DNA from: Anaerolineae bacterium
GTDB lineage: Bacteria; Chloroflexota; Anaerolineae; VGOG01
NCBI GenBank assembly: GCA_034431315.1
Contig: DAOUDK010000004.1
Location: forward strand, 15,975-79,974
Direction: 5' to 3'
Length of the DNA stretch: 64,000 nt
Positions 1 to 64,000 of the stretch are shown one piece after another. Made by a program: the position numbers and the translations under genes. The notes under the pieces are model-generated. The model had not been told where the DNA came from, ran no database searches, and worked only from the letters and a program-made list of their open reading frames with translations. Numbering within the stretch: position 1 is the stretch's first letter; each line of letters starts with the position of its first letter.

Positions 1-163
1 TCGGGCCACGTTCCACCAACGCTGCCTCAGCGACGAAGACGTTGATGAACAGGGCAACCAGGAGAGCCGGCAAGACCGTAATCGCCAGCTCCCAAACTGC
101 GTTGACTACAAACTGCGTCTTGGATGCAGGCTCTTCCTGGTGCTCTGTCGTGAATTCTTCCAC
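1..163 (-). CDS. lepB: Signal peptidase I, N-terminal part (runs off the window start)
   Basis: My translation from GTG at 163 is VEEFTTEHQEEPASKTQFVVNAVWELAITVLPALLVALFINVFVAEAALVERGP. This is one TM helix followed by the box preceding the catalytic Ser, and the next partial codon starts with A, compatible with AGC/AGT. Not in the ORF track because it is truncated. Confidence 0.65.
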   Translation of the reverse strand, partial: MEEFTTEHQEEPASKTQFVVNAVWELAITVLPALLVALFINVFVAEAALVERGP

Positions 164-204
164 GATTCCCTCACTCTTTGACTTGTTACCCTTTTGTTAT
201 TCGG

Positions 205-555
205 TTATTGACGGGCGAAGCGAACAGTTGTTTCGGTCGCCACGACGAATTGGCCATGAAGTCGGTCTGAGTAACCTGCGAGAAGTCGCCGCACTGCCTC
301 AATCTTGTTCTCGGTTCTTTCATCGTCGAGACGCAGGAGGATAACTCCTTTGTGCGGCCATCGGTCTCGGTAAACCTTCTCCCCGAAGCCTTTGTCGTTC
401 GTAATCAGGATTCGACTCTCAGCAAAGGCCTTCTGGATAATCTCTTCGTCGTCCATTCCGCGCGCTTCTTCGTACACGGAGAAAACCTCATGTTGTCGTT
501 CTCGTAACCATTGAGCTACAGCCGGGCCGGTACATTCATCCACGAGGAATCGCAT
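205..555 (-). CDS. DUF5615 family PIN-like toxin (VapC45-like)
   Basis: MRFLVDEC N-terminus and an ILITNDKGFG motif typical of DUF5615; abuts a DUF433 gene. Confidence 0.85.
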   Translation of the reverse strand: MRFLVDECTGPAVAQWLRERQHEVFSVYEEARGMDDEEIIQKAFAESRILITNDKGFGEKVYRDRWPHKGVILLRLDDERTENKIEAVRRLLAGYSDRLHGQFVVATETTVRFARQ

Positions 556-816
556 TTAGGCCATCTCCATCTCCACCTCCATTGCCAGCGGCATAAAGAC
601 AATGCTTTGCAAAGATTGAGCCGCGAACAACAAACAGGCTTGAAGGTCTTCTGGAACCAATCCGTCGTATTCTTGGAGAATCTCCTCAAAGGTTGCGCCG
701 TGAGCCAGTAGGTTAAGGATGTATTCCACCGTTAAGCGTGTTCCTCTGATGACTGGCTTCCCCACCATGACTTTCGGGTTCAGAGCGATTCGTTCGAGCA
801 ACCGATTTTGTTTCAT
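556..816 (-). CDS. DUF433 family antitoxin (VapB45-like)
   Basis: RIALNPKVMVGKPVIRGTRLTVEYILNLLAHG signature. Start moved to ATG at 816, which has a GAGGTGA RBS. Confidence 0.9.
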   Translation of the reverse strand: MKQNRLLERIALNPKVMVGKPVIRGTRLTVEYILNLLAHGATFEEILQEYDGLVPEDLQACLLFAAQSLQSIVFMPLAMEVEMEMA

Positions 817-880
817 GGTTTTCTCACCTCTGGGCGGATATTCTTGATGGCTCTTGCAGTACTTCACTAAGGTAGCCAGG

Positions 881-986
881 ATGCCCCCCAGCTTGCTGGG
901 GGGAGGAATGGCCAGAGCGGGGGTTTGGGGGCGGCAGCCCCCAATACAATCATTCCGCTGGGAATGCCCCCCAGCTTGCTGGGGGG
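881..986. repeat. Composite palindromic element: two direct copies of ATGCCCCCCAGCTTGCTGGGGGG
   Basis: Identical 23-nt units at 881-903 and 964-986, each a hairpin, flanking further small hairpins (GGAATG/CATTCC, GGGGC-GGCA-GCCCC). Confidence 0.85.
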
Positions 987-999
987 TGGTTTACTTTGC

Positions 1000-1057
1000 C
1001 TCGTTACTCGTTACCTCGTAACTTGTCAACTCGTAACTTGTCAACTCATTACTCATT
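1000..1057. repeat. Degenerate heptamer tandem repeat (CTCGTTA/ACTTGTC-like)
   Basis: ctcgtta ctcgtta cctcgta acttgtc aactcgt aacttgt caactca ttactca; overlaps the SPFH stop codon. Confidence 0.7.
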
Positions 1058-2045
1058 GTCCCGTAGTCTCGGTAACTTCAGTGCTGGGCGCGGCGGTAGT
1101 TCCAAGCAAGGTCTCACCGGGCGTCAGATTGAGGAAGGGCATGAAGCTGCCAGGCGGCATGATGCCCCAGGTGACCTTGCCATCTGGGTCGCTCAGGGAT
1201 TCCACGAATCGCAGCTCAATGATGGCCGGGTACTTTGCCAGGGCCTCACCTTTGACCTGGATGGCCCCTGCCTCCGCCTCCGCCAGCAGCTTCACCATTT
1301 CTGCGTCGCCCCTGGCCCGTTCGATGGTGGACTGGGCCTCACCCTTGGCCATCTCAACCGCAGCCGCAGCCTGATAGGTTGCCTGCTCAGCTCGGTGCTG
1401 CTCTGTGGTGATGCGCTCGGCCTCGATCTGTTTTTGCTCCACGGCTCCCCTGTAGTCTTCGGTGAACTCGATCTTCCGCAGGCCGAAACTGTCGAGGATG
1501 ATTCCCTTCTCGGCAAAAAGGGGTCTGAGCTGCTCCTCGAATTGGTCCTGGACTGCCTGGATGTTCCCCGTGTAAAGGTCGAGGGCCGCGTACTCCTTGG
1601 GGATGTTACGGGCCAGGATGCGGCTGTGGAACTTGACCACCTTCTCCACCACGTCCCGCTCGTCGCCGATGTTGTTGGCGATCCAGTTCACTTTCTGGGG
1701 GTCAATGCGGAAGCGAATGGAATACTTCAGGATGATCTGCTGTCCATCCGCAGTGGTGGTATCGGTGGGGAAGTCGTCGTAGGCAGCCCGTGACTCTGCC
1801 TCGCCGACCGTTTGGTAGATGATCTCCTGGGTGCGGTAGCCCACTACACTCTCAACGAGGGGCACCTTCCAGTTCAGACCCGGTTGCATGATCCTCCCCG
1901 TCACTGCGCCGAAGCGAGTGACTAGTCCCACTGAGCCGTAACTGACCTGGACGTAGCTTGAGAATACCAGGATCAGGGCCAGGAACACCACCCCGATGAC
2001 AACCAGCACTCCCCTGCTAAACGATGGAAACTCTTGCTGTCTCAT
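1053..2045 (-). CDS. SPFH/prohibitin (band 7) membrane protein
   Basis: N-terminal TM, VGLVTRFGAVTGRIMQPGLNWKVP, and a C-terminal coiled coil (AVEQKQIEAE). Start set at ATG 2045 with an AGGAGGT RBS. Confidence 0.9.
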   Translation of the reverse strand: MRQQEFPSFSRGVLVVIGVVFLALILVFSSYVQVSYGSVGLVTRFGAVTGRIMQPGLNWKVPLVESVVGYRTQEIIYQTVGEAESRAAYDDFPTDTTTADGQQIILKYSIRFRIDPQKVNWIANNIGDERDVVEKVVKFHSRILARNIPKEYAALDLYTGNIQAVQDQFEEQLRPLFAEKGIILDSFGLRKIEFTEDYRGAVEQKQIEAERITTEQHRAEQATYQAAAAVEMAKGEAQSTIERARGDAEMVKLLAEAEAGAIQVKGEALAKYPAIIELRFVESLSDPDGKVTWGIMPPGSFMPFLNLTPGETLLGTTAAPSTEVTETTGQ

Positions 2046-2110
2046 GTCAAACCTCCTTATTTTGATGATACATATTATACCAGGTTTTGGTTTTTTTGCA
2101 TAGTGTAGAC

Positions 2111-2171
2111 AAAATCCAAAGTTCAAAGCTCAAAATCCAAAGTCCAAATTTTGGCTTTGAGCTTTGAACTT
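2111..2171. repeat. Heptamer array AAAATCC/AAAGTTC/AAAGCTC with inverted half
   Basis: aaaatcc aaagttc aaagctc aaaatcc aaagtcc, then inverted gctttga gctttga actt. Confidence 0.85.
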
Positions 2172-2183
2172 CTTTTTGTGAGG

Positions 2184-2212
2184 TTGCGATAAACAGCAAA
2201 AGAGGATATAAT
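2184..2212 (+). promoter_or_regulatory. Sigma70-type promoter
   Basis: TTGCGA-17 nt-TATAAT upstream of the GxxExxY cassette and tal. Confidence 0.7.
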
Positions 2213-2232
2213 TGGGGAGCGTGGGGGGCGGT

Positions 2233-3265
2233 GAAACACTACAACGAATTTAGAAAGGAACGAATTGGGGCTGCTGGATAGCCGGGCTTCGTCGTGATCT
2301 CAGCCGAATGGCATGGGAGCCCGGTCTGTTTACCCTACACTACAACGAGTTAGGATAGAGCGAATTAGGGAGTAGGAACCATGCCCAAGCTTATACACCC
2401 TGAACTTAGTTACCGGGTGCGCGGTGTACTCCTCAATGTGTACAACGACCTTGGCCCTATGCTCAAGGAAGAGTACCACAGGGATGCTATTGTACTTGGG
2501 CTGGAGGAACACAGCATTGTCTGTGAACCGGAGAAAGCCTTTGAAGTCTATTACAGAGATGAACGCGTTGGCCTGTACTATGTGGACGTGTGGATTGAGG
2601 ACGGCAAGATCTTGCTCGAGATCAAAGTTGTGCTTGCCATTGAACCTATTCACAAGGCACAAGCCATCTCGTATCTGAAAGTAACCGACGCTGACTTGGC
2701 AATCGTTGTCAACTACGGTGGTCCTTCCCTGGAGGACGAGCGGCTGCCCAACTTCTTACGCGACAAGCAACCAGAGTTTGTCTGGCGACCGCAGCCTGTC
2801 GCCCAAGGGTTGCTCTATCCTGATTTGGTAAATGCCATCCAACGTGCCTGCCACCGCGTTCATTTCACCCTGGGGCCGGGATTCTTGCATCAAGTCTACC
2901 GACGAGCTACGATGATCGAGTTACGTCGCAGCGGCCTCAGCTACGAGTACATCAAAAAGTTGCCTGTGGAATACAAAGGCCAGCTTTTGGGCTACCAGGA
3001 CGTCCGTCTAATCCTGGTAGAAGGCAAGGTGCTGCTCGCCACTTTCGCCCTTCGCCAGACCGAAGATGCCATGGCCGAACAACTCAAGGCGCACTTGCGT
3101 CGCCTGGGCCTTAAACTTGGCCTGCTGGCGAATTTCTACGGCGCCAGACTGGTCATAACGCCAGTTCGGGTCAAATAGGAGACAACAACGAATTTGGAAA
3201 TAAGCGAATTGGGAAGGGAAATGGATGAGATAATTCGTTTTATTCCAAATTCGTTGTAGTGTTTC
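2233..3265 (+). mobile_element. Putative GxxExxY cassette bounded by 34-bp terminal inverted repeats
   Basis: 2233-2266 and the reverse complement of 3232-3265 match at 30/34 positions. Extra forward copies of the motif occur at about 2337-2367 and 3184-3210. Confidence 0.55.
2381..3178 (+). CDS. GxxExxY protein (PD-(D/E)xK-like), tandem two-domain form
   Basis: Two repeats of the GxxExxY fold (GPMLKEEYH; GPGFLHQVY). The first keeps D..E-I-K (VDVWIEDGKILLEIK); the second has lost it (LILVEGKVLLATFA). Confidence 0.85.
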   Translation: MPKLIHPELSYRVRGVLLNVYNDLGPMLKEEYHRDAIVLGLEEHSIVCEPEKAFEVYYRDERVGLYYVDVWIEDGKILLEIKVVLAIEPIHKAQAISYLKVTDADLAIVVNYGGPSLEDERLPNFLRDKQPEFVWRPQPVAQGLLYPDLVNAIQRACHRVHFTLGPGFLHQVYRRATMIELRRSGLSYEYIKKLPVEYKGQLLGYQDVRLILVEGKVLLATFALRQTEDAMAEQLKAHLRRLGLKLGLLANFYGARLVITPVRVK

Positions 3266-3296
3266 GTTTCATCAATATCAACACAGGAGGTCAAGC

Positions 3297-4043
3297 ATGG
3301 AGATTTTTTTGGACACAGCCAGGATCGAGGAAGTCCGCGAAACGGCTAAGCTAGGGGTCATCAGCGGGGTGACGACCAATCCCAGCCTGATGATGAGGGC
3401 TGGCCGCAGTGATTACAAGGAGGTGACGCAGGAGATCTGCTACATCGTGCAGGGGCCCGTCAGCGCGGAGGTCACTGCACTGGAGGCCGACGAGATGGTA
3501 GAACAGGCCCAAGAGATCGCTCAGTGGTCGCCCCACGTGGTGATCAAAATACCGGTCACCGCCGAGGGCCTCCAGGCCATCAGTACCCTTTTCGAGTTGG
3601 AAGTTGACCCGGAGAGTGTCTGCCAGGGTTGCGCCTGGCGGGGCCAGTGCGATACCGACCCCGATCTCGCTCACGACCTGGCTCTCACCTGGGGCATTCG
3701 CACCAACGCCACCCTGGCCTTCTCGGCCAATCAGGCGCTGCTGGCTGCCCTGGCCGGTGCCACCTTCGTCTCAATCTTCGTGGGGCGGCTGGACGATGCG
3801 GGCAACGACGGCATGCAGGTGGTGGCCGATACGGTGGAGATTTTTGAAACCTACGGCCTCGACGCTCAGATCATCGCCGCCAGCATCCGCCACCCCATGC
3901 ACATCACTGAGGCCGCCCTCCTGGGCGCTGATATCGCGACCGTACCCTACGACGTCCTGATGAAGGCCATCAAGCACCCCCTGACCGATGTGGGTGTCGA
4001 ACGCTTCCTGGCCGATTGGGCGAAAGTAAAACGTGAAACGTGA
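3297..4043 (+). CDS. tal: Transaldolase (TalC/FSA-like family) with a Cys-rich insertion
   Basis: FLDTA, GVTTNPS, Schiff-base Lys in VVIKIP, GRLDD, AASIRHP. The Glu in SAEV and Phe in SIF match the transaldolase rather than the FSA residue pattern. Confidence 0.9.
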   Translation: MEIFLDTARIEEVRETAKLGVISGVTTNPSLMMRAGRSDYKEVTQEICYIVQGPVSAEVTALEADEMVEQAQEIAQWSPHVVIKIPVTAEGLQAISTLFELEVDPESVCQGCAWRGQCDTDPDLAHDLALTWGIRTNATLAFSANQALLAALAGATFVSIFVGRLDDAGNDGMQVVADTVEIFETYGLDAQIIAASIRHPMHITEAALLGADIATVPYDVLMKAIKHPLTDVGVERFLADWAKVKRET

Positions 4044-4050
4044 AACGTAA

Positions 4051-5787
4051 ATGAAAATCTTCCTCCGCCTATTGAGCTATCTAAAACCATATTGGCGCTG
4101 GGTGGTGATTAGCATTGTCTGCTTGCTGCTCCTCACCACCCTCAATCTGCTGCCACCCCTCTTCCAGAGGGAGATCATTGACGATGTGATCGGCAGGCGA
4201 CTGCTGGGCCGTCTGCCCAGGCTCGTTCTGGGGCTGGCCGGCGTCTACGCCCTGACCCACTTCCTGCGCTTCGGTGATATGTATCTCAGGCACGTCCTGG
4301 GCGAGAGGTTCCTCCTCGACTTCCGCGTTCTCCTCTATGACTACTTGCAGCGACTGTCTATCTCCTTCTTCGAGAGTCAGCAGACGGGCGAGATCATGTC
4401 GCGCATCACCAACGATGTGAACGCCCTGGAGGACTTCGTCACTCACTCCACCGGATTCCTCATCGTTGACCTGCTGCGCCTGGTGGGGACGGCGATCATC
4501 CTCTTCGCCCTGGATTGGCAATTGGCCCTTTTGACTTTGCTACCGGTCCCCATCCTGGCCGTGGCCCTGCGGATGTTCAACACCCGCGTGCGGCCTATCT
4601 ACCGCCAGATCCGCGACCGGCTGGGCGACATCAACGCCGAGCTGCAGGACAACATCTCTGGCATTCGGGTGATCCAGGCTTTCGGCCAGGAGAGGCACGA
4701 GCTTGACCAGTTCACCCAGCGCAGCACCCGCTACTACGAGGAGCGCGTGAGGGGCATTCGCCAGTGGTCAACCTTCTTCCCGGCCATGGGCTTTGTAGCA
4801 TCGCTGGGCATGGTCATAGTCCTGGGCTTCGGTGCGTATCGCGTCCTCAGTGGCGCGCTGACCCTGGGCGGGCTGGTGGCCTTCATCTCCTACGTGGCCT
4901 CTTTCTACGAGCCTATCCACCGTCTGGTTCAAACTGACAACATGGTGCAGCAGGCCATCGCCGCCGGGGAGCGGGTGTTCGAACTGCTGGATACCGTGCC
5001 TGAGATCGAAGACGTGCCCGATGCCACCGAGTTGCCCACTATCCAGGGAGCCATCGCCTTCGAGGGGGTCTCCTTCCGCTACGGCACGGGCGAGGAGGTG
5101 CTGAGCGACGTCAGCTTCCAGATGCGGCCCGGACAGGTGGTGGCTTTGGTGGGTCCCAGCGGGGCGGGCAAGACCAGCATCGCCAACCTGATCCCCCGCT
5201 TCTACGACCCCGTCAGCGGCCGCGTCACGGTTGACGGCCACGATGTCAGAGAGGTCAAGCTGGCCTCCCTGCGCAGGCAGGTCGCCGTGGTGCTGCAGGA
5301 CACTTTTTTGTTCAACGGAACGGTGCGCGATAATATCATCTACGGCAAACCAGATGCCAGTGAAGACAAGATGATCGCGGCCGCCAAAGCGGCTTACGCC
5401 CACGAGTTTATCGTGAGTTTGCCCCAGGGCTATGAAACCGAGATTGGCGAGCGGGGAGTGAAGCTATCCGGCGGGCAGAAGCAGCGTCTGGCGCTGGCGC
5501 GGGCCATCCTGACCGACCCCCGCATCCTCATTCTCGACGAGGCTACCTCTTCCGTTGACGCCGAGGCCGAGTATCTGATCCAGCAGGCGTTGGAGAAGGT
5601 GCTGGAGGGGCGCACCGCGCTGGTCATCGCCCATCGGCTGTCCACCATCCGCCACGCGGACAAGATCATCGCCCTGGAAGATGGTCGCATCGTCGAGGTG
5701 GGCGATCACCGCCAGCTCCTGGCCCGAGGCGGCCTCTACAGCCAGATGTACCGGCGGCAGTATGATCTGGTGGCCGCTTCGGATTGA
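4051..5787 (+). CDS. ABC exporter, fused TMD-NBD (MsbA/MdlA-like)
   Basis: Six-TM domain, Walker A GPSGAGKT, signature LSGGQKQR, Walker B ILDEATS. Confidence 0.95.
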   Translation: MKIFLRLLSYLKPYWRWVVISIVCLLLLTTLNLLPPLFQREIIDDVIGRRLLGRLPRLVLGLAGVYALTHFLRFGDMYLRHVLGERFLLDFRVLLYDYLQRLSISFFESQQTGEIMSRITNDVNALEDFVTHSTGFLIVDLLRLVGTAIILFALDWQLALLTLLPVPILAVALRMFNTRVRPIYRQIRDRLGDINAELQDNISGIRVIQAFGQERHELDQFTQRSTRYYEERVRGIRQWSTFFPAMGFVASLGMVIVLGFGAYRVLSGALTLGGLVAFISYVASFYEPIHRLVQTDNMVQQAIAAGERVFELLDTVPEIEDVPDATELPTIQGAIAFEGVSFRYGTGEEVLSDVSFQMRPGQVVALVGPSGAGKTSIANLIPRFYDPVSGRVTVDGHDVREVKLASLRRQVAVVLQDTFLFNGTVRDNIIYGKPDASEDKMIAAAKAAYAHEFIVSLPQGYETEIGERGVKLSGGQKQRLALARAILTDPRILILDEATSSVDAEAEYLIQQALEKVLEGRTALVIAHRLSTIRHADKIIALEDGRIVEVGDHRQLLARGGLYSQMYRRQYDLVAASD

Positions 5788-5830
5788 CCGATCAGGTGAA
5801 ATTGCTGTCTGTTTTGGGAGGTACACAGTA

Positions 5831-8800
5831 ATGAAAGACCAAGATAAGACAAAAGAGCAACTCATAAACAATCCTGAAAAGAGTAGAGCACGCTTCCCCC
5901 AGTGGGAACGCTACGCTTGGGTCTTGGCAGTGGTGTGGACGGTGGTCGTCGCCGCATCGCTGGTGTGGAATGTGGTCCAGGTGAGGCATAATACCCTGGA
6001 GGCGGCTCGTATTCAGGCACGGGTCGCTCACGGGAAAGACGTCATCTACCGTCGCTGGAACGCCGGGTACGGTGGGGTCTACGTGCCGGTGACCGAAGTG
6101 ACGAAGCCCAACCCCTACCTGTCCGACTTGCCCGAGCGCGACATCACGACGCCGTCGGGCAAGCTGCTGACGTTGATGAATCCGGCCTACATGACACGCC
6201 AAGTGCATGAGCTGGCGGAGGAGGAATACGGTGTTCGCGGACACATCACCAGCCTGAAACCGATCCGTCCAGAGAATGCCCCCGATCCATGGGAGACCGA
6301 AGCGCTCCAGGCTTTTGAGTGCGGGGAGACCGAAATCAGTTCGGTCGAGGAGATGGAAGGCGAAGAGTACATGCGCCTAATGCGCCCTTTAATCACCGAG
6401 AAGGGCTGTCTGAAATGCCACGCCGCGCAGGGATATCAGGAGGGAGACATTCGGGGTGGGATCAGCGTTTCTATTCCCGTGGAGCCCCTGTGGACTGTTG
6501 CGCGTATGCAGGTGTTCACATTGGCGGGAGGTCACGCCATGCTGTGGCTGATGGGGCTGGGGGGGATCGTCCTGGGGACGCAGCGGCTGAGGCGGAACGA
6601 GCGGGAGCGCAGGCGGGCCAAGGAGGCGCTGCGGGATAGTGAGGAGAGGTATCGGGACCTGTTTGAAAACGCAAGCGATCTTATACAGAGTGTTGCACTA
6701 GATGGTCATCTTGTATATGTCAACCGTGCCTGGCGAGAAACCCTTGGGTATGATGAGGAAGAAATCGCCAGCCTTTCGCTGTTCGACATTATTCATCCGG
6801 ATAGCCAAGCACACTGCATGGAGGTATTCCAGCGTGTGACATCTGGAGAGGAGGTTGATAATGTTGAGGCGGTGTTCGTTTCCAAGGATGGTAAGGAAAT
6901 CGCAGTTGAGGGGGCCGCCAACTGCAAATTCGTAGATGGGAAGCCTATCTACACCCGAGGCATTTTCCGCGACATCACCGAGCGCAAGCGGGCGGAGGAG
7001 GAAATCAAGCGGCGAGCGGCTCAGGCTGCGCTGGCCTATGAAGTGGGTCAGCGTGTGAGCGCCAAGCTAGAACCGGATGAGCTGTTGTCCGAAATCGTGA
7101 CTGCTGTCCGTGATGCCTTTGATTACTATGGCGTGATGATGCTGCTGCTCGATGATAAAGCCGAATACCTGACTCTACAGTCCATCGCAGGCGGCTACAT
7201 CAACATCTTCCCCGAGGATCTCCGGCTTGCCGTCGGGGAAGGGATGATAGGGTACGCGGCAGCGAGCGGCGAAACTCAGGTCAGCGGGGATGTTAGCAAG
7301 GACCCTCATTACGTGCGCAAGGCGAAGGAGGAAACAAAGTCGGAGCTTGCGGTACCTATCAAGAGTGGGCAGAAGGTCATTGGCGTGCTCGATCTACAGA
7401 GTAACGAATTCGATGCCTTCGATGAAACCGACGTAATGCTGATAGAGACATTGACCGGCCAAATCGCCGTGGCGATCGAGAACGCGCAGTTGTACGAGGA
7501 GACCCAGCAGCGTGCCCTGGAGCAGGAGACGCTGCGGGAGGCAGCGCTGGCACTAACCACCGCCCTGGATCGGAGCGAGGTGATTGACCGCATCCTGGCC
7601 CAGTTGCAGCGGGTAGTGCCCTACGACAGCGCGTCAGTCCAACTCCTTCAGGGAGATAGGCTGGTGATCATCGGCGGGCACGGCTTTCCCAACCTGCCAG
7701 ACCTGCTGGGCATCACTTTCCCCGCCAATGGCGACAACCCCAACAGCGAGGTGATCCGCACCCGAGCCTCCTTCATCGTGGAGGATGCCCCGGCCGTGTA
7801 CGAGGCATTTCGAGAAGACCCACACCGGCAGGCCGTTATCCGCTCCTGGCTGGGAGTGCCGCTGCTGGTCGGCGAGCGGCTAGTAGGGATGATCGCCCTG
7901 GACAAGTGCGAGCCGGGGTTCTACACCCAGCAGCACGCCCGGCTGGCCGAGGCGTTTGCTGCCCAGGGGGCCATCGCCATCGAGAACGCCCGCCTCTTCG
8001 AAGAGATCGAGGAGCGCCGCCTGTACCTGGAGACGGTGCTGGGAGCCGCCCCCGACGCCATCGTTACCCTGGATGACCGCTTTCAGGTCGTGGAGTGGAA
8101 CGCAGGCGCAGAGAGGCTGTTCGGATACTCACGGGAGGAGGCGGTCGGCCAACATCTTGACCACCTGGTCACCAGCCCCGATGTCCTCAAGGAGGCGATC
8201 GGGTTTACGCAGAGGGTCCTGGGCGGAAAGGAGCTGCCTCCCACAGAGGCCGTCCGTTATCGGAAGGATGGCTCTCCGGTGGACGTCATCGTGGCCGGGT
8301 CCCCGATCTTCGTGGGAGATGAGTTGATCGGGGCAGTTGCCGTCTACACCGACATCACCGCGCGGGTGCGGATGGAGGAGACACTGCGCGCCCTGGCGCT
8401 TCTCGACGAACTTACCGACCTGTACAACCGGCGGGGATTCTTCACCCTGGGTCAACAGCAGTTGAAGGCGGCCCAGCGGGGGAAGAGGAGAATGGCGCTG
8501 CTTTTCGCCGACTTTAACGGCCTGAAGCAGATTAACGATGCCTTTGGCCACCCTGAGGGAGACCGGGCGTTGATTGAGACCGCCGAGGTCCTCGAAGAGA
8601 CCTTTCGCGAGTCGGACATCATCGCTCGCATCGGTGGGGACGAGTTTGCGGTGCTGGCCATAGAGACCAATGGGTCCCCCGCCGAGGTCCTTATCCATCG
8701 GTTGCGAGAGAACCTGGAGGCTCGCAACGCGAGGGGAGACCGCCCCTACGAGTTGTCGCTGAGCGTGGGCTTGGCGCACTACGATCCCGAGGCTCCCTGT

Positions 8801-8860
8801 TCCCTTGATGAACTGGTGGCCCAGGCGGATAGAGCGATGTACGAGCAGAAAAAGGGCTAG
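5831..8860 (+). CDS. Diguanylate cyclase: DUF3365 c-type heme sensor, PAS, 2x GAF, PAS, GGDEF
   Basis: TM-flanked DUF3365 domain with CLKCH; PAS ending in DITERK; GAF AIENA motifs; intact GGDEF with RESD I-site. Start at ATG 5831 after GGGAGGT. Confidence 0.92.
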   Translation: MKDQDKTKEQLINNPEKSRARFPQWERYAWVLAVVWTVVVAASLVWNVVQVRHNTLEAARIQARVAHGKDVIYRRWNAGYGGVYVPVTEVTKPNPYLSDLPERDITTPSGKLLTLMNPAYMTRQVHELAEEEYGVRGHITSLKPIRPENAPDPWETEALQAFECGETEISSVEEMEGEEYMRLMRPLITEKGCLKCHAAQGYQEGDIRGGISVSIPVEPLWTVARMQVFTLAGGHAMLWLMGLGGIVLGTQRLRRNERERRRAKEALRDSEERYRDLFENASDLIQSVALDGHLVYVNRAWRETLGYDEEEIASLSLFDIIHPDSQAHCMEVFQRVTSGEEVDNVEAVFVSKDGKEIAVEGAANCKFVDGKPIYTRGIFRDITERKRAEEEIKRRAAQAALAYEVGQRVSAKLEPDELLSEIVTAVRDAFDYYGVMMLLLDDKAEYLTLQSIAGGYINIFPEDLRLAVGEGMIGYAAASGETQVSGDVSKDPHYVRKAKEETKSELAVPIKSGQKVIGVLDLQSNEFDAFDETDVMLIETLTGQIAVAIENAQLYEETQQRALEQETLREAALALTTALDRSEVIDRILAQLQRVVPYDSASVQLLQGDRLVIIGGHGFPNLPDLLGITFPANGDNPNSEVIRTRASFIVEDAPAVYEAFREDPHRQAVIRSWLGVPLLVGERLVGMIALDKCEPGFYTQQHARLAEAFAAQGAIAIENARLFEEIEERRLYLETVLGAAPDAIVTLDDRFQVVEWNAGAERLFGYSREEAVGQHLDHLVTSPDVLKEAIGFTQRVLGGKELPPTEAVRYRKDGSPVDVIVAGSPIFVGDELIGAVAVYTDITARVRMEETLRALALLDELTDLYNRRGFFTLGQQQLKAAQRGKRRMALLFADFNGLKQINDAFGHPEGDRALIETAEVLEETFRESDIIARIGGDEFAVLAIETNGSPAEVLIHRLRENLEARNARGDRPYELSLSVGLAHYDPEAPCSLDELVAQADRAMYEQKKG

Positions 8861-8910
8861 GGCTCGGTCGGAGACCTTCGCCCAACGAGGTGGTTTAGGA
8901 GGTGCATAAG

Positions 8911-11901
8911 GTGAAAGACCAGGGTAAGACCCAAGAGCGGCTTATAAACGAACTGGCAGAGTTGCGCCAACGGGTCGCCGAGTTGGAAGCGGCGGATACC
9001 GAACAGGTGCGGGCGGAGAGGGCGCTGCAGGAGAGCGAGGAGAAATATCGGACCATGATCGAACAGTCCAATGACATGATCTGGACCTTGGACACGGAGG
9101 GCAGTCTTACTTTCTTTAACAAGCGCTCCGAGGAAATCAGCGGTCACCGATTCGAGGATTGGCGGGGCAAATCCTTCGCGCCGCTCATTGTGGAAGAAGA
9201 CTTGCCGCTTGTGGTGGACGTATTCCGTAGAACCCTGAACGGAGAGCCCCAGCACTACGAAGTGCGAGTGAGAAAAGAGGATGGGGACATTTTCACTCTC
9301 TCCGTCAATACCGCTCCCATCCTGGAAGCAGGTAAAGTCGTTGGCACTGTCAGTTTCGGGCGCGACATCACCGAGCGAGTGCAAGCGGGGAAGTCGCTGC
9401 GGGAGAGCGAGGAACGTTTCCAACAAGTAGCAGAAAATGCTCAGGAATGGATCTGGGAAGTAGATGCCCACGGTTTATATACCTATGCAAGTCCAGTAGT
9501 GGAAAAGATACTTGATTATAAACCCGAAGAAGTTGTGGGAAAAAAACACTTCTATGACCTATTCCATCCTGAGGATCGGGAAGAATTCAAGAAGGCAGCG
9601 TTTGAGGTGTTTGCCCAAAAGCAGCCTTTCCGCGAATTCACAAACCGGAATGTGCGCCAGGATGGCGAAACAGTCTGGCTCTCGACAAGCGGAGTTCCCA
9701 TACTCGATGAGGAGGGAACCCTTCTCGGATACAGAGGCGCAGACACAGACATCACCGAGCGCAAGCGGGCGGAGAGAGCGTTAGAGCGGCGGGCGAGCCA
9801 GTTGGCCACGGTGGGCGAGATTGGGCGGCAGATCGCTTCTATCCTCGACCGCGATGAGTTGCTGCACCAGATGGCGAACCTGCTAGAAGATGTCTTTGGC
9901 TATCGCTATGCTTACATCTTTTTGCTTGATGAAGACTCAGATGAGTTAGTGCTCAGAGCAGGGGCAGGGCCCGGAAGGCTGCTCGAAGGCACGCGGATTG
10001 CAGTTGAGGCGAGGTCAATCAACGCTTGGGTGGCGAGGACTGGCAAGCCCCTCCTGGCCAACGATGTTGCCAGGGAGCCTATGTATCTCCATCTTGAGGA
10101 GGTAGCAGATACAAAGTCGGAGTTGACGGTTCCCATCAAGGTCAAGGACCAGGTCATAGGAACGCTGGACGTTCAGAGCACGGAGCTTTACGCTTTCGAT
10201 GAGAGCGACCTGTTCACCCTTCAAGCCCTGGCCAGCCAGGCAGGGATCGCCATTGAGAACGCGCGGCTCTACGAGGAGACGAAGCGCCGCGCTGAGGAGA
10301 TGACCAGTGTGTACAACATCAGTGTCGCCACCACCTCCACCCTCAGCCTGGATGAGGTGCTGAAGTCGGTCTGCGAGCAGGTCAGCCGCTTGATGGAGGT
10401 GTCCAGCTTCTACATCGCCCTCTACGATGCAGGTAGGGAGGAGCTATCTTTCGAGTTGGCCCTTGATGAGGGGGTGCCCGTGGAGAAGTTCACCCGCAAG
10501 CTGGCCGACGGTGCCGGCCTGAGCGGGTGGATCGTCCAGTCGAAGCAGTCCCTCCTGATCAGGGACGCGGAGAGAGAGGAGTTCCCGGTGGGGGCCATCG
10601 TTGTCGGTTTGCCGGCCCGCTCCTGGCTGGGCGTGCCCCTCTTGTACATGGACCAGGTGGTGGGCGTTATGGGCGTGCAGAGCTACCAGCCCCACGCCTT
10701 CGACGAGAACGACCAGCAGCTCCTGTCTACCATCGCTGCCCAGGTAGCCATCGCTATCGAGAACGCGCGGCTCTTCGCCGAAACCAATGGAAGGACCAAC
10801 GACCTGGCTCTTCTCCTCGGCACCAGCACCGCCATCTCCTCCACCCTCGACCTGGATCAGATCCTGAAAACTGTGGCCCGACAGATCATCACCTCGCTGG
10901 TGGCCACCTTGTGCCGCATCACCTTACTGGATGAGGCAGGGGAGAATCTGGTCATCCGTGCTGTTTACCCCATTCGAGAACAGGAAGCGCAAGATGACCT
11001 CGGCCGGCGATTCCCCCTGGCCATGGTCCCCTGGCACAGGCAGGTGATCGAGACCGGCCAGCCGGTCGTCCTGCGCCAGGACGTGCCAGAGTTGGCCCTG
11101 TCGGACGAGGAGCGCAAGCTGGCCCTGACCGAGGGGGTGAAATCGGCCGCTCTGATTCCCTTGATCGTGGGGGGACGAGTGCTGGGCGTTATCTCCCTGG
11201 CAGAGGAACGGGACTGGGAGCGCAGCCCCTTCACCCCGGAGAAAGTAGCGCTTTGCCAGAGTATCGCCGCCCAGGCAGCGGTGGCCATCGAGAACGCCCA
11301 CCTGTACGAGGAACTCCAGCAAAGCTTCATTCAGACCATCGCTGCCCTGGCTGCGGCAGTGGACGCCAAGGATCCCTACACCGGCGGCCATTCCCAGCGC
11401 ACCACGGAGTTGGCTGCGGCCATTGCCCAGGAACTGGGGTTGGACGACGAGGAGGTCGAGTTGATCCGCTATGCCTGCCTATTGCATGACGTGGGCAAGA
11501 TCGGCATCAGCGAGGAGATCCTGCTCAAGCCAGGACCCCTGAATGCGGAGGAGTGGGAAGTAGTCCGCAGGCATCCCGCTCTTGGTGCTAGCATCGTGGA
11601 GAGGGCTGCTTTGCTATACGAGATGGTGCCGATTATTCTGCACCATCACGAGCGCTACGATGGTCAGGGCTATCCGGAGGGATTGAGGGGAGAGGACATT
11701 CCCTTCAAAGCTCGCATCCTGGCGGTGGCCGATGCCTACGAGGCCATGACGTCCGACCGGGCCTACCGGCCGGCCATGACGGTGCAGCAGGCTCTGGCCA
11801 CCTTGCGGGAGGGGGCGGACAGGCAGTGGGATGGCAAGGTGGTGGAGGTTCTTAACAGGATCATCCGAGAACAAGACTCAGTGGATCCAAAATCGCTCTG
11901 A
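8911..11901 (+). CDS. HD-GYP c-di-GMP phosphodiesterase: 2x PAS, 3x GAF, HD-GYP
   Basis: LLHDVGKI and HHERYDGQGYP. Start at GTG 8911, 7 nt after AGGAGGT. Confidence 0.92.
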   Translation: MKDQGKTQERLINELAELRQRVAELEAADTEQVRAERALQESEEKYRTMIEQSNDMIWTLDTEGSLTFFNKRSEEISGHRFEDWRGKSFAPLIVEEDLPLVVDVFRRTLNGEPQHYEVRVRKEDGDIFTLSVNTAPILEAGKVVGTVSFGRDITERVQAGKSLRESEERFQQVAENAQEWIWEVDAHGLYTYASPVVEKILDYKPEEVVGKKHFYDLFHPEDREEFKKAAFEVFAQKQPFREFTNRNVRQDGETVWLSTSGVPILDEEGTLLGYRGADTDITERKRAERALERRASQLATVGEIGRQIASILDRDELLHQMANLLEDVFGYRYAYIFLLDEDSDELVLRAGAGPGRLLEGTRIAVEARSINAWVARTGKPLLANDVAREPMYLHLEEVADTKSELTVPIKVKDQVIGTLDVQSTELYAFDESDLFTLQALASQAGIAIENARLYEETKRRAEEMTSVYNISVATTSTLSLDEVLKSVCEQVSRLMEVSSFYIALYDAGREELSFELALDEGVPVEKFTRKLADGAGLSGWIVQSKQSLLIRDAEREEFPVGAIVVGLPARSWLGVPLLYMDQVVGVMGVQSYQPHAFDENDQQLLSTIAAQVAIAIENARLFAETNGRTNDLALLLGTSTAISSTLDLDQILKTVARQIITSLVATLCRITLLDEAGENLVIRAVYPIREQEAQDDLGRRFPLAMVPWHRQVIETGQPVVLRQDVPELALSDEERKLALTEGVKSAALIPLIVGGRVLGVISLAEERDWERSPFTPEKVALCQSIAAQAAVAIENAHLYEELQQSFIQTIAALAAAVDAKDPYTGGHSQRTTELAAAIAQELGLDDEEVELIRYACLLHDVGKIGISEEILLKPGPLNAEEWEVVRRHPALGASIVERAALLYEMVPIILHHHERYDGQGYPEGLRGEDIPFKARILAVADAYEAMTSDRAYRPAMTVQQALATLREGADRQWDGKVVEVLNRIIREQDSVDPKSL

Positions 11902-11956
11902 GGGGATTGTCAAATCCCCGCTTTTCGCCTGGATCTGACGATCCAGGCCGAGCAGA
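11887..11956. repeat. 70-bp double-hairpin dispersed repeat, copy 1
   Basis: 62/70 identical to 37481-37550. Confidence 0.9.
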
Positions 11957-11993
11957 ATTGGATCTACTGAGACTATTGTGAGGAGGTAGAGAG

Positions 11994-13349
11994 ATGAAAA
12001 AGCCGCATCTTGTTCTAACTTTGGCGTTGGCCCTGGGTTTGTTGGTGGGCCTGACCACAGGCGCCACTGTTTCGGCTGCCTATCCCGGCAAGAAGATCCA
12101 GATTCCCAGCATCAACGTCGAGAATGGCTGGAGCACCTGGATAAATGCGCAGAACGTGGGGGATGACGATACCGGGGCGGTTGTTTTCTTCTGGGGGGAG
12201 TATTCGGAACAGTGTCCACCCAATTCTCCTGGCCCCGCCGCAGTCATGTGTCAGACAATCGTCCAGCACGGCGTTTGGACGCTGCGAAGTGTTATCCCCA
12301 CCGAGGCCAAGGCGGCCATCATCTACTCGGTAGACAAGGACGTCTTCGATGAAGCCTGCCGGGATGCCGTTGACGCCATCGGCGACGACTCCGCCTGGAC
12401 GCAGTGGAAAGCTGCCTACCAGGGCACCGGCCAGCCCCTGGCAGTGGGTGTTATGCGCTTTGGCCCCAACGGCTCTTCCAGCGACTACGTTGGCATCTCT
12501 GAGGCCATGGAGGGGGAGTATCCCTATGGGTACTATGCTCTCCTTCTTAAGAAAGAGTACCAGGGCCAGAACGCCCAGCTTTCCATTCAGAACTCAGGCC
12601 GATACTGCGTCTCCGTCTTGGTCGAGTACAGAGAAAGCGACACCTGTCAGCTCGTCCACACCCAGCACTTCGAGGCGCTGGCGCCAGGTGAGGCCTTGCA
12701 TCTGAAGATGGAGGACATTGAGGCGATACCCACCAACTGGCTGGGGACAGCGTTCGTCACGGCGAGCCAACCGCTGGGAGTCGTCGTGGAGCATAGCAAC
12801 GTCCCGCCAACTCCCACCAGCACGGCAACACCGACCCCCACCCCCACCCCCACGCCAACGCCGACTCCAACGGGCACGTCAATGCCGACGGCTACGCTTA
12901 CCAGCACCCCAACGCCGACTCCCACTGGCACGACCACGACGGCCACTGCTACATCCACAGCAACTGCTACACCTACGGTGATCGTAGCTGCAAATTTCGA
13001 TGTGTATATACCTCTCGTCATCAAAGAGCCCAGCCCTGAACCTACAGTGAGTAACTTGCACATGAGTAGTGCTCCTTATGGCCCGCCCGTGACCCAATTC
13101 CCGCCGGGGACAGCCGTCGTCTACGCGGTCTTCAGCTATTCTTACATGCAGGACGACGAGATCAGGGTAAGGGTTCATGACCAGGTAGGCCGTCTCTTAT
13201 TCGAACAGATTGAGACTTATACAGGCTCTGGGACAGAGTCTATAGAGGTATCGGGTCCCGAGGGAGCCTTCCCCGATGGGCGGTATCTTACCATTTTGTA
13301 CAGAGGTTTGTGGCCGATTGAGACTATCCTCTGGGATGTGGGCAGTTAG
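11994..13349 (+). CDS. Secreted protein of unknown function with a Thr/Pro-rich linker and an internal VYIPLV motif
   Basis: Signal peptide, beta-rich N-domain, (TP)n linker, FDVYIPLVIK, small C-terminal beta domain. Confidence 0.75.
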   Translation: MKKPHLVLTLALALGLLVGLTTGATVSAAYPGKKIQIPSINVENGWSTWINAQNVGDDDTGAVVFFWGEYSEQCPPNSPGPAAVMCQTIVQHGVWTLRSVIPTEAKAAIIYSVDKDVFDEACRDAVDAIGDDSAWTQWKAAYQGTGQPLAVGVMRFGPNGSSSDYVGISEAMEGEYPYGYYALLLKKEYQGQNAQLSIQNSGRYCVSVLVEYRESDTCQLVHTQHFEALAPGEALHLKMEDIEAIPTNWLGTAFVTASQPLGVVVEHSNVPPTPTSTATPTPTPTPTPTPTPTGTSMPTATLTSTPTPTPTGTTTTATATSTATATPTVIVAANFDVYIPLVIKEPSPEPTVSNLHMSSAPYGPPVTQFPPGTAVVYAVFSYSYMQDDEIRVRVHDQVGRLLFEQIETYTGSGTESIEVSGPEGAFPDGRYLTILYRGLWPIETILWDVGS

Positions 13350-13354
13350 TGAGC

Positions 13355-13383
13355 TTGCCTTTCTCACGTGCAGTGAGTATAAT
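13355..13383 (+). promoter_or_regulatory. Sigma70-type promoter
   Basis: TTGCCT-17 nt-TATAAT upstream of acyP. Confidence 0.75.
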
Positions 13384-13406
13384 ACTTTTGGCCGAGGTGA
13401 TGAGAC

Positions 13407-13685
13407 ATGGCTAAGAAAAGAGCCCACGTCTTCGTCAGCGGTTGGGTGCAGGGCGTCTTCTTCCGGGGCGAGACCCGCGATCTAGCCCGTCAGTTGGGCG
13501 TGACCGGCTGGGTCAGGAACCTGTGGGACGGAAGGGTGGAGGCCGTCTTCGAGGGGGAGGACTGGGCCGTCGAGCGGCTGGTAGCCTGGTGCCACCGCGG
13601 GCCGCGCGGGGCGCACGTGGATGATGTTGACGTAACTTATGAGGACTACACCGGAGAGTACGGGACTTTCAGCGTGCGCTATTGA
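13407..13685 (+). CDS. acyP: Acylphosphatase
   Basis: VSGWVQGVFFR and GVTGWVRNLWDGRVE signature motifs. Confidence 0.95.
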   Translation: MAKKRAHVFVSGWVQGVFFRGETRDLARQLGVTGWVRNLWDGRVEAVFEGEDWAVERLVAWCHRGPRGAHVDDVDVTYEDYTGEYGTFSVRY

Positions 13686-13705
13686 AGGCTGTGAAGGGTG
13701 ATGGT

Positions 13706-13771
13706 ATATGACAGCGAATCAAGAGGATTGACCGAATTCCATTCGGTAAATCCTTGAATTCGTTGTCATAT
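13706..13771. repeat. Palindromic element of the ACAACGAAT family
   Basis: Arms atatgacagcgaatcaagaggattgaccgaat / attcggtaaatccttgaattcgttgtcatat. Confidence 0.8.
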
Positions 13772-13812
13772 TTTCATGCGTTCCACAAATAAAACTCAAG
13801 GAGGAAGCAGCA

Positions 13813-14763
13813 ATGAAAATGGACAAGGTTTCACAAGCAATGGAGAAGGTGGGCATACCCGGCCGGGATGCCTACGATCTCCCCACCAGCCCGAAGCGTT
13901 TTCCCGACGGGGCCTGGTACCGGATGGAAATCTCCGGCATCGAACGCCCCAAAGTGCTGGAGGCCGTCATTGACGAGTCGCAGAAGCGGAACATGCCCAT
14001 CCACCGCTTGATCTCGGTGGTGATGGGGGCCACCCTTTTGGACAAGGCGGAGCTCAAAGACTTCGCCCAGATGGCCGCTGACGCCAGGATGGAGGTCATC
14101 CTGACCCCTGGCCCGCGCTCTGCCTGGGACACGGGGCGGCAGTTGGTCACTCCAGAGGGGGGGCTCTCCGGCCTGCGCTTCCGTGGCTCCGACCAGTTGC
14201 AGCAAGTCATCACCGATATCATGACCTGCATTGATATCGGCTTTCGGGGCTTCCTGGTAATTGACGAGGGGCTGCTCTGGCTCCTCAACGAGCTGAGGAA
14301 AAACGGCGACATCCCGGAGGACGTGGTCTTCAAGGTCTCCATCTATGCCGGCCATGCCTCGGCCGCGGGAGGCAGGGTGCTGCAAATGCTGGGGGCGGGC
14401 ACGTTTAACCCCGTGGCCGACCTCAGCCTGCCCCAGTTCGCTTCCATCCGGCAGGCCATTGACATCCCGCTGGATATCCACATCATTCTCACCGAGTCCT
14501 TCGGCGGATACATCCGCATCTACGATGGCCCGGAGATGGCTCGCCTGTGTGCGCCCTGCTACTTCAAGATCGAGCCGGGCCCGGCGTGCGCGGCCGGGCC
14601 GGGGGCTCTCTACAAGCCGTGGGTGGATGAGGGGATGTTGGCCGATTGGGGCCGCGTGAAAGTGAAATACGCCCAGATCATCCACGAGATCATCCAGGAG
14701 AACTTCCCTGAGGCCACGATGTCGGAGCTGGGGCCTGCGGATCTGGCCATACCGAAGCCATAG
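13813..14763 (+). CDS. Conserved hypothetical protein, probably a U32-peptidase-like TIM barrel
   Basis: LPTSPKRFPDGAWYRMEISG N-terminus resembles proteins I recall being annotated U32-like. The canonical four-Cys U32 motif is not visible, so the family call is tentative; the ORF itself is solid (GGAGG RBS, 316 aa). Confidence 0.5.
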   Translation: MKMDKVSQAMEKVGIPGRDAYDLPTSPKRFPDGAWYRMEISGIERPKVLEAVIDESQKRNMPIHRLISVVMGATLLDKAELKDFAQMAADARMEVILTPGPRSAWDTGRQLVTPEGGLSGLRFRGSDQLQQVITDIMTCIDIGFRGFLVIDEGLLWLLNELRKNGDIPEDVVFKVSIYAGHASAAGGRVLQMLGAGTFNPVADLSLPQFASIRQAIDIPLDIHIILTESFGGYIRIYDGPEMARLCAPCYFKIEPGPACAAGPGALYKPWVDEGMLADWGRVKVKYAQIIHEIIQENFPEATMSELGPADLAIPKP

Positions 14764-14776
14764 GCAGAAAGCGTTC

Positions 14777-14874
14777 AGGTGCCAGGCACTTTCATCGGCT
14801 TCTTCGGGGCCATAGTGCCTCCAGGCCAGGCAAGCTTACTCAATCAGTCGGCTATTTGCAAGTGCCTGGCACCT
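14777..14874. repeat. Palindromic element with AGGTGCCAGGCACTT termini
   Basis: Perfect 15-bp inverted repeat, 14777-14791 / 14860-14874. Confidence 0.85.
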
Positions 14875-14896
14875 TGATTGAAAAGGAGCAATGCGC

Positions 14897-16336
14897 ATGA
14901 GCAATGTATCGCAGCAAAGCAAGCTACCCTTCCCCCCCGGCGTCTTCCCCGCCCTGGTGACGCCTTTCGACAAGGACGAGGAAGTGGACGAGAGCGCGTT
15001 TCGCGGGCTCATCCGCCACGTGATTGATGACGTGGACGGGCTGGTGCCCTGCGGCACCACTGGCGAGTTTCCCTACCTGTCGGTGGAAGAGCAGAAGCGG
15101 CTGGTGGAGATCGCCGTCGAGGAATCGCAAGGCAAGCCTGTTATCGCCGGCACAGGGGCTCCCTCGACTCGCCAGGCTATCGAACTGGCGAGAAACGCCA
15201 AAGAGGCCGGAGCCAGCGCGTGCCTGGTGGTGACGCCCTACTTCCTTCACCCCTCGGACAAGGGCATCTACCAGCACTTCTACGAGCTCGCCCAGGCGGT
15301 GGACATCCCCATCATCCTGTACAACATCCCCCAGGTGGTGGACGCCTACTTGCCCCGCACCGTCGTCGAGGACCTGGCCGACGTTGACAACATCGTGGCC
15401 CTGAAGGACTCCTCCGGCAATCTGACCTACACCATGGAAGTGCTGGAGATGGTGCAGGGGCGCATTGACGTTTTCATCGGCCACGACGAGGTGGTGCTGC
15501 CCGCCCTGGCCGGGGGCTGCTCTGGGATGATCCTGGCCAGCGCCAACGTCTTCCCTGAGGTCTGGCAGCGGGTCTTGGAGGCAGTGCGGGAGGGCGATTT
15601 GGCTACTGCTCGAAAGTGGCAGATGAGGGTGCAGAAACTGGCCCGCATCTTCTGCCGTCACGGCGGCGGAGTGGCAGTCAAGGCGGCCCTCAACATAATG
15701 GGGGTCAAGGTCGGACGGCCGCGCCGCCCGCTGAAGTCCACGGGCGGGGCTTTGATCCATGAGACGCGAGCCGAGATCCGAATGGAGCTGGAGAAGTTGG
15801 GCAAGATCGAAATCCAAAGCTCAAAGTTCAAAATCCAAAGCGGGGCATTGCAGGAGCGGTTTGGGGATTTGGGATTGACGGCGGAGGTGATTCGGGATGC
15901 CGGACTGCGGATGGGGACTGGGTCGGCGGGGGAGGGGGCGGAGTGGGTGCAGCTCGATCTGGTGGCCGGGCCGAAGGCGGGGCCGCTGGGCGATGCCTAC
16001 GCCTATCAACTGACCTATCCCCTCCATCGTCGCGAGGCACTGACCACCATCCTGGAGCCGAACCTCACCGTGCGGCCGTCAACGCTGATCTTGCCTGCGC
16101 TGGAGCAGAAAAACCTGCGCCAGGCCAACATGATCTACGGGCCGACCCAGGCAGCAGTGGCCAAGGCCATCGTGGACGCTTTGGAGCGGGCTGTGATCCC
16201 GGTGGCGGCCATGGACGAGGAGGTGATGATCGTCCTGGCCACAGTGGATCCAAAGGCCCTGGATCGCCACGCTCTCTACCAGAACGTGTACGCGGCGATG
16301 GGGGAGGCCATCAAAAAGGCTTTCGGTGGCCCATGA
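14897..16336 (+). CDS. DapA-family class I aldolase fused to a degenerate Fae-like domain
   Basis: FPALVTPF, GTTGE, ILYNIP, Schiff-base ALKDSSG. The C-terminal ~140 aa resemble Fae (LDLVAGPKAGPLG, PNLTVRPSTLILP, MIYGPTQAAVAKAIVD), but AHIDL appears as VQLDL. Start at ATG 14897 by RBS spacing. Confidence 0.85.
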   Translation: MSNVSQQSKLPFPPGVFPALVTPFDKDEEVDESAFRGLIRHVIDDVDGLVPCGTTGEFPYLSVEEQKRLVEIAVEESQGKPVIAGTGAPSTRQAIELARNAKEAGASACLVVTPYFLHPSDKGIYQHFYELAQAVDIPIILYNIPQVVDAYLPRTVVEDLADVDNIVALKDSSGNLTYTMEVLEMVQGRIDVFIGHDEVVLPALAGGCSGMILASANVFPEVWQRVLEAVREGDLATARKWQMRVQKLARIFCRHGGGVAVKAALNIMGVKVGRPRRPLKSTGGALIHETRAEIRMELEKLGKIEIQSSKFKIQSGALQERFGDLGLTAEVIRDAGLRMGTGSAGEGAEWVQLDLVAGPKAGPLGDAYAYQLTYPLHRREALTTILEPNLTVRPSTLILPALEQKNLRQANMIYGPTQAAVAKAIVDALERAVIPVAAMDEEVMIVLATVDPKALDRHALYQNVYAAMGEAIKKAFGGP

Positions 16337-16459
16337 GCCGCGGGGCATAGCCGTTTGTTGGGTAATGAGTCAACGAGTAATGTGTTAACGAGGTACTCGT
16401 TATCTATCAACTTTCCTTAACAAATTTCATAGCACGTCAAAGCGGGGGGATGAGTGGAA

Positions 16460-16548
16460 CTGTCAACGGATTCGGGGAGCGGATTGAACGGATTAGGGCT
16501 CCGTGCGTGGCATCTTCCGTTCAATCCGTTCCAAAAATCCGCTGACAG
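16460..16548. repeat. Palindromic element (CTGTCAACGGATT termini)
   Basis: 33-nt arms at 16460-16492 and 16516-16548, 28/33 complementary. Confidence 0.8.
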
Positions 16549-16608
16549 TGTTCTGCATCTTCTATCCCCCCTGCTTTGGGGTGCTAAGACAAATTTGGAG
16601 GTAACATA

Positions 16609-16803
16609 ATGAGAGAATGTGAACAAGACAAGAACCTGGCCAAGTGCGCTTGCACCTACGAGCCTTGCAGCCGCAAGGGGCTATGCTGTGAGTGCATCAT
16701 GTACCACAAGCGATACGGCGAGTTGCCCGGCTGTCTGTTCCCGCCAGAGGTGGAGCGAACCTACGACCGCAGCATCGCCCGCTTCGTCAGCATCCACAAG
16801 TAG
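16609..16803 (+). CDS. Small Cys-rich protein, DUF6485-like
   Basis: CACTYEPCSRKGLCCECIMYH...LPGCLFP...ERTYDRSI; 8 Cys in 64 aa; GGAGGT RBS. Confidence 0.75.
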   Translation: MRECEQDKNLAKCACTYEPCSRKGLCCECIMYHKRYGELPGCLFPPEVERTYDRSIARFVSIHK

Positions 16804-16806
16804 ACG

Positions 16807-16888
16807 TGTCATTGCGAGGCGCGGTTTTTGCGACGAAGCAATCCCCTCCATGGTGGAGATTGCTTCGCACAAACCGCTCGCAATGACA
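16807..16888. repeat. GTCATTGCGAG...CTCGCAATGAC palindromic element, copy 1
   Basis: Nested arms TGTCATTGCGAG/CTCGCAATGACA and CGAAGCAATC/GATTGCTTCG; second copy at 36309-36388. Confidence 0.9.
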
Positions 16889-16909
16889 CAGATCACAAAG
16901 GAGGCCATT

Positions 16910-18328
16910 GTGTCAAAGAAACCAGATTGGTTCAAAGGTATATTCCCGGCCTTGGTCACGCCCTTTACCAGGGATGACCGGGTTGACGAGGAGGCGTTTA
17001 GAGCTCTGATCCGCCACCTTCTGCCCCATGTGGATGGGGTGGTGCCGGTGGGCACTACCGGGGAGTTCGTGTACCTGTCGGAGACCGAGAAGCGGCTGGT
17101 GATTGATATCGCCGTTGACGAGGTGGGGGGCAGGGTGCCGGTGGTGGCCGGCACGGGATGCGCCAGCACGAGGGATACCGTAGCCCTGACTCGATACGCT
17201 CAGGGCGCCGGGGCTACGGCGGCCCTGGTGGTGGCGCCCTTCTACCTCAAACCCACCTTCAACGAGGTCTACGAGCACTACGAGGCGGTCAACGAAGTTG
17301 GCCTGCCCATCATCCTCTACAACATCCCCCAGTGCGCGGGCACCCACTTCAAGTGGTGGACGGCCGAGGGGATGGCTTACCTGGACAACGTGGTGGGCAT
17401 CAAAGATTCCAGCGGCGATATGCCCTTTCTGATGGCCCTGTTCGAGAAAGTCAAGGGGCAGATCGGCATCTTCTGCGGCCACGACGAGATAGTGATGGCT
17501 GCCCTGGCCGCTGGCGCCGACGGGGCCATCCTGGCCAGCGCGAATCTGATCCCCGATCTCTGGCAAAAGATCTATTCCGCTGTAAAGCAGGGGGATCTGG
17601 CCATGGCCCAGGATTGGCAGGCCAGGGTGCAGAAGCTGGTGCGCATCGTCGTGCGCAAGGGAGCTACCCAGGCGGTGAAAGAGGGCCTGCGGATGATGGG
17701 CCTGGATATGGGCAACTCCCGCCACCCCATCATGCCCGGCGGGGCCTTCGAGCGGGAGGACCGCGAGGAGCTGCGCATCCAGTTAGAGAACCTGGGCAAA
17801 ATCCAAATCCAAAGCTCAAAGCTCAAAATCCAAATTGAGGACTTCACCTTGCGCGTCGGGGAAGGCTTCTCTGGCCCGCCCTTCTTCGAGCTGGCTCACG
17901 TTGACCTGCTGCTGGGCGTCCGGGAGGGGCCGGTGGGCAGAGCTATCGCCAGGGCGTTGGGGGAGCCACGGCCTTCGCACGGACTGCGCGTCATCAACGA
18001 GCGGCCGCGCACGCTGCTGGTTCCGACCGTGACCGTGCGCACCAAGAAGCAGGCTGGTCACGTCTATGACGACGCCGCGCGCGGCATCAACCTGGCAATT
18101 GCGGCCAGCATTGAGGATGGCAGCCTTCCCCAGGGGGCCTTGGACGACCTGGCCATGATCGCCAACGTCTTCATCCATCCAGCCGCTGCCAACCGCAAGC
18201 GCATCGAGTTCAACAACTACAAGGCCATGCGCCACGCCATTCGCAAAGCCATCGAGGGCCGGCCGACCCTCGAAGAGTTGCTCAACGAGAAAGAAGCGGC
18301 TCGCCATCCCTTCAGATATGCGCCGTGA
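16910..18328 (+). CDS. DapA-family class I aldolase fused to a Fae-like domain
   Basis: GTTGE, ILYNIP, GIKDSSG. The C-terminus has ELAHVDLLLG, VFIHPAA, NNYKAMRHAIRKAIEGRP and HPF, all Fae hallmarks. Start at GTG 16910 after AAGGAGG. Confidence 0.88.
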   Translation: MSKKPDWFKGIFPALVTPFTRDDRVDEEAFRALIRHLLPHVDGVVPVGTTGEFVYLSETEKRLVIDIAVDEVGGRVPVVAGTGCASTRDTVALTRYAQGAGATAALVVAPFYLKPTFNEVYEHYEAVNEVGLPIILYNIPQCAGTHFKWWTAEGMAYLDNVVGIKDSSGDMPFLMALFEKVKGQIGIFCGHDEIVMAALAAGADGAILASANLIPDLWQKIYSAVKQGDLAMAQDWQARVQKLVRIVVRKGATQAVKEGLRMMGLDMGNSRHPIMPGGAFEREDREELRIQLENLGKIQIQSSKLKIQIEDFTLRVGEGFSGPPFFELAHVDLLLGVREGPVGRAIARALGEPRPSHGLRVINERPRTLLVPTVTVRTKKQAGHVYDDAARGINLAIAASIEDGSLPQGALDDLAMIANVFIHPAAANRKRIEFNNYKAMRHAIRKAIEGRPTLEELLNEKEAARHPFRYAP

Positions 18329-18333
18329 GCTGT

Positions 18334-18439
18334 CTTAAGACCTCGGAGGTTTCCGGCAGTGCCTCTGCTGGCAAAGTTGCCTTGATTATCTGGTTGGTTT
18401 GCTGGCAAAATCGTGTCTGAAAACCTCCGAGGTCTGGAT
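18334..18439. repeat. ~105-bp MITE/REP-like element with AGACCTCGGAGGTT termini, copy 1
   Basis: Terminal inverted repeat; closely similar reverse-complement copy at 53104-53220. Confidence 0.88.
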
Positions 18440-18455
18440 GAATGAAGGAGTCCCA

Positions 18456-20174
18456 ATGAACAGGAAGCTTGCAGCGCTTTGGTGCTTGCTTCTCATTGCC
18501 GTGTTAATTGTCGGCGGCAGCACTTTCCCGGCTATGTCTCAAGGCCCGCAGCCAGCCGCCCTGGTCAAGATAGACCTGCGGACGGAGGGCGATCTCCAGC
18601 GGGTAGAGGCTGGCGGGCTGGCCGTCTATGCCCACCTCACCACCGGGGACGAGGACTATCTCGTCGCCGGGGCTACCGAAGATGACCTGGCCTCTCTGGC
18701 GAGCCAGGGCTTGGCCTATCGCGTCTTGGATGAGGAGCTTGCCCCAGGGGAGTATTATCTGGTCTACCCGCGCCACGCTGACCAGTTGTCCCTGATCCCA
18801 CAACATGGCAGGCTCCTTCACTTCGACGGCCTCCGTGCCCTGATCCGGTCTCCGGCAGTTGAGGCGGAGAAGTTGCCTGTGCTGGGCCTGGAGATCAGGT
18901 GGCTTCCTGATAGCCCCATCCGCCTGAGCCCCCCCGTTCCCCCCAACCCTTCGACCTTGCTCAGGGCAGGCTTTGGGGGGCTAGGGGGGCAGCCCGACCC
19001 GCTCATCGCGGAGATGATCGCCCAGGTTGATTCAGATACCGCTTATCTCTACGATGGCAATCTCAGCGGCGAGAACGAGGTCACCATCGGTGGGCAGCCC
19101 TATACCCTCTATACCCGCTACTCCTACAGCGGCGAGCCTGTCCAGAAGGCCACGCAGTTCGTCTACGAGCACTTTGAGAATCTGGACCTGGAGGTGGAAT
19201 ATCATAACTATAACTGGTCGGGCAACTACTGGCGCAACGTGGTGGCTACCAAGCCGGGCCTCACCGATCCTGATGACATCTACGTCGTTTGTGCTCACGT
19301 GGACAGCATATCGAACGATCCGTACAATTACGCTCCGGGGGCTGATGACAATGCCAGCGGCACGACGGCGGTGATGATCGCCGCCGACATCCTCAGCCAA
19401 TACGACTTCGGCAGCACCATCCGCTTCGTCACCTTCACCGGGGAGGAGCAGGGGCTCCATGGCAGCCACTACTACGCCCAGGATGCTTATTACCAGGGCG
19501 ACAATATCCTGGGCGTGCTCAATTTGGACATGATCGCCTACGACTCCGATGATCAGCCCATCCTCGAGCTTCACGCCGGAACCGGGCCTGGTTCCATCGC
19601 CATCGCCAACCTGTTCACCGATGTGGTGGATACCTACGACCTCAACCTCGTCCCTGAGATCATCACCACCTGGGCCACCGACCGGAGCGATCATGCCTCC
19701 TTTTGGGACTACGGTTATAACGCCATCCTGGGCATTGAGGATTGGGAGGGTGACCGCACCCCCTACTATCACAAGACCAGCGATCAACTCAGCACCCTGG
19801 ACATGGACTATTTCACCGAGTTCGTCAAAGCCTCCGTGGGGACCGTGGCCAGCATGGCCTGTCTGCTGCCCGAAGGTAAGGGTTACCTTGAGGGCACAGT
19901 GACCGACGCCAGCAGTGGCGATCCCTTGGTGGACGTGACTTTGACCATCGTGAACCAGGAAAACAGCGACCAGACAACAACCGGTACAGACCCTAGCGGC
20001 TACTATACCAAGACCCTCTCCATCGGCCTGTACGACGTCACCGCCAAGGCTAGCGGCTATTATTCAGCGACAACGGGCGGCGTGGAGATACTGGCCGATG
20101 AGGTCACCACTCAGGACTTCGCCTTAGAGCGGTGGTATCGCGTCTACGTGCCTCTCTTGTTTAAGAGCCGTTGA
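18456..20174 (+). CDS. Secreted M28 family aminopeptidase with a carboxypeptidase-regulatory-like C-domain
   Basis: Signal peptide; intact Zn ligands in CAHVDS, PGADDNASG, GEEQG, NLDMI, YYHK; C-terminal VYVPLLFK. Confidence 0.9.
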   Translation: MNRKLAALWCLLLIAVLIVGGSTFPAMSQGPQPAALVKIDLRTEGDLQRVEAGGLAVYAHLTTGDEDYLVAGATEDDLASLASQGLAYRVLDEELAPGEYYLVYPRHADQLSLIPQHGRLLHFDGLRALIRSPAVEAEKLPVLGLEIRWLPDSPIRLSPPVPPNPSTLLRAGFGGLGGQPDPLIAEMIAQVDSDTAYLYDGNLSGENEVTIGGQPYTLYTRYSYSGEPVQKATQFVYEHFENLDLEVEYHNYNWSGNYWRNVVATKPGLTDPDDIYVVCAHVDSISNDPYNYAPGADDNASGTTAVMIAADILSQYDFGSTIRFVTFTGEEQGLHGSHYYAQDAYYQGDNILGVLNLDMIAYDSDDQPILELHAGTGPGSIAIANLFTDVVDTYDLNLVPEIITTWATDRSDHASFWDYGYNAILGIEDWEGDRTPYYHKTSDQLSTLDMDYFTEFVKASVGTVASMACLLPEGKGYLEGTVTDASSGDPLVDVTLTIVNQENSDQTTTGTDPSGYYTKTLSIGLYDVTAKASGYYSATTGGVEILADEVTTQDFALERWYRVYVPLLFKSR

Positions 20175-20203
20175 AGTGTGAAACGTGAAACCCTTGTGGT
20201 TAC

Positions 20204-20232
20204 TTGCTACTTATTTGGCGACGTGGTATAAT
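20204..20232 (+). promoter_or_regulatory. Sigma70-type promoter
   Basis: TTGCTA-17 nt-TATAAT. Confidence 0.75.
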
Positions 20233-20260
20233 TACGCCCAGATAAGTGTAAAGGAGATCC

Positions 20261-20477
20261 ATGAACCGCGCTGTCACCTTCGAGCACAATCTTGGACCGG
20301 GTAGCAGAGCTCGTGTTCGATTTATGAAGGAACGATGTGATGCGGCCGGGTGGCACAACAGAGAAGACGGCACTATCATTCTCCGATTACAGCCAGGCGC
20401 TAACGTTCGCGCACGAAGACATCAAGGCAAACTGGCAGGTCTATCGCGATAGGTATCAAAGGTGGTTGAAACAATGA
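20261..20477 (+). pseudogene. Frameshifted, internally deleted partner gene of DUF5647 (putative toxin)
   Basis: One frame gives MNRAVTFEHNLGPGSRARVRFMKER. A different frame gives DVMRPGGTTEKTALSFSDYSQALTFAHEDIKANWQVYRDRYQRWLKQ*, whose stop overlaps the next ATG (ATGA). Confidence 0.6.
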
Positions 20478-20749
20478 GGGACGACAAAATATTTGAGTTC
20501 AACGTTGACTTACAGGCAGCGTTCATGCAATACGTCATCGCCCAACCAGGTGTCCTGGATCAGTTGCCGGACGATTTCCAACTGGTGATCCTGTCCGACG
20601 ATGATCCAGAGCTGAGTTGGCGCAACCTGGAGCTGCTGAAAGAACAGGGCGACGCTGACAAGCCGATCGTCATCGTCCGTATGCGAACTCAGGAACTCGT
20701 GGACATGACGACTCAGCCACTGCAAATCTTTACCCCTATTGCCGCCTGA
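20474..20749 (+). CDS. DUF5647 family protein (putative antitoxin)
   Basis: FMQYVIAQPGVLDQLPDDFQLVILSDDDPELSWRNLEL pattern; ATGA coupling with the upstream frame. Confidence 0.7.
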   Translation: MRDDKIFEFNVDLQAAFMQYVIAQPGVLDQLPDDFQLVILSDDDPELSWRNLELLKEQGDADKPIVIVRMRTQELVDMTTQPLQIFTPIAA

Positions 20750-20792
20750 TCATCTACCCGTCCTCAGGACGGTTTCGGCTTGGGAGGAAGTG

Positions 20793-21512
20793 ATGCGATC
20801 TGTTGTTTATGCAGCGCTTGTCTTGACGCTGGTGGCAAGTCTTGGCTTGGGGGGCTGTGGCCCTTCGGCTTGGCTCAGGACAAGCCCTGGCATTGAGGAG
20901 GTGAGGGAGGCAGCGGCCTCCCCGCCGCCAGGGGAAATGGCTTTGCCAAAGCCGAGGTTGCAGGGGGAACTCTCTCTTGAGGAGACCCTCGCCCGGCGGC
21001 GCTCAGTGCGGAGTTTTACCGAAGAGGAACTCACTCTGGAGGAGATCTCTCAGCTCCTCTGGGCTGCTCAGGGGACGACGGCCGCCTGGGGTGGGCGGAC
21101 CGCTCCCTCGGCCGGGGCTCTCTATCCGCTGGAGGTCTACGTGGCTACCGCTGATGGACTCTACCACTACGTGCCCCAGGGACACAAAGTGATCATCGAG
21201 TCCCAGGATGACCTGCGTCCCAAGCTCTGGGAGGCGGGGCTGAAGCAGGACGCGATACGAGATGCTGCGGCGGTCTTCGTTATCACTGCGGTGTACGAAA
21301 GGACGGCCAAGAAATACGGTGGCCGGGCCGAGCGATACGTCAAGCTGGAGGCAGGCCACGCCTGCCAGAACATCCTCCTCCAGGCCGTGGCTCTGCACCT
21401 GGGGGCGGTGCCCATCGGCGCCTTCTACGATGACCAGGTTCAGGCCGCCCTCTCCCTTCCCCCCGACCACGAGCCTCTCTACCTCATCCCCGTGGGACAT
21501 CCTCGGCAATAG
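20793..21512 (+). CDS. SagB/ThcOx-type nitroreductase family protein with a lipoprotein-like signal
   Basis: RRSVRSF, RTAPSAGALYPLEVY, EAGHACQN; N-terminal LGLGGC lipobox. Confidence 0.9.
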   Translation: MRSVVYAALVLTLVASLGLGGCGPSAWLRTSPGIEEVREAAASPPPGEMALPKPRLQGELSLEETLARRRSVRSFTEEELTLEEISQLLWAAQGTTAAWGGRTAPSAGALYPLEVYVATADGLYHYVPQGHKVIIESQDDLRPKLWEAGLKQDAIRDAAAVFVITAVYERTAKKYGGRAERYVKLEAGHACQNILLQAVALHLGAVPIGAFYDDQVQAALSLPPDHEPLYLIPVGHPRQ

Positions 21513-21619
21513 TTCTGGCGCGAAGACGGCCAATGTGATTGGCTTCGGCCTGAGCTCAGCCGAACGGCCTGCTACCCTACGATGGTGAACCGCTGCGCGA
21601 GCTCTCACAATACGCTGCT

Positions 21620-21648
21620 TTGACTAACTCGCCGAAAGGTGATAAACT
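21620..21648 (+). promoter_or_regulatory. Sigma70-type promoter
   Basis: TTGACT-17 nt-TAAACT upstream of trpB2. Confidence 0.6.
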
Positions 21649-21699
21649 ATGGGCAGGCGCAGTGTTGCGCAAATTTTCCAAAGTAAGGAGGCAGCAACG

Positions 21700-22992
21700 A
21701 TGAGAAGACAAGTCAACCTGAGAGTGGAGGATTTGCCCCGTCGCTGGTACAATATCCTCCCCGATCTGCCTGAACCCCTCCCCCCGCCCAAGGATCCCGA
21801 GGAGGGGGAATCGAGGTTGGCCGCCCTGCCCAAGATGCTCCTGGCGGAGTGCCTGAAGCAGGATGCTTCAACTGAAAACTGGATTGACATCCCCGAAGGG
21901 CTCCAGGAGCTTTACGCCCAGGCCGGGAGGCCTCGCCCCCTCTTCCGAGCTGTGAATTTGGAGAAGAGGTTGGATACGCCGGCCCGGCTGTATTACAAGG
22001 CCGAGTTCTATAGCCCTACAGGCAGCCACAAAGTGAACACCGCCGTGGCTCAATGCTATTACGCCAGGCAGGAGGGGTACGAGCGGGTCACCACTGAGAC
22101 CGGAGCCGGGCAATGGGGGACGGCCCTGGCCTACGCGGCCAGCCTGGTGGGTCTGAAGTGCACCGTCTACTGGGTCAGGGCGGTGTATAATTGGAAGCAC
22201 GACCGCAGGAGCTTCATGCACCTTTTGGGCGCGGAGGTCAACGCCTCGCCCAGCCCTAAGACCGATTTCGGGAGGTCACTTTATGAGAAGGATCCAAACC
22301 ACCCCGGCTCCCTGGGCATCGCCATCTCTGAGGGCTTGGAGGACGCTCGAAAGGATCCCAAAGCCGTCTATTGCCTCGGCTCGGTGCTGAATCACGTCCT
22401 CCTCCACCAGACGATCATCGGGCTGGAGACCCAAAAGCAGTTCGAGATCTTCGACGACTATCCCGACGTGATGATCTCCTGCATAGGTGGGGGGTCGAAT
22501 TTCGGGGGCTTCGTCCTGCCCTTCGTGGGGGATGTCTTCAAAGAGGGGAAGAAGATACGCTTCATCGCCGCTCAGACCGAGGTGTCGCCGAATCTGCAGG
22601 GTGAGTACAGGTACGACTTCGCCGACCACGCCGAGACCACGCCCTTGCTCAAGATGTACACTTTGGGCCATAGGGCGGAGATGGAGCCCATCCGGGCCGA
22701 CGGGCTGAGGTATCACGGCTGCGCGCCCATCTTGAGCCTGCTCAGGCACCTGGGTTACATTGAGACGGTGGCCTATCCAGCGGACGAGCGATACGTCTTC
22801 GAAAGGGCCAAGATGTTCGTTCAAGCGGAGGGATACCTGCCCGCTCCCGAATCGGCCTACAGCATCGCCTGCGCCATTGACGAGGCGCTGAGGTGCAAAG
22901 AGGCCGGAGAGAGCAAAACCATCGCCTTCAACATATCAGGGCACGGGTTCATGGACATGCAGGGCTACAGGGAGGTTTTGGGCCTTCCGTAG
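21700..22992 (+). CDS. trpB2: Tryptophan synthase beta-like PLP enzyme (TrpB2)
   Basis: WYNILPDLP, PLP Lys in TGSHKVNTA, TETGAGQWG, GGGSN, PAPES; no trpA adjacent. Confidence 0.9.
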   Translation: MRRQVNLRVEDLPRRWYNILPDLPEPLPPPKDPEEGESRLAALPKMLLAECLKQDASTENWIDIPEGLQELYAQAGRPRPLFRAVNLEKRLDTPARLYYKAEFYSPTGSHKVNTAVAQCYYARQEGYERVTTETGAGQWGTALAYAASLVGLKCTVYWVRAVYNWKHDRRSFMHLLGAEVNASPSPKTDFGRSLYEKDPNHPGSLGIAISEGLEDARKDPKAVYCLGSVLNHVLLHQTIIGLETQKQFEIFDDYPDVMISCIGGGSNFGGFVLPFVGDVFKEGKKIRFIAAQTEVSPNLQGEYRYDFADHAETTPLLKMYTLGHRAEMEPIRADGLRYHGCAPILSLLRHLGYIETVAYPADERYVFERAKMFVQAEGYLPAPESAYSIACAIDEALRCKEAGESKTIAFNISGHGFMDMQGYREVLGLP

Positions 22993-23004
22993 AGGAGAGC
23001 GGCA

Positions 23005-23409
23005 ATGCAGGGAGTGGTTAAGCGGGAAGAGCCGGTTGGGCTGAGACATCTAACCAGCCGGGAAAAGGCAGCTTTATCAGAGTTCGTCGCTAGGCTGCGG
23101 GAGAGGTATGCTGACCAGGTCGTGCTGGTCACGCTTTTCGGCTCCAAGGTACGGGGCGATTTTGACGAGGAGTCGGACGTGGACGTGTTGGTGGTGGTGC
23201 AGAATGGCGATTGGCGCTTTCAGGATGAGGTTGCGTTGACCGCCTTCGAGCCGATGCTGGAGCATGATATTGTCATCACACCTCTGGTGATTGATCTGGA
23301 GCATTATCAATGGCTTCGGCAGTATCGGGCTCCTCTTTATCGCAACATCCGGGCGGAGGGACTAGACTTATGGACGAGAACACCCGCATCATCGTCGGCA
23401 TTCGCTTAG
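23005..23409 (+). CDS. Minimal nucleotidyltransferase (MNT) antitoxin 1
   Basis: GS-X10-DxD motif (FGSKVRGDFDEESDVD). Confidence 0.9.
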   Translation: MQGVVKREEPVGLRHLTSREKAALSEFVARLRERYADQVVLVTLFGSKVRGDFDEESDVDVLVVVQNGDWRFQDEVALTAFEPMLEHDIVITPLVIDLEHYQWLRQYRAPLYRNIRAEGLDLWTRTPASSSAFA

Positions 23410-23774
23410 AGAAAGCACGCCAGGATCTGGAGGCGGTGCGCCAATTGACTGACTCCGCCATGTACCGCATAGCCATCTCGCGTGCCTATTACGCCATTTT
23501 TGGGATGACTACGGCTGTTCTGTTGACTAAGGACATTGACCGTAGCAAACACTCTGGCGTCCAGGCCGCCTTTGGCCATTATCTCATAAAACCCGGGATC
23601 ATTGAACCTGAGTATGGCAAGATCTACTCGTTACTTCGGAGGGCCAGAGAGGAGAGCGATTACAGCGATTACTGCCAGTTCACCAAGGAGCGCGCCGAGA
23701 AGTTACTGACCGACGCCGAGGGGTTCGTAGCCCGAATGGAGCAGTATCTGAGAGAGGTGGGGGCAATAGAATGA
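23370..23774 (+). CDS. HEPN domain protein 1
   Basis: AISRAYYAIF, SKHSGV, REESDY; overlaps the MNT end; start at ATG 23370. Confidence 0.88.
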   Translation: MDENTRIIVGIRLEKARQDLEAVRQLTDSAMYRIAISRAYYAIFGMTTAVLLTKDIDRSKHSGVQAAFGHYLIKPGIIEPEYGKIYSLLRRAREESDYSDYCQFTKERAEKLLTDAEGFVARMEQYLREVGAIE

Positions 23775-24160
23775 GCGATGACAGTTTGCGGTATCTGACT
23801 GGCAGGGAAAAGGCAGCTCTGTCGGAGTTCGTCGCCAGGCTGCGAGAGAGGTATGCTGACCAGGTCGTGCTGGTCACGCTTTTTGGCTCCAAGGTGCGGG
23901 GCGACTTCGACGAGGAGTCGGACCTGGACGTGCTGGTGGTCGTCGAGGGCGACGATCGGTGGCCTTATTGGCGCGAGATCACCGACTTAACCTCTGACTT
24001 GTTGCTGGACTACGAGGTCAACGTATCCGCTTTAGTATTCGATGAGCAGCATTACCAGTGGCTGATGGAGCATCGCACTCCCATTTACAATAACACGGCT
24101 GGGAAGGGGGTCTTTGTATGGATGAAGAAACGCGGCGAATCATCATCAAGGTACGCCTAG
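23771..24160 (+). CDS. Minimal nucleotidyltransferase (MNT) antitoxin 2
   Basis: FGSKVRGDFDEESDLD; N-terminal half nearly identical to MNT 1. Confidence 0.9.
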   Translation: MSDDSLRYLTGREKAALSEFVARLRERYADQVVLVTLFGSKVRGDFDEESDLDVLVVVEGDDRWPYWREITDLTSDLLLDYEVNVSALVFDEQHYQWLMEHRTPIYNNTAGKGVFVWMKKRGESSSRYA

Positions 24161-24528
24161 AAAAATGCAAGGAAGACCTTCAAGCGGCGCGAGAATTGCT
24201 GAGGCTAGGTTTCCTTCGCGCTACCGTGAACAGGGCTTATTATGGCGTCTTCCATATCACTTCGGCTGCATTGCTCACCCTTGACATCGAGCGCAGCAAA
24301 CATTCAGGCGTGCAATCTGCCTTTAGCCAGTTCCTTGTCAAGTCAGGCCACATTGAGCCGGAGTACAGCAAGATATATGGCCGGGCCAGACGATTGCGAG
24401 AGGACTACGACTATGCCGACGAACTGAGGGATTTAGGCGAGAAAATCACCGCTGATTTGCTGGCCGACGCCGAGAAGTTCGTGGCCAGGATGGAACGCTA
24501 TCTGAGGGAAGTGGGGGCAACAGGCTAA
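24118..24528 (+). CDS. HEPN domain protein 2
   Basis: TVNRAYYGVF, SKHSGV, REDYDY. Confidence 0.88.
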   Translation: MDEETRRIIIKVRLEKCKEDLQAARELLRLGFLRATVNRAYYGVFHITSAALLTLDIERSKHSGVQSAFSQFLVKSGHIEPEYSKIYGRARRLREDYDYADELRDLGEKITADLLADAEKFVARMERYLREVGATG

Positions 24529-25530
24529 ATGCACAGAGAGCTGAAAAGTGCGGTTTTTGCCGTTTTGCTCATCGCCGCCAGCTATTACTTCGGCAGCGTC
24601 TGTGAGCGGATCGGTCAGGGATACGGGCTGATTCTCTCCCCGTCTGGCGAGACTCTGGACCTCGCTCTACGGCTTCTTCTGGCCATGGGGGCGGTTGCCA
24701 TAACAGCCGGCCTGGTCGCGGCCCTGGTTCGCCCCCGCTGGGCCTGCTTTCTCATCTTCGCTCTCTCGGCCCTGGCGATGCTGCTGGGTTGGGAGCTGAA
24801 GGCCAGCGGCGGCGTGCTGACGGCCGTGTACTTCATCGCCTCGCTCATCTATGTCGAAAGAATCGCCGGGGAGCTCGATGATCGCTTGCACTTCTCCGTG
24901 AGACCCATCTCCCAGAGCCAGTCCATCTTGCTTATGACGCTCATCATTGTGGCGTGCGGAAGCTTCTATTTTGGCTACGCAGCTGAGATCGAAAGGGAGG
25001 GTTTCTCGATTCCACCTGCCCTCGTCGAGATGGTTGTGGAAAGGATGGAGAAAGAGGCCATTAGACTCCTACCGGCAGATGTGGGGGAAGCTGCCATGGC
25101 CGGATTCAGAGACCAGTTTGAACGGGTATTGGATGAAATGGAGAAAGAGGTCAGTAAACGCCTGCCGGCAGCTCAGGCGGAAGCCCTCATGGCTGAATTC
25201 AGGCACCAGCTTGAGCGGGTACTGGATGAAATGGAGAAAGAGGCCGGTGAACACCTGCAGGCAGTCGAGAGGGAAGCTATCATAGCCAGATTCAGAGAGC
25301 AGTTTGAAAGGACACTGGTGGAGTTTGTGGAAAACGCGATAAGACCCTACGAGCGATGGATACCGCTCGTCTTCGCCATCAGCCTGTTCACGCTCTTGGC
25401 GACCATCACCCGCCTTCTCTCCTGGATACCCGTTCTGGCCTTGATGGTCATCTTTCCCCTCTTGACCGCCCTGGGCGTGACCAGGGTGGTAGCAGAAACA
25501 GGCTTGATCAGAAGGCTGACCCTTGGTTAG
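24529..25530 (+). CDS. Multi-pass membrane protein with three 31-aa helical repeats
   Basis: About five N-terminal TMs, charged repeats (FRDQFERVLDEMEKE-like), C-terminal TMs. Confidence 0.75.
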   Translation: MHRELKSAVFAVLLIAASYYFGSVCERIGQGYGLILSPSGETLDLALRLLLAMGAVAITAGLVAALVRPRWACFLIFALSALAMLLGWELKASGGVLTAVYFIASLIYVERIAGELDDRLHFSVRPISQSQSILLMTLIIVACGSFYFGYAAEIEREGFSIPPALVEMVVERMEKEAIRLLPADVGEAAMAGFRDQFERVLDEMEKEVSKRLPAAQAEALMAEFRHQLERVLDEMEKEAGEHLQAVEREAIIARFREQFERTLVEFVENAIRPYERWIPLVFAISLFTLLATITRLLSWIPVLALMVIFPLLTALGVTRVVAETGLIRRLTLG

Positions 25531-25545
25531 GGCGTTGGTCTCACT

Positions 25546-25581
25546 AAAGAGGGCTCGGGAATTACCTGAGCCCTCTTTTTT
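25546..25581 (+). terminator. Intrinsic terminator
   Basis: AAAGAGGGCTC / GAGCCCTCTTT stem followed by a T run. Confidence 0.8.
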
Positions 25582-25591
25582 GTTCCAAAAT

Positions 25592-25709
25592 GGGTCTTTG
25601 GGAGTTGGCGTGGTTAGCGAGCCGGAGTCCCCAACTTGTTGGGGGTTGCCACGCCACACCCCCAACAAGTTGGGAACTCCAACACCGTGGCCCTGCGAAA
25701 TCCCAAAGA
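25592..25709. repeat. MITE-like element with TCTTTGGGA termini and CCCCAACTTGTTGGGG hairpins, copy 1
   Basis: 25592-25682 aligns with 32706-32799; outer inverted repeat TCTTTGGGA/TCCCAAAGA. Confidence 0.85.
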
Positions 25710-25876
25710 GCCTCCAAAATGAAAGGACTAGGGTTGACCAGACCCTAGTCCCAGTTTGGAGGTTAGCAAAATTTTCTTTTTTGTGTTTTGCTGATCTTAT
25801 TATAGCATACGGGCGTCAATGTACCGTCAGTCGGGCGTCAGAGGAACAACGAACTGGGAGGATTTAACGGACCAAT

Positions 25877-27907
25877 TTATGGAGCATGGCCTTTCAGTTC
25901 TCCTCGGACGGTCTGATAGAGCTCCTCGGCCTTGAGCGCCTGCAAGGTGTAGCAGGGAGCGCCCAGGGCATCGGCCAGGTGCTGGGCCAGGCCATGATCG
26001 AACGAGGAGTGTTCCATGTTGATGACCGCCGAGCGGATGTTGCCGCGCTTGATGAGGTCGGCGACTTTGAGCCCTTCTTCCTGAGCTGTGAGGTCGGTCA
26101 TGGAGACGTTGCCCGCGCCGTCGGTCAGGAGGATCATCAAGGGCATCACCTCGGGGTTGCGGCGAAGCTCTCTCTGGCACACGCGATAGGCCAGGAGTAG
26201 CCCACTGGACAGCGGGGTCTTGCCGCCTACGGGGATGTCCTGAAGGGCTTTCTGGGCTAACTCCACGCTGGAGGTGGGGGGCAGGACTAACCTGGCTTCG
26301 TCTTTTTGGAAGACCACGAGTCCCACCTGGTCCCGGCGCTGGTAGGCGTCGTTGAGGAGAGACATGATGGCCCCTTTGGTGGCCACCATGCGCTCTGCAG
26401 CGGCCATGGACCAACTGGCGTCAACTACGAAGAGGATGAGGTTGGCCGCTCGCCGCACTCGCACCTTGCGCTGCAAATCCTCATCGGCGATGGCCAGGGC
26501 CAGATTGCCGCGCTGGCGGTGGATTTGGTGAGGGGCGGCATATCGAAAAGTTGCGTCGAAGGCGATGTCGTCGCTCTGCCCTTTGGCCGGCCGGCTTTGG
26601 ATGTAGCGCCCTCGCTTGCGTTCGGTCCTGGTGAAACTGCGCTTGCCCGCACTGTTCCTGGTCAGTCGGTCCAGTGGGGTCTCCACGCGCCTGGGCTTGA
26701 ACACCGGGCCTATGGACGCGGGCATGTCCGCCTGCCGGATGTAGGACAGGGGCACGGGATCCGCCTGGTGGCCCTTGAGCGGAGTCGTCATGTTGGTCTC
26801 ACCGACTGGGGTAGTTGAGGTTTCGGGTTTCGAGTTTTGGGTTTCGAGTAGGGAGGCCGTGTCTTGGTGGGCCAACTCTGTGGTTACCTGGGCCAGCTTT
26901 TCCTTCAGGTCATGGAGCTCTAGCTCCGCCTCTTCCTGGAAAGGCTGTCTCTTCAGGCGATGGGGTAGGGCCAGCTCGGCCGCTGCCAGGATATCGGTTT
27001 CGTTGATCCGACGTCGCCCGGCGAAGGCGGCGTGGGCCAGGGCCGTCTTGAGGATGACGATGTCCGCCCGGTGCCCGTCCACCGACAGACTCGCCATTAG
27101 CTCGGTGATGGCCAGCAGATCCCTCGGGGCATATCGGACCTCGGGCAAAAGCTCCCTGGCCTGGGCGATCTCGCGCGAGAGTTGCTCCTCGTGAGGTTCC
27201 CATTCCTCCCGAAAGCCTTCAGGGTCTTGTTCAAATTGGACGCAGCGCTCCAGAATCTCCACCCGGGCTCTGGTATCGGCGATGCCTTTGATCTCCACGC
27301 ACAGGGAGAAGCGGTCCAATAGTTGCGGACGTAGCTCCCCTTCTTCGGGGTTCATGGTGCCCACCAGGATGAAGCGGGCGGGGTGGGAGAAGGAGATGCC
27401 TTCTCGTTCCACCACGTTCACGCCCATCGCCGCCGAGTCCAGCAGCAGGTCAACCACGTGGTCATCGAGCAGATTGACCTCGTCTACATAAAGCAAGCCG
27501 CGGTTGGCAGCGGCGAGCACCCCTGGCTCGAAGTGGCGCTCGCCGCGCTTGATGGCTAACTCGATGTCCAGGGTGCCCACCACCCGGTCCTCGGTGGCGC
27601 TGACAGGCAAGTCCACAAAGCGAGTTCGGCGACAAGCTACGGGTAGCTCTTCACCGCGCTCGACTCGCTCACGGCAGTCATCGCAGAGGGTCTCAAGCTG
27701 CTCAGGATTGCAGTTGAAAAGACAATCGGCCACCACCTCGATCTCTGGCAACAGGGCGGCCAGGGCCCGGGCTGCGGTGGACTTGGCCGTGCCCCGCTCT
27801 CCGCGGATCAACACTCCGCCGATCTGGGGGCTGATGGCGTTCAGGATGAGGGCCATCTTCATCTTCTCTTGGCTGACGATGGCTGTGAAGGGGAAAATAG
27901 TTGGCAT
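25877..27907 (-). CDS. Mg/Co-chelatase-like AAA+ ATPase fused to a vWA domain (BchI/BchD-like)
   Basis: Walker A GERGTAKST, LYVDEVNLL, GTMNPEEG, RPQLLDRF, MIDAS DASWSM. Confidence 0.9.
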   Translation of the reverse strand: MPTIFPFTAIVSQEKMKMALILNAISPQIGGVLIRGERGTAKSTAARALAALLPEIEVVADCLFNCNPEQLETLCDDCRERVERGEELPVACRRTRFVDLPVSATEDRVVGTLDIELAIKRGERHFEPGVLAAANRGLLYVDEVNLLDDHVVDLLLDSAAMGVNVVEREGISFSHPARFILVGTMNPEEGELRPQLLDRFSLCVEIKGIADTRARVEILERCVQFEQDPEGFREEWEPHEEQLSREIAQARELLPEVRYAPRDLLAITELMASLSVDGHRADIVILKTALAHAAFAGRRRINETDILAAAELALPHRLKRQPFQEEAELELHDLKEKLAQVTTELAHQDTASLLETQNSKPETSTTPVGETNMTTPLKGHQADPVPLSYIRQADMPASIGPVFKPRRVETPLDRLTRNSAGKRSFTRTERKRGRYIQSRPAKGQSDDIAFDATFRYAAPHQIHRQRGNLALAIADEDLQRKVRVRRAANLILFVVDASWSMAAAERMVATKGAIMSLLNDAYQRRDQVGLVVFQKDEARLVLPPTSSVELAQKALQDIPVGGKTPLSSGLLLAYRVCQRELRRNPEVMPLMILLTDGAGNVSMTDLTAQEEGLKVADLIKRGNIRSAVINMEHSSFDHGLAQHLADALGAPCYTLQALKAEELYQTVRGELKGHAP

Positions 27908-28032
27908 GTCAACTCCGGTTCACTTCGTGGTACTTTGGATACAGCGCTGTAGATTATACCTCATCTTTGCAAAAAAGAAAAGCTTCGGTGTCTGTTCAAA
28001 ACTACTTGCTGGAACTGCTTCTCGCCTATGCC

Positions 28033-28108
28033 GAAACACTACAACGGCGTCGGAAAAGAGCGGATTGAGAGAAAAGAGTCCGTTCCTTTCCAAATCCGTT
28101 GTTGTGTT
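28033..28108. repeat. Empty palindromic element matching the GxxExxY cassette ends
   Basis: The left arm starts with the same 14 nt (GAAACACTACAACG) as 2233. The reverse complement of the right arm matches the 2233 repeat at 26/30. Confidence 0.85.
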
Positions 28109-28156
28109 GTGTGGCGGCCACCTCTGCAACCAGGTAGCCTTAGCACGAATCTAACA

Positions 28157-28702
28157 TCAAGCAGCTCGAAGCAGAGCCCAGCCTTGCTTCGCCAGCTCGA
28201 CGAGCCCTCGCATCCCCCGAACCTGATAGACGGGAATGGCAGGGTTCATGCCGTAGAGGGGATGCTTGGGGTAAAGCTCCATGATTTGGCGCGCTGCCTC
28301 CTCAGGCGAGAGGCTCTGGCGCTCTGGGGCGTCCCAGCCAGAGGGATCCTCCAGGCCAAGCTCGGTCATCACCTGGGCGGCGGTAGTGAAGGCCACGTAT
28401 TCCTGCTCAAACGAATCCGAGATGTATTTCTGCTCTATGTGCGTAGCCTCGTGAGCCAGACTGTTTATGAGCCAGGGTTTGTTATTGAGCGAGCTCTTGC
28501 CGATGACGACGAGCCTCAGCAAGTTGATGCTCATCGCGCTGCTGCCCAGCTTGCCCGTGGGATCGAGGATATAGCGCGCCCTCCGCCGGGCGGAAGATTC
28601 GGCCAGCCGGCTGCCGGTGGCCGTGCTCATCATTTCCTCGAACGCTTCCTGCAATTGCGACGGCACGCGCCGCTCAACGAATTCCTGGAGTGTCATTGTC
28701 AT
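28157..28702 (-). CDS. Hypothetical protein with a HExxH zincin motif
   Basis: SLAHEATHIEQ followed by a downstream Glu (FEQEY). Confidence 0.6.
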   Translation of the reverse strand: MTMTLQEFVERRVPSQLQEAFEEMMSTATGSRLAESSARRRARYILDPTGKLGSSAMSINLLRLVVIGKSSLNNKPWLINSLAHEATHIEQKYISDSFEQEYVAFTTAAQVMTELGLEDPSGWDAPERQSLSPEEAARQIMELYPKHPLYGMNPAIPVYQVRGMRGLVELAKQGWALLRAA

Positions 28703-28703
28703 C

Positions 28704-29285
28704 TCAGCTACCTCTTATCATCTCGACCACGAAATCATGGGCGATGGCCCGAAACTCCCCCCAGTCCCGCCAGTCTTCCTCCACAGCTCGCAAGCTATCA
28801 GCTACCGCCGCCAACTCCGCCACCGACACCTGGCGGAATGATAGGATGCGCTCTTCCTCATCCTGAGGTATTAGCTCTCCCTCTCCTCCCCTCACCAGGA
28901 AGATATAAGAGACGAAGGGTAGCGTCTTTTCTTCGCAGCGAATCTCGTATTCGAGGAGGCCCAGGAGGCGTTCCACTTCTATCTCCAGCCCCATCTCCTC
29001 TCGAACTTCTCGATGCAGCGCGCTCAAGACGCTCTCCCCCCAACTCACCCCGCCGCTGGGCAGGCGATAGACGTCTGGGGGATAGATGGCCTTGGTGTGC
29101 AGGATCAGCCCGCCGGGTCGTTTGACGACGAATATCACTTCGCCGCGTCTGTCGGCCAACGCTCTTCGCCAGTACTCGCAACGTTCCCCACGCCGCTCCA
29201 GAGAATAGCTGCGTCGTTCGATGGGGCCGTATCGTCTGGCCAGCTCCTCAATCTCTTGTGGATTGATCAGGTTTTCGATGTCCAT
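28704..29285 (-). CDS. NUDIX hydrolase
   Basis: Nudix box GGVSWGESVLSALHREVREEMG. Confidence 0.88.
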   Translation of the reverse strand: MDIENLINPQEIEELARRYGPIERRSYSLERRGERCEYWRRALADRRGEVIFVVKRPGGLILHTKAIYPPDVYRLPSGGVSWGESVLSALHREVREEMGLEIEVERLLGLLEYEIRCEEKTLPFVSYIFLVRGGEGELIPQDEEERILSFRQVSVAELAAVADSLRAVEEDWRDWGEFRAIAHDFVVEMIRGS

Positions 29286-29300
29286 TCTACTGCCTTGCTC

Positions 29301-29350
29301 CCGTCGGATCGCCAGATCCGACGGCCTGGCAGCGGGATCTGGCGATCTCG
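29301..29350. repeat. Double hairpin with GCCA/TGGC loops (same family as 11887 and 37481)
   Basis: CCGTCGGATC-GCCA-GATCCGACGG, then GGGATC-TGGC-GATCTC. Confidence 0.75.
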
Positions 29351-29383
29351 CCGGAGCAGAGGATCTTCCACAGATGCGCCTCG

Positions 29384-31768
29384 TTAGCGTTGACTGAGCA
29401 CCATCACAAAATGGGCCACTGCTTGGCCGGCTTCTTCCAACAGCTTGGAATCCAGGTGATCTAGCGTGTCGGCGGGTGTGCCGGAGAGGTCGTCTCCCGG
29501 CCGAGTGACCGCCAGGGCCTGGTAGGACTTGTGGGCCGACGGCTCACTCAAACTCAGGCGGCTGCTGCTGGAGATAAAGAAGAATCGCCATTCGTCCAGC
29601 TTCTCTGTGCGCACCCCGAAACGCCGTGCGCCCTGGTCGAAGGCGCGGGCCAAGCCGGACCCTGCTTCCAACCTGGCCAGGCGCGGTTCGCCCGCTCCCA
29701 GCCCGTGGAGGATCACTGCCGTCCAGACGTCTGACCGTTCGGTCGGCAGGGCGGGAGAGTTGACGAACTGACTTCCTCCCCCTTCGTCAAAAGCCGCAAA
29801 GACCACCGTCCGCTTGGGCACCAACTCCAGGTCGTGCAGCAGCCGGGCCGTCTCCAGCATCACGGAGACCCCACTGGCGTTCTCATCCGCGCCGGGGTAG
29901 ATCACCCCATCTTGCGGAGGCGGCCCGGTGTAGGTAGCGGCCACAAGGATACGCTCTCCCCGACTTTCCATGTCCAGACCGGGGATGTAGCCGACGACAT
30001 TGAGCGCCGGTACCTCCTCGTAGACCAGGCCATACGTCAGCCGCACCCGCAGACCGGTGGGCAGCATAATCTGCTCCCCCGTCTTCATCGCCGCCTGGAG
30101 TTCCTCCAGATCCACCCCTGCCTGCGCCAGCAGTTGGCGGGCGGCGGATTCGCCGATGAGGAGGTTGGGGAAGGGGGGCAACTGGGTTACGCTCAAGTAG
30201 CTGTCGTGGTCGAAGGGGGGAGGCCGATCGTTGCGCGCCAGTCGGTCATCTGGGACCAGTCGCAGCACCGCCGCATAGAGTGAGTGCATACCACTAACGC
30301 TTATAGGAATGTATGGCAGGTCTTCCTCCGGGTCGAGCAGCAATATAACACCCCCTCCGAATATCACGTCACGGTCTATGTTCCCCTGCACCCTCAGTTC
30401 CGCCTCCGTGATTCCCTCTGCGTGGAAGGCCTGCCAGGGGTCGAGGGAGATGCCGCCGGTAAGCCGCAGTTGCGGTTCCCCGCCCACGTCCAGCACTTCC
30501 AGGGTCGGCGCGGCGGTGACCCGACCACGGATGGCAGTGTAGGTCTGGAAATAGCTATTATCGGTCGTGCCGGGGCTCAATCCCGGCATGGTGGTCAATC
30601 CCGCCTGCTCGAACTGGGAGACGATATAGTCAGCAGCCCTGGCTGCACCAGTCCCGCCGGTGGGCCGCCCCTCCAACTCAGGTTGGGTGAGGTAGGCGAT
30701 GTCGTCCCAGGCCCGGTCCACGTCGAACTGGCCGGCCAGTTGGGCGAACTGGGCTTCGATGCCGGCGTTTTGCAGGAGAGCGCGAGCGCCCAGGAGGAGC
30801 AGCGCGACTACCATGAGAAAGCGGATCACCGACCAGCCGCTGGGGTGGAACCGCCCCCGCTCAATGAACCGCTGCAGGCCATAACCGAACAGGTTGAAGC
30901 CCAGGATGGCGACGAAGAAGGCCAGGGCCGGGGCCATGGGAAACCAGGGGTACGAGCGGAACCAACGCCAGGAGGAGCCCAGCATCGCCCCCCAGTCGGG
31001 CACATCGAAGTAGTGCAGTACCTCCCACGTCGCCTCGTCGAAGACGGTGCGCCCACCGCCGATGAAGATGTGGACGAAGCCCAGTTCCCCCAGCAGGAGC
31101 AGCGCGGCCCCCATCTCCAGCGCCGCCAGTGCCAGGAGGGTCGGCAGGAGGTTGGGCAGGACGTGGCGGCTGAGGATGCTGGCTGAGTTGAGCCCCACTG
31201 CCCGCGCGGCCATGATGTAGAGTTTGTTGCGGATGGTCAGGACGTGGCCTCGCACGATCTGGGCGACCTCCCCCCAGCCGACCAGCGAGAGGGCCACGAT
31301 GAAGGCAGCCTGCCCCCGACGGACGCCGATGGCGGAGACCACCAGCATGGCCAGGATCAGGCCTGGGATGGCTGCCAGGAGCTCGGTGACGGCGGCTACG
31401 GCTCGATCAAAGAGGCTGCCCGGCCACCAGCCAGCGAAGGCGCCGAGCACCAGCCCCAGCAGCAGCCGCACGACGGTGGCCACGAAGGCCATGACCAGGG
31501 TAACTCTGGCTCCGTAGAGGAGAAGGGAAAGCTGACACCGCCCCTGGTCGTCCGTCCCCAACGGGTAGAGGTCGCTGGGAGGGAAGGGTGCTTTGTGCAG
31601 TTCCCCATCAATCCACTGCAAGCGCTCCACCAGGTAGGGGTTGTGGGGAGCCAACTCCGGCCCCAGAACGGCTACCAGGACGAGGAGGATGACTAACACG
31701 GTGCCCACGACAAAGTAGTAGTCCCGCACTGCCCGGCCCAGCCGCTGCCAGAAGGTTATGGGTTTCAT
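29384..31768 (-). CDS. OppC/DppC-type permease fused to a PA-containing, degenerate M28 peptidase domain
   Basis: LGTDDQGR, EAA-like loop (YIMAARAVG), RHVLPN, PDWGAML; then RAWDDIAYL..LEGRPTG and PGADENASG, with other Zn ligands replaced. Confidence 0.85.
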   Translation of the reverse strand: MKPITFWQRLGRAVRDYYFVVGTVLVILLVLVAVLGPELAPHNPYLVERLQWIDGELHKAPFPPSDLYPLGTDDQGRCQLSLLLYGARVTLVMAFVATVVRLLLGLVLGAFAGWWPGSLFDRAVAAVTELLAAIPGLILAMLVVSAIGVRRGQAAFIVALSLVGWGEVAQIVRGHVLTIRNKLYIMAARAVGLNSASILSRHVLPNLLPTLLALAALEMGAALLLLGELGFVHIFIGGGRTVFDEATWEVLHYFDVPDWGAMLGSSWRWFRSYPWFPMAPALAFFVAILGFNLFGYGLQRFIERGRFHPSGWSVIRFLMVVALLLLGARALLQNAGIEAQFAQLAGQFDVDRAWDDIAYLTQPELEGRPTGGTGAARAADYIVSQFEQAGLTTMPGLSPGTTDNSYFQTYTAIRGRVTAAPTLEVLDVGGEPQLRLTGGISLDPWQAFHAEGITEAELRVQGNIDRDVIFGGGVILLLDPEEDLPYIPISVSGMHSLYAAVLRLVPDDRLARNDRPPPFDHDSYLSVTQLPPFPNLLIGESAARQLLAQAGVDLEELQAAMKTGEQIMLPTGLRVRLTYGLVYEEVPALNVVGYIPGLDMESRGERILVAATYTGPPPQDGVIYPGADENASGVSVMLETARLLHDLELVPKRTVVFAAFDEGGGSQFVNSPALPTERSDVWTAVILHGLGAGEPRLARLEAGSGLARAFDQGARRFGVRTEKLDEWRFFFISSSSRLSLSEPSAHKSYQALAVTRPGDDLSGTPADTLDHLDSKLLEEAGQAVAHFVMVLSQR

Positions 31769-32682
31769 ACTGCACCCACCTCCGAGGCTCGCAGCCGGGG
31801 ATCCACCAGCGGATAGAGGATCTCCAGCAACAGGTTAACCAGGACGAAGAGAAGGATGAGGGGCAGGGTCATGCCGATCACTGCGGTAGTATCTTGGGTC
31901 TCAATGCTCTTCAGGAGACGCAGGCCGATCCCTGGCCAATTGAAAATGTATTCGACGATAGGGAGGGCAGCCAGGCTGAAGCGAAGGGAGACCCCCACAG
32001 TGGTCAGGATGGGCACCCCCGCGTTGCGCAGCACGTGTCGCAGGAGGATCAGGCGGGGAATCAGTCCTTTGGCGGTGGCGGTGCGGATGTAGTCGGACTC
32101 CAAAATCTCCACCAGGGCGTTGTAACTGAGGCGTGTCACGGCAGCGGCGGGGCGGGCCGCCAGCACCAGGCTGGGCAGGAGCAAGTGCAGGTCCCACCCA
32201 AAGCCGGAGATGGGGATAATGTGCCTGCTGGTGGTCTGGTACAGCCAGACGCCGAGCCAGATCAGCAGCATGGCGGCGAAGAAACTGGGAGTAGAGGTGC
32301 CCAGCACTGAGACGAAGAGCAGCAGCTCGGAGAAACGCCTGGCTCGCCGGAAGGCAGCGGCAATCCCCAGGCTGAGGCCCACCAGCGCCGCCAGCGTCAG
32401 CGCGAAGGCCAACAGACCCAGGGACTTTGGTAGAGCGCGGCCCAGATCAGTGGTTACAGGCGTGCTGGCGATGGCGCGGCGGCCGGACGCGATGACTCCC
32501 AGGTCACCACGGGCCAGGCTCTTCAGGTAATCAGCAGTGAACCCTGCGGCGGAAGGGACGGCTGATGGCAACGCTTGCAGGTTCCCCTCCTGCCCCAGGT
32601 TTATGGCCAGTGCTACCAGGAAGACCAGAGCGATCAAGAGTATGGGTATAGAAAGGAGCCGTCCGGCGAAGCGCAAAGGCAT
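31765..32682 (-). CDS. OppB/DppB-type permease
   Basis: DYIRTATAKGL, RHVLRNA, VEYIFNWPGIG. Confidence 0.88.
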   Translation of the reverse strand: MPLRFAGRLLSIPILLIALVFLVALAINLGQEGNLQALPSAVPSAAGFTADYLKSLARGDLGVIASGRRAIASTPVTTDLGRALPKSLGLLAFALTLAALVGLSLGIAAAFRRARRFSELLLFVSVLGTSTPSFFAAMLLIWLGVWLYQTTSRHIIPISGFGWDLHLLLPSLVLAARPAAAVTRLSYNALVEILESDYIRTATAKGLIPRLILLRHVLRNAGVPILTTVGVSLRFSLAALPIVEYIFNWPGIGLRLLKSIETQDTTAVIGMTLPLILLFVLVNLLLEILYPLVDPRLRASEVGAV

Positions 32683-32705
32683 ATTAACTCCTCCTTAAGT
32701 AGTGA

Positions 32706-32799
32706 GGGTCTTTGGGAATTGGCGTGAATAGCAGGCCGGAATCCCCAACTTGTTGGGGTTTGTCGCGCCGCCCCCCCCTCAACAAGTTGGGGACTCCAA
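32706..32799. repeat. TCTTTGGGA / CCCCAACTTGTTGGGG element, copy 2 (right end missing)
   Basis: Aligns with 25592-25682. Confidence 0.85.
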
Positions 32800-32807
32800 G
32801 GCGTACT

Positions 32808-33341
32808 TCATTCCCTGGTTACGGTCCCCTCACTCCATTGGCTGACGAATTCCTGATCGGAGATGGAGCCGCTGGCCCATGCCTCCAGGCTGGCCCAGTC
32901 AATGACGATCACTCTGAGCCCTACTTCGCCCTCTCCGCCAGGCATAACAGCCAGGCGCATTCCGCCGGTGATGGGAGGCTGCACCCTGGCCATGGCCCGG
33001 GCCGCAGCCAGGGCGATAAGTGTTGTCTGGGCCTGAAATACGCTGCCGTCAACGTCGTAGGAGCTTGAGTAGCGAATGGACGCCGACCGTGGCTCCCCCC
33101 TTACGGTGATCCTCAACGTATCGGGGACTACTCCGCGAGCAGTTGCCTCCTCTTTAATCAGCGCTATGGCCTCGGCGTCTGTCAGAGGGCCGGGGCTAAG
33201 AGTAGGCGTCCGGGTGGGGGCAGACGTTGGAGTGATGGTCGGAGGCGGGGCGCTCGTGGGGGGCGGCGAGGGGGCCTGGCAGCCCATGCCCAGCCAGCCA
33301 AGGAGGCAGAAAACGACGCCGACGGCAGCAATGTGCTTCAT
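32808..33341 (-). CDS. Lipoprotein of unknown function
   Basis: MKHIAAVGVVFCLLGWLGMGC lipobox, then a Pro/Thr linker and a globular domain. Confidence 0.7.
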   Translation of the reverse strand: MKHIAAVGVVFCLLGWLGMGCQAPSPPPTSAPPPTITPTSAPTRTPTLSPGPLTDAEAIALIKEEATARGVVPDTLRITVRGEPRSASIRYSSSYDVDGSVFQAQTTLIALAAARAMARVQPPITGGMRLAVMPGGEGEVGLRVIVIDWASLEAWASGSISDQEFVSQWSEGTVTRE

Positions 33342-33406
33342 AAATCCGTGCCTGTTTTGAGTTTCGCGTTGCAATTTGACTCGCAACCCCAAGCTCGAAA
33401 CGCGAA

Positions 33407-35191
33407 TTACCCCATGACAGGAGCCACGTAGATGATCAGGGTTAGGAGCGAGTCAACAGCGGCGTAGATGAAGTAGGCGACGAAGATGGATTGGCTGCGT
33501 GCGCGTTTCAGGTAGGCCCACGCCGCCCCCGCAGACAGGGCAGCCAGAAGCACTGGAACGATCCACCGCCCCAGGACAAGGCCCAGTAAGGGAGATAACA
33601 TAGAGACTAACGGAGACCGGCTCAACAGATCGGAGAGGAGGAAGATCTTGATTCCCAGTTGCAGGATCATGGCCACACCGAGGGCCCTGCGGCCGTGGGG
33701 GTCCGAGATCTCGGACTCCCGGGTAGTCAAAGCGAAAAGGATAAGCCATCCGAAGGGAATGATTACCCAATTCAAAACGATAGGTACAAAGAAGATAGCG
33801 GTGAAAAAGCTCATGACCGCGCCGAGGATTTTATCCACGACCTCGTAAGTGGTAACACGGTTGAGCGTCTCTTTGGCCTGGGATGAGGTGCTGGCATAGA
33901 CAACGTGGTAGCTCTGGAAACCGGCTGTGTCAAGCCATACCAGGTGAAGATTCCCCTGGCCGTCAATGGCCACGCTGGGCTGCACCGAAGCGCCACGGCT
34001 CTCATTGACGATTTCTTGCCCTTCGACCTGCTCTGCCCCCACGTCAATGGCCGCGATTTGGAGCGTCTCCAGGTTGCCTGGGCCGGCAACCTGGGTGAAG
34101 CAGACCAACACCTGGTATGCTGGCTGGCCCTCCAGGAATTGTGGCTGGCCTGTCAGGCTCGGGTCAACGCCCCGAACGTGAACTGCCTCACTCGTCACCT
34201 TAGGGGGCGAATAGTCGAACGTTGCCGTGCCTTCGGGCCGGCTCAAGGCGGGCTGGGGGAAAGCCTGGTAGAAAGTGAAATCTATGACCTCGCCCCGTTC
34301 GCGCACCTCCAGTACCCAGGCCAGGTAGACCGAACTCTCGTCCAGTCCCAGCCACGGCCCGTCGAACGCGGCGCCTGCCGTCGGTCTGCCAAGCAAGCTC
34401 ATCTGGATCAGGGGTTCGGTCGCCAAGATGTCTGGCCCCAGCGCCCGGCGCTGGGGATCGTAGACAGCGTAGTGGAAGTCGGGCTCGTCCGGCTCCAACT
34501 CTACTCTCCAGGCCAGGTGCACGAAACCCTGGCGGTCTATCTGGGCCGACGGTAGTAGACCGTCGGGGATCAGCATTTCTGCCGGGACAACGATCGTTCC
34601 CGACCAGTCCAGCGCAGCATGGTAGCAGCCGGGGCGGATGTAAACGTTATCAGACCAAAAGAGCTCTATGGTCTGGCCAGCAGGATTGAGCACCATCGAA
34701 CTGTGAGACACCCGCCGTTCGGGCGGCGAGAGAACGGTTGCTTCTTGGAGCACCTCGCCATCGGCCGACAGACGGGCGTAAAAGAGCTGCGTGCTTCGCT
34801 CCTGCCTGTCCAGCCAGGTAAGGTGCAGTTGGCCTGTGGTGTCCATTAGAAGTTGAGGCTTCATGGGGGAGTTGATGCGCAGGTCGAGGGGGGCCTGGAC
34901 GATCACCTCAGCCCGCTCGTTCAAGCGGGCAAAGTGCAGCTCATGCTCAGGCCCGACCCACACCATGAAGTTATTCCCTGCCTCGTCCACCTGCAAGGCC
35001 ACCTGGTTGTTCAGGATGGCTGTGCCCAGCAGCTTTCCGTTGCTCCACTGGTCCGAAGCGCGCGGCGTAGTAGTAGGGGTCAGCCCGCAGCCCGTGGCCA
35101 CCAGAGCCAGCAGGATCAGCGCCACCGCCGAGGCCAGGGGCAGTCGAAACCAGGTATTTCTACCTCGCGCCATTTGTCTCACTGTCGCCAC
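33407..35191 (-). CDS. Lipoprotein-like membrane protein with a beta-rich ectodomain and C-terminal TM helices
   Basis: LVATGC lipobox, repeated GxxHLxW blade-like motifs (GQLHLTW, GFVHLAW, GNLHLVW), about four C-terminal TMs. Confidence 0.7.
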   Translation of the reverse strand: MATVRQMARGRNTWFRLPLASAVALILLALVATGCGLTPTTTPRASDQWSNGKLLGTAILNNQVALQVDEAGNNFMVWVGPEHELHFARLNERAEVIVQAPLDLRINSPMKPQLLMDTTGQLHLTWLDRQERSTQLFYARLSADGEVLQEATVLSPPERRVSHSSMVLNPAGQTIELFWSDNVYIRPGCYHAALDWSGTIVVPAEMLIPDGLLPSAQIDRQGFVHLAWRVELEPDEPDFHYAVYDPQRRALGPDILATEPLIQMSLLGRPTAGAAFDGPWLGLDESSVYLAWVLEVRERGEVIDFTFYQAFPQPALSRPEGTATFDYSPPKVTSEAVHVRGVDPSLTGQPQFLEGQPAYQVLVCFTQVAGPGNLETLQIAAIDVGAEQVEGQEIVNESRGASVQPSVAIDGQGNLHLVWLDTAGFQSYHVVYASTSSQAKETLNRVTTYEVVDKILGAVMSFFTAIFFVPIVLNWVIIPFGWLILFALTTRESEISDPHGRRALGVAMILQLGIKIFLLSDLLSRSPLVSMLSPLLGLVLGRWIVPVLLAALSAGAAWAYLKRARSQSIFVAYFIYAAVDSLLTLIIYVAPVMG

Positions 35192-35278
35192 AATCCTACC
35201 TCCATTTATGCACAGGCGGAGAACGTAGTTCCCCGCCTGTGAAAAAGTATTATCGAGACTTCGAGCCCTACACGCTGC

Positions 35279-36274
35279 CTACGTGGTGCCCCGCATCTGC
35301 GGATCCAGCGCGTCGCGCAGGCCATCGCCCAGGAAGTTGAAAGTCAGCATTACCAGGGAGAGCGTCACTGCTGGGAAGACGAGCAGATGTGGGTTGGCCC
35401 TGATGGCTCGCCAGCCGTCGTTGATCATCTGGCCCCAACTGGGGAAGGGAGGCGGCACGCCCAGGCCGATGAAGCTCAGGATGGCCTCGTACATGATCAG
35501 CCCTGGCATGTTCAAAGTAAGGGTCACGATGATGGGTCCCAAACTATTGGGCAACATATGGCGGGCGATAATGGACACATCTCTGGCCCCGATCATGCGC
35601 GCTGCCTCTACGAATTCCTTCTCCCGAAGGGAGAGGAACTGTCCACGCACCAGGCGCGACATGCCCATCCAGCTCACCAGCCCAATGCCCAGTACCAGGT
35701 TGCGTATAGCCCCGAGGCCGGTCGTGGAACCGAGGATAACCATGATCAGGATGATGAAAAGCAAGGTGGGAAGACCATACAGGATGTCCACGAAGCGCAT
35801 CATCACAGTGTCCACGCGGCCGCCCAGATAGCCCGATATGGATCCATAGATCATGCCGAAGGTCATGATTGTCAGAGAGCAGAAAACGCCTACGGCCATA
35901 GATATGCGGCCGCCGTATACGATCCGACTGAACACATCGCGTCCATATTTGTCGGTGCCCATGATGTGCGGAAACCCACCCTCCTCTGTACGCTGCAGGC
36001 TGGGGCTGGTCCTGGTGTTGTAGAAATCGGTGTCCTGGTAGTCGTAAGGGGCCAACAGAGGTTGGCTCTCACGGCCCAGGGCCCAGGATATGAAGGCATC
36101 GTCGGCGAAGATGGCAAATACGATAACGATGATGAGGAAGATGCCACTTACGACGGCCGCTCTGTTGCGCAGCAGCCGCCGCCAGGCATCTCGCCACAGG
36201 CTCTCTGGCGGGCGTGTGAATTCCCATTCCGAAGCCCTTTTTCTACGCTCAGCTATCGCAACTGCTTCACTCAT
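35279..36274 (-). CDS. oppC: Oligopeptide ABC permease OppC
   Basis: MGTDKYGRD, EFVEAARMIGA, PSWGQM. Confidence 0.92.
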   Translation of the reverse strand: MSEAVAIAERRKRASEWEFTRPPESLWRDAWRRLLRNRAAVVSGIFLIIVIVFAIFADDAFISWALGRESQPLLAPYDYQDTDFYNTRTSPSLQRTEEGGFPHIMGTDKYGRDVFSRIVYGGRISMAVGVFCSLTIMTFGMIYGSISGYLGGRVDTVMMRFVDILYGLPTLLFIILIMVILGSTTGLGAIRNLVLGIGLVSWMGMSRLVRGQFLSLREKEFVEAARMIGARDVSIIARHMLPNSLGPIIVTLTLNMPGLIMYEAILSFIGLGVPPPFPSWGQMINDGWRAIRANPHLLVFPAVTLSLVMLTFNFLGDGLRDALDPQMRGTT

Positions 36275-36308
36275 AGTGTCTCCTTGAATTAGACTCAACC
36301 CACCTGTT

Positions 36309-36388
36309 TGTCATTGCGAGCGGAGCGAAGCAATCTCCAAGCGTGCTAGGGGATTGCTTCGGCGCAAACAGCGCGCCTCGCAATGACA
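36309..36388. repeat. GTCATTGCGAG...CTCGCAATGAC palindromic element, copy 2
   Basis: Same arms as 16807-16888, different central loop. Confidence 0.9.
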
Positions 36389-36419
36389 CCTGGCGTGAAA
36401 TCTAACATTGTCGAGGTAG

Positions 36420-37433
36420 TTAGTCAAAACGTATGCGCGGATCCAGGAAGGCGTAAGAGATGTCCACCAGGATATTCATGAACACCAGCAGCACGGCATA
36501 GACCAACATGGTGCCCATGATCAGCGTGTAGTCACGGTCGGCTATGCTGGAGACGAAGAAGCGCCCGATGCCGGGTATCGAAAAGACGTGCTCGATGATG
36601 AAAGAGCCCGTCAACCAGGCGGCCATGAGGGGGCCCAGAACTGTGGTCACAGGGATCAGCGAGTTCTTGAGGGTATGGCCAACGATCACCGCTCGCTCGC
36701 GCAGGCCCTTGGCTCGGGCGGTGCGGACGTAGTCCTGACGGATCACCTCCAACATGCTGGCCCGGGTCAGGCGGGCGATGATGGCCGACCCTCCAGAGCC
36801 CAGAGTGATGGCCGGCAGGATCATGTGGCTGAGCCAGTCACTGAAGTTTTTTGTGCCCCAGCGGGCCAGGGGCAGGGCTGGCAGATCGTGCTGGTTCAGC
36901 CAGAGCATGGACAGCATGAATATCAGCCCCAGCACAAAGTTGGGGATGGATACGCCCACCATGGCGAAGAACATGCCAACGTAGTCAACGATGGTGTTCT
37001 GTTTGAGAGCGGAGATGATGCCCAGAGGAATGCCTATGCCCACCGCTATGAGGGTGGCGAAAATGCCCAACTGGGCCGAGACCGAGACGGCCGATTTCAC
37101 TATTCCGCCATCGAACAGCACGTTGTTGATGGTGCGTCCCCGATATTTGTAGGAGGGACCCAAGTCACCTCCCAGCAGGCCGTGCTTTCCAAAATCTCGT
37201 ATGTTACCGGTGTCAACGATGTCGCCTATCATGTAGCGGATGTATTGCTTCCAGGTTGGCTCGTCGAGGTGATAGCGGGCCTCAAAGTTGGCCCGGATCT
37301 CCGGGGACATCGGCCGGCCCTCGGTGCTAAAGGGCCCCCCCGGCACCAGCTTCATGGCGCTAAAGACGACCACGGTAACCATCAATAAAACGGGCACCAT
37401 CCACATAAACCTTCTGATGATATAGGTAGTCAT
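36420..37433 (-). CDS. oppB: Oligopeptide ABC permease OppB
   Basis: PGGPF, DYVRTARAKGL, EHVFSIPGIG. Start at ATG 37433. Confidence 0.92.
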   Translation of the reverse strand: MTTYIIRRFMWMVPVLLMVTVVVFSAMKLVPGGPFSTEGRPMSPEIRANFEARYHLDEPTWKQYIRYMIGDIVDTGNIRDFGKHGLLGGDLGPSYKYRGRTINNVLFDGGIVKSAVSVSAQLGIFATLIAVGIGIPLGIISALKQNTIVDYVGMFFAMVGVSIPNFVLGLIFMLSMLWLNQHDLPALPLARWGTKNFSDWLSHMILPAITLGSGGSAIIARLTRASMLEVIRQDYVRTARAKGLRERAVIVGHTLKNSLIPVTTVLGPLMAAWLTGSFIIEHVFSIPGIGRFFVSSIADRDYTLIMGTMLVYAVLLVFMNILVDISYAFLDPRIRFD

Positions 37434-37480
37434 GTTTCTCCTTCTCCATTGGCTTCTGGGTGCTGGCAGACTCAGAGGAG

Positions 37481-37550
37481 CCAAAATTGCTCTGAGGGGA
37501 TTGCCAAATCCCCGCTTTTGGCCTGGATTTGGCAATCCAGGCCAAGCAAA
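37481..37550. repeat. 70-bp double-hairpin dispersed repeat, copy 2
   Basis: 62/70 identical to 11887-11956. Confidence 0.9.
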
Positions 37551-37569
37551 TCTGATAAACCAAGAATAA

Positions 37570-37614
37570 TAGCAAAAGAGCTATGTAGCTCTCACCCCGA
37601 GAGCTACATAGCTC
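37570..37614 (-). terminator. Intrinsic terminator/stabiliser after oppA
   Basis: Perfect stem GAGCTATGTAGCTCTC / GAGAGCTACATAGCTC followed by TTTT on the minus strand. Confidence 0.75.
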
Positions 37615-37626
37615 AGGGGTTCTAGC

Positions 37627-39447
37627 TTACTGCAGACTCCAGTGGTAGAGCGGGGGCGAGCCGAAAGGCGGATACTCGAAGTTGACACCCTCCTTGACCA
37701 GGGTGTTCCGTTCGTAGCCCATGATGGGGATGATCGCCACTTCATCCTCACACAGGATCTTATCGGCCTCAAAGTAGTAGGCCTCGCGCGCCTCGGTGTC
37801 GAACGAGGACCCGGCCAGATCCATCAACTCGTCGAACCGCTCGCTCTCCCAACCGGTGTACTGGAAGGTTGACGAGGGTGCGAAGACCACCTGGAGCTGG
37901 TTCTGGGGATCGCCATAGTCCATCACCCAACCCATGCGGTAGGCGTTGAACTCGCAGGCCGCCAGTTCTTCCTTGCTGTTGTTGCACTGATCGAGGTAGT
38001 CCAGGTAGACGGCCCACTCGTTGGTGCGAAGCTCCACGTTGATGCTCAGGTGCTCCGTCCACATGGCAGCCACGGCCTCAAGGATGTCCTCGTTGCCTCG
38101 GTTGAACCAGATCCTCAAAGTCGGGAAGCCCTCGCCGTCCGGGTACCCGGCCTCGGCCAGGTAGGCCTGGGCCGTCCCAGGATTGAAAGTGTGCCCGCAC
38201 TCGCCCCACGGCTGGTGGCCCAGGATCCTGGGCGGCGTGGTGCACGAGAGAGCGGTACGCCACGGTGTGTTCAGCACGTTGTCGATGATGACCTTGCGGT
38301 CAATGGCCGAGGCCAGGGCCTTCCGCACCAGCACGTTGTCCGTGGGCGGCGCCAGGACGTTCAGCCCAACGTAGTACACCCCAGGGCGCGGCAGGATACG
38401 GAGTTCCTTGCTGAGGACGGGGTCGGCCAGGATGCGCGGCATATCCTCGTTCGGATAGCCACCTTCGCCGGTGGTGTGGGTTTCATCGTTTTCGTAAAGA
38501 GCCAGCGAGGTGGCCTCCTCAACGATAATGGGGAAGGTGATCTTCTCGATCGCGACGGTGTCGGCATTCCAGTAGGTGGGGTTCTTCACCAGTCCCACTT
38601 CGGCCTCGTGATCCCAGTAATCCAGCAGGTAGGCGCCGTTGCTCACGTAGTTGCCCGCCTCGGTCCACTGGTCTCCGTACTGCTCAACGAGGTCCAGGCG
38701 GACGGGGTAGAAGGTGGAGAAGGGCAAGACGGTCTCGAAGTAAGGCGTGGGCGCCTTGAGGGTGACTTCAAAGGTGTAGTCGTCCGGGGCCTTGACACCC
38801 AACAACTCAGGATCGTCAATCTCACCCGTGTTGAACTCTTCCGCCCCCTCCATGTCGTACATCAGCCAGGCATACTCGGCCGCCGTCTCCGGCAGCATCA
38901 GGCGGACGACACCGTCAACGAAGTGCTGGGCGATGACGGGCACGCCGTCGGACCAGACAGCGTCCTTGCGCAGGTTGATGGTGTACACCAGACCGTCGTC
39001 GGAGACCGTGAAATCGGTGGCTCCTGCGGGCTGGATGGAGCCGTCGCCTCGGTACTCGAACAGGCCCTCGATGCACTGATGGATGATCATGTGCGAGGTG
39101 GTGTCGGTGGCCAACTGGATATCCAGCGTGGGCGGCTCAGTGCCGAGGGGGTACCAAAGCCCCTCTAGCTGCACCTTGGGCGGCACAGGCGTTGGGGGTA
39201 TGGGCGTGGCGGTGACCACCACTTCCACTTCCTTCTCTACTTCCTTGATCACCTCTTTCTCTACTTCCTTGATCACCTCTTTCTCGACGGGCACCTCCTT
39301 CTCGACTATCACCGTCTCGACGACCTTCACCTCGACGGGCACCTCCTTTATGACCTCCACCACCTCTGGCGGAGCGCAGGCCGGGAGTATCATGGCGGCT
39401 ATTGCCACCAGGGCGATCAAGGTCATCCACTTCTTGTTGCTAAACAT
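37627..39447 (-). CDS. oppA: Oligopeptide-binding lipoprotein OppA with a VIKEV repeat stalk
   Basis: Lipobox ILPAC; SBP family 5 motifs (EGLFEY, WSDGVPV, SNGAY). Confidence 0.92.
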   Translation of the reverse strand: MFSNKKWMTLIALVAIAAMILPACAPPEVVEVIKEVPVEVKVVETVIVEKEVPVEKEVIKEVEKEVIKEVEKEVEVVVTATPIPPTPVPPKVQLEGLWYPLGTEPPTLDIQLATDTTSHMIIHQCIEGLFEYRGDGSIQPAGATDFTVSDDGLVYTINLRKDAVWSDGVPVIAQHFVDGVVRLMLPETAAEYAWLMYDMEGAEEFNTGEIDDPELLGVKAPDDYTFEVTLKAPTPYFETVLPFSTFYPVRLDLVEQYGDQWTEAGNYVSNGAYLLDYWDHEAEVGLVKNPTYWNADTVAIEKITFPIIVEEATSLALYENDETHTTGEGGYPNEDMPRILADPVLSKELRILPRPGVYYVGLNVLAPPTDNVLVRKALASAIDRKVIIDNVLNTPWRTALSCTTPPRILGHQPWGECGHTFNPGTAQAYLAEAGYPDGEGFPTLRIWFNRGNEDILEAVAAMWTEHLSINVELRTNEWAVYLDYLDQCNNSKEELAACEFNAYRMGWVMDYGDPQNQLQVVFAPSSTFQYTGWESERFDELMDLAGSSFDTEAREAYYFEADKILCEDEVAIIPIMGYERNTLVKEGVNFEYPPFGSPPLYHWSLQ

Positions 39448-39865
39448 TTCTTTCCTCCTTTTAGTTTTTGTGTTGCGATAGGCAAATCAACCTGACGGCG
39501 GAGGGACCCTCCGCCTTTATCTTTTTATAGTCCCGTTTCACCACCCCCTTTCTTGATGTCTACTGTTGGAGATAACTTCTCTCCAGGAAACAGTTTGTTG
39601 GCTAAAGGTGCGCTAATTTCTCTTCCCACTAACTCGGAGATACTACTGCACCTGTTATACCCATAAAATGCGCGAAAGGTTCACTCTCGAGACAGCCTCT
39701 GTATTTTAGCAACAAAAGCCAGAAAAGTCAAATGCTGATTTTCACCGCTGACCAGGGTCTAGCTCAAGAGGCCAGTGGCTCGATAGTACTGCCCGGCCAA
39801 CATGGCGCGATGGCCTCGCTAGTTCTGGGCCATGCTTCAATGGTGAGAGTATCCTGGTTTGACCC

Positions 39866-40408
39866 CTAGCCACCATACATCTGCGCCCGCAGACGGGCCG
39901 AGAGACGGTAGACCAACACTGCCAGGGTCACCACTATTTCCAGAAACCACCAGACGATGGCCAGCGGCGTGAAGACGACCAGCCAGCGCCCGGAATGTAG
40001 ATAGTAGTGCGCATCAGGCGGCGAGACGACCCACCGCTCTTCCACCTGCTCGACGTAGTGCACGTGGCGCTTATAGGTGTCCATCTCGAAGTACAAGTAG
40101 GAGATGTAGCGATCACCGTGCTCCCACAGCATGACGAAGATCAGCTTGGGACTCGTCTTGAACGCCGCCAGCCGCCGCAATCCCTGCAGTTCGGCCAACA
40201 ACGCTCGATCATTGGTCTGCAGCGCGCCCTCCAACGCCCTTGCCACCGCGCCCGGCGTGTCATACCGTTCGGCGTAGGTGCCGGAGAAATAGGCTGGATC
40301 GTAGCGCCTGAGACCTTGCACCTGCACCACCAGCACAAACAGCCCCATCAGCACCAGTGGCAGCAGCGCCGCCGCCAGGACCCAGCGGAGATTAACGTAT
40401 GGCTTCAT
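39866..40408 (-). CDS. Hypothetical membrane protein (two TMs)
   Basis: 180-aa ORF from ATG 40408, N- and C-terminal hydrophobic segments. Confidence 0.6.
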   Translation of the reverse strand: MKPYVNLRWVLAAALLPLVLMGLFVLVVQVQGLRRYDPAYFSGTYAERYDTPGAVARALEGALQTNDRALLAELQGLRRLAAFKTSPKLIFVMLWEHGDRYISYLYFEMDTYKRHVHYVEQVEERWVVSPPDAHYYLHSGRWLVVFTPLAIVWWFLEIVVTLAVLVYRLSARLRAQMYGG

Positions 40409-40656
40409 TCCACCGATCTCCTCATTCTCTACCTTTTCCTGAGCCGCGGGTCGGCAACTTCGTGTAACCCTCTGGAGACGAAATGAATCTGGCCATTGGG
40501 TTTCCTTTGAGGTAGGAGTGCGGATGCAAGTCCGCTCCATAAACAGGCTTGCGCCGTTCGGCTGAGCTCACGGCCAAAGCCTGCACTCCCCCAAAACACA
40601 TACGCCCGACAGACCTTGCCGGGCGTGATAGATCAGGTAACTTCTCAACCGAACCG

Positions 40657-41649
40657 CTAAGCTTTATAGCACGCCACCATGTGGCCGCCTGTCTTGTCCT
40701 CCAGCGGCGGATGGTCGTTGTCCCGGCAGTAATTGTCGGCGATGAGGCAGCGTTCGTAGAAGCGGCATTGCGGCGGTGGGTTGACGGGCTTGGTGACACC
40801 ACCCTTGATCACCACCGGCTTTCGCGTAAAGGTCGGGTCTGGCACCGGCACGGCTGACAGCAACGCCTTGGTGTAGGGATGCTGGGAATGATGCAAGAGT
40901 TCTTCCGTCTCCGCCATCTCGACGAGCTTGCCCAGGTACATCACCGCGATCTTGTTGCACATATAGCGCGCGACGGCCAGGTCGTGGGTGATGTAAAGAT
41001 AGGTGACTTCTAATTTCTCACCCAGCTCTTGCATCAAATGCATCACACCGGTGCGGATCGACACATCCAGCATCGAGGTGGGCTCGTCGGCGACGACGAA
41101 CTGCGGATTCACCACCAGGGCGCGAGCGATGGCGACGCGCTGGCGCTGCCCGCCAGAGAGCTCGTGGGGATAGCGGAACAGAAAACTGGCGGCAGGCGTG
41201 AGGCCCACTATCTCCAAGAAGTGGGCCACCATCTCCTCTCTCTCCCTGACGGTCCCTATGCCCTGCACGTCCAGTGGCTCGGCGACGGTGTCATAAATGG
41301 TCAGGCGCGGATTCATGGACTCGTAGGGATCCTGGAAGATCATCTGGACGATTTGCCGGAATTCCTTCAGTCTCTTCCCCCGCAGCGAAGCGATGTCCAC
41401 CACCCCCTGGCCGGTGTCCAATTCGATGCTGCCTTCCGTGGGGTCAACTAGCCGGGTGATCAGTTTGCCGGTCGTGGTCTTGCCGCAACCGGACTCACCC
41501 ACCAACCCCACGCTCTCCCCATAGCGGATCTGCAGGTTCAACTGGCTCACGGCGTGTACAAAGACGTCAGCTCTGCGGAACACACCCGCCCCTACCGGGT
41601 ACAGCTTGGATAGATTCTTGATGTCAACCAGGACCTTGGTATCCTCCAT
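40657..41649 (-). CDS. oppF: Oligopeptide ABC ATPase OppF
   Basis: [18 protein letters not shown]-terminal Cys cluster (CRFYERC..C..C). Confidence 0.93.
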
Positions 41650-42620
41650 TAGCCTTCTCCTCCCGGGTGCCAACAGGCTGCAAAGTGCCCGCCATCGTGG
41701 TCTTTGAACTCGGGGACCTCCTGGCTGCAGATCTCGGTGGCATAGAGACAGCGCGGGTGGAAGCGGCATCCCGGCGGCGGGTCAAGCAGGTCTGGCGGCT
41801 CGCCCGGCAACATCACCAACTCGGTCTTGGGGCCGACGATGCTGGGAAAGGCGGACATCAGCCCCATCGTGTAGGGATGGATGGGACGGTGAAAGATGGC
41901 TTCTGTTGACGCCAGTTCCACCAGGCGGCCGGCGTACATCACCCCCACGCGCTCGCTGACCTCGGCGATCACCGCGACGTCGTGCGAGATGTAGATCATG
42001 GCCATGTTCAACTTCTCCTGGATCTCGCGGATGCGCTTCAAAAGCGCATCTTGGACGATCACGTCCAACGCGGTAGTGGGCTCGTCGGCGATGATGAGGT
42101 CCGGATCGCAAGAGAGGGCCATGGCGATTATCGCGCGCTGGCGCATCCCACCGCTGTACTGGTGTGGATACTGATTCTTGAAGGCGGGATCCAGCCCGAC
42201 CAGCTCGAAGAGATGTTCCACTCGCTGGTCCATCTCCGCCTCGCTCAATTGCGGCATATGCTGCTGCATGGCCTCGAGAATCTGGTACTCGATTGTGTAC
42301 ACCGGATTGAGGGCGTTCATGGCGGCCTGGAACACCATCGAAATGTGGCGCCAACGGAACTTGCGCACCTGCGCATAGGATAGCGGCACCAGGTCGGTGG
42401 AGTTTAACAGAATCTGTCCGTCAATGATGTCGGCGTTGTCTGGAAGCAGCTTGAGCAGCGAGAGGGCGATGGAAGTCTTGCCGCATCCCGACTCGCCCAC
42501 CAACCCCACAGACTCGCCGCGGGCTACAGCAAAGCTCACATCATCCACTGCATAGACAGGACCTTTGCGGGTCATGTAGTGCATAGTCAGGTTTTTTACT
42601 TCAAGAACATTATCTGTCAT
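41649..42620 (-). CDS. oppD: Oligopeptide ABC ATPase OppD
   Basis: [25 protein letters not shown]. Confidence 0.93.
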
Positions 42621-42636
42621 TACTAGCCTCTGTAAC

Positions 42637-42669
42637 AGAAACCAGGTTTTTCCTAAAAACCTGGTTTCT
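42637..42669. repeat. REP-like hairpin AGAAACCAGGTTTTT-CCT-AAAAACCTGGTTTCT
   Basis: Perfect 15-bp stem between oppC and oppD. Confidence 0.8.
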
Positions 42670-42679
42670 TTATTGAGAT

Positions 42680-43678
42680 CTAACGTCGGCGCAACCTGGG
42701 GTTCACCACCTCGTCCAGGGCGCGGCCCGTCAGATAGAACGCCGAGCACAGCAGGGTGATGGCCAGGCTGGCCGGAAACAGCAGCCACCAGGTGTCAAAG
42801 CGCAGAATGTATCCAAACACCTGCGTGGTGTTGATCATGAGCCCCCAGCTCATCTGGATGGTCGTCAGCCCAAAGAAGGAGAGTATGGCCTCGATAAAGA
42901 TCGCGTTGGTGACGACGAACATCATGTAAAGCAAGGAGATGGGCAACAGGTTGGGGAGCATATGCTTGCGGATGATGTGGGCATGGCCGCCGCCGGCGAT
43001 GCGCGCCGCCTCGATGTACGGCTTGACCTTGATCGTCAATGCCTGGGACTTGATGACGATCGTCGTGCCGCCAAAGCCGGACAGTAGCCCGATGACGAGC
43101 GCCAGTTGGATCATGCCCACGTCCATCAGGGCGCCGAGGACGATCAGGATGGGTAAAAAAGGCACCATGATTACCAGGTCGGCCAGCCGCATAAAGAATG
43201 TGTCCACGAGCCCGCCATAATAGGCCGACACCGCTCCGATGGTGGTGGCGATCACCACGGTCACCACCGCCGAGAGGATGCCCAAAACGAACTCAAAGCG
43301 GGTGCTATACATAAGTTGGCCGAGCACGTCCCGGCCCAGCGGGTCCGTGCCCAGCAGGTGGCGCGACGACGGCGGAGCCGGATGGTAAGCGATCTCCAGA
43401 TCAAAACCGTTGACGGGGTCGTAAACGCGGCGTTGCCAGACCGGTTTTTCCACCAGGCCGAACGTCACCTTGTCCGTGCTCATCAGGATGGGGTGGGCCA
43501 GGGCGAACAGGCCAAAAAAGAGGATCACCCCCAGCCCGACCAACCCGACGGGGTTCTCGGCGAACAGCGCAAAATTGGTGCGCAGCGATTTGCCCCACAG
43601 ACTCAGCCGTACACGCCACAGAGGAATATAGATAGCCTCTGTCGGGGTCGCAGCTTCGGGCCGCGTTACTTCTGTCAT
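42680..43678 (-). CDS. oppC: Opp/Dpp permease C
   Basis: LGTDPLGRD, YIEAARIAG, MSWGLM. Confidence 0.92.
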   Translation of the reverse strand: MTEVTRPEAATPTEAIYIPLWRVRLSLWGKSLRTNFALFAENPVGLVGLGVILFFGLFALAHPILMSTDKVTFGLVEKPVWQRRVYDPVNGFDLEIAYHPAPPSSRHLLGTDPLGRDVLGQLMYSTRFEFVLGILSAVVTVVIATTIGAVSAYYGGLVDTFFMRLADLVIMVPFLPILIVLGALMDVGMIQLALVIGLLSGFGGTTIVIKSQALTIKVKPYIEAARIAGGGHAHIIRKHMLPNLLPISLLYMMFVVTNAIFIEAILSFFGLTTIQMSWGLMINTTQVFGYILRFDTWWLLFPASLAITLLCSAFYLTGRALDEVVNPRLRRR

Positions 43679-43722
43679 ACTCTACTCCTGTTTTGCCGTA
43701 TGAGGCCGGGATCTGATGATCC

Positions 43723-44877
43723 CTAATGATAACGAATGCGCGGGTCGAGAAAGGCATAGCCAATGTCGGCCACCAGGTGGCTGACCAGCGTCATCATGCC
43801 CAGTATCGTCAACACACCCATGGCCAGCGGGATGTCTTCAGAGGTCGCCGCTTTTAGCAGCGTCAGCCCGATGCCCGGCCACGAAAAGATGGTCTCGGTG
43901 ATGATGCCGCCGCTAATGACACCGCCGATACTGAACACCAGGCCGGTCCACACCGGCAGCAGCGCGTTCCTGGCGGCGTGCTTGTCGCGCACCGTTTTGT
44001 CGGGCAACCCCTTGGCCCGCGCCGTCAGGACATAGTCCTCGCGCAGCGTCTCCAGCATGCTGGTGCGCATCAGCAGCATGGTGCCGCCGTAGCCGATCAG
44101 CGTCACGGTCAGCACCGGCAAGATGAGGTGGCTGACGATGTCCCACGCCAGGGGCGCCCACCCGCTACCCAGCCAATACAACAGCACGCCGCCCGCCGGG
44201 AGCAGCAGGCTGGCAACCCGCAGGGGCAGGCGCCGCTCCCGCGGCACCCGGTTGGAGGCCAGGAACCCCAGGAACGCCACCAGCAGAGCGATCAGGGCGG
44301 TCAAGAAAATCCTGCTAAAGATGGCGTTGGCCGAAGGGATGTCGGGATCGAGCCACTCCAGTGGGTCGAGGAACTTGCCCGCCGGGAGCCAGTCCAGCTT
44401 GACCGCAAACAGCCAGATCATCATCAGGGCGAACCAGGGGGTAAAGACCGTGTACAGCGTCACCCCGGCTATCGTGGAAGAGTACTCGACAAACCCGCCC
44501 CGGCGCCAGGCCAGGACCTTGCCGGTCATATAGCCGGCCCAGAACGAGACGATGGAGGCCGTGAGGAACAACACCACCGTGCGCGGCAGTCGCTCCTTGA
44601 TAATGTCTAGCACCGGCCTGGGGTACATCACGAACGAAACACCCAGGTCGCCTCGGTAAAAGTTGCCGATATACGTGAGCATCCGCTCCAACGGTGGGCG
44701 GTCCAGTCCCAACTCGGCACGCAGCCGCTGGGTCTCGGCAGGGGGAATCTCAGGGTTCAGGGTCAAAAGATCGGCGATATCACCAGGCTGGGCGTCAATC
44801 AAAAAGTAGGTGATCATCTGGAACAGCAGCAGGGTGACGAGCATCTGCAGCAAGCGTTTGCCCAAGAATCTCCACAT
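43723..44877 (-). CDS. oppB: Opp/Dpp permease B
   Basis: DYVLTARAKGL, ETIFSWPGIG. Confidence 0.92.
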   Translation of the reverse strand: MWRFLGKRLLQMLVTLLLFQMITYFLIDAQPGDIADLLTLNPEIPPAETQRLRAELGLDRPPLERMLTYIGNFYRGDLGVSFVMYPRPVLDIIKERLPRTVVLFLTASIVSFWAGYMTGKVLAWRRGGFVEYSSTIAGVTLYTVFTPWFALMMIWLFAVKLDWLPAGKFLDPLEWLDPDIPSANAIFSRIFLTALIALLVAFLGFLASNRVPRERRLPLRVASLLLPAGGVLLYWLGSGWAPLAWDIVSHLILPVLTVTLIGYGGTMLLMRTSMLETLREDYVLTARAKGLPDKTVRDKHAARNALLPVWTGLVFSIGGVISGGIITETIFSWPGIGLTLLKAATSEDIPLAMGVLTILGMMTLVSHLVADIGYAFLDPRIRYH

Positions 44878-45061
44878 ATCCTGCGCTCCTCTCTGGGGGA
44901 GGCAAACGGAACGAGAGTCCGTTGAATGAATCCAACGTCCGTTATAGAAAACCTGCTCAAGCAGGTTAGTATATCTGTTTACCCGTTTTAACGGGTTTCC
45001 GTAGTAGCAGCCCAGAATTCATTCCTGGGCTGCTGGGCGAATCCGCGTAGTGGAAACATAC

Positions 45062-45090
45062 GGGAGCGGGCGGGTGACCCGCCCGCTCCC
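45062..45090 (-). terminator. Strong GC hairpin downstream of the second oppA
   Basis: GGGAGCGGGCGGG-TGA-CCCGCCCGCTCCC; the U-tract is weak. Confidence 0.55.
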
Positions 45091-45141
45091 ATTCTCACAT
45101 AGTGCGTTGCGTTAGCTACCGCTCAGAGGACCCCGCAGCCA

Positions 45142-47307
45142 CTAATAGCTGAGTGGTATGGCGTCCGTCTGGAACCCGGCCGCATCCACGAGCCCGCCCA
45201 GCACCTCAGTGTACGGGAAGATGATGTTGTCGCGGGCCAGGTCGGTCACCTGCTTGTAGAACAGCGGGATGTATGGCCGCAGATCTGCGAGCATCACCTG
45301 CGCCTCGAAGATGATCTCCTGCGCCCTGGCGAGGTCACTCGTAGCCATGAACTCGTCAATCAGGGCGTCATACTCATCGCTGTGCATCCCCGGCGTGTTA
45401 TTGTTGCCCGAGACGGCGGTGTCGTTGCGGCTGTGCCAGAAGGACTCAAAGTAGTCGGGGAAGGCCACGTTGCCCAGGCTCCAGCCCAGGATGTACAGGT
45501 CAAAGTCGGAGTCCACGAACACCGGGTTGAGGATGGTGTTAAAGCCGGACAGCTCGGACTCCACCGGCATGCCCAGCTCGCGCGCCCACTCGGAGATCCA
45601 CTGGTTGAACGTAGCGCGCAGCGGGTCGTAGGCCGGGCCAGGCCCCAGGATGGTGAGCGGCTGCATCGGCTCGCCGTTGGGCATGGTGATGCCCTCGCCG
45701 GGGACGACGTCCTGCGCAGTCGAATCCTCCGGATCCCATTCCGGTTTCTTATCCCAGGTCCAACCGGCCTCTTCCAGCACCTCGATGGCCTTGTTCAGGC
45801 GATCCCCGCGGGACATACCGATGTAGGGCTTGGGGACGTCGGGGTTGTGCCAGAACCCGTTGCCAGGCGGCATGGCGGAGTACATGGGGAAGACGACGCC
45901 GGCCAGGACGCTGTTGACCACGAACTCCTTGTCCATGAGGATGTCGAAGGCCTGGCGGAACTCGTACTCGGACATGGGGTACTTGCGCATGTTGAAGGCC
46001 AGGTAGAACATCCCATAGTCGGCGTTGGTGTAGGTCCGGATGCCTTCACCCTTCATTGCCTGCTCTTTCAAGCCGCGCGCGATCCCCAACGGTTGCAACA
46101 CATAGTCCACCTCGCCACCGGCCAGGGCCAAAAAGGCCGCGTCCTGCGAGCCGTAGATCGAAAAGATGACGTTCGGGGCGTAGGGACCGGAGGTGAAGCG
46201 TAAGATCTCCTCCCCCGTGGCGTCACCGTAGGCCTGCCAGGCCGTGCCATCGGGCAGGGTCAGCATCCACGTGCCGTCGTCATACTCGACGATCTCGGCG
46301 TCCTTGAAGTAATAGTTGGCGTTGGCAGTCCGTTGGGCGAACGCGCCGAGCTCCCACTTGTCGGTGAGCATGCCACCGAACCCAGGCTGGCCGGTCGCAT
46401 CGGCCGCGTACAGAGTCTCGCGGGCATTCACAAAGGCCTCGTTGTAGGCCTTACAGGCCTCGCTGGGCTCCTCGACGGTGCAGTCGTCATCCGCGGGGGG
46501 CTCTTCCAGGCCCTCGATAAAGGCGTAGCCTTCGGCCACCGCGTCGGCCCAAAAGTGCTCAGGCAGGATCGGGGCCAGGGCGATACCCGCGTTCCACGTT
46601 CCCAGGCTGGGCGCCGCGTCGAACGTATATTTCACCGTGTAGTCGTCCAGGGCCTCGGCCGTCACCCCGACGCCCGCCGGCTCGCAGGCGTTCGGCCAGT
46701 TCTGGGTCAGCTTTAGATCCTTGCAGGCATTGTGGGTAAAGACCACGTCGTGGGCCGTGACCGGCTCGCCGTCGCTCCACTCGGCGTCCTGCACCATCTC
46801 GACCGTCATGGTCCAGGCGTCGCCCTCCTGGACGGGAGAGATCAGGTCCTTGGCCAGGGACGGCACAAAGTCGAAGCGCTGGTCCGAGAGGGTGTACAGG
46901 CCCGCAGCAAGGCCGCCTATCACGTACTGGGTCCAAACCGAACTGCCGGGGCCGAGGTAGTTCCAGTAGTTCAGCGTGACCGGGTCCTCAAAGAGCGCGA
47001 TCTTGTAGATCCCGATCTCCGCTTCCTTCTCCGGCTCGGGGGTCGGCTCGACCACTACTTCCACTTCCTTGATCACTTCCACCGTCTGCTTGACTATCAC
47101 AGTCCTGACGACCTCTTTCTCGACGACCACTTCCTTCTCGACCACTACGGGCACTTCCTTGATCACCTCTATTTCTCTGATCACCTCTACCTCGACCGGC
47201 ACTTCCTTCTCGATCACTATAGGAGTCGGCTGGGCGCAGCCCGGGAGTATCATGGCGGCTACTGCCACCAAGGCGATCAGGGTCATCCACTTCTTGTTGC
47301 TAAACAT
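45142..47307 (-). CDS. oppA: Family 5 solute-binding lipoprotein with a VIKEV repeat stalk
   Basis: Lipobox ILPGC, EWSDGEPVTAHDVVFT, YLAFNM; signal peptide almost identical to the oppA starting at 39447. Confidence 0.9.
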   Translation of the reverse strand: MFSNKKWMTLIALVAVAAMILPGCAQPTPIVIEKEVPVEVEVIREIEVIKEVPVVVEKEVVVEKEVVRTVIVKQTVEVIKEVEVVVEPTPEPEKEAEIGIYKIALFEDPVTLNYWNYLGPGSSVWTQYVIGGLAAGLYTLSDQRFDFVPSLAKDLISPVQEGDAWTMTVEMVQDAEWSDGEPVTAHDVVFTHNACKDLKLTQNWPNACEPAGVGVTAEALDDYTVKYTFDAAPSLGTWNAGIALAPILPEHFWADAVAEGYAFIEGLEEPPADDDCTVEEPSEACKAYNEAFVNARETLYAADATGQPGFGGMLTDKWELGAFAQRTANANYYFKDAEIVEYDDGTWMLTLPDGTAWQAYGDATGEEILRFTSGPYAPNVIFSIYGSQDAAFLALAGGEVDYVLQPLGIARGLKEQAMKGEGIRTYTNADYGMFYLAFNMRKYPMSEYEFRQAFDILMDKEFVVNSVLAGVVFPMYSAMPPGNGFWHNPDVPKPYIGMSRGDRLNKAIEVLEEAGWTWDKKPEWDPEDSTAQDVVPGEGITMPNGEPMQPLTILGPGPAYDPLRATFNQWISEWARELGMPVESELSGFNTILNPVFVDSDFDLYILGWSLGNVAFPDYFESFWHSRNDTAVSGNNNTPGMHSDEYDALIDEFMATSDLARAQEIIFEAQVMLADLRPYIPLFYKQVTDLARDNIIFPYTEVLGGLVDAAGFQTDAIPLSY

Positions 47308-47420
47308 TCTTTCCTCCTTTTTGTTTTGTTTGTTTGTGTTGCAAAATGCGAATCAACCTGGGGGCAGAAGCCCCCTCCTCTACCTTTCTGCTCCCGCTTC
47401 ATCACCTCCTCTCCTGGTGT

Positions 47421-47592
47421 AGAGCTCCCGGAAAGTCTTTGAAACCGCTCCCAGCCCCCGTCCCCAGGGGCGTCGCTGGCGAAGCGGTGTCCTGAGCCTG
47501 CCGAAGGGTCGAGCCGCAAGATCCGCCCCGCGGCCTGTACTGAGCTTGCCGAAGTGACGAGGCTCCGAGCACTTTCCGAGAGAGCTCAGTGC
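47421..47592. mobile_element. ~170-bp MITE-like insertion in the oppA leader
   Basis: Absent from the homologous leader at about 39530-39570; imperfect termini GAGCTC-CCGGAAAGT / ACTTTCCGAGAGAGCTC; internal CTGAGC(C/T)TGCCGAAG repeats. Confidence 0.6.
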
Positions 47593-47715
47593 TTACTGGT
47601 TGGAGATAACCGTTCTCTCCAACTTGGAGACGCTACCCCACCTATATTATACCATAAGATGGGCCAAAGGTACACTCTTGAGACAGCGGCGGTATTTCAA
47701 CCACAAACAGGCCCT

Positions 47716-48699
47716 TCACCCCACTCGGTGACAAGCCGCCCAGTGCTCGCTGCCCACTTCCTTGAATTCCGGATCTTCTTTTTTACAGATATCCATCACC
47801 ACCGGGCAGCGAGGGTTGAAGTTGCAACCCTCGGGCGGATTGGCCGGGCTGGGTACGTCACCCTCCAGGATGGTGCGCTGCCGTCTCTCCTCCACCACAG
47901 GGTCTGGGATGGGCACGGCCGAGAGCAGGGCCTGGGTGTAGGGATGGAGGGGATTCTCGTAGAGCTCGGCGCGACCGGTGAGCTCCACGATCTTTCCCAG
48001 GTACATCACCGCCACCCGGTTGCTGATGTGGCGCACCATGCTCAGGTCGTGAGCGATGAAGAGATAGGCCATACCGAACTGCTCCTGCAGATCCTCCAGG
48101 AGGTTCACGATCTGAGCCTGGATGGAGACGTCTACGGACGAGACCGGCTCGTCACAAACTACGAACGAGGGGTTTAGAGCCAAGGCTCGAGCTACACCTA
48201 TGCGCTGCCGTTGCCCACCAGAGAACTCGTGAGGATAGCGATTGATGAAATAGGGGTTCAAACCCACCACACGCAGCAACTCTTGGACTCGCTCCCTTTT
48301 CTCCTTGCCTTTGGCGATGTTATGCACCTCCAGGGGCTCGCCAATGATGCTGCCGATGGTCATGCGGGGGTTAAGAGAGGCGTAAGGATCCTGGAAGATC
48401 ATCTGCATTCTGCGGCGCATACGCCTCAGTGGCTCTCCTTTCATCGCACTGAGTTCCTGGCCCTCGAAATAGACCTGCCCCTCGGTAGGCCGATAGAGTT
48501 GCAGGAGGGTGCGGCCTGTGGTTGTCTTGCCACAACCGCTTTCCCCAACCAGGCCCAAGGTCTCGCCCCGTCGGACGGAAAAGCTGACACCGTCCACGGC
48601 CTTAATGTCACCTGCGTGCCTTTGAAATATACCCCGTGTGATAGGGAAATACTTCTTTAGATTCTCCACTCTGACCAAAATCTCGTTTTCAGTTGTCAT
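47716..48699 (-). CDS. oppF: Oligopeptide ABC ATPase OppF
   Basis: [25 protein letters not shown]. Confidence 0.93.
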
Positions 48700-48708
48700 T
48701 TGTGCCTC

Positions 48709-49701
48709 CTAATTTGCAGGCTTGTTAGGCTGCGAACTTCTCACGTCTACCCAACAGGCTATTTCATGGCCAATGGTGATAGGCTCTAGGGGTGGCGTCT
48801 CCTCCCAGCAGCGATCAATGACGTAGTCGCACCGGGGCGCGAAGGGACAGCCGGGCTGCGGATCAATCAGGTCGGGTGGCATCCCCCTCATGGAGAACAG
48901 TCTCTCGCGAACCTCGTCCAGGCGTGGCAGCGACGCCAGCAGGCCGATGGTGTAGGGATGCCGTGGGTCGCCGTAGACATCCTTGACGCTGGCTCGCTCC
49001 ACGATGTAGCCGGCATACATGACGATGAGCTTTTCGGCCAATCCGGCGACTACCCCCAGGTCGTGGGTGATCCAAACGACGGCCATGCCGATGTCGTCCC
49101 TGAGCCTCTTCACGAGCTCAACGATCTGAGCCTGGATGGTGACGTCCAGGGCGGTGGTGGGCTCGTCGGCGATGAGGATGCGGGGGTTGCAGGAGAGGGC
49201 CATGGCGATCATCACCCTCTGACGCATTCCACCGGAGAACTGATGGGGATAATCGTCGTGGCGGTTTGCTGCCTCGGGGATGCCCACCATCTCCAGAAGC
49301 TCGACGGTGCGCTGGCGGGCCTGGTGTTTGTTCATGTCCATGTGCAGCTCCAGGGCCTCGTCAATCTGCCGCCCAATGGTCAAAACGGGGTTGAGTGAAG
49401 TCATGGGGTCCTGGAACACCATGGCGATCTTGTTCCCTCTCACCTTACGCACATCGTCCGAGTCCATCTTCAGTATGTCCCGTCCTTCGAATAGCACCTC
49501 ACCCCCAACGATCTTGCCCGGAGGCTCAGGGATGAGGCGCATGATAGAAAGGACGCTCACGCTCTTGCCGCACCCCGATTCGCCCACGATCCCCAGTGTC
49601 CCCCCCTCCTCGAGGTCGTAGGAGATGCCGTTGACGGCGTGAACCACTCCGTCTTCGGTGAAAAAGCGGGTCTTCAGGCCCTTTACTTCTAATAACGCCA
49701 T
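48709..49701 (-). CDS. oppD: Oligopeptide ABC ATPase OppD
   Basis: [24 protein letters not shown]. Confidence 0.93.
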
Positions 49702-49728
49702 TTTTATTCCTCCTCCTCTAGTTTATAG

Positions 49729-51426
49729 CTATTTGCTGATCGAGACGTACTTCAGCTTGGGGATGATGACCGCTGGGTAGATCATCCCCTCTACGTATGG
49801 TTTAGTCAGCCAGTAATCTACATTGTGGGTCAGCGGCACTATCGGGGCGTCATCCAGGATCATCTCTTCAGCCAGTTGGTAAAGCTCCATGCGCTTGTCA
49901 AAATCCTGCTCTCCCCGAGCCTCCTCCAGGAGACTGTCAACTTTGGGGTTGGAGTACCCTGTATCATTGTTGCGGCTCTCGCTGTGAAACAGGATGTCCA
50001 GAAAATCCTGGGGGTCAGGATAATCGGCTATCCAGCCTGCAGTCAGGCCGAACATCTGGTAACGGTGAGCCCTCAAATCCCAGAGATAGGTCGCCCATTC
50101 GGTTTGCTCGACGGCGATGTCCACCCCCAGGTTCTGTTTGTACATCTCTACGATAGTTGCTACCTGCCCGGCTGCCGCCCCACCTCCGCCGGAGATGTTG
50201 AGCGTTATCTTCGGCAGATTGCTGGCGTCGCCGTATCGGGATTCGGCGATGAGCTGGCGGGCCCTCTCCGGATCGTAGGGATAGCCTTTTAGATTCTCGT
50301 TGTATCCTGGCATGCCGGGAGGGAGGATGCCCTTCGCCTGGGCCTGCATGTTCTTCAATACCACTTCCACGTATTTGTCTTTGTCAATCGCATAGTTAAA
50401 GGCCTGACGCACCTTCTGGTCGTCGAAAGGGGGCTTCTGGACATTGAACCCAATGTAGAAGAGGCTCAGAATGGGGGTGGTCGAGAGCTCTTCGTTCAGC
50501 GGGTTGGATGGATCTGAGACTCGCTCAATGTCGGCCAGGCTCACGGGTACAGCATCCAATTCGCCGGTCTCGTACATAGTCATCGGCGAGCCTATGGCTA
50601 GCATAAAGTTCACCCGTTCCAGGGCGGGCCTGGGGGTGCCGTAGTACGCCTCGTTCCGCTCCAGCACGATTCTGAAGTCCAACTGGTACTCGGCCAGGCG
50701 GAAGGGGCCGGTGCCGTTGGGCTGGTCTGTCCAGGGCTGAGCAGGGTCTTCCACGTTCTCTTGATCTACGACAAAGGCGGTGGGGTAGGTCAACTTGGAG
50801 AGGAAGTAGGCCTTGGGGGAATCAATGGTGATCTCCAGGGTGTGATCGTCAACCACCAGCACACCTGAAACCTCGTCGGCCTCGCCGCGCAGCTTGGCCT
50901 GGGCTCCGATGATATCGCCTAAGTAGGTATCGGCCACCAGCGATCCGGTAGCTGGATCACAGGCCCGCTCAAGGGAGTACTTGAAGTCCTGGGCTGTGAC
51001 TGGCTTGCCATCGTGGAACCTGACGTCATCGTGAAGGTGGAAGGTATAGGTTGTACCGTCATCGCTCAATTCCCAGCTCTCAGCGATGTCGGGCACTACC
51101 TCCAAGTCCTGGTTCAGGGTTACCAGGCCGCTGAAAATTTCTACTATGTATGATGCTGAGGTGGAATCCTGGGTGAGGGCGGGGTCCAGGGTGGGGGGAG
51201 CGCCTCCCGGCAAGTTAAGCGTGGCGCCGGGTTGAGTCGGCGGCTTGGCCTCAAGTGTTGCTCTGATGCCTGGCAAGGACTTGCTGGACGGAGCGAGCCT
51301 TTCCAGGAGTTCCAGTCCTTCACCCTGCTGATACCATAAAAAGAGGATACTGCTGCCGCAGGCCATCAGCAAGCAGGCCACGACTGCTATGGTTATGGGT
51401 ATCCAAATCCATCTCTTTCTAGGCAC
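49729..51426 (-). CDS. oppA: Membrane-anchored family 5 peptide-binding protein
   Basis: TLDPA, IFSGLV, FHDGKPVTAQDF, NGTGPF; GTG start after GGAGG. Confidence 0.9.
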   Translation of the reverse strand: MPRKRWIWIPITIAVVACLLMACGSSILFLWYQQGEGLELLERLAPSSKSLPGIRATLEAKPPTQPGATLNLPGGAPPTLDPALTQDSTSASYIVEIFSGLVTLNQDLEVVPDIAESWELSDDGTTYTFHLHDDVRFHDGKPVTAQDFKYSLERACDPATGSLVADTYLGDIIGAQAKLRGEADEVSGVLVVDDHTLEITIDSPKAYFLSKLTYPTAFVVDQENVEDPAQPWTDQPNGTGPFRLAEYQLDFRIVLERNEAYYGTPRPALERVNFMLAIGSPMTMYETGELDAVPVSLADIERVSDPSNPLNEELSTTPILSLFYIGFNVQKPPFDDQKVRQAFNYAIDKDKYVEVVLKNMQAQAKGILPPGMPGYNENLKGYPYDPERARQLIAESRYGDASNLPKITLNISGGGGAAAGQVATIVEMYKQNLGVDIAVEQTEWATYLWDLRAHRYQMFGLTAGWIADYPDPQDFLDILFHSESRNNDTGYSNPKVDSLLEEARGEQDFDKRMELYQLAEEMILDDAPIVPLTHNVDYWLTKPYVEGMIYPAVIIPKLKYVSISK

Positions 51427-51453
51427 TCATCCTCCTGCAGATACCCCTTTGCC

Positions 51454-51807
51454 TCAGCAGATTGTCACTGCTGCCGTAGTCATCATTGATAGCAAGAGAT
51501 TCTCTCTCCAGATGAGATACGAGCGTTCCTGTGGAGTGAGCCTGGAGTCCCAACCCACTTCCAGCGGGGCGATAATGCCCAATGCCCAAGCTTGCAGGGC
51601 AGAAGCGAACTGTCGCCAGGGCCGCTCCACTCCCGGTTGGCTGGGCATGGCCTGGGAGCGCATCATTAGCCTGGTCTGAATATTCTGCCAGACCTGGGGC
51701 GAGGGCTCCTCGCCAGCCACTTCGTCCAGAAGAGCCCAGCGGATCAACTCGTCCAGTCCATCCAGGGGTTGCCCCTCCATCTCTGGCTGGATTCTATGAG
51801 AACTCAT
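51454..51807 (-). CDS. Putative soluble anti-sigma factor
   Basis: Overlaps the ECF sigma 3' end; EPSPQVWQNIQTRL resembles the anti-sigma N-terminal helix. Confidence 0.45.
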   Translation of the reverse strand: MSSHRIQPEMEGQPLDGLDELIRWALLDEVAGEEPSPQVWQNIQTRLMMRSQAMPSQPGVERPWRQFASALQAWALGIIAPLEVGWDSRLTPQERSYLIWRENLLLSMMTTAAVTIC

Positions 51808-52375
51808 AGGCCACCTCCGGCGACAGACGCCTATCCCTTTCCAGCTTGCGACGCAGATTCCGACGAGCATAATGTAGACGAGACTTCACTGTACCCACTG
51901 GGCAATCCAAGATATAGGCTATCTCATTCAGGCTAAAACCATTCAGGTAGAACAAAACGATCACAACTCTATGTTTGAATCTTAAGGATGCAATGGCTTT
52001 CTGGATAACACGTTGCACCTCTCCCCTCTCCAGGATGGACTCAGGCAAGGTGCGTGGGCCTGCCGCCAGGTGGTCAATTACATCTTCAAAAGGCTTCAGC
52101 CAACGGCTCCTTTTGTTGGCCCAGTTGTAGCTCAGGTTCACGGTCACCCGATGCAGCCAAGGAGACAAGGGGAGGGAGCCATCGAGTCTGTCAATGTGGG
52201 TATAGACTTTCAAAAAGCAATCTTGGAGGATGTCTTCCGCAGCCGCCCGATCGTGAGTGATGGCCAGGGCCGTTCGATACACTAGTACTTTGTGTTTCTC
52301 GTACAGGGCTTTCAGGGCCAGGATGTCCCCCTGGCGAATCTGAGAGATCAATCGGCCGTCTTCACTGAGCGACAT
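51794..52375 (-). CDS. ECF (sigma70 group 4) RNA polymerase sigma factor
   Basis: Region 2 (AAAEDILQDCFLKVY, WLHRVTVN) and region 4 (EIAYILDCPVGTVKSRLHYAR). Confidence 0.93.
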   Translation of the reverse strand: MSLSEDGRLISQIRQGDILALKALYEKHKVLVYRTALAITHDRAAAEDILQDCFLKVYTHIDRLDGSLPLSPWLHRVTVNLSYNWANKRSRWLKPFEDVIDHLAAGPRTLPESILERGEVQRVIQKAIASLRFKHRVVIVLFYLNGFSLNEIAYILDCPVGTVKSRLHYARRNLRRKLERDRRLSPEVAYEFS

Positions 52376-52526
52376 AACGTGCTCTCCCAATTAGTACGGT
52401 AGCAGGTGATGACCTCTCCTGCTTATACACAAGCAGGGGAGGTAAAAGGTTCAGATCTGTTCTTTCAGGCTTCTTATTTTAAAGGTAATGGGCCAAAAAG
52501 TCAAATGACTGCATTGCCAAAACCTA

Positions 52527-53078
52527 TTAGCCCTCAGTTGCGCTCAAGTCCAGGCGAAGAAGCAGAACGCTGAGCAGACCAGCAATGCTCTTGCCATCGC
52601 AGATCTCGCCCTGGCTGACCATGGCTGGTATGTCAGATAGCGCGACCTTGATGGTCTCGATGGCCTCATCGTCCTCAGGGGCTGGGTGGCCCTTTTGCAA
52701 GCCGGTTGCCAGATAAAGATGAATATATTCGGTGCAAAAGCCAGGGCTTGTATAAAGGCCGCCTATTTGCTCCAGGCACTCGGCCCGGTAACCGGTTTCC
52801 TCTATTAACTCGCGTCGGGCGCAGGTGATTGGCTCCTCGCCAGCTTCCAGCGTGCCGGCGGGAATCTCCAGCAGTCTCCTTTCCGCCCCCTTGCGGAACT
52901 GGCGCACCAAAATGACGTTATCGTCCTCATCCAAAGCAACCACGGCCACCGCTCCTGGGTGCTCGACAATCTCCCGCCTGGTCAGCCTGCCATTTTCCAG
53001 GCGAACGGTGTCCACGCGCAGGTTGACAAGCCGGCCCTCGTATACTTGCTGGCTGGCCACAGTCGTTTCCGTGCCCAA
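52527..53078 (-). CDS. nudF: NUDIX hydrolase, ADP-ribose pyrophosphatase-like
   Basis: EHPGAVAVV, VRQFR, LEIPAGTLEAGE..ARRELIEETG, SPG. Confidence 0.85.
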   Translation of the reverse strand: MGTETTVASQQVYEGRLVNLRVDTVRLENGRLTRREIVEHPGAVAVVALDEDDNVILVRQFRKGAERRLLEIPAGTLEAGEEPITCARRELIEETGYRAECLEQIGGLYTSPGFCTEYIHLYLATGLQKGHPAPEDDEAIETIKVALSDIPAMVSQGEICDGKSIAGLLSVLLLRLDLSATEG

Positions 53079-53103
53079 ACTTGTCTCCTACAGGAAGAGA
53101 GCG

Positions 53104-53220
53104 ATCCAGACCTCGTAAGCGACAGCCGTTTTCAGATGCGATTCTGCCAGCAAACCAACCGGGGATAATCGAGGCAGCTTTGGCAGCAGAGACACTACCG
53201 GAAACCTCCGAGGTCTTAAG
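53104..53220. repeat. AGACCTCGGAGGTT element, copy 2 (reverse orientation, degenerate left end)
   Basis: Reverse-complement match to 18334-18439 over most of its length. Confidence 0.88.
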
Positions 53221-53224
53221 CTAT

Positions 53225-53881
53225 TCAGGGAATGACCAACCTCTGCCCCGAGTGGATGAGGTTGACATTGCTGATGTTGTTAGCTACCGCGAGGGCCTCT
53301 ACCGTGACGCCGTATTTGAGGGCGATGCGGAACAGGTTATCCCCTGGCTGCACCACGTGAGCTCCCGTTGGTACGGTCGGGGCCGTTCCTTCGGCGGGAA
53401 TGATCAGCCTCTGGCCGGTGTTGATGAGGTCGGGGTTGATGATCCCGTTGGCGGCGGCAACGGCCTGATAAGTCATTCCGTAATGCAAGGAGATGCGGAA
53501 CAGATTCTCCCCCGGCTGCACCACGTGGGTTCTCTCGCCTGAAGGCGCCGTCGTTGGAGCCGCCGTTGGGACTGCTGTTGGGGCAGTCGTCGGGACGGGT
53601 GTTGAGGTAGGAGCGACGGTAGGGGTAGTGTCCGCTGCGGTGGTGGGTGTTGGGGTAGCGGCTTCGGGACTGGGCGTGGGCGTGGTTTCTGGAGTGCCCT
53701 CAGGGGTTGGGGTGGACGAGGCAACAGGGACAACTGTGCGTCCCGTTGCAACAGCGGCCGCTGTTGTCGGGGTTACGTCCACATCGGAGACGACAGCGGG
53801 TTTGGCCCGCCTGCAGCCAGCCATCAGAGCGACGAGAAGCAGGGCCAAAGCGACCAGGGCAAGCGCATTCTTCTTCTTCAT
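53225..53881 (-). CDS. Lipoprotein with a Pro/Thr stalk and two LysM domains
   Basis: LMAGC lipobox; HVVQPGENLFRISLHYG and HVVQPGDNLFRIALKYG. Confidence 0.92.
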   Translation of the reverse strand: MKKKNALALVALALLLVALMAGCRRAKPAVVSDVDVTPTTAAAVATGRTVVPVASSTPTPEGTPETTPTPSPEAATPTPTTAADTTPTVAPTSTPVPTTAPTAVPTAAPTTAPSGERTHVVQPGENLFRISLHYGMTYQAVAAANGIINPDLINTGQRLIIPAEGTAPTVPTGAHVVQPGDNLFRIALKYGVTVEALAVANNISNVNLIHSGQRLVIP

Positions 53882-53927
53882 GGTAGCCTCCTCCTTTGAA
53901 AAGAGCAACGGCGATTAAGCTAGGTAA

Positions 53928-53956
53928 ATCATACCACAACTAGCCCATTCAGTCAA
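53928..53956 (-). promoter_or_regulatory. Sigma70-type promoter
   Basis: TTGACT-17 nt-TATGAT on the minus strand upstream of the LysM gene. Confidence 0.75.
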
Positions 53957-53983
53957 GAATGAAAAAGAGGTTTGAGGGCATCA

Positions 53984-56686
53984 TCATAGATTTCCTAAAT
54001 CATCGTCAATCTCTTGAAGCTTTTCAGGAGTTAATACATCCGGCACAAATTGTGCCAACTGGTTCAGCGAAAACCCCATTGCCATGTCGATCTGGGGAAC
54101 CTGCAATATATCCCCAAGATGTTTTTCTAGGACGCCCTTTCCCGCCTGGTCGTCCAGAATCTCCCGCAACGTGCTGTCGGTACTCAGGGGCGTATCACCC
54201 CTCCCTCGCGCGGCCTCTGGGGGAGCTTTTAACGAGAAAGAGCCTCTAGCCCGGATGTCCCGCGAGGAACTGCCGATCAGGATCTCGAACTCCCCGGCTT
54301 CCGCGATCCATTGCTTTCGACCTGGATCGTAGAATGACAGAGCGTCCTTATCGAGAGTGAAATGAACCGTTTTCGTTTCTCCTGGTCTGAGAGCGACCTT
54401 TTTGAAGGCCTTCAACTCTTTTCCGGGCCTGACCAGGCTAGATTCAACGTCACGGACATAAAGCTGCACCACTTCTTTGCCTTCTCTGTCTCCAATGTTC
54501 TTGACGTCAACTGCAATCTCTATACTGTCTTCTGCTTCATACTCTGTCGAGCCGATCTCAAGATCACTGTATTCAAAACTGGTGTACGAAAGCCCATGAC
54601 CAAAGGGAAACAGGGGTTCGATTTTCTTCTTGTCATAGTAACGATACCCGACGAAGATACCCTCACCGTAGAGAACCTGGCCGTTTTCGCCGGGGTAGTT
54701 TATGTACGCCGGGGTATCCTCAAGTCGCTTCGGAAACGTCGTGGGGAGTTTTCCTGAGGGATTGACATCTCCGAGCAGAACATCGGCGATGGCATTGCCA
54801 CATTCCTGGCCTGGGAACCAGGCTTCAACGACGCTGGGAACCTGATCAATCCATTGGCCCATCGTTACTGGGGAACCGGTATTCAGGACAACGATGGTGT
54901 TCTTGTTTGCTGCAGCCACTTTCTTGACCAGTTCGACCTGATCTCCCGGCAGTTCCATATCTGCTCTATCGTAGCCCTCGCTCTCCCATTCATCGCTTGT
55001 GCCCACAAAAACCAAGGCCACGTCCGATTCAGCCGCAAGCTCAGCAGCACGTTCTATGGAATCAGCGGAAACGGGGGGCAAGCATCCCAGTCTAATCGCG
55101 GCAAAAAACCGGGCATCCTTTTTACTATACTCTATTCTGATGCCATGGGACTGGCCGGCGGTCATGTCAACTCGGGCAACCATTTCTTTGCTTCCCGCAC
55201 CATAATAGGCTTCCCCGCGGATTTGCTCTGTCCAGTTATCAATGACTAGCTCGCCATCAATGTAAAGGCGGCTGAGGCCGACACTGATCAAACTGAAGGT
55301 ATGCGTACCCGTTTCAGGTGCAACGAATTTCCCCGTCCATCTGGCAGAGAATTCATCTTTGTCCACCAGAGAAGAGAACTCGCCAGACCAGATGATGTCA
55401 AGTTTTTGACACACCTCTGTAAGAACGGGTTCTCCGATAATATCCGGGTTGTTGAAATACTCTGCGGTAAGACCGTGACCCTCTTGGTTTCCAGAGGGGA
55501 TCAGCCACTCTTCGCCGAGAACCGGGATCCTCTTGTGGTTTGTGCAGCCCTGCTGGTAAGACACTTTGATAGAATCGCCACATCTCCTGCTGATGCCCTC
55601 CCAGGGAGTTACAGCGTAATGAGGATTTACCTGCGAGCTCCCTCCGCCCATGATCCTGGCCGCCTTTGCGTTTGGCCCGATGACGGCCAGAGACTTTATC
55701 CTCTGTTCGTCCAGGGGTAATACATTGCGCTCGTTTTTCAATAGCACTATGCCTTCGGCGGCAGTCTCACGAGCCAACCTGCGATGTTCGGGCTTGTCAA
55801 TCGCTTTTTCCGGAGCTTCTTCAGGGTTTTCAAACGCGCCCGATTTGATGATGGTTCTGAGGATACGCCGGACTTTGTCGTCAATCACTTGCTCGCTGAC
55901 GTGGCCTTCGTTCACGGCTTTGAGCAGCTCGTCTCCCATGACTCGGGCTGGCCCAGGCATTTCCAGGTCAAGTCCGCCATTGGCAGTGAGAACCGTGTCC
56001 CTAGTGCCCCCCCAATCGGAAACAACAAACCCCTTGAAACCCCACTCTTCCTTCAGTATATCCGTCAGGGTATACTTGTTCTCGCTGGCGAAAGTCCCAT
56101 TCACTTTGTTGTAGGACGCCATGACTGTCCAGGGCTCTGCTTCCTTGACAGCCACCCTGAATGGAGACAGGTATATCTCTCGAAGTGCTCTCTCGCCTAC
56201 TTCTGAGCTGATTGACATGCGCTCAAATTCCGAATCGTTGCAGACATAGTGTTTGATGCATGCCCCCACGTTTTGACTCTGAACGCCGTTTATGAACGCG
56301 ATGGCAATTCCTGAAGTCAGGTGTGGGTCCTCGGAATAACATTCGAAGTTTCTGCCTGCCAAAGGAGAGCGATGAATGTTTACCGTTGGCCCCAAGAGGA
56401 TATGCGCGTTCTTTGCCTTGGTCTCTTCTCCCAGGGCCACGCCCACGCGACCTATCAGCTCGGTATTCCAGGTGGACGCCATCGCTGTGCCTACAGGAAA
56501 ACATGCTGAGGATGGGCCACCCTTGGCAATGGTTCCTCTAGCTCCATGAGGGCCATCGGTCATCTTGATAGCCGGGATACCAAGACGCTCAACGCTTTGG
56601 GTATGCCAGGCGTCCGAACCGGCCAGCATGGACACTTTCTCCTCAAGTGTCATCTGCTCCAGAAGTTCTTTAATTCGCTTTTCCAT
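53984..56686 (-). CDS. GH3 beta-glucosidase with PA14 and Fn3-like domains
   Basis: TDGPHG, RNFECYSEDP, CIKHY, nucleophile in VVSDWGG, WESEGYDR, FPFGHGLSYT. Confidence 0.95.
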   Translation of the reverse strand: MEKRIKELLEQMTLEEKVSMLAGSDAWHTQSVERLGIPAIKMTDGPHGARGTIAKGGPSSACFPVGTAMASTWNTELIGRVGVALGEETKAKNAHILLGPTVNIHRSPLAGRNFECYSEDPHLTSGIAIAFINGVQSQNVGACIKHYVCNDSEFERMSISSEVGERALREIYLSPFRVAVKEAEPWTVMASYNKVNGTFASENKYTLTDILKEEWGFKGFVVSDWGGTRDTVLTANGGLDLEMPGPARVMGDELLKAVNEGHVSEQVIDDKVRRILRTIIKSGAFENPEEAPEKAIDKPEHRRLARETAAEGIVLLKNERNVLPLDEQRIKSLAVIGPNAKAARIMGGGSSQVNPHYAVTPWEGISRRCGDSIKVSYQQGCTNHKRIPVLGEEWLIPSGNQEGHGLTAEYFNNPDIIGEPVLTEVCQKLDIIWSGEFSSLVDKDEFSARWTGKFVAPETGTHTFSLISVGLSRLYIDGELVIDNWTEQIRGEAYYGAGSKEMVARVDMTAGQSHGIRIEYSKKDARFFAAIRLGCLPPVSADSIERAAELAAESDVALVFVGTSDEWESEGYDRADMELPGDQVELVKKVAAANKNTIVVLNTGSPVTMGQWIDQVPSVVEAWFPGQECGNAIADVLLGDVNPSGKLPTTFPKRLEDTPAYINYPGENGQVLYGEGIFVGYRYYDKKKIEPLFPFGHGLSYTSFEYSDLEIGSTEYEAEDSIEIAVDVKNIGDREGKEVVQLYVRDVESSLVRPGKELKAFKKVALRPGETKTVHFTLDKDALSFYDPGRKQWIAEAGEFEILIGSSSRDIRARGSFSLKAPPEAARGRGDTPLSTDSTLREILDDQAGKGVLEKHLGDILQVPQIDMAMGFSLNQLAQFVPDVLTPEKLQEIDDDLGNL

Positions 56687-56728
56687 GGTATTCTCCTTTT
56701 CTATGTTATTGATCTCCCTTAACCTTTG

Positions 56729-59269
56729 CTAGAGACAGCCCACTGCTATATCGTTCTCTTCCAGCCGTCGGCCTGCCTCGTTCCAGACCTCTATGACCCG
56801 CTCCTGGCCGGGAAAGAGGTCGAAGTAATTGTCGCTGAACCTGGCGCCCTCTATGGGCGCGACCAGCTTGACGAAGTAGGCGTAGACATCGGTGGCTACC
56901 CTGACCTCGTATTTCCCATCGCTCCCTGCGGCGATTTCCACTTTCAAGTCAGGCTTTGGCCTCACCAGGTGCTTGACCTCCACGAAGAAGTGACGGTTGC
57001 TATAAAACCTGCCGCTTTGGGAACACACGGCCAGATACTCCTGCCGTGGATCTTCGATGCCTAGCTCATCGAAGGAGAGATGCCAGGCTTTCACAGAGGC
57101 ATTGGCCGGCGCCCGAACCTCCAGCATCTCCTCGTACAGCTTGCGGCCAGAGAAGTCGCCGTGGAAGACGGTCACTGTGTCGCTGAACTCCTCCAGCGTG
57201 TCGTTGGTGATCCATAGCGAGACGCCGTCCGCCTCCTCTTCCTCTTCTTTGAAGGAGGCCAAAATGGGCGCGTAGGCCCTCTTGACGTAGAAGTAGCCAG
57301 CCTTGGGAAAGAGGTAGTAATCCAGCACGCTCCAACTGAGGCCCGGCCAGCAGTCATTCAACTGCCAGAAGAGGGTCCCGCTGCAGTGAAACTTCCGCCG
57401 CCGATAGTGCTCGATACCGAACTTCAGCCCCTCGGCCTGAGCAATCATGGAGAAGTCCACGTATTGCTCCAGGGTTGTCGGCAGGCCGATGCACGAGGCC
57501 ATCAGGCAATTGCCCTTGTCTTTGGGATTGTCCTTGTTGCGATAGAGAAGCTCCGGGCTGCCCAGACGCAGACCCGGGGCAGGGATGTTGCGCCGTAACG
57601 TCTCCAGCACCGGCGCGGCGTGCATGCCGAACTCGCTCACGAAGCGGGCCATGTCCTCGGCATAGTGCCGGAAGGATACGCCCTCCGGGGTGAAGCGGCG
57701 CTCCGAAGGCTGGCCGAAGCGCCGGGGAAAGACCAGGCCATGCCACACCTGCCAGTTGTGTCGGTTCCCCTCCCGTTCATCGTTGTGGTCGTTTCCCCCG
57801 TAGGGGCTGGAGGGCCAGTAGAGGCGGGTGCCATCCAGGCGCTCGACGATGGGTGGCAGCAATTCGTGATTGATGCACCAGCCCGGGAACCGGTAGCCGG
57901 GCTGTTGCCAATGGACTTGATCGGCGATCCAGTCGTTCTCGTTGTTGCCACACCAGAGGGCGATACAGGGGTGATTGCGCAATCGGCGCAAGACCGAGAC
58001 CGCCTCCCGCTCCACCTCGGCCATGAAATCGGGGTCGTGATCCGGATAGGGAGCACAGGCGAACATGAAGTCTTGCCAGACGAGAATGCCCAGCTCGTCG
58101 CAGAGCCGGTAGAAGGCATCCTTCTCGTAGATGCCGCCGCCCCACACCCGCAGCATGTTCATGTTGGCCGCCACAGCCAGTTCCAGAAGCTCCCGGTATC
58201 GGCCCTCATCCACCTGACCAACGAAGGAATCGGCCGGGATCCAATCGGCGCCTTTGGCGAAAATCTTGACCCCGTTCAGCACAAAAGTGAAGAACTTCGT
58301 CCCTGGCTCCTCAGGGTCAGGCGATTGATCCACTGTGATCGTGCGGATGCCGACCCGCTCCTGGTAGGTATCCAGAAGCTCGCCTCCGGCCCGCAGCTCC
58401 ACGGTCAGGTCGTACAGCGCCGGTTCGCCCAGGTCGTGCGTCCACCACAGCGTCGGCTCCGGCGCCTCCAGTTCAATCTCGCCCCGCTCCGTCGCCAGTG
58501 GCGCTATGCCGACGACAGACTGGCCATCTCGCTCCAGGTGGACGTGAGCGACCAGGTCTGGCAACTCGTTCCATCGCTCCGCTTCGATCTGAACGGCGAC
58601 CCGGGCAGCCTGCGGGGTGATCTCTAGCGTCTTGAAGAAGACGCTGGTCAGGCGCGCGCCCCTGTGTTGGCGCATGGCTACTCCCTGCCAGATGCCCGCA
58701 CTGATCAACGAGGGACCCCAGTCCCAACCAAAGTTGCATTGCGCCTTGCGCACCCAAACACGAACGGGGTTGCCGAGCATCCACTCGTCGTCAATCCACG
58801 GGCGGTCGCCAACCGTCGCTGCGACGGGATCGAAACGCACGGCCACGGTGTTCCGCCCACCCCGGCGCAGATGCTCCGTCACGTCAAAAGCGGCGGCGGT
58901 GAACATGTTCTGGTGACTGCCGATCTCGACCCCGTTCAGGTAGACGGTGGCGAAGGTGTCCAGGCCATCGAAGGCCAGCAGGTACCGTGCCCCGGCGTCG
59001 TCTTTGGCCCAGGGCGCTTCGAACGTCGTGCGATACCACCATTCCTGGTGTTCCACCCATTGGCAGGCTTCCACGTTCATGTTGTAGAAGGGCGGCGACA
59101 AGCGCTTGGCCTCCACCAATGCTGTATGCACGTCTCCAGGCACGGAAGCCGGGCACCAGCTTGTATCATCATGGTCAGGCAGGTGTGCGCCTGCTGCTTG
59201 CCCCTGCCCCGGCAGGAAGTCCCTCAACTTCCATGTTCCATTCAGATTCAAGGTGATGGGTTCAGACAT
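56729..59269 (-). CDS. GH2 beta-mannosidase
   Basis: KGADWIP, NMLRVWGGG, LWCGNNE, FVSEFG, WQLNDCWP. Confidence 0.92.
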   Translation of the reverse strand: MSEPITLNLNGTWKLRDFLPGQGQAAGAHLPDHDDTSWCPASVPGDVHTALVEAKRLSPPFYNMNVEACQWVEHQEWWYRTTFEAPWAKDDAGARYLLAFDGLDTFATVYLNGVEIGSHQNMFTAAAFDVTEHLRRGGRNTVAVRFDPVAATVGDRPWIDDEWMLGNPVRVWVRKAQCNFGWDWGPSLISAGIWQGVAMRQHRGARLTSVFFKTLEITPQAARVAVQIEAERWNELPDLVAHVHLERDGQSVVGIAPLATERGEIELEAPEPTLWWTHDLGEPALYDLTVELRAGGELLDTYQERVGIRTITVDQSPDPEEPGTKFFTFVLNGVKIFAKGADWIPADSFVGQVDEGRYRELLELAVAANMNMLRVWGGGIYEKDAFYRLCDELGILVWQDFMFACAPYPDHDPDFMAEVEREAVSVLRRLRNHPCIALWCGNNENDWIADQVHWQQPGYRFPGWCINHELLPPIVERLDGTRLYWPSSPYGGNDHNDEREGNRHNWQVWHGLVFPRRFGQPSERRFTPEGVSFRHYAEDMARFVSEFGMHAAPVLETLRRNIPAPGLRLGSPELLYRNKDNPKDKGNCLMASCIGLPTTLEQYVDFSMIAQAEGLKFGIEHYRRRKFHCSGTLFWQLNDCWPGLSWSVLDYYLFPKAGYFYVKRAYAPILASFKEEEEEADGVSLWITNDTLEEFSDTVTVFHGDFSGRKLYEEMLEVRAPANASVKAWHLSFDELGIEDPRQEYLAVCSQSGRFYSNRHFFVEVKHLVRPKPDLKVEIAAGSDGKYEVRVATDVYAYFVKLVAPIEGARFSDNYFDLFPGQERVIEVWNEAGRRLEENDIAVGCL

Positions 59270-59340
59270 GGTTTGCCTCTCGTTTCATCATGCTTTTGCC
59301 CTCAGGGGTTATCTCATAGCGCCACTTGGCTCGCCCCCCT

Positions 59341-59415
59341 CTGTCAACGAATACCAAACGAATAAACGAATGAGGTCTGCCGTCAAAGCTTATTCGTTGC
59401 TTCATTCGTTGACAG
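59341..59415. repeat. Palindromic element of the AACGAAT family
   Basis: CTGTCAACGAAT / ATTCGTTGACAG termini with internal AACGAAT units. Confidence 0.8.
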
Positions 59416-59429
59416 GATGAATCTGCATC

Positions 59430-60446
59430 TCACGAGGGTTGCTCCAGCCTAAGCTCGTCCGGCAGGCTGGCCCGTACCTTGGTGTAGACAGCCTCGTTGA
59501 CCTCCACTCCCAGACTCTCCAGGGCCAGAAAAACCGCCCCTACAACCGGCTCGAACTCCGGGAGTACAATGGTGGCCCTGGGAGCTATCCTGTGCACCAC
59601 CTGAGTAATCGTGTCAACCAGCAGCGGACCTCTGCCCTTGAACACGCTGCCCCCAAGCACCACCTCCACGTCGGTGGTTTCCAGTCCTAGCCGCTTGATG
59701 ATCGCGTTGGCCGTCGTTCCCACCTCGGTCCCTACCCGCACCACAAGCTCCTGGGCCACCTGGTCTCCTTCATAGGCCGCCTCGAAGAGGAGAGGCGCCA
59801 GGGCCAGGAGGCGGCGTTGGTCGAACTGGCCGGGATAGTAGTCGAATTGGCTCTGGTAGAGCTGGGCGATCAACTCCTCTACCGAAGGGAGCCTCAGGGC
59901 AGTGAGAACCATCTCCGTCAGCGCGGTGGGCTGGCCCCGCCCGTCCCAGGCGCGGCAGACGAGACGGATCATCTCCTGGGCGATGTCGCCGCCCCCGCCC
60001 CAATCGCCCGACAGCGCCCCCAGGCCCGGCAGTTGGATCTCCCGTCCGTCGGGCCCGATGCCGCCCGCATTGAAGCCAGCGCCGCTTATGACGGCCACGC
60101 CCCAACTGCGCTTGAGGCCGGCTCGCAGGGCGACCATGGTATCGTTCTTGATGCGTACCCGCCGGGCGATGCCCATTCCCTCGACGGCCGGGGTCAGGAG
60201 GGCGAAATCCACGGGCAGGTCAGCTCCGGCCAGGCCGAAGAAGCCGAAGTCCACAGGAGGAGACGCGCCAGCCTGAGCCAGAGCCTCCTCGGAGGATCGT
60301 CTGATCTCGGCCAGGGCCGGCTCCAGCCCGGCCGCCTGGTGGTTGCCCGGCCCACCCTGGCCAAACCCCAGAATATGCCCGTCTTCGTCGGCGACCAAAG
60401 CGAAGGTCTTAGTTGCGCCAGCGTCTACGCCCAGAACGAGACTCAT
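59430..60446 (-). CDS. BadF/BadG/BcrA/BcrD-type sugar kinase (GlcNAc-kinase-like)
   Basis: GVDAGATKT, GLAGAD, NDTMVA, SGAGFN, GDWGGG; ATGA overlap with the GH4 stop. Confidence 0.88.
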   Translation of the reverse strand: MSLVLGVDAGATKTFALVADEDGHILGFGQGGPGNHQAAGLEPALAEIRRSSEEALAQAGASPPVDFGFFGLAGADLPVDFALLTPAVEGMGIARRVRIKNDTMVALRAGLKRSWGVAVISGAGFNAGGIGPDGREIQLPGLGALSGDWGGGGDIAQEMIRLVCRAWDGRGQPTALTEMVLTALRLPSVEELIAQLYQSQFDYYPGQFDQRRLLALAPLLFEAAYEGDQVAQELVVRVGTEVGTTANAIIKRLGLETTDVEVVLGGSVFKGRGPLLVDTITQVVHRIAPRATIVLPEFEPVVGAVFLALESLGVEVNEAVYTKVRASLPDELRLEQPS

Positions 60447-61726
60447 GTCTTTCCCCCGAACTGCGATAGGTAAGCTCGGTTGGCCTCCTTGATGGCCGCC
60501 CAAAGCCCTTGGGCCACAGCAAAGGAGGGCACCAATGGATGAGCCAAGAGAGCTTGCAAGGCCGCTTGCTCGTCCCCCTCCACTCCGGCCAGCACCGTCA
60601 GTTCCTCGTATGCCTTGACGGCCTGGGTCAGCCCCCGTATCGCCGGGGGCATCGGGGCCACGGGGATCGCTCTGGCGCCGCTCCCATTGATCACTGAGGG
60701 GAGCTCCACAACGTATTCCGGAGGGAGATCGGGCAGGGCACCGTTATTGCGCGTGTTGACGATGTGTACTTCACCCTTGTCGTGATGGATAGCGCTGATG
60801 ACGGCCACGGCTACGGTGGAATAATGGGCACCGCCCCGCTTTTCCAGCAGCTTGGGTTTATGCCTGAGGTTGGGGTTAGCATAGAGCTCCAGCAGGCCGG
60901 CTTCGATCTCCTGGACGACCTCTCCCCGGGTTTGCCCCGCCCGGCGCTGCTCGGCCAGCACCTGATCGTGGTCATAGTAATAGGTCAGGTAGTCATTGGG
61001 GAGCATCCCCAGTGTTTCGAGAAGCTCTGGAGAAAAGGGGGACTCACCTGCCCTGGCCAGGCCAATGGCGTCCTCCAGCACCTGGTCGAAGACGTCCTCA
61101 CCGTCTAGCCTCACGCCGCGAATCCAGCTCAGGTGGTTCAATCCAACGTAGTCCAACTGGATACGCTCAGGGGCCACACCCAACTGCTGGGCGATGCCCC
61201 GCTGGAACCCAACGGGTGAGTTGCACAGGCCAACGGTAGGGATATCGGTGTATTTGAGCAGGGCCTCCGTGATGATGCCCGAAGGATTGGTGAAATTGAT
61301 GAGGTGGGCTCCTGGCGCCACCTCGGCCATGTCACGGGCGATGTCCAGCAGCACGGGAATGGTGCGCAGGGCCTTGGCAAAGCCGCCTGGGCCTGTGGTC
61401 TCCTGGCCCACCACCCCAAATTGAAGAGGGATCTTCTCGTCTTGAATCCGGCAGGCCAATCCCCCTACTCGAATCTGGGTAATGACGTAGTCGGCCCCTT
61501 CGAGTGCTTCTCGCCGCTGAGTCGTAAGCCTGAGTTCGATGTCGGCCTCAGTTGCCCGCAACATGCGCTCCGCCAGTCCGCCCACCACGCGCAATCTGTT
61601 TTCATCAATGTCCATCAGAGCGATGGTCGCCACGGGCAACTCATCCTCTCTCTCAATGAAACCCTCAATGAGCTCTGGGGTATAGGTGCTGCCTCCACCG
61701 ATGACACAGATCTTTAGTCCACTCAC
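60443..61726 (-). CDS. GH4 6-phospho-beta-glucosidase
   Basis: IGGGSTYTPE, GQETTGPGG, NFTNP, VGLCN, GLNH, RGGAHYS. Confidence 0.93.
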   Translation of the reverse strand: MSGLKICVIGGGSTYTPELIEGFIEREDELPVATIALMDIDENRLRVVGGLAERMLRATEADIELRLTTQRREALEGADYVITQIRVGGLACRIQDEKIPLQFGVVGQETTGPGGFAKALRTIPVLLDIARDMAEVAPGAHLINFTNPSGIITEALLKYTDIPTVGLCNSPVGFQRGIAQQLGVAPERIQLDYVGLNHLSWIRGVRLDGEDVFDQVLEDAIGLARAGESPFSPELLETLGMLPNDYLTYYYDHDQVLAEQRRAGQTRGEVVQEIEAGLLELYANPNLRHKPKLLEKRGGAHYSTVAVAVISAIHHDKGEVHIVNTRNNGALPDLPPEYVVELPSVINGSGARAIPVAPMPPAIRGLTQAVKAYEELTVLAGVEGDEQAALQALLAHPLVPSFAVAQGLWAAIKEANRAYLSQFGGKT

Positions 61727-61800
61727 TTCGCGCCTCCACTTGGCTCAGAGATGGCCACACTGCTGTCCTGTCCAGATGGTGAGAATATGAATCCTGCTGC

Positions 61801-61833
61801 GAAAAGGCGAGTGTGCAGAATACCACACTCGCC
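61801..61833 (-). terminator. Intrinsic terminator after GH130
   Basis: GGCGAGTGTG / CACACTCGCC stem followed by TTTT on the minus strand. Confidence 0.65.
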
Positions 61834-61932
61834 ACGACCACAATTATACCTATCTCCTTCAATCAATACAAGTAGCAACGCACCCACCTACAGATGCCCG
61901 GCATCGAGGCGACAGACCTTCGCATTGGTCCT

Positions 61933-62931
61933 TCAGAGAGAATTCTCTTTGATGAAATCAACTAGCTCATCGAATTTCGCAAATGCCAGACATGTGACCG
62001 TGTCAGCCCCACCGTAATAGATGGCGATCCGACCGGTGGCGGCATCGGTCAGGGCGGCGCAGGGGAAGGCCACGTTAGGTACGTCGCCAACCTGCTCGTA
62101 GATTTCCTTCGGATGCAGCAGATACGGCTCGGTACGGTAGAGCACCTTCCACGGCTGGTGGATATCCAGCAGCGCAGCGCCCATCGAGTAGACGAAGCCA
62201 TTACAGGAGGTCAGCACCCCGTGGTAAATCATCAGCCAGCCCTCGGTCGTTTCAATGGGGATGGGGCCGGCGCCAACCTTGGTGCTCTGCCAGCCGCCGG
62301 CGGGCCGCATGACCAGGCGGTGCTTGCCCCAATAGATCATGTCGGGGCTTTCGGAATAGTAGATCTCTCCAAACGGTGTGTGTCCACGATCGCTGGGGCG
62401 GCTGAGCAGGGCGAAATTGCCATTGATTCGGCGTGGGAACAGGACGCCGTTGCGGTTGAAGGGCAGGAAGGCGTTCTCCATCTGATAGAAAGTCTCGAAA
62501 TCGTAGGTGTAAGCTACCCCGATGGTCGGCCAGCCCGCGAAGCTGTTGCACCAGGTGACGTAGTAGCGATCCTCGATCCAACAGACGCGCGGGTCGTAAC
62601 CGTAGCCCCACTCCATCGGTTCGAAGCCTTCGGCGGGCTGGAACTGGATGCGTTCGTTGTCAATCTCCCAGTTCAGTCCATCCCTGCTGCGCCCGGCATG
62701 AATCTGCATGGCGCGGCGTTTGTCGTCACAGCGGAAGATGCCGCGGAACTCCCCTTGATACGGCACCACTGCCGAGTTGAAGATGCTGTTGGACGAGGGA
62801 ATCAGATCCCGCGGGATGATGGGATTCTTCGAGTAGCGCCAGACCACGCCGCTGCGCTCAGCGCACTCATGAGGGCGTTCTTCCCAAGGAATGTTGGGCA
62901 GTTCGGGACCAATGATCTTCGCCTTTGACAT
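61933..62931 (-). CDS. GH130 beta-mannoside phosphorylase (mannooligosaccharide-type)
   Basis: [42 protein letters not shown]. Confidence 0.92.
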
Positions 62932-62985
62932 TCGTTGCTCCCCCTCCGCATAGCGACCACATGCCACGAAATGTCGGTCATAGGA

Positions 62986-63798
62986 TCACACAGTTGAAAG
63001 ATCCCACTCTTCGTAAATTTTTGGTACATCACTGATCAGGCGTTGGGTGTAGGCCTCTTTCGGATGCAGAATCACCTCATCGGCAGATCCACTTTCGACA
63101 AATTTTCCACGCTCCATAATGTATACGCTGTCAGAGACATAATACGCCAGGCCGATATCATGGGTGATGAAAATAACCGTCATCCCGATTTCTTTACGTA
63201 ATTGCATCAGCATTTCCAAGATGGTCGCGCGTGAACAGGCATCGATCATCGAGGTTGGCTCATCAGCCAGCAAGATCTTTGGGTTCAGGAGGAAGATACG
63301 GGCAATCATTAAACGTTGCATCTGTCCGCCGGAAAGCTCAAATGGATACTTGTTGGTCAATTCCTCGAACTTCAAGTTGACAAAGCCGCACGCCTCTGCC
63401 ATCAACTCTACTTTTTTCTCATACGGAAGTTTTCGACCGCCGCGCATGTTAATACAATCTAAAAGCACGGCATCAATCTTTCGGAATATATTGTATGAAG
63501 AGTACGGATCCTGAAAGATCGCCTGGACACTTTTCCAGTATTCCTTTTTCTTCTTATGAGTACGGATATCGCGCTTTTTTCCCTGGAAGTAGATATCCCC
63601 CTCAGTAATACTGATCAATCCCAAAAGCATCTTCGCCAAAGTGGTCTTTCCGCTGCCCGATTCGCCCACGATCGAGACGAGTTCGCCCTCGTAGAAATTG
63701 AAATCCACATGATCGACGGCGACCGTTTTCTGGCGGCCAAACCCGAATACCTTGGTAAGTCCTGACCCGCTCAGGCATATTTTTCTTTCATCAGGCAT
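62986..63798 (-). CDS. Opp-family ABC ATPase (OppF-like), probably for oligosaccharide uptake
   Basis: [26 protein letters not shown]; AT-richer than the window average. Confidence 0.9.
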
Positions 63799-64000
63799 CT
63801 TTTTTGGCCTCCCTCAGATAAGCATCCCTCAGTTCTTTTTCCGATAGGATGCAGCGGTAAGCGCGGCCGTAACCCGCATCGCGAAGAGGGACAGAAGCGG
63901 CCTTGCATTTTGGCCAAGCGAATTTGCAGCGTTCGGCAAACTGGCATCCAGCAGGTGGTTTTTTCAGGTTCGGCGGCACCCCAGGAATGGCAGTCAGTTT
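63791..64000 (-). CDS. Opp-family ABC ATPase (OppD-like), C-terminal part only
   Basis: [27 protein letters not shown]; the gene starts beyond the window end. Confidence 0.85.

Follow-up and report, generated by a model that had tools for sequence, protein, structure and literature searches.

Within the window, that is, the whole 64-kb stretch of Anaerolineae DNA that was analysed, two genes on the same strand (A and B) each encode a class I aldolase domain joined to a C-terminal Fae-like domain (Table 1). The earlier note had described them as aldolase-Fae fusions, and this was borne out by the Pfam search, which placed PF00701 (DHDPS) and PF08714 in both proteins. In A, these domains covered residues 17–283 (E 4e-75; ca. 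14939–15739) and 344–478 (E 3e-32; ca. 15920–16324), respectively, and in B they lay at ca. 16931–17773 (E 8e-76) and ca. 17855–18313 (E 6e-34). Shine-Dalgarno spacing in gene A was better at the second ATG (14897) than at 14891. The mechanically called ORF of gene B begins at GTG 16619; its true start is GTG 16910, which is preceded by AAGGAGG and is in line with the 472-aa database entry for the B protein (P0001). No published description of a DHDPS-type aldolase-Fae fusion was found in the literature, in agreement with the earlier statement that this architecture lacks a characterised example.

Table 1. Genes and sequence elements at the A/B locus (coordinates refer to the window)
Feature	Position	Strand	Description
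TIM316 (name given here)	13813..14763	+	316 aa; unnamed, highly conserved family; predicted (beta/alpha)8 barrel
Subunit A gene	14891..16336	+	481 aa; DHDPS/NAL-type class I aldolase domain, variable linker, A-type Fae-like domain
28-nt A/T-rich dispersed repeat	15812..15839	+	In frame within the A linker; encodes IQSSKFKIQ
Hairpin with 34-nt perfect-stem arms	16459..16549	.	A-DUF6485 spacer; RNA fold -57.8 kcal/mol, z = -7.5
DUF6485 mini-protein	16609..16803	+	64 aa, 8 Cys; PF20095, E 3.7e-7; GGAGG upstream
80-nt palindromic repeat (GTCATTGCGAG...CTCGCAATGAC)	16808..16887	.	Directly upstream of B; fold -50 kcal/mol, z = -8.3
Subunit B gene	16910..18328	+	DHDPS/NAL-type class I aldolase domain, short linker, B-type Fae-like domain with C-terminal RHPFRYAP arm
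28-nt repeat, second in-frame copy	17807..17834	+	Makes up the bulk of the shortened B linker; encodes IQSSKLKIQ

The aldolase domains share the (beta/alpha)8 barrel, GTTGE, the YNxP tyrosine and the Schiff-base lysine with DapA (TIGR00674) and the DHDPS/NAL superfamily (NanA, the YagE/YjhH KDG-type aldolases and HOGA), and they are 29%–32% identical to E. coli DapA. The catalytic residues named previously were all found, namely the GTTGE threonine (T56 in A, T49 in B), the YNIPQ tyrosine (Y144 and Y137) and the Schiff-base lysine of KDSSG (K172 and K165). In E. coli DapA numbering, these positions (Thr44/Thr45, Tyr133 and Lys161) were invariant in the 68 A-type and 78 B-type relatives compared. 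An ordinary DapA (4-hydroxy-tetrahydrodipicolinate synthase) of lysine biosynthesis carrying an accessory domain would agree with the TIGR00674 dapA equivalog scores (A: 228.9 bits, B: 204.9 bits, the latter just below the cutoff of 206.15), with the best PDB sequence matches, which were DapA structures, and with the label '4-hydroxy-tetrahydrodipicolinate synthase' given to many members by JGI and NCBI. However, Arg138, which binds the carboxylate of aspartate-semialdehyde in DapA, corresponds to V149 in A and C142 in B and was replaced by V, T, C, M or L in 146 of 146 relatives. Further differences from DapA are the conversion of the GDD motif to an invariant GHDE, the invariant Gln137 and Phe48, the C-terminal Fae domain and the obligate pairing, which would make no sense for lysine synthesis. 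Neither dapB nor any other lysine gene was present in any flank examined. Because the DapA arginine is absent from A, B and all 146 relatives, the two proteins are predicted not to be lysine-pathway enzymes, as the earlier note had argued from the same residue, and we consider the DapA explanation highly improbable.

The B aldolase domain was about equally similar to the DapA, NanA and YagE structures. Given this near equidistance, the A/B aldolase domains probably form a separate subfamily of the DHDPS/NAL superfamily. The NanA profile NF003164 returned 167 and 184.5 bits against a cutoff of 281, and the invariant GHDE resembles GxDE, which we take to be the sugar-binding signature of the N-acetylneuraminate lyase (NAL) subfamily. 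Together with Gln137, GHDE would create a very polar pocket, to which a larger hydroxy-aldehyde would be better fitted than formaldehyde. These features are consistent with an alternative in which A and B form a heteromeric 2-keto-3-deoxy/4-hydroxy-2-oxoacid aldolase acting on a larger polar aldehyde (NAL/KDG/HOGA/Pyr4H2C-deaminase type), with the Fae-like domains serving as a non-catalytic oligomerisation scaffold or ligand-sensing module, possibly one that binds a pterin. The state of the Fae domains, described below, bears directly on this alternative.

Sequence comparison matched the C-terminal domains of A and B to the solved Fae structure 1Y5Y (E 8e-20 and 2e-15, respectively). An AlphaFold model of the B Fae domain (pLDDT 86) gave TM scores of 0.80–0.84 against 1Y60 and 1Y5Y (1Y60: 0.84), and the next PDB match after the Fae structures had E > 1e-3. 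Judging from these sequence matches and from the fold as checked on the B model, both domains are real Fae homologues, and their Fae-like nature, as first proposed, was supported. They share a homologous fold and ca. 30% identity with the Fae of Methylorubrum extorquens (1Y5Y/1Y60; PF08714, TIGR03126); unlike that protein, they are not free-standing, and both have Thr in place of Lys71.

The losses within the two Fae domains were complementary. The reference set comprised 30 positions conserved in at least 85% of 22 Fae and Fae-Hps representatives, and 10 of the 30 were present in both subunits. E11, E19, A21, H22, A87, N134, P150 and the C-terminal HPF arm were found in B only, whereas P58, G85, Q88, A92 and D97 were found in A only. 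Subunit A carries Q354 at the invariant His22 position and lacks E11, A21, N134 and the arm, while it retains Gln88 (Q420) and the 58–62 loop. Conversely, B retains the His22 strand (H330), E11, N134 and the arm, has Ala at the Gln88 position and has lost the 58–62 loop. His22 was conserved in all 78 B-type sequences, and the combination of B His22 and A Gln88 occurred in 65/65 pairs; the complete invariant set, including these two residues, was present in neither chain alone and only in A and B combined. Against the TIGR03126 Fae equivalog-domain profile (NCBIfam; cutoff 118.05), B scored above the cutoff (131.5 bits) and A below it (110.9 bits). The A domain is unlikely to act as a stand-alone Fae because the invariant His is missing. 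Roles for His22, Gln88 and the C-terminal arm have reportedly been assigned in Fae; here, they were evaluated by their invariance across the 22 representatives.

Both Fae domains are under purifying selection, and neither is decaying, since median identity among orthologues across phyla was 60%–63% for each. The complementary halves suggest an A/B heteromer that might hold one composite pterin/formaldehyde site. That each domain alone lacks some family-invariant residues could also be expected of a non-catalytic module attached to a larger-aldehyde aldolase. However, losses that are precisely complementary, non-random and fixed in every pair, a B domain that keeps its His and passes the Fae cutoff, and conservation of both domains at the level usual for enzymes argue against that explanation, which we regard as unlikely. 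Solved Fae is a homopentamer. This assembly maps poorly onto an alternation of A and B or onto DHDPS tetramers, an observation that counts against the proposed heteromer.

A and B stood in tandem at essentially every locus examined. The pair was present in at least 502 species genomes; the hosts are uncultured bacteria and archaea, mostly Anaerolineae, with others in Thermoplasmatota, Bathyarchaeota, Asgard, Myxococcota and Desulfobacterota. A preceded B on the same strand in 64 of 80 loci, the remainder being interrupted by contig ends, and this order extended to the most divergent representatives and archaeal loci. The stop of A and the start of B overlapped or lay within 10 nt in 24 of 55 pairs. 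The two genes thus constitute an obligate, conserved pair. The tandem arrangement reported in the earlier note held in strand and order, but the genes are not directly adjacent here, as a DUF6485 mini-ORF and two hairpin repeats intervene. The idea of two equivalent enzymes was not upheld; A and B share 47% identity across their aldolase domains and 32% across their Fae domains, and they are best viewed as distinct, anciently diverged paralogues rather than redundant duplicates. Their pockets also differ at positions 138, 139, 208 and 248–250.

The gene upstream of A in the window, TIM316, had no match in Pfam, NCBIfam or PDB sequences. Its 1716 homologues all carry the label 'hypothetical', and identity was 78%–97% for the best 120 of them. 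Its AF2 model (pLDDT 76) shows alternating strands and helices with weak Foldseek matches to TIM barrels (TM ca. 0.5). TIM316 adjoins the A/B pair in 19–23 loci, including archaea-labelled, Asgard and Myxococcota loci, and two loci (L087 and L088) contain a tight TAL_FSA-TIM316-A-B operon. It is a candidate third component of the A/B system.

In other phyla, the genes around A and B connect the pair with C1-pterin and amino-acid/2-oxoacid metabolism. In Myxococcota, A and B are followed after a 13-nt gap by an amino-acid dehydrogenase gene, with TIM316, an EhuB-type transporter and MTHFR nearby and EctA adjacent. An Anaerolineae locus (L026) encodes an ABC transporter, an MttB-family methyltransferase and a corrinoid protein ahead of A and B, and two Desulfobacterota/Proteobacteria loci (L048 and L058) have the order IclR, A, B, MLE-type epimerase and MttB-family methyltransferase. 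An aminotransferase gene follows B in Aerophobetes, ThrC follows B in L023, and a RibD_C (DHFR-like) gene lies immediately upstream of the pair in a Thermoplasmatota locus (L093). These contexts are consistent with a keto-acid aldolase working at the formaldehyde level and fit loosely with a link to 4-hydroxy-2-oxobutanoate and homoserine, and several of them indicate folate, not H4MPT. Contexts with a C1 link were confined to about six lineages, and some could be due to chance because MttB families have expanded in sediment bacteria. In Anaerolineae and Thermoplasmatota, the pair mostly lies amid unrelated housekeeping genes. The window contained no folate genes, and neither it nor any flank examined yielded a gene of the H4MPT pathway, for which the earlier note had suggested a search.

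The same contexts bear on two of the alternatives. DHDPS-family aldolases or deaminases often receive their substrates from enolase-superfamily enzymes, and the MLE/enolase-superfamily gene after the pair in L048 and L058 would accord with a larger-aldehyde aldolase; the repeated adjacency of C1-folate and corrinoid genes speaks against it. Alternatively, the Fae-like module might be catalytic towards another partner, either a small aldehyde released by the aldolase (glyoxylate, glycolaldehyde or aminoacetaldehyde) or an N-methyl/iminium intermediate of demethylated betaines, making the pair a step in the anaerobic breakdown of quaternary amines or hydroxy amino acids. This would be compatible with the MttB-family methyltransferases, with or without a corrinoid protein, and the MLE-type epimerase in the operon of the pair, and with the EhuB-type compatible-solute transporter and EctA beside it in Myxococcota. 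In addition, A-type GTTGEFPYL is similar to GSNGEFPFL, presumably the motif of 4-hydroxy-2-oxoglutarate aldolase, and the A/B pocket differences suggest two different ligands. However, the supporting contexts are few, no betaine or amine gene adjoins the pair in most genomes, and we know of no Fae-family protein that acts on anything besides formaldehyde and H4MPT. We consider this alternative rather improbable, although less so than a lysine-pathway role.

Our preferred reading, to which we give about an even chance, is that A and B are the two subunits of one heteromeric bifunctional enzyme for reversible hydroxymethyl transfer between a 2-oxoacid and a tetrahydropterin. In general terms, a keto acid and a folate-like carrier probably exchange a one-carbon unit through this pair. 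In each aldolase domain, pyruvate or another 2-oxoacid would be bound to the lysine as a Schiff base, and a flexible linker would tether the domain to the Fae-like domain of its subunit. With B contributing the His22 strand, N134 and the C-terminal arm and A the Gln88 helix and the 58–62 loop, one full Fae-type site for tetrahydropterin and formaldehyde might be rebuilt only at the A/B interface. The enzyme could then reversibly convert a 2-oxoacid enamine and 5,10-methylene-tetrahydropterin to a 4-hydroxy-2-oxoacid and tetrahydropterin, with formaldehyde being passed between the aldolase and Fae sites and not set free. In the simplest case, pyruvate would be interconverted with 4-hydroxy-2-oxobutanoate, from which homoserine could be reached via an aminotransferase or dehydrogenase; in bacterial hosts, tetrahydrofolate would be a more likely carrier than H4MPT. 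The assembly of A and B into a heteromer, the site shared between them, the choice of formaldehyde as aldehyde, the particular 2-oxoacid and carrier used, and the direction in which the reaction runs in the cell are all inferred.

The proposed chemistry would resemble that of PanB and archaeal Fae-Hps, built from different parts. Fae-Hps couples a formaldehyde-releasing aldolase to Fae, and the A/B proteins likewise carry Fae and a putative formaldehyde-releasing or formaldehyde-consuming aldolase on one polypeptide; the shared logic would be the coupling of aldol chemistry to a pterin C1 carrier while avoiding free formaldehyde. However, the Fae-Hps profile NF009833 (cutoff 274) matched only the Fae parts of A (99.6 bits) and B (90.5 bits). 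Its partner domain is the Mg-dependent Hps with an OMP-decarboxylase fold, in contrast to the DHDPS/NAL Schiff-base barrel of A/B, and the Fae domain is N-terminal in Fae-Hps and C-terminal in A/B. Unlike Fae-Hps, the A/B system is made of two paralogues whose Fae domains are each incomplete and complement one another, and it occurs in some bacterial hosts for which the window and the flanks examined yielded no H4MPT genes. PanB (3-methyl-2-oxobutanoate hydroxymethyltransferase) moves a hydroxymethyl group from methylene-THF to a 2-oxoacid, so that the proposed net reaction type, transfer of hydroxymethyl from a methylene-tetrahydropterin to C3 of a 2-oxoacid, would be the same. The likeness would be one of function only, as PanB is a metal-dependent member of the PEP-mutase/isocitrate-lyase superfamily without homology to A/B, and Pfam and NCBIfam profiles detected no such domain in either protein. 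If the proposal is correct, the pair would represent a natural aldolase-to-pterin coupling that applies the Fae-Hps principle with a new partner domain and in two-subunit form.

The spacers and linkers at this locus carry several repeats. The DUF6485 gene separates A from B in 19 loci; most other lineages lack it, and their A and B genes abut. The hairpin upstream of the DUF6485 gene matched no Rfam family at the gathering score, and a match to an Rfam miRNA model was judged spurious. A second copy of the 80-nt palindromic repeat was found at 36310–36387 (0 expected), and an upstream in-frame ATG of gene B (16883) falls inside the copy next to B. In orthologues beyond the closest clade, the A linker is different and longer. 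The 28-nt repeat occurs three times in the window (2114, 15812 and 17807), compared with 0 expected.

Two neighbouring genes, A and B, each encode a DHDPS/NAL-type aldolase barrel (Pfam PF00701) followed by a Fae-like domain (PF08714), with E-values of 1e-32 to 1e-76 and agreement from NCBIfam. The earlier note had described them as tandem DapA-aldolase/Fae fusions and had proposed a profile search; this search returned the two families in that order in both proteins, and with the start of B corrected, the coordinates and motifs of the note proved right. The mechanically called ORF of B opens at GTG 16619, and this stretch overlaps both the ORF of DUF6485, a small protein encoded between A and B, and a palindromic repeat, which additionally introduces a deceptive ATG, in frame, at 16883. 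The true start is GTG 16910, which lies 5 nt past AAGGAGG and yields a 472-aa protein, the same as the database protein for this sequence. The C-terminal domains, called Fae-like in the note, turned out to be true Fae homologues: both matched the PDB chain of Methylorubrum extorquens Fae (E = 8e-20 and 2e-15), and the AlphaFold model of the B domain (pLDDT 86, pTM 0.84) aligned with 1Y60/1Y5Y at a TM-score of 0.80–0.84 and an rmsd of 2.7 Å, the next PDB match having E > 1e-3.

Features of the A/B locus, with positions in the window
Feature	Position	Strand	Basis
TIM316 ORF, 316 aa	13813-14763	+	ORF
Gene A	14891-16336	+	Pfam DHDPS + Fae
A–DUF6485 spacer, 272 nt, containing a long hairpin	after A		sequence
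Cys-rich ORF (DUF6485), 64 aa, 8 Cys	16609-16803	+	ORF
Palindromic repeat, 80 nt	16808-16887		repeat search
Gene B	16910-18328	+	start GTG 16910
M28 peptidase gene	downstream of B	+	ORF order

When each species was represented by one genome, the scan found relatives in at least 502 genomes. The best 80 of these loci, all from MAGs, came mostly from Anaerolineae and other Chloroflexota and, according to record labels, also from Thermoplasmata/Methanomassiliicoccales, Bathyarchaeota, Baldrarchaeum (Asgard), Myxococcota, Thermodesulfobacteriota, Aerophobetes and Spirochaetota; these lineage labels are record titles, and some may be wrong (e.g., 3.6–5.2 Mb chromosomes titled ‘Thermoplasmata’). No cultured carrier was present among the best matches of the protein searches and the species-genome scan, and the fused pair was not found on PLSDB plasmids. 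Among 1.84 billion cluster representatives, 413 clusters belonged to the Fae superfamily, and the fused form of ca. 470–500 aa was one of its main architectures. Each sequence could be assigned clearly to either an A type or a B type, with A followed by B on the same strand in 64 of the 80 loci and the remaining loci cut by contig ends; the tandem was also found in the most divergent representatives and in archaeal loci. Where nothing intervenes, the A stop and B start overlapped or lay at most 10 nt apart (24 of 55 measured pairs). Between A and B, the barrels were 47% and the Fae domains 32% identical; among orthologues of either type across phyla, the corresponding values were 68%–69% and 60%–63%. 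This combination of A–B divergence and orthologue conservation indicates that the duplication is old and that purifying selection acts on both Fae domains. A and B are a conserved pair rather than a local duplication. Their database names are inconsistent (DapA or Fae).

The barrels were compared using 68 A-type and 78 B-type sequences gathered from the 80 loci, with residues numbered after an E. coli DapA reference whose motifs were cross-checked against an alignment to solved DHDPS structures. In that alignment, A has YNIPQVV and B has YNIPQCA opposite the DHDPS motif YNIPSRT. Thr44, Thr45, Tyr133, Lys161 and Gly186 were invariant, as were Gln137 and Phe48, and an invariant G-H-D-E occupied the place of G-D-D in DapA. 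Arg at position 138 was found in none of the 146 sequences, which extends to these relatives the observation of the earlier note that the Arg following YNxP in DHDPS is absent from both proteins. Against the NCBIfam dapA equivalog, A scored 228.9 (cutoff, 206.15) and B 204.9; the score of A, above the cutoff, reflects the common barrel, and the B barrel showed about equal similarity to DapA and to the structures of NanA and YagE. The two barrels are therefore placed in a separate subfamily within the DHDPS/NAL superfamily.

The Fae-like domains were evaluated against 22 intact representatives of free-standing Fae and Fae-Hps, in which 30 positions were at least 85% conserved. Ten of the 30, mostly Gly, Pro or Ala, were retained in both A and B. 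The others were divided: E11, E19, A21, H22, A87, N134 and P150 were retained in B only, together with a C-terminal arm ending in RHPFRYAP, and P58, G85, Q88, A92 and D97 were retained in A only, loop 58–62 being deleted in B. Across the 65 pairs, position 22 was His in every B (H330 of B) and position 88 was Gln in every A (Q420 of A); position 22 of A was Gln, Gly or Ser in 60 of the 65, and no B had Gln at 88. In Fae, methylene-H4MPT reportedly sits in the cleft between neighbouring subunits, with His22 as the proposed acid catalyst; Gln88 is said to flip, and the C-terminal arm to gain order, upon cofactor binding. The complementary residue pattern is what a composite A/B site would predict, that is, the two Fae-like domains would pair and rebuild one full inter-subunit site, the reciprocal site having decayed. 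If so, the division of a putative active site over two paralogous fusion proteins would be a clear case of subfunctionalisation. Tyr106/Tyr107 had also been considered as a sign of a tight A/B dimer and were dropped, as the pattern was mixed across pairs and alignment-dependent. By these residue tests, the A/B locus is not DapA, and it is not a self-sufficient Fae either.

The 64-kb window contained neither H4MPT nor folate C1 genes and resembles the genome of a peptide- and sugar-using Anaerolineae bacterium. When 127 flanking proteins were pooled and scanned with Pfam, no common neighbour emerged, and no H4MPT gene was among the 25 families listed; the only recurrent partners were DUF6485 and TIM316, an unnamed protein family encoded upstream of A. 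Several individual contexts were more informative, those of L026, L048 and L090 being the richest operon settings. In Myxococcota (L090/L017 and L027), the series opened with EctA, encoded on the opposite strand, and continued with A, B, a Glu/Leu/Phe/Val-type amino-acid dehydrogenase gene 13 nt past B, and TIM316; L090/L017 alone had, beyond TIM316, an EhuB-type ABC transporter and MTHFR. The L090 context (6983-16982) is beside a transposase, and its MTHFR occupies two ORFs (230 and 92 aa), whereas the MTHFR of a second contig is intact (320 aa). An Anaerolineae locus (L026, 325-8818) encodes, on one strand, a Liv-type ABC transporter, an MttB-family methyltransferase, a corrinoid protein (assigned by eye from its DxHxxG motif), A and B. 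In Thermodesulfobacteriota (L048, 5550-12484) and Proteobacteria (L058), IclR precedes A and B, which are followed by an MLE-subgroup enolase-superfamily enzyme and then by an MttB-family protein nearest to glycine-betaine methyltransferase. Furthermore, B was followed by a class I/II aminotransferase in Aerophobetes (L075) and, after 56 nt, by threonine synthase in L023, and a RibD_C (dihydrofolate-reductase-like) gene was immediately upstream of A in Thermoplasmatota (L093). These contexts are few, yet independent, since the MttB proteins beside the pair are only 35%–37% identical to each other. They share two themes: a C1 pool on folate or corrinoid, and amino acid/2-oxoacid interconversion.

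Other neighbours were given little or no weight. In one Anaerolineales group, SAH hydrolase, TrmO-like, CBS-like PALP and ThrC genes close to the pair suggested a sulfur/methionine theme, which reflects synteny within a single lineage. Aldolase_II and IF-2B genes in Thermoplasmatota and a fuculose-type cluster in L001 were in separate transcription units and were judged unrelated. In the window itself, a TrpB-like PLP enzyme of the uncharacterised TIGR01415/PRK12391 family (577–584 bits) is encoded at 21649-22992, ca. 3 kb downstream of B, a position conserved in the closest relatives only (four loci).

Together, A and B may form one enzyme coupling 2-oxoacid aldol chemistry to tetrahydropterin C1 exchange, the reading that we consider the most probable, at about even odds. 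A 2-oxoacid held on the DHDPS-like barrel as a Schiff-base enamine would accept or release a C1 unit at the formaldehyde level, and the composite Fae-like site would exchange this unit with a tetrahydropterin, giving methylene-pterin + 2-oxoacid <-> pterin + 4-hydroxy-2-oxoacid as the net reaction. Pyruvate/4-hydroxy-2-oxobutanoate is the simplest substrate pair and, through homoserine, agrees with the neighbouring dehydrogenase, aminotransferase and ThrC genes, although we still consider this particular pair rather unlikely. The 4-hydroxyl or a portion of the pterin could be accommodated by the polar GHDE/Gln137 pocket. The same pocket might just as well point to a larger hydroxy-aldehyde as the substrate, its invariant GHDE resembling the GxDE motif of the NAL subfamily; this main rival is rather unlikely in our estimate. 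Returning to the pterin-coupled reaction, the favoured carrier is tetrahydrofolate (THF), at least in bacteria, because of the MTHFR/corrinoid contexts and the bacterial hosts with no H4MPT genes seen in the regions examined. To our knowledge, Fae has been reported solely with H4MPT. In its most specific form, the proposal is that A/B is a natural pterin-dependent pyruvate hydroxymethyltransferase whose split Fae-like module uses THF in bacteria (5,10-methylene-THF + pyruvate <-> THF + 4-hydroxy-2-oxobutanoate), which we offer as a doubtful but specific possibility.

We know of fusions between Fae and a formaldehyde-producing aldolase for one aldolase family only (the archaeal Fae-Hps) and with H4MPT only. 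The A/B locus keeps the principle of Fae fused to an aldolase, although it is not a Fae-Hps member, and represents a second, unrelated aldolase family fused to Fae, as a conserved, putatively two-subunit system; similarly, its proposed net chemistry resembles that of PanB, although it is not a PanB member. Literature searches, including those on Chloroflexi/Anaerolineae, found no paper on a Fae–DHDPS fusion architecture. The importance of the pair rests on the carrier. Spontaneous formaldehyde–THF condensation is too slow in vivo for growth, and a THF-accepting Fae variant has been speculated to exist (He et al. 2020, PMC7073904). The A/B family is a concrete candidate for such a variant, and THF use, if true, would answer the question raised in that study. 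A THF-dependent pyruvate hydroxymethyltransferase would be the first known case of formaldehyde/THF condensation being catalysed by an enzyme, and would give the engineered homoserine cycle a counterpart in nature. With pyruvate as the keto acid, the pair would provide a natural C1 + C3 -> C4 route to amino-acid skeletons, useful for synthetic methylotrophy, and with THF as the carrier, it would tie the C1 pool (methyl-corrinoid/MTHFR or Wood–Ljungdahl) directly to homoserine, threonine and methionine. At a minimum, annotation pipelines should drop the DapA name for these proteins.

TIM316 had 1716 homologues, the best 120 of which were 78%–97% identical, and contained many invariant His, Asp, Glu, Cys and Lys residues. 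A TIM-barrel fold is predicted for it; Foldseek comparison of its model gave generic TIM-barrel matches only (TM ca. 0.5), single-sequence and profile searches found no match among PDB sequences, and no Pfam or NCBIfam model matched. Its similarity to 415- and 422-aa proteins without Pfam domains upstream of the pair elsewhere was weak (hhalign probability, 67%–79%). TIM316 adjoined the pair in 19–23 loci from Chloroflexota, archaea-labelled records, Asgard and Myxococcota, including a tight TAL_FSA–TIM316–A–B operon in L087/L088, and is a good target in its own right because it accompanies A/B across phyla. DUF6485 was found between A and B in 19 loci of one Anaerolineae subclade; this mini-protein may bind a metal or Fe–S cluster.

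Repeats may also have shaped the locus. A 28-nt A/T-rich repeat (ATCCAAAGCTCAAAGYTCAAAATCCAAA) occurs in three copies (2114-2141, 15812-15839 and 17807-17834) against zero expected. The copy at 2114 contributes one arm to a strong hairpin (−31.6 kcal/mol, z = −6.5), and those in A and B are single arms, in frame, that constitute the inter-domain linker IQSSK[FL]KIQ; orthologues outside the closest clade have a longer, unrelated linker there. It looks as if a small dispersed element or gene conversion rewrote both linkers. The 80-nt palindrome between DUF6485 and B, with the ends GTCATTGCGAG...CTCGCAATGAC, has a second copy at 36310-36387; this MITE/REP-like element has a predicted folding energy of −50 kcal/mol (z = −8.3). 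The hairpin in the A–DUF6485 spacer (16459-16549) is unique, with 34-nt arms (−57.8 kcal/mol, z = −7.5), no Rfam family and no T-tract. Across the whole window, no riboswitch or other RNA matched Rfam at the gathering score, the only matches being spurious ones of miRNA models to hairpins.

Several other genes in the window deserve mention. Two adjacent giant PAS/GAF multi-domain sensors (5681-8860 and 8902-11901), one closing with GGDEF (diguanylate cyclase), the other with HD-GYP/HD_5 (phosphodiesterase), look like a paired make-and-break module for c-di-GMP. A secreted 451-aa protein (11994-13349) has no Pfam match and contains a long Pro/Thr-rich (TPTPTP) linker that gives rise to spurious antisense ORFs. 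A 154-aa HEPN-domain protein (23310-23774) and a protein with two PD-(D/E)XK (PDDEXK_3) repeats (2381-3178) are encoded by small defence- or toxin-like genes unrelated to A/B. Finally, an unusual 794-aa fusion, joining an OppC-type ABC permease (OppC_N + BPD_transp_1) to an M28 peptidase domain at the C terminus, is encoded on the minus strand (29384-31768), among several Opp/Dpp peptide-transporter clusters (ca. 29–51 kb).

Follow-up and report, generated by a model that had tools for sequence, protein, structure and literature searches.

A conserved Anaerolineae fusion of an OppC-like permease to an M28 aminopeptidase fold that has lost its zinc site

What role could a peptidase domain that has lost most of its zinc ligands play when it is fused to a peptide permease? 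The question arises from four co-directional minus-strand genes at positions 29384-35191 of the window, the 64,000-nucleotide stretch of Anaerolineae DNA analysed here (Table 1). A sequence-only reading had described them as encoding a beta-propeller-like lipoprotein, a small lipoprotein, an OppB-like permease and an OppC-like permease fused to a PA/M28 domain, and Pfam domains and topology confirm both the order and the fusion. It had also described the set as having no binding protein or ATPase, which holds only within these coordinates: the same strand carries a canonical oppA-oppB-oppC block 87 bp upstream, and in relatives oppD-oppF head the operon.

The fusion family and its operon

The OppC-like::PA/M28 fusion is genuine and conserved. 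A search for the architecture returned 239 homologues from independent assemblies, the best 120 of which are full length at 57-85% identity. The family is nearly confined to Anaerolineae and occupies 27 loci in species-representative genomes. With an uninterrupted reading frame and strong residue conservation, it is a large family under purifying selection. These results refute the concern that the fusion is a one-off or an assembly artefact, and we consider it next to impossible that the gene is either of these or is decaying. In nearly all two-gene loci oppB' precedes the fusion gene, which it overlaps by 4 nt (ATGA) in the window, and solo or tandem extra copies without oppB' also occur. 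Full-text literature searches found no paper on the OppC-like::PA/M28 architecture. Nothing was found to favour an artefactual, isolated or decaying gene.

The genes at 29384-35191 form the distal part of a complete operon for peptide uptake that is conserved in Anaerolineae. Ten related loci share the full order oppD-oppF-oppA-oppB-oppC, propeller protein, (small lipoprotein), oppB', oppC'::M28, and two further contigs start at oppA, with ectodomain identity across the sample reaching down to ~57%. A family-5 binding-protein (SBP) gene lies inside the operon in these 12 related loci, so the premise that homologous clusters lack a dedicated SBP fails for this clade. Orthologues of the canonical oppC are 72-92% identical, falling to 55% in the two most distant loci (L012 and L013). 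From spacing and synteny we infer that the propeller and fusion genes are co-transcribed with the upstream opp genes; a scan for intrinsic terminators and promoters gave nothing decisive, with no strong terminator between oppC and the propeller gene.

Table 1. Features of the operon and of the system inserted into it (window coordinates)
Feature	Position	Strand	Evidence or properties
oppC'::PA/M28 fusion gene, 794 aa (OppC-type permease, seventh TM helix, extracytoplasmic pseudo-aminopeptidase)	29384..31768	-	Pfam: OppC_N, BPD_transp_1, Peptidase_M28
Fusion, permease part (residues 1-305), six TM helices	30854..31768	-	LGTDxxGRD loop; EAA-type coupling loop (AARAxGL...LSRHVLPN)
Fusion, cytoplasmic linker GRFHPSGWS (residues 305-313) and TM7 (residues 314-332)	30773..30856	-	
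Fusion, extracytoplasmic PA + M28-fold domain (residues 336-794), without zinc site	29387..30763	-	AF2, Foldseek, ligand census
oppB' permease, 305 aa	31765..32682	-	BPD_transp_1, 113 bits
Small secreted or lipid-anchored protein, 194 aa	32808..33392	-	Pro/Thr-rich stalk; no known domain
Membrane beta-propeller protein, 594 aa	33407..35191	-	Signal/Cys, propeller ~50-435, four C-terminal TM helices
Canonical oppC, same operon	35279..36298	-	Orthologues in same position in most relatives
Canonical oppB	36420..37535	-	Pfam; position in relatives
OppA-type family-5 binding lipoprotein	37627..39447	-	SBP_bac_5, 240 bits; OppA equivalog, 238 bits; position conserved
Inserted second opp system (oppA-B-C-D-F and a 224-aa membrane protein)	39866..47307	-	
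Ancestral oppF	47716-48699	-	OppF equivalog match
Ancestral oppD	48709-49701	-	OppD equivalog match

In this genome a second opp system has been inserted between the ancestral oppF and oppA; in relatives, oppF immediately precedes the oppA orthologue with no intervening opp system. This 7.4-kb insertion sets the OppD/OppF pair at 47716-49701 apart from the rest of the operon. The ATPases nearest to the fusion, at 40657-42788, were rejected as its partners by orthology mapping, as they share only ~45% identity with the operon ATPases of relatives, compared with 67-93% between the 47716-49701 pair and the operon-head ATPases of L005, L011, L012, L013, L019, L021, L025, L026, L028 and L042. Because the nearest pair belongs to the inserted system, the probable partners are those at 47716-49701, which we predict to be the likely motor for both permease pairs. 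The earlier suggestion that ATPases are borrowed from upstream opp genes thus agrees with synteny, but with the more distant pair as the likely lender. The operon encodes a single OppA and a single OppDF pair but two pairs of permeases. Recent duplication of the canonical pair was ruled out as the origin of oppB'/oppC', since the identities are only 24% and 32%. Among relatives the locus has repeatedly gained additional opp systems and SBP genes. A link with the downstream cobaltochelatase (25877-27907) was dropped because this neighbour is conserved in 0 related loci.

An importer-type permease with a dismantled M28 domain

The permease part of the fusion matches BPD_transp_1 (66 bits) and OppC_N (28 bits) in Pfam, and the best NCBIfam matches for the permease pair are Opp4C/NikC and Opp2B/Opp3B, all under the equivalog cut-offs. 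No FtsX or MacB_PCD domain was matched by Pfam in any of the four window proteins. The coupling loop of OppC' reads AARAxGL(x5)LSRHVLPN, with G192, L204 and N206 invariant across the family and P205 nearly so, and OppB' has TATAKGL...LRHVLRN in the same role. The fusion permease has kept the OppC loop motifs together with its EAA-type coupling loop, so it should dock an ABC ATPase. OppB' also retains the long outer loop between TM1 and TM2. In the linker, G305, R306, F307, P309 and G311 are invariant (116/116). The M28 domain follows the seventh TM helix, which together with the positive-inside pattern places it outside the cell. In the AF2 model the ectodomain has a pLDDT of ~90 but the membrane part is poor, so any geometry of the ectodomain over the pore is tentative.

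The ectodomain scores 36.6 bits against Peptidase_M28 (cut-off 21.3), and its modelled fold is that of a PA-containing M28 aminopeptidase rather than the Venus flytrap of periplasmic binding proteins. The best Foldseek matches are 2ek8 (Aneurinibacillus AM-1), P. aeruginosa PaAP, B. subtilis BSAP/YwaD, transferrin receptor chains and GCPII, with E values of 1e-18 to 1e-20 for 2ek8, 8acr, 6hc6 and 1cx8. The three bacterial aminopeptidases share its domain order; these enzymes keep the His, Asp, Glu-Glu, Asp and Tyr-His residues, of which the tethered domain retains no more than the bridging carboxylate. The sequence-only PDB search aligned only the PGADENASG segment, and mapping of the zinc ligands therefore needed closer homologues.

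Four of the five zinc ligands and the catalytic Glu have been lost from the ectodomain. From the intact M28 to the ectodomain, AHVD becomes ATYT, in-register GEE becomes EGG, NLDM becomes ILHG and YH becomes SG, and only a carboxylate is kept where PGADDNASG becomes PGADENASG. The loss itself was correctly recognised in the earlier reading, in which two motif pairings were off by one residue. Across 116 family proteins, His at the His97 position is found in 0/116, Gly at the Glu152 position in 115/116, Gly at the last-His position in 107/116, and Glu or Asp at the bridging-Asp position in 106/116. The family-wide substitutions are His to Thr/Ser, Asp to Glu/Asp, Glu-Glu to Gly-Gly, Asp to a variable His/Gln/Asp/Glu, and Tyr-His to Ser-Gly. 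Intact paralogous M28 domains from the same lineages retain all six residues, which makes the loss a feature of the tethered copies alone. The ectodomain likely derives from the lineage of the giant M28/MA peptidases of Anaerolineae and the intact M28 of the window itself (18399-20174).

Some of the best-conserved positions of the ectodomain lie in the pocket loop PGAD(E/D)NASG and in acidic residues close to it. One could read this as a hydrolase with a non-canonical site, given that the carboxylates D628, E629 and D661 are conserved along with Y613 and that position 688 is usually His, Gln, Asp or Glu. We regard continued hydrolysis as very improbable: His is absent from both His-ligand positions, Gly occupies the Glu152 position in nearly every member, the general-base position holds Gly, Met or Arg, and the loss is confined to the tethered copies while their paralogues keep a complete site.

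Distant relatives and possible roles of the tethered domain

More distant relatives show that the fusion module is able to move between genomic contexts. In one form a single B-C-M28 polypeptide is encoded alone, far from any SBP gene and with no ATPase nearby. In five genomes from at least four genera, an ATPase of the LolD/MacB/FtsE type (196 bits to LolD) is fused as well, giving NBD-B-C-M28 polypeptides whose genes lie downstream of genes for a MacB_PCD/FtsX permease and a 392-aa coiled-coil protein that, judged by eye, appears adaptor-like. Relatives are also linked to peptide breakdown by neighbouring or fused peptidases: L035 carries an extra intact M28 domain, L032 an adjacent giant M28/MA peptidase, and L037 has an M32 carboxypeptidase as its neighbour. 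In some distant tethered domains the Zn1 triad survives without the general base, a combination suggestive of binding rather than cleavage.

We tentatively favour a diverged second translocator that runs on the shared OppDF and in which the dead peptidase is the tethered receptor for ligands. In this reading OppB'/OppC' would be a type I ABC translocator far diverged from canonical OppB/OppC, with which it would compete for the operon's single OppD/OppF pair as motor. The dead aminopeptidase would be a covalently tethered ligand-binding or docking module that probably holds peptides above the permease entrance, their free N-terminus likely gripped by the remaining acidic pocket (D628, E629, D661, Y613), and it may supplement or replace OppA for some substrates. 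The outward-facing pseudo-peptidase makes the built-in receptor of the earlier reading plausible. We find the bolder version somewhat doubtful, namely an SBP-independent type I importer with a disarmed aminopeptidase as receptor, where the OppDF motor would be time-shared with canonical OppABC to give two entry routes. Against a receptor role, the M28 fold differs from a Venus flytrap, and no type I importer is known with a receptor of this kind. A normal OppA in this clade's operon means that the ectodomain is not required as a receptor, while solo B-C-M28 genes without a nearby SBP gene are the arrangement that a self-contained receptor would permit.

Two other roles, each of which we think unlikely, draw on the same observations. 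If OppB'/OppC' were an ordinary OppA-dependent translocator, the operon OppA or another of the many family-5 SBPs encoded in the genome would feed both permease pairs, and the M28 domain would be a wall or S-layer anchor, an oligomerisation domain or an OppA docking platform. This fits the conservation of one OppA and one OppDF pair alongside two permease pairs, the long OppB' outer loop, the retention by OppC' of the LGTDxxGRD loop typical of SBP-dependent PepT permeases, and the repeated acquisition of opp systems and SBP genes at the locus. It is at odds with the distant B-C-M28 genes that stand alone, and the conserved PGAD(E/D)NASG loop and acidic residues fit ligand contact better than a passive anchor. 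Alternatively, the protein could be a mechanotransducer or scaffold, in which ATP-driven permease movement is passed to the dead M28 domain, switching or organising active M28/MA ecto-peptidases, the propeller protein or envelope components, much as FtsEX acts with EnvC. The LolD/MacB-type ATPase fusion beside a MacB-like permease points toward export or mechanotransmission and counts against a receptor, although this ATPase may merely serve the adjacent permease. Tethered dead domains adjoining intact M28 domains or giant multi-peptidases also favour it, as does the presence of the PA/M28 family in 38/44 propeller-family genomes against 103/301 overall, raw counts that ignore shared ancestry. 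Against it, the membrane domains have the ordinary BPD_transp_1 fold of importers and bear OppB/OppC signatures rather than those of FtsX, and the window clade's pair sits within an uptake operon with OppD/F-type ATPases. The export, sensing or envelope roles raised in the earlier reading gain some support from these distant fusions.

Relation to known systems and accessory components

Like the PepT family (TC 3.A.1.5: OppABCDF, DppABCDF, NikABCDE), the operon encodes OppB/OppC-type BPD_transp_1 permeases with an EAA-type coupling loop and a family-5 binding lipoprotein, and in the ten related loci it is headed by OppD/OppF ATPases, which carry an oligo_HPY domain. It differs in the seventh TM helix and 460-aa outward PA/M28 pseudo-peptidase of the fusion, in encoding a second permease pair, only 24-32% identical to the first, alongside a single ATPase pair and a single SBP, and in distant members encoded without SBP or ATPase nearby. 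GlnPQ and OpuA-like importers also tether an extracytoplasmic domain to the permease, which would give a high local receptor concentration; theirs is a class I/II Venus-flytrap SBP, whereas the domain here has an aminopeptidase fold and is a predicted binder. Transferrin receptor 1, nicastrin and nicalin share the membrane-anchored PA + M28 fold with lost zinc ligands, and nicastrin is the substrate gatekeeper of a membrane machine. These proteins are eukaryotic, single-pass and not fused to a transporter, and the evidence for common descent goes no further than family M28. Type VII systems (FtsEX-EnvC, MacB, LolCDE) resemble the fusion in that an ABC system is paired, outside the membrane, with a catalytically dead partner of peptidase fold, a likeness extended by the LolD/MacB-type distant relatives, but the window permeases have type I importer folds, and EnvC, whose fold is M23 (LytM), is a protein separate from FtsEX.

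Standard teaching holds that type I ABC importers always need a Venus-flytrap binding protein. The fusion, present across a widespread bacterial lineage, offers a testable counter-example or, at minimum, a new kind of accessory domain, and a bacterial parallel to transferrin receptor and nicastrin, in which dead M28 domains turned receptors. The conserved operon also names the partners for reconstitution: OppD, OppF, OppA, the propeller membrane protein and the small lipoprotein. Anaerolineae abound as scavengers of peptides in sediments, digesters and sludge, so the system may be important in their uptake of protein breakdown products.

The four-gene cluster is conserved in the close clade, but elsewhere the propeller gene and the fusion pair travel separately, and we rejected the four genes as a single module on this basis. 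The propeller gene accompanies oppDFABC without the fusion pair in one genome (G015) and occurs alone in six others, and other lineages have the fusion pair without the propeller gene. We infer that neither the propeller protein nor the small lipoprotein is a specific part of the fusion pair, and that both serve the operon as accessory components at the surface. The propeller protein begins with a signal/Cys and adopts a propeller fold in its AF2 model, with Foldseek matches to seven-bladed propeller lectins, lyases and sialidases. Conservation of the small protein is limited to the close clade (47-82% identity), and its translation likely starts at the Met at 33341.

An outward-facing M28 domain that has lost its zinc site

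The gene arrangement described in the sequence-only reading, a permease pair whose OppC-like subunit is joined to a PA/M28 domain, is borne out by the coordinates, the shared minus strand, the Pfam domains and the ATGA overlap that joins oppB′ to the fusion gene. In the fusion protein, residues 6-305 match OppC_N and BPD_transp_1, and residues 606-788 match Peptidase_M28 (36.6 bits against a cut-off of 21.3). Hydropathy and charge distribution indicate that the permease part has the six helices usual for OppC, followed by a cytoplasmic linker, GLQRFIERGRFHPSGW, containing three Arg, and then by a seventh helix at residues 314-332. This arrangement places residues 336-794, and with them the M28 domain, outside the cell, answering the question of topology that the same reading had raised. 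The best-conserved stretch of the protein is GRFHPSGWS (residues 305-313; 30830-30856), located between TM6 and TM7, where all 116 of 116 sequences agree at five positions; distant forms carry an NRYT-type linker in its place.

Features of the locus, in window coordinates
Feature	Coordinates	Strand	Remarks
Cobaltochelatase, putative	25877-27907	-	TIGR02442, 781 bits; three genes downstream of fusion
Fusion	29384-31768	-	794 aa; fourth of four in transcription order; OppC_N + BPD_transp_1 + Peptidase_M28 (Pfam)
oppB′	31765-32682	-	305 aa; third of four; BPD_transp_1 (Pfam)
Small lipoprotein gene	32808-33392	-	194 aa; second of four; no Pfam family matched
Propeller gene	33407-35191	-	594 aa; first of four; no Pfam family matched
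Spacer hairpin	35215-35245	-	Perfect 9-bp stem, no T tract
oppC	35279-36298	-	Directly upstream of propeller gene, 87 bp spacer
oppB	36420-37535	-	Upstream of oppC
Hairpin after oppA	37578-37614	-	17-bp stem, just after oppA
oppA-type family-5 lipoprotein gene	37627-39447	-	Upstream of oppB
Second opp system	39866-47307	-	oppA-B-C-D-F and a 224-aa membrane protein; splits the proposed ancestral operon
224-aa two-TM protein of second system	39866-40540	-
Nearer ATPase pair	41649-42788, 40657-41769
oppA of second system	45142-47307	-
ATPase pair matching relatives' operon head	48709-49701, 47716-48699
Third family-5 SBP gene	49729-51426	-	Upstream of oppD

AlphaFold2 modeled residues 340-794 with pLDDT ~90 and predicted the membrane part poorly. 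Foldseek matched the model to PA-containing M28 aminopeptidases (Aneurinibacillus 2ek8, PaAP 8acr, BSAP 6hc6) and to a second group, transferrin receptor and GCPII, both at E 1e-18 to 1e-20. We aligned the ectodomain with the intact M28 protein of the window (18399-20174) and with relatives, some intact and some tethered, and counted residues at each catalytic position in 116 full-length family members. Alignment and census both confirm the loss of zinc ligands noticed earlier; these residues rule out a canonical co-catalytic zinc peptidase. Around the former pocket, conservation persists in an acidic cluster (D628, E629 and D661) and in Y613.

Residues at former M28 active-site positions in the fusion family (n = 116)
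Active-site residue	Position	Residues in the family
First His (AHVD)	612	Thr 42, Ser 32, Pro 10, Asp 9; His 0
Bridging Asp (PGADDNASG)	629	Glu 81, Asp 25
General-base Glu	663	Gly 71, Met 16, Arg 10
Ligand Glu	664	Gly 115
Second Asp (NLDM)	688	His 47, Gln 24, Asp 18, Glu 12
Tyr-His pair	762-763	Ser 113, Gly 107

A search for the architecture returned a large family, with 239 homologues among 5.8 billion proteins and 27 loci in a scan of species-representative genomes. The best 120 of the 239 carry the same two Pfam domains as the fusion, and are mostly full-length (~770-830 aa, few truncated) with 57-85% identity; the named sources are Anaerolineae or Chloroflexota metagenome bins. The alignment has an open frame and strong purifying selection throughout, ectodomain included, which together with these counts excludes an assembly artefact or a one-off fusion. 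The loci are Anaerolineae-type except for one contig filed under Candidatus Thorarchaeota (SHMX01000014.1), which has a solo fusion gene 71% and 49% identical to the two halves of the window fusion and is most likely misbinned Chloroflexota.

Operon context and candidate ATPase partners

Window proteins were mapped onto related loci by tblastn. In nine of these (L005, L011, L012, L013, L019, L021, L025, L026 and L028) the order is oppD-oppF-oppA-oppB-oppC, propeller gene, small lipoprotein, oppB′ and fusion, with no tblastn match to the small lipoprotein found in three of the nine (L012, L013 and L028), and L006, L007 and L015 match this arrangement from oppA to the fusion. The earlier view that the transporter has no binding protein or ATPase does not survive this comparison, as oppA-oppB-oppC lie directly upstream on the same strand in the window and oppD-oppF head the operon in the nine loci. 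The operon-head ATPases of the relatives are 67-93% identical to the more distant ATPase pair of the window, whereas the nearer pair is only ~45% identical to them, indicating that a second opp system was inserted between oppF and oppA in the window genome. As reconstructed from gene order, the ancestral unit is an operon of nine genes, in which a single ATPase pair and a single SBP accompany two permease pairs. We rejected the idea that the second permease pair is a recent copy of the first, since identity is only 24% (C-type) and 32% (B-type).

A pattern scan found a strong hairpin only after oppA, where the stem is followed by TTTTGCTATT. Such hairpins are a common feature of opp operons, and this is the usual attenuating stem, with the binding protein made in excess over the permeases. 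In the spacer that separates oppC from the propeller gene the scan detected no canonical terminator; the hairpin lying there, CACAGGCGG...CCGCCTGTG, may serve RNA processing or stability, or may terminate transcription weakly. On the other side of the fusion, a cobaltochelatase was not found in any related locus within the flank sequence examined, making a link to metal uptake unlikely.

The four genes, taken as one cluster in the sequence-only reading, are instead two modules, propeller and fusion, each of which occurs without the other. The propeller protein has a beta-propeller at residues ~50-435 followed by four TM helices, and its closest structures (seven-bladed propeller lectins, polysaccharide lyases and sialidases) say nothing specific on function. 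Of 301 genomes sampled from the class, 44 encode a full-length propeller homologue. In one Anaerolineae genome (G015) the propeller gene directly follows oppD-F-A-B-C with the fusion pair absent behind it, and the gene occurs alone in six others. Conversely, L002/L016, L018 and L020 have oppB′ and fusion with no propeller or opp gene in the neighborhood (10 kb where flank sequence reaches), as do L014, L022 and L029 over the extent of their shorter contigs; some distant loci have a tandem or solo extra fusion copy. The PA/M28 family is found in 38 of the 44 propeller-bearing genomes versus 103 of 301 overall, in raw counts uncorrected for shared ancestry and with non-permease peptidases among the profile matches. 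The conserved operon names candidate partners for the fusion pair, and the window adds an operon split by an inserted opp system and a propeller module separated from the fusion module.

Tethered M28 domains and their possible role

Besides the 103 of 301 class genomes in which it had a match, an ectodomain profile hit 229 representatives (E <= 1e-30) in a set of 1.84 billion proteins. Their lengths cluster near 780, 1200, 1450, 1650 and 2100 aa, and fetched examples were domain-scanned. The single-contig genome G150 carries an OppB-OppC-M28 gene.

Architectures among proteins matched by the ectodomain profile
Length	Architecture	Context
~1170-1210 aa	OppB-OppC-M28, single polypeptide	Among unrelated genes; once adjoins M32 carboxypeptidase
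~1440 aa	ATPase-OppB-OppC-M28	Five genomes, several different genera; ATPase LolD/MacB/FtsE-type; follows MacB_PCD/FtsX permease gene
1672 aa	OppB-OppC-M28-M28	L035:7742-12760; dead then intact M28 in tandem behind both permeases
822 aa	Fusion	L032:5296-14231; then 1624-aa M28-MA-M28 peptidase
~2100 aa	DUF418 membrane domain + PA + two M28 + MA peptidase

Every tethered (first) M28 has neither the general base nor the second Asp. An Asp-Glu-His Zn1 triad is still present in the tethered domains of L033, L035 and L036, while all six residues are kept in the distal domain of L035 and a free domain of the 1624-aa peptidase of L032. Loss of catalysis therefore accompanies attachment to the permease, and the lineage's own ecto-aminopeptidases are the most likely source of the tethered domain. 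At the one ATPase-OppB-OppC-M28 locus inspected individually (L036:8350-16113), an adaptor-like looking 392-aa coiled-coil protein lies between the MacB_PCD/FtsX permease (~750 aa) and the 1440-aa polypeptide, whose M28 domain is dead. The three-gene unit, conserved in L038-L041, is unusual in joining a type VII-style ATPase to membrane domains of type I importers.

With the OppB/OppC signatures and an ATPase-coupling loop still in place, OppB′ and OppC′ should form an ATP-driven translocator, and the only conserved motor in the window's clade is OppDF, heading the same operon. On its short tether beside the permease mouth, the conserved ectodomain faces outward. Our favored, though tentative, proposal is that the dead M28 domain is a tethered peptide-capturing receptor for a second import route, where an aminopeptidase pocket no longer able to cut would capture peptides, plausibly via their free N-terminus, for entry through OppB′/OppC′. 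We infer peptide binding from the conserved dead pocket, and sharing of the OppDF motor by the second permease pair from the common operon. The receptor reading draws on the conserved outward pocket, on repeated links of the tethered-M28 family to peptide-degrading enzymes and on its occurrence alone without an SBP gene.

The LolD/MacB-type fusions favor a different role, in which the protein is a mechanotransducer or scaffold controlling surface peptidases or envelope proteins; we consider this unlikely for the fusion. An ordinary OppA-dependent second translocator, with the ectodomain serving for anchoring or docking, is similarly doubtful, and residual non-canonical catalysis by the ectodomain is very improbable. 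OppB′/OppC′ have the permease features of a PepT-family importer and the ectodomain lacks those of an active M28 enzyme. Since its fused domain does not have a binding-protein fold, the fusion also falls outside the SBD-fused importers known as a class. The closest functional analogies are transferrin receptor and nicastrin, whose dead M28 domains are receptors or gatekeepers. Full-text searches found no literature on the fusion architecture.

Inserted opp cassettes

The two OppA proteins flanking the insertion have only their first 27 residues in common (89% identity), a pattern that suggests recombination between leader or signal-peptide sequences. The third family-5 SBP gene is probably another insertion: in L028 and in L042 (the G015 locus) it is missing from this place, and oppD is directly preceded by the orthologue of window gene 51794-52390. 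Further opp systems are inserted immediately 3′ of the fusion gene at L005:13194-17578 and L019:12619-20987, and the extra system of L005 precedes a NUDIX gene that in the window comes after the fusion. The locus thus appears to be a hotspot of opp cassette gain.
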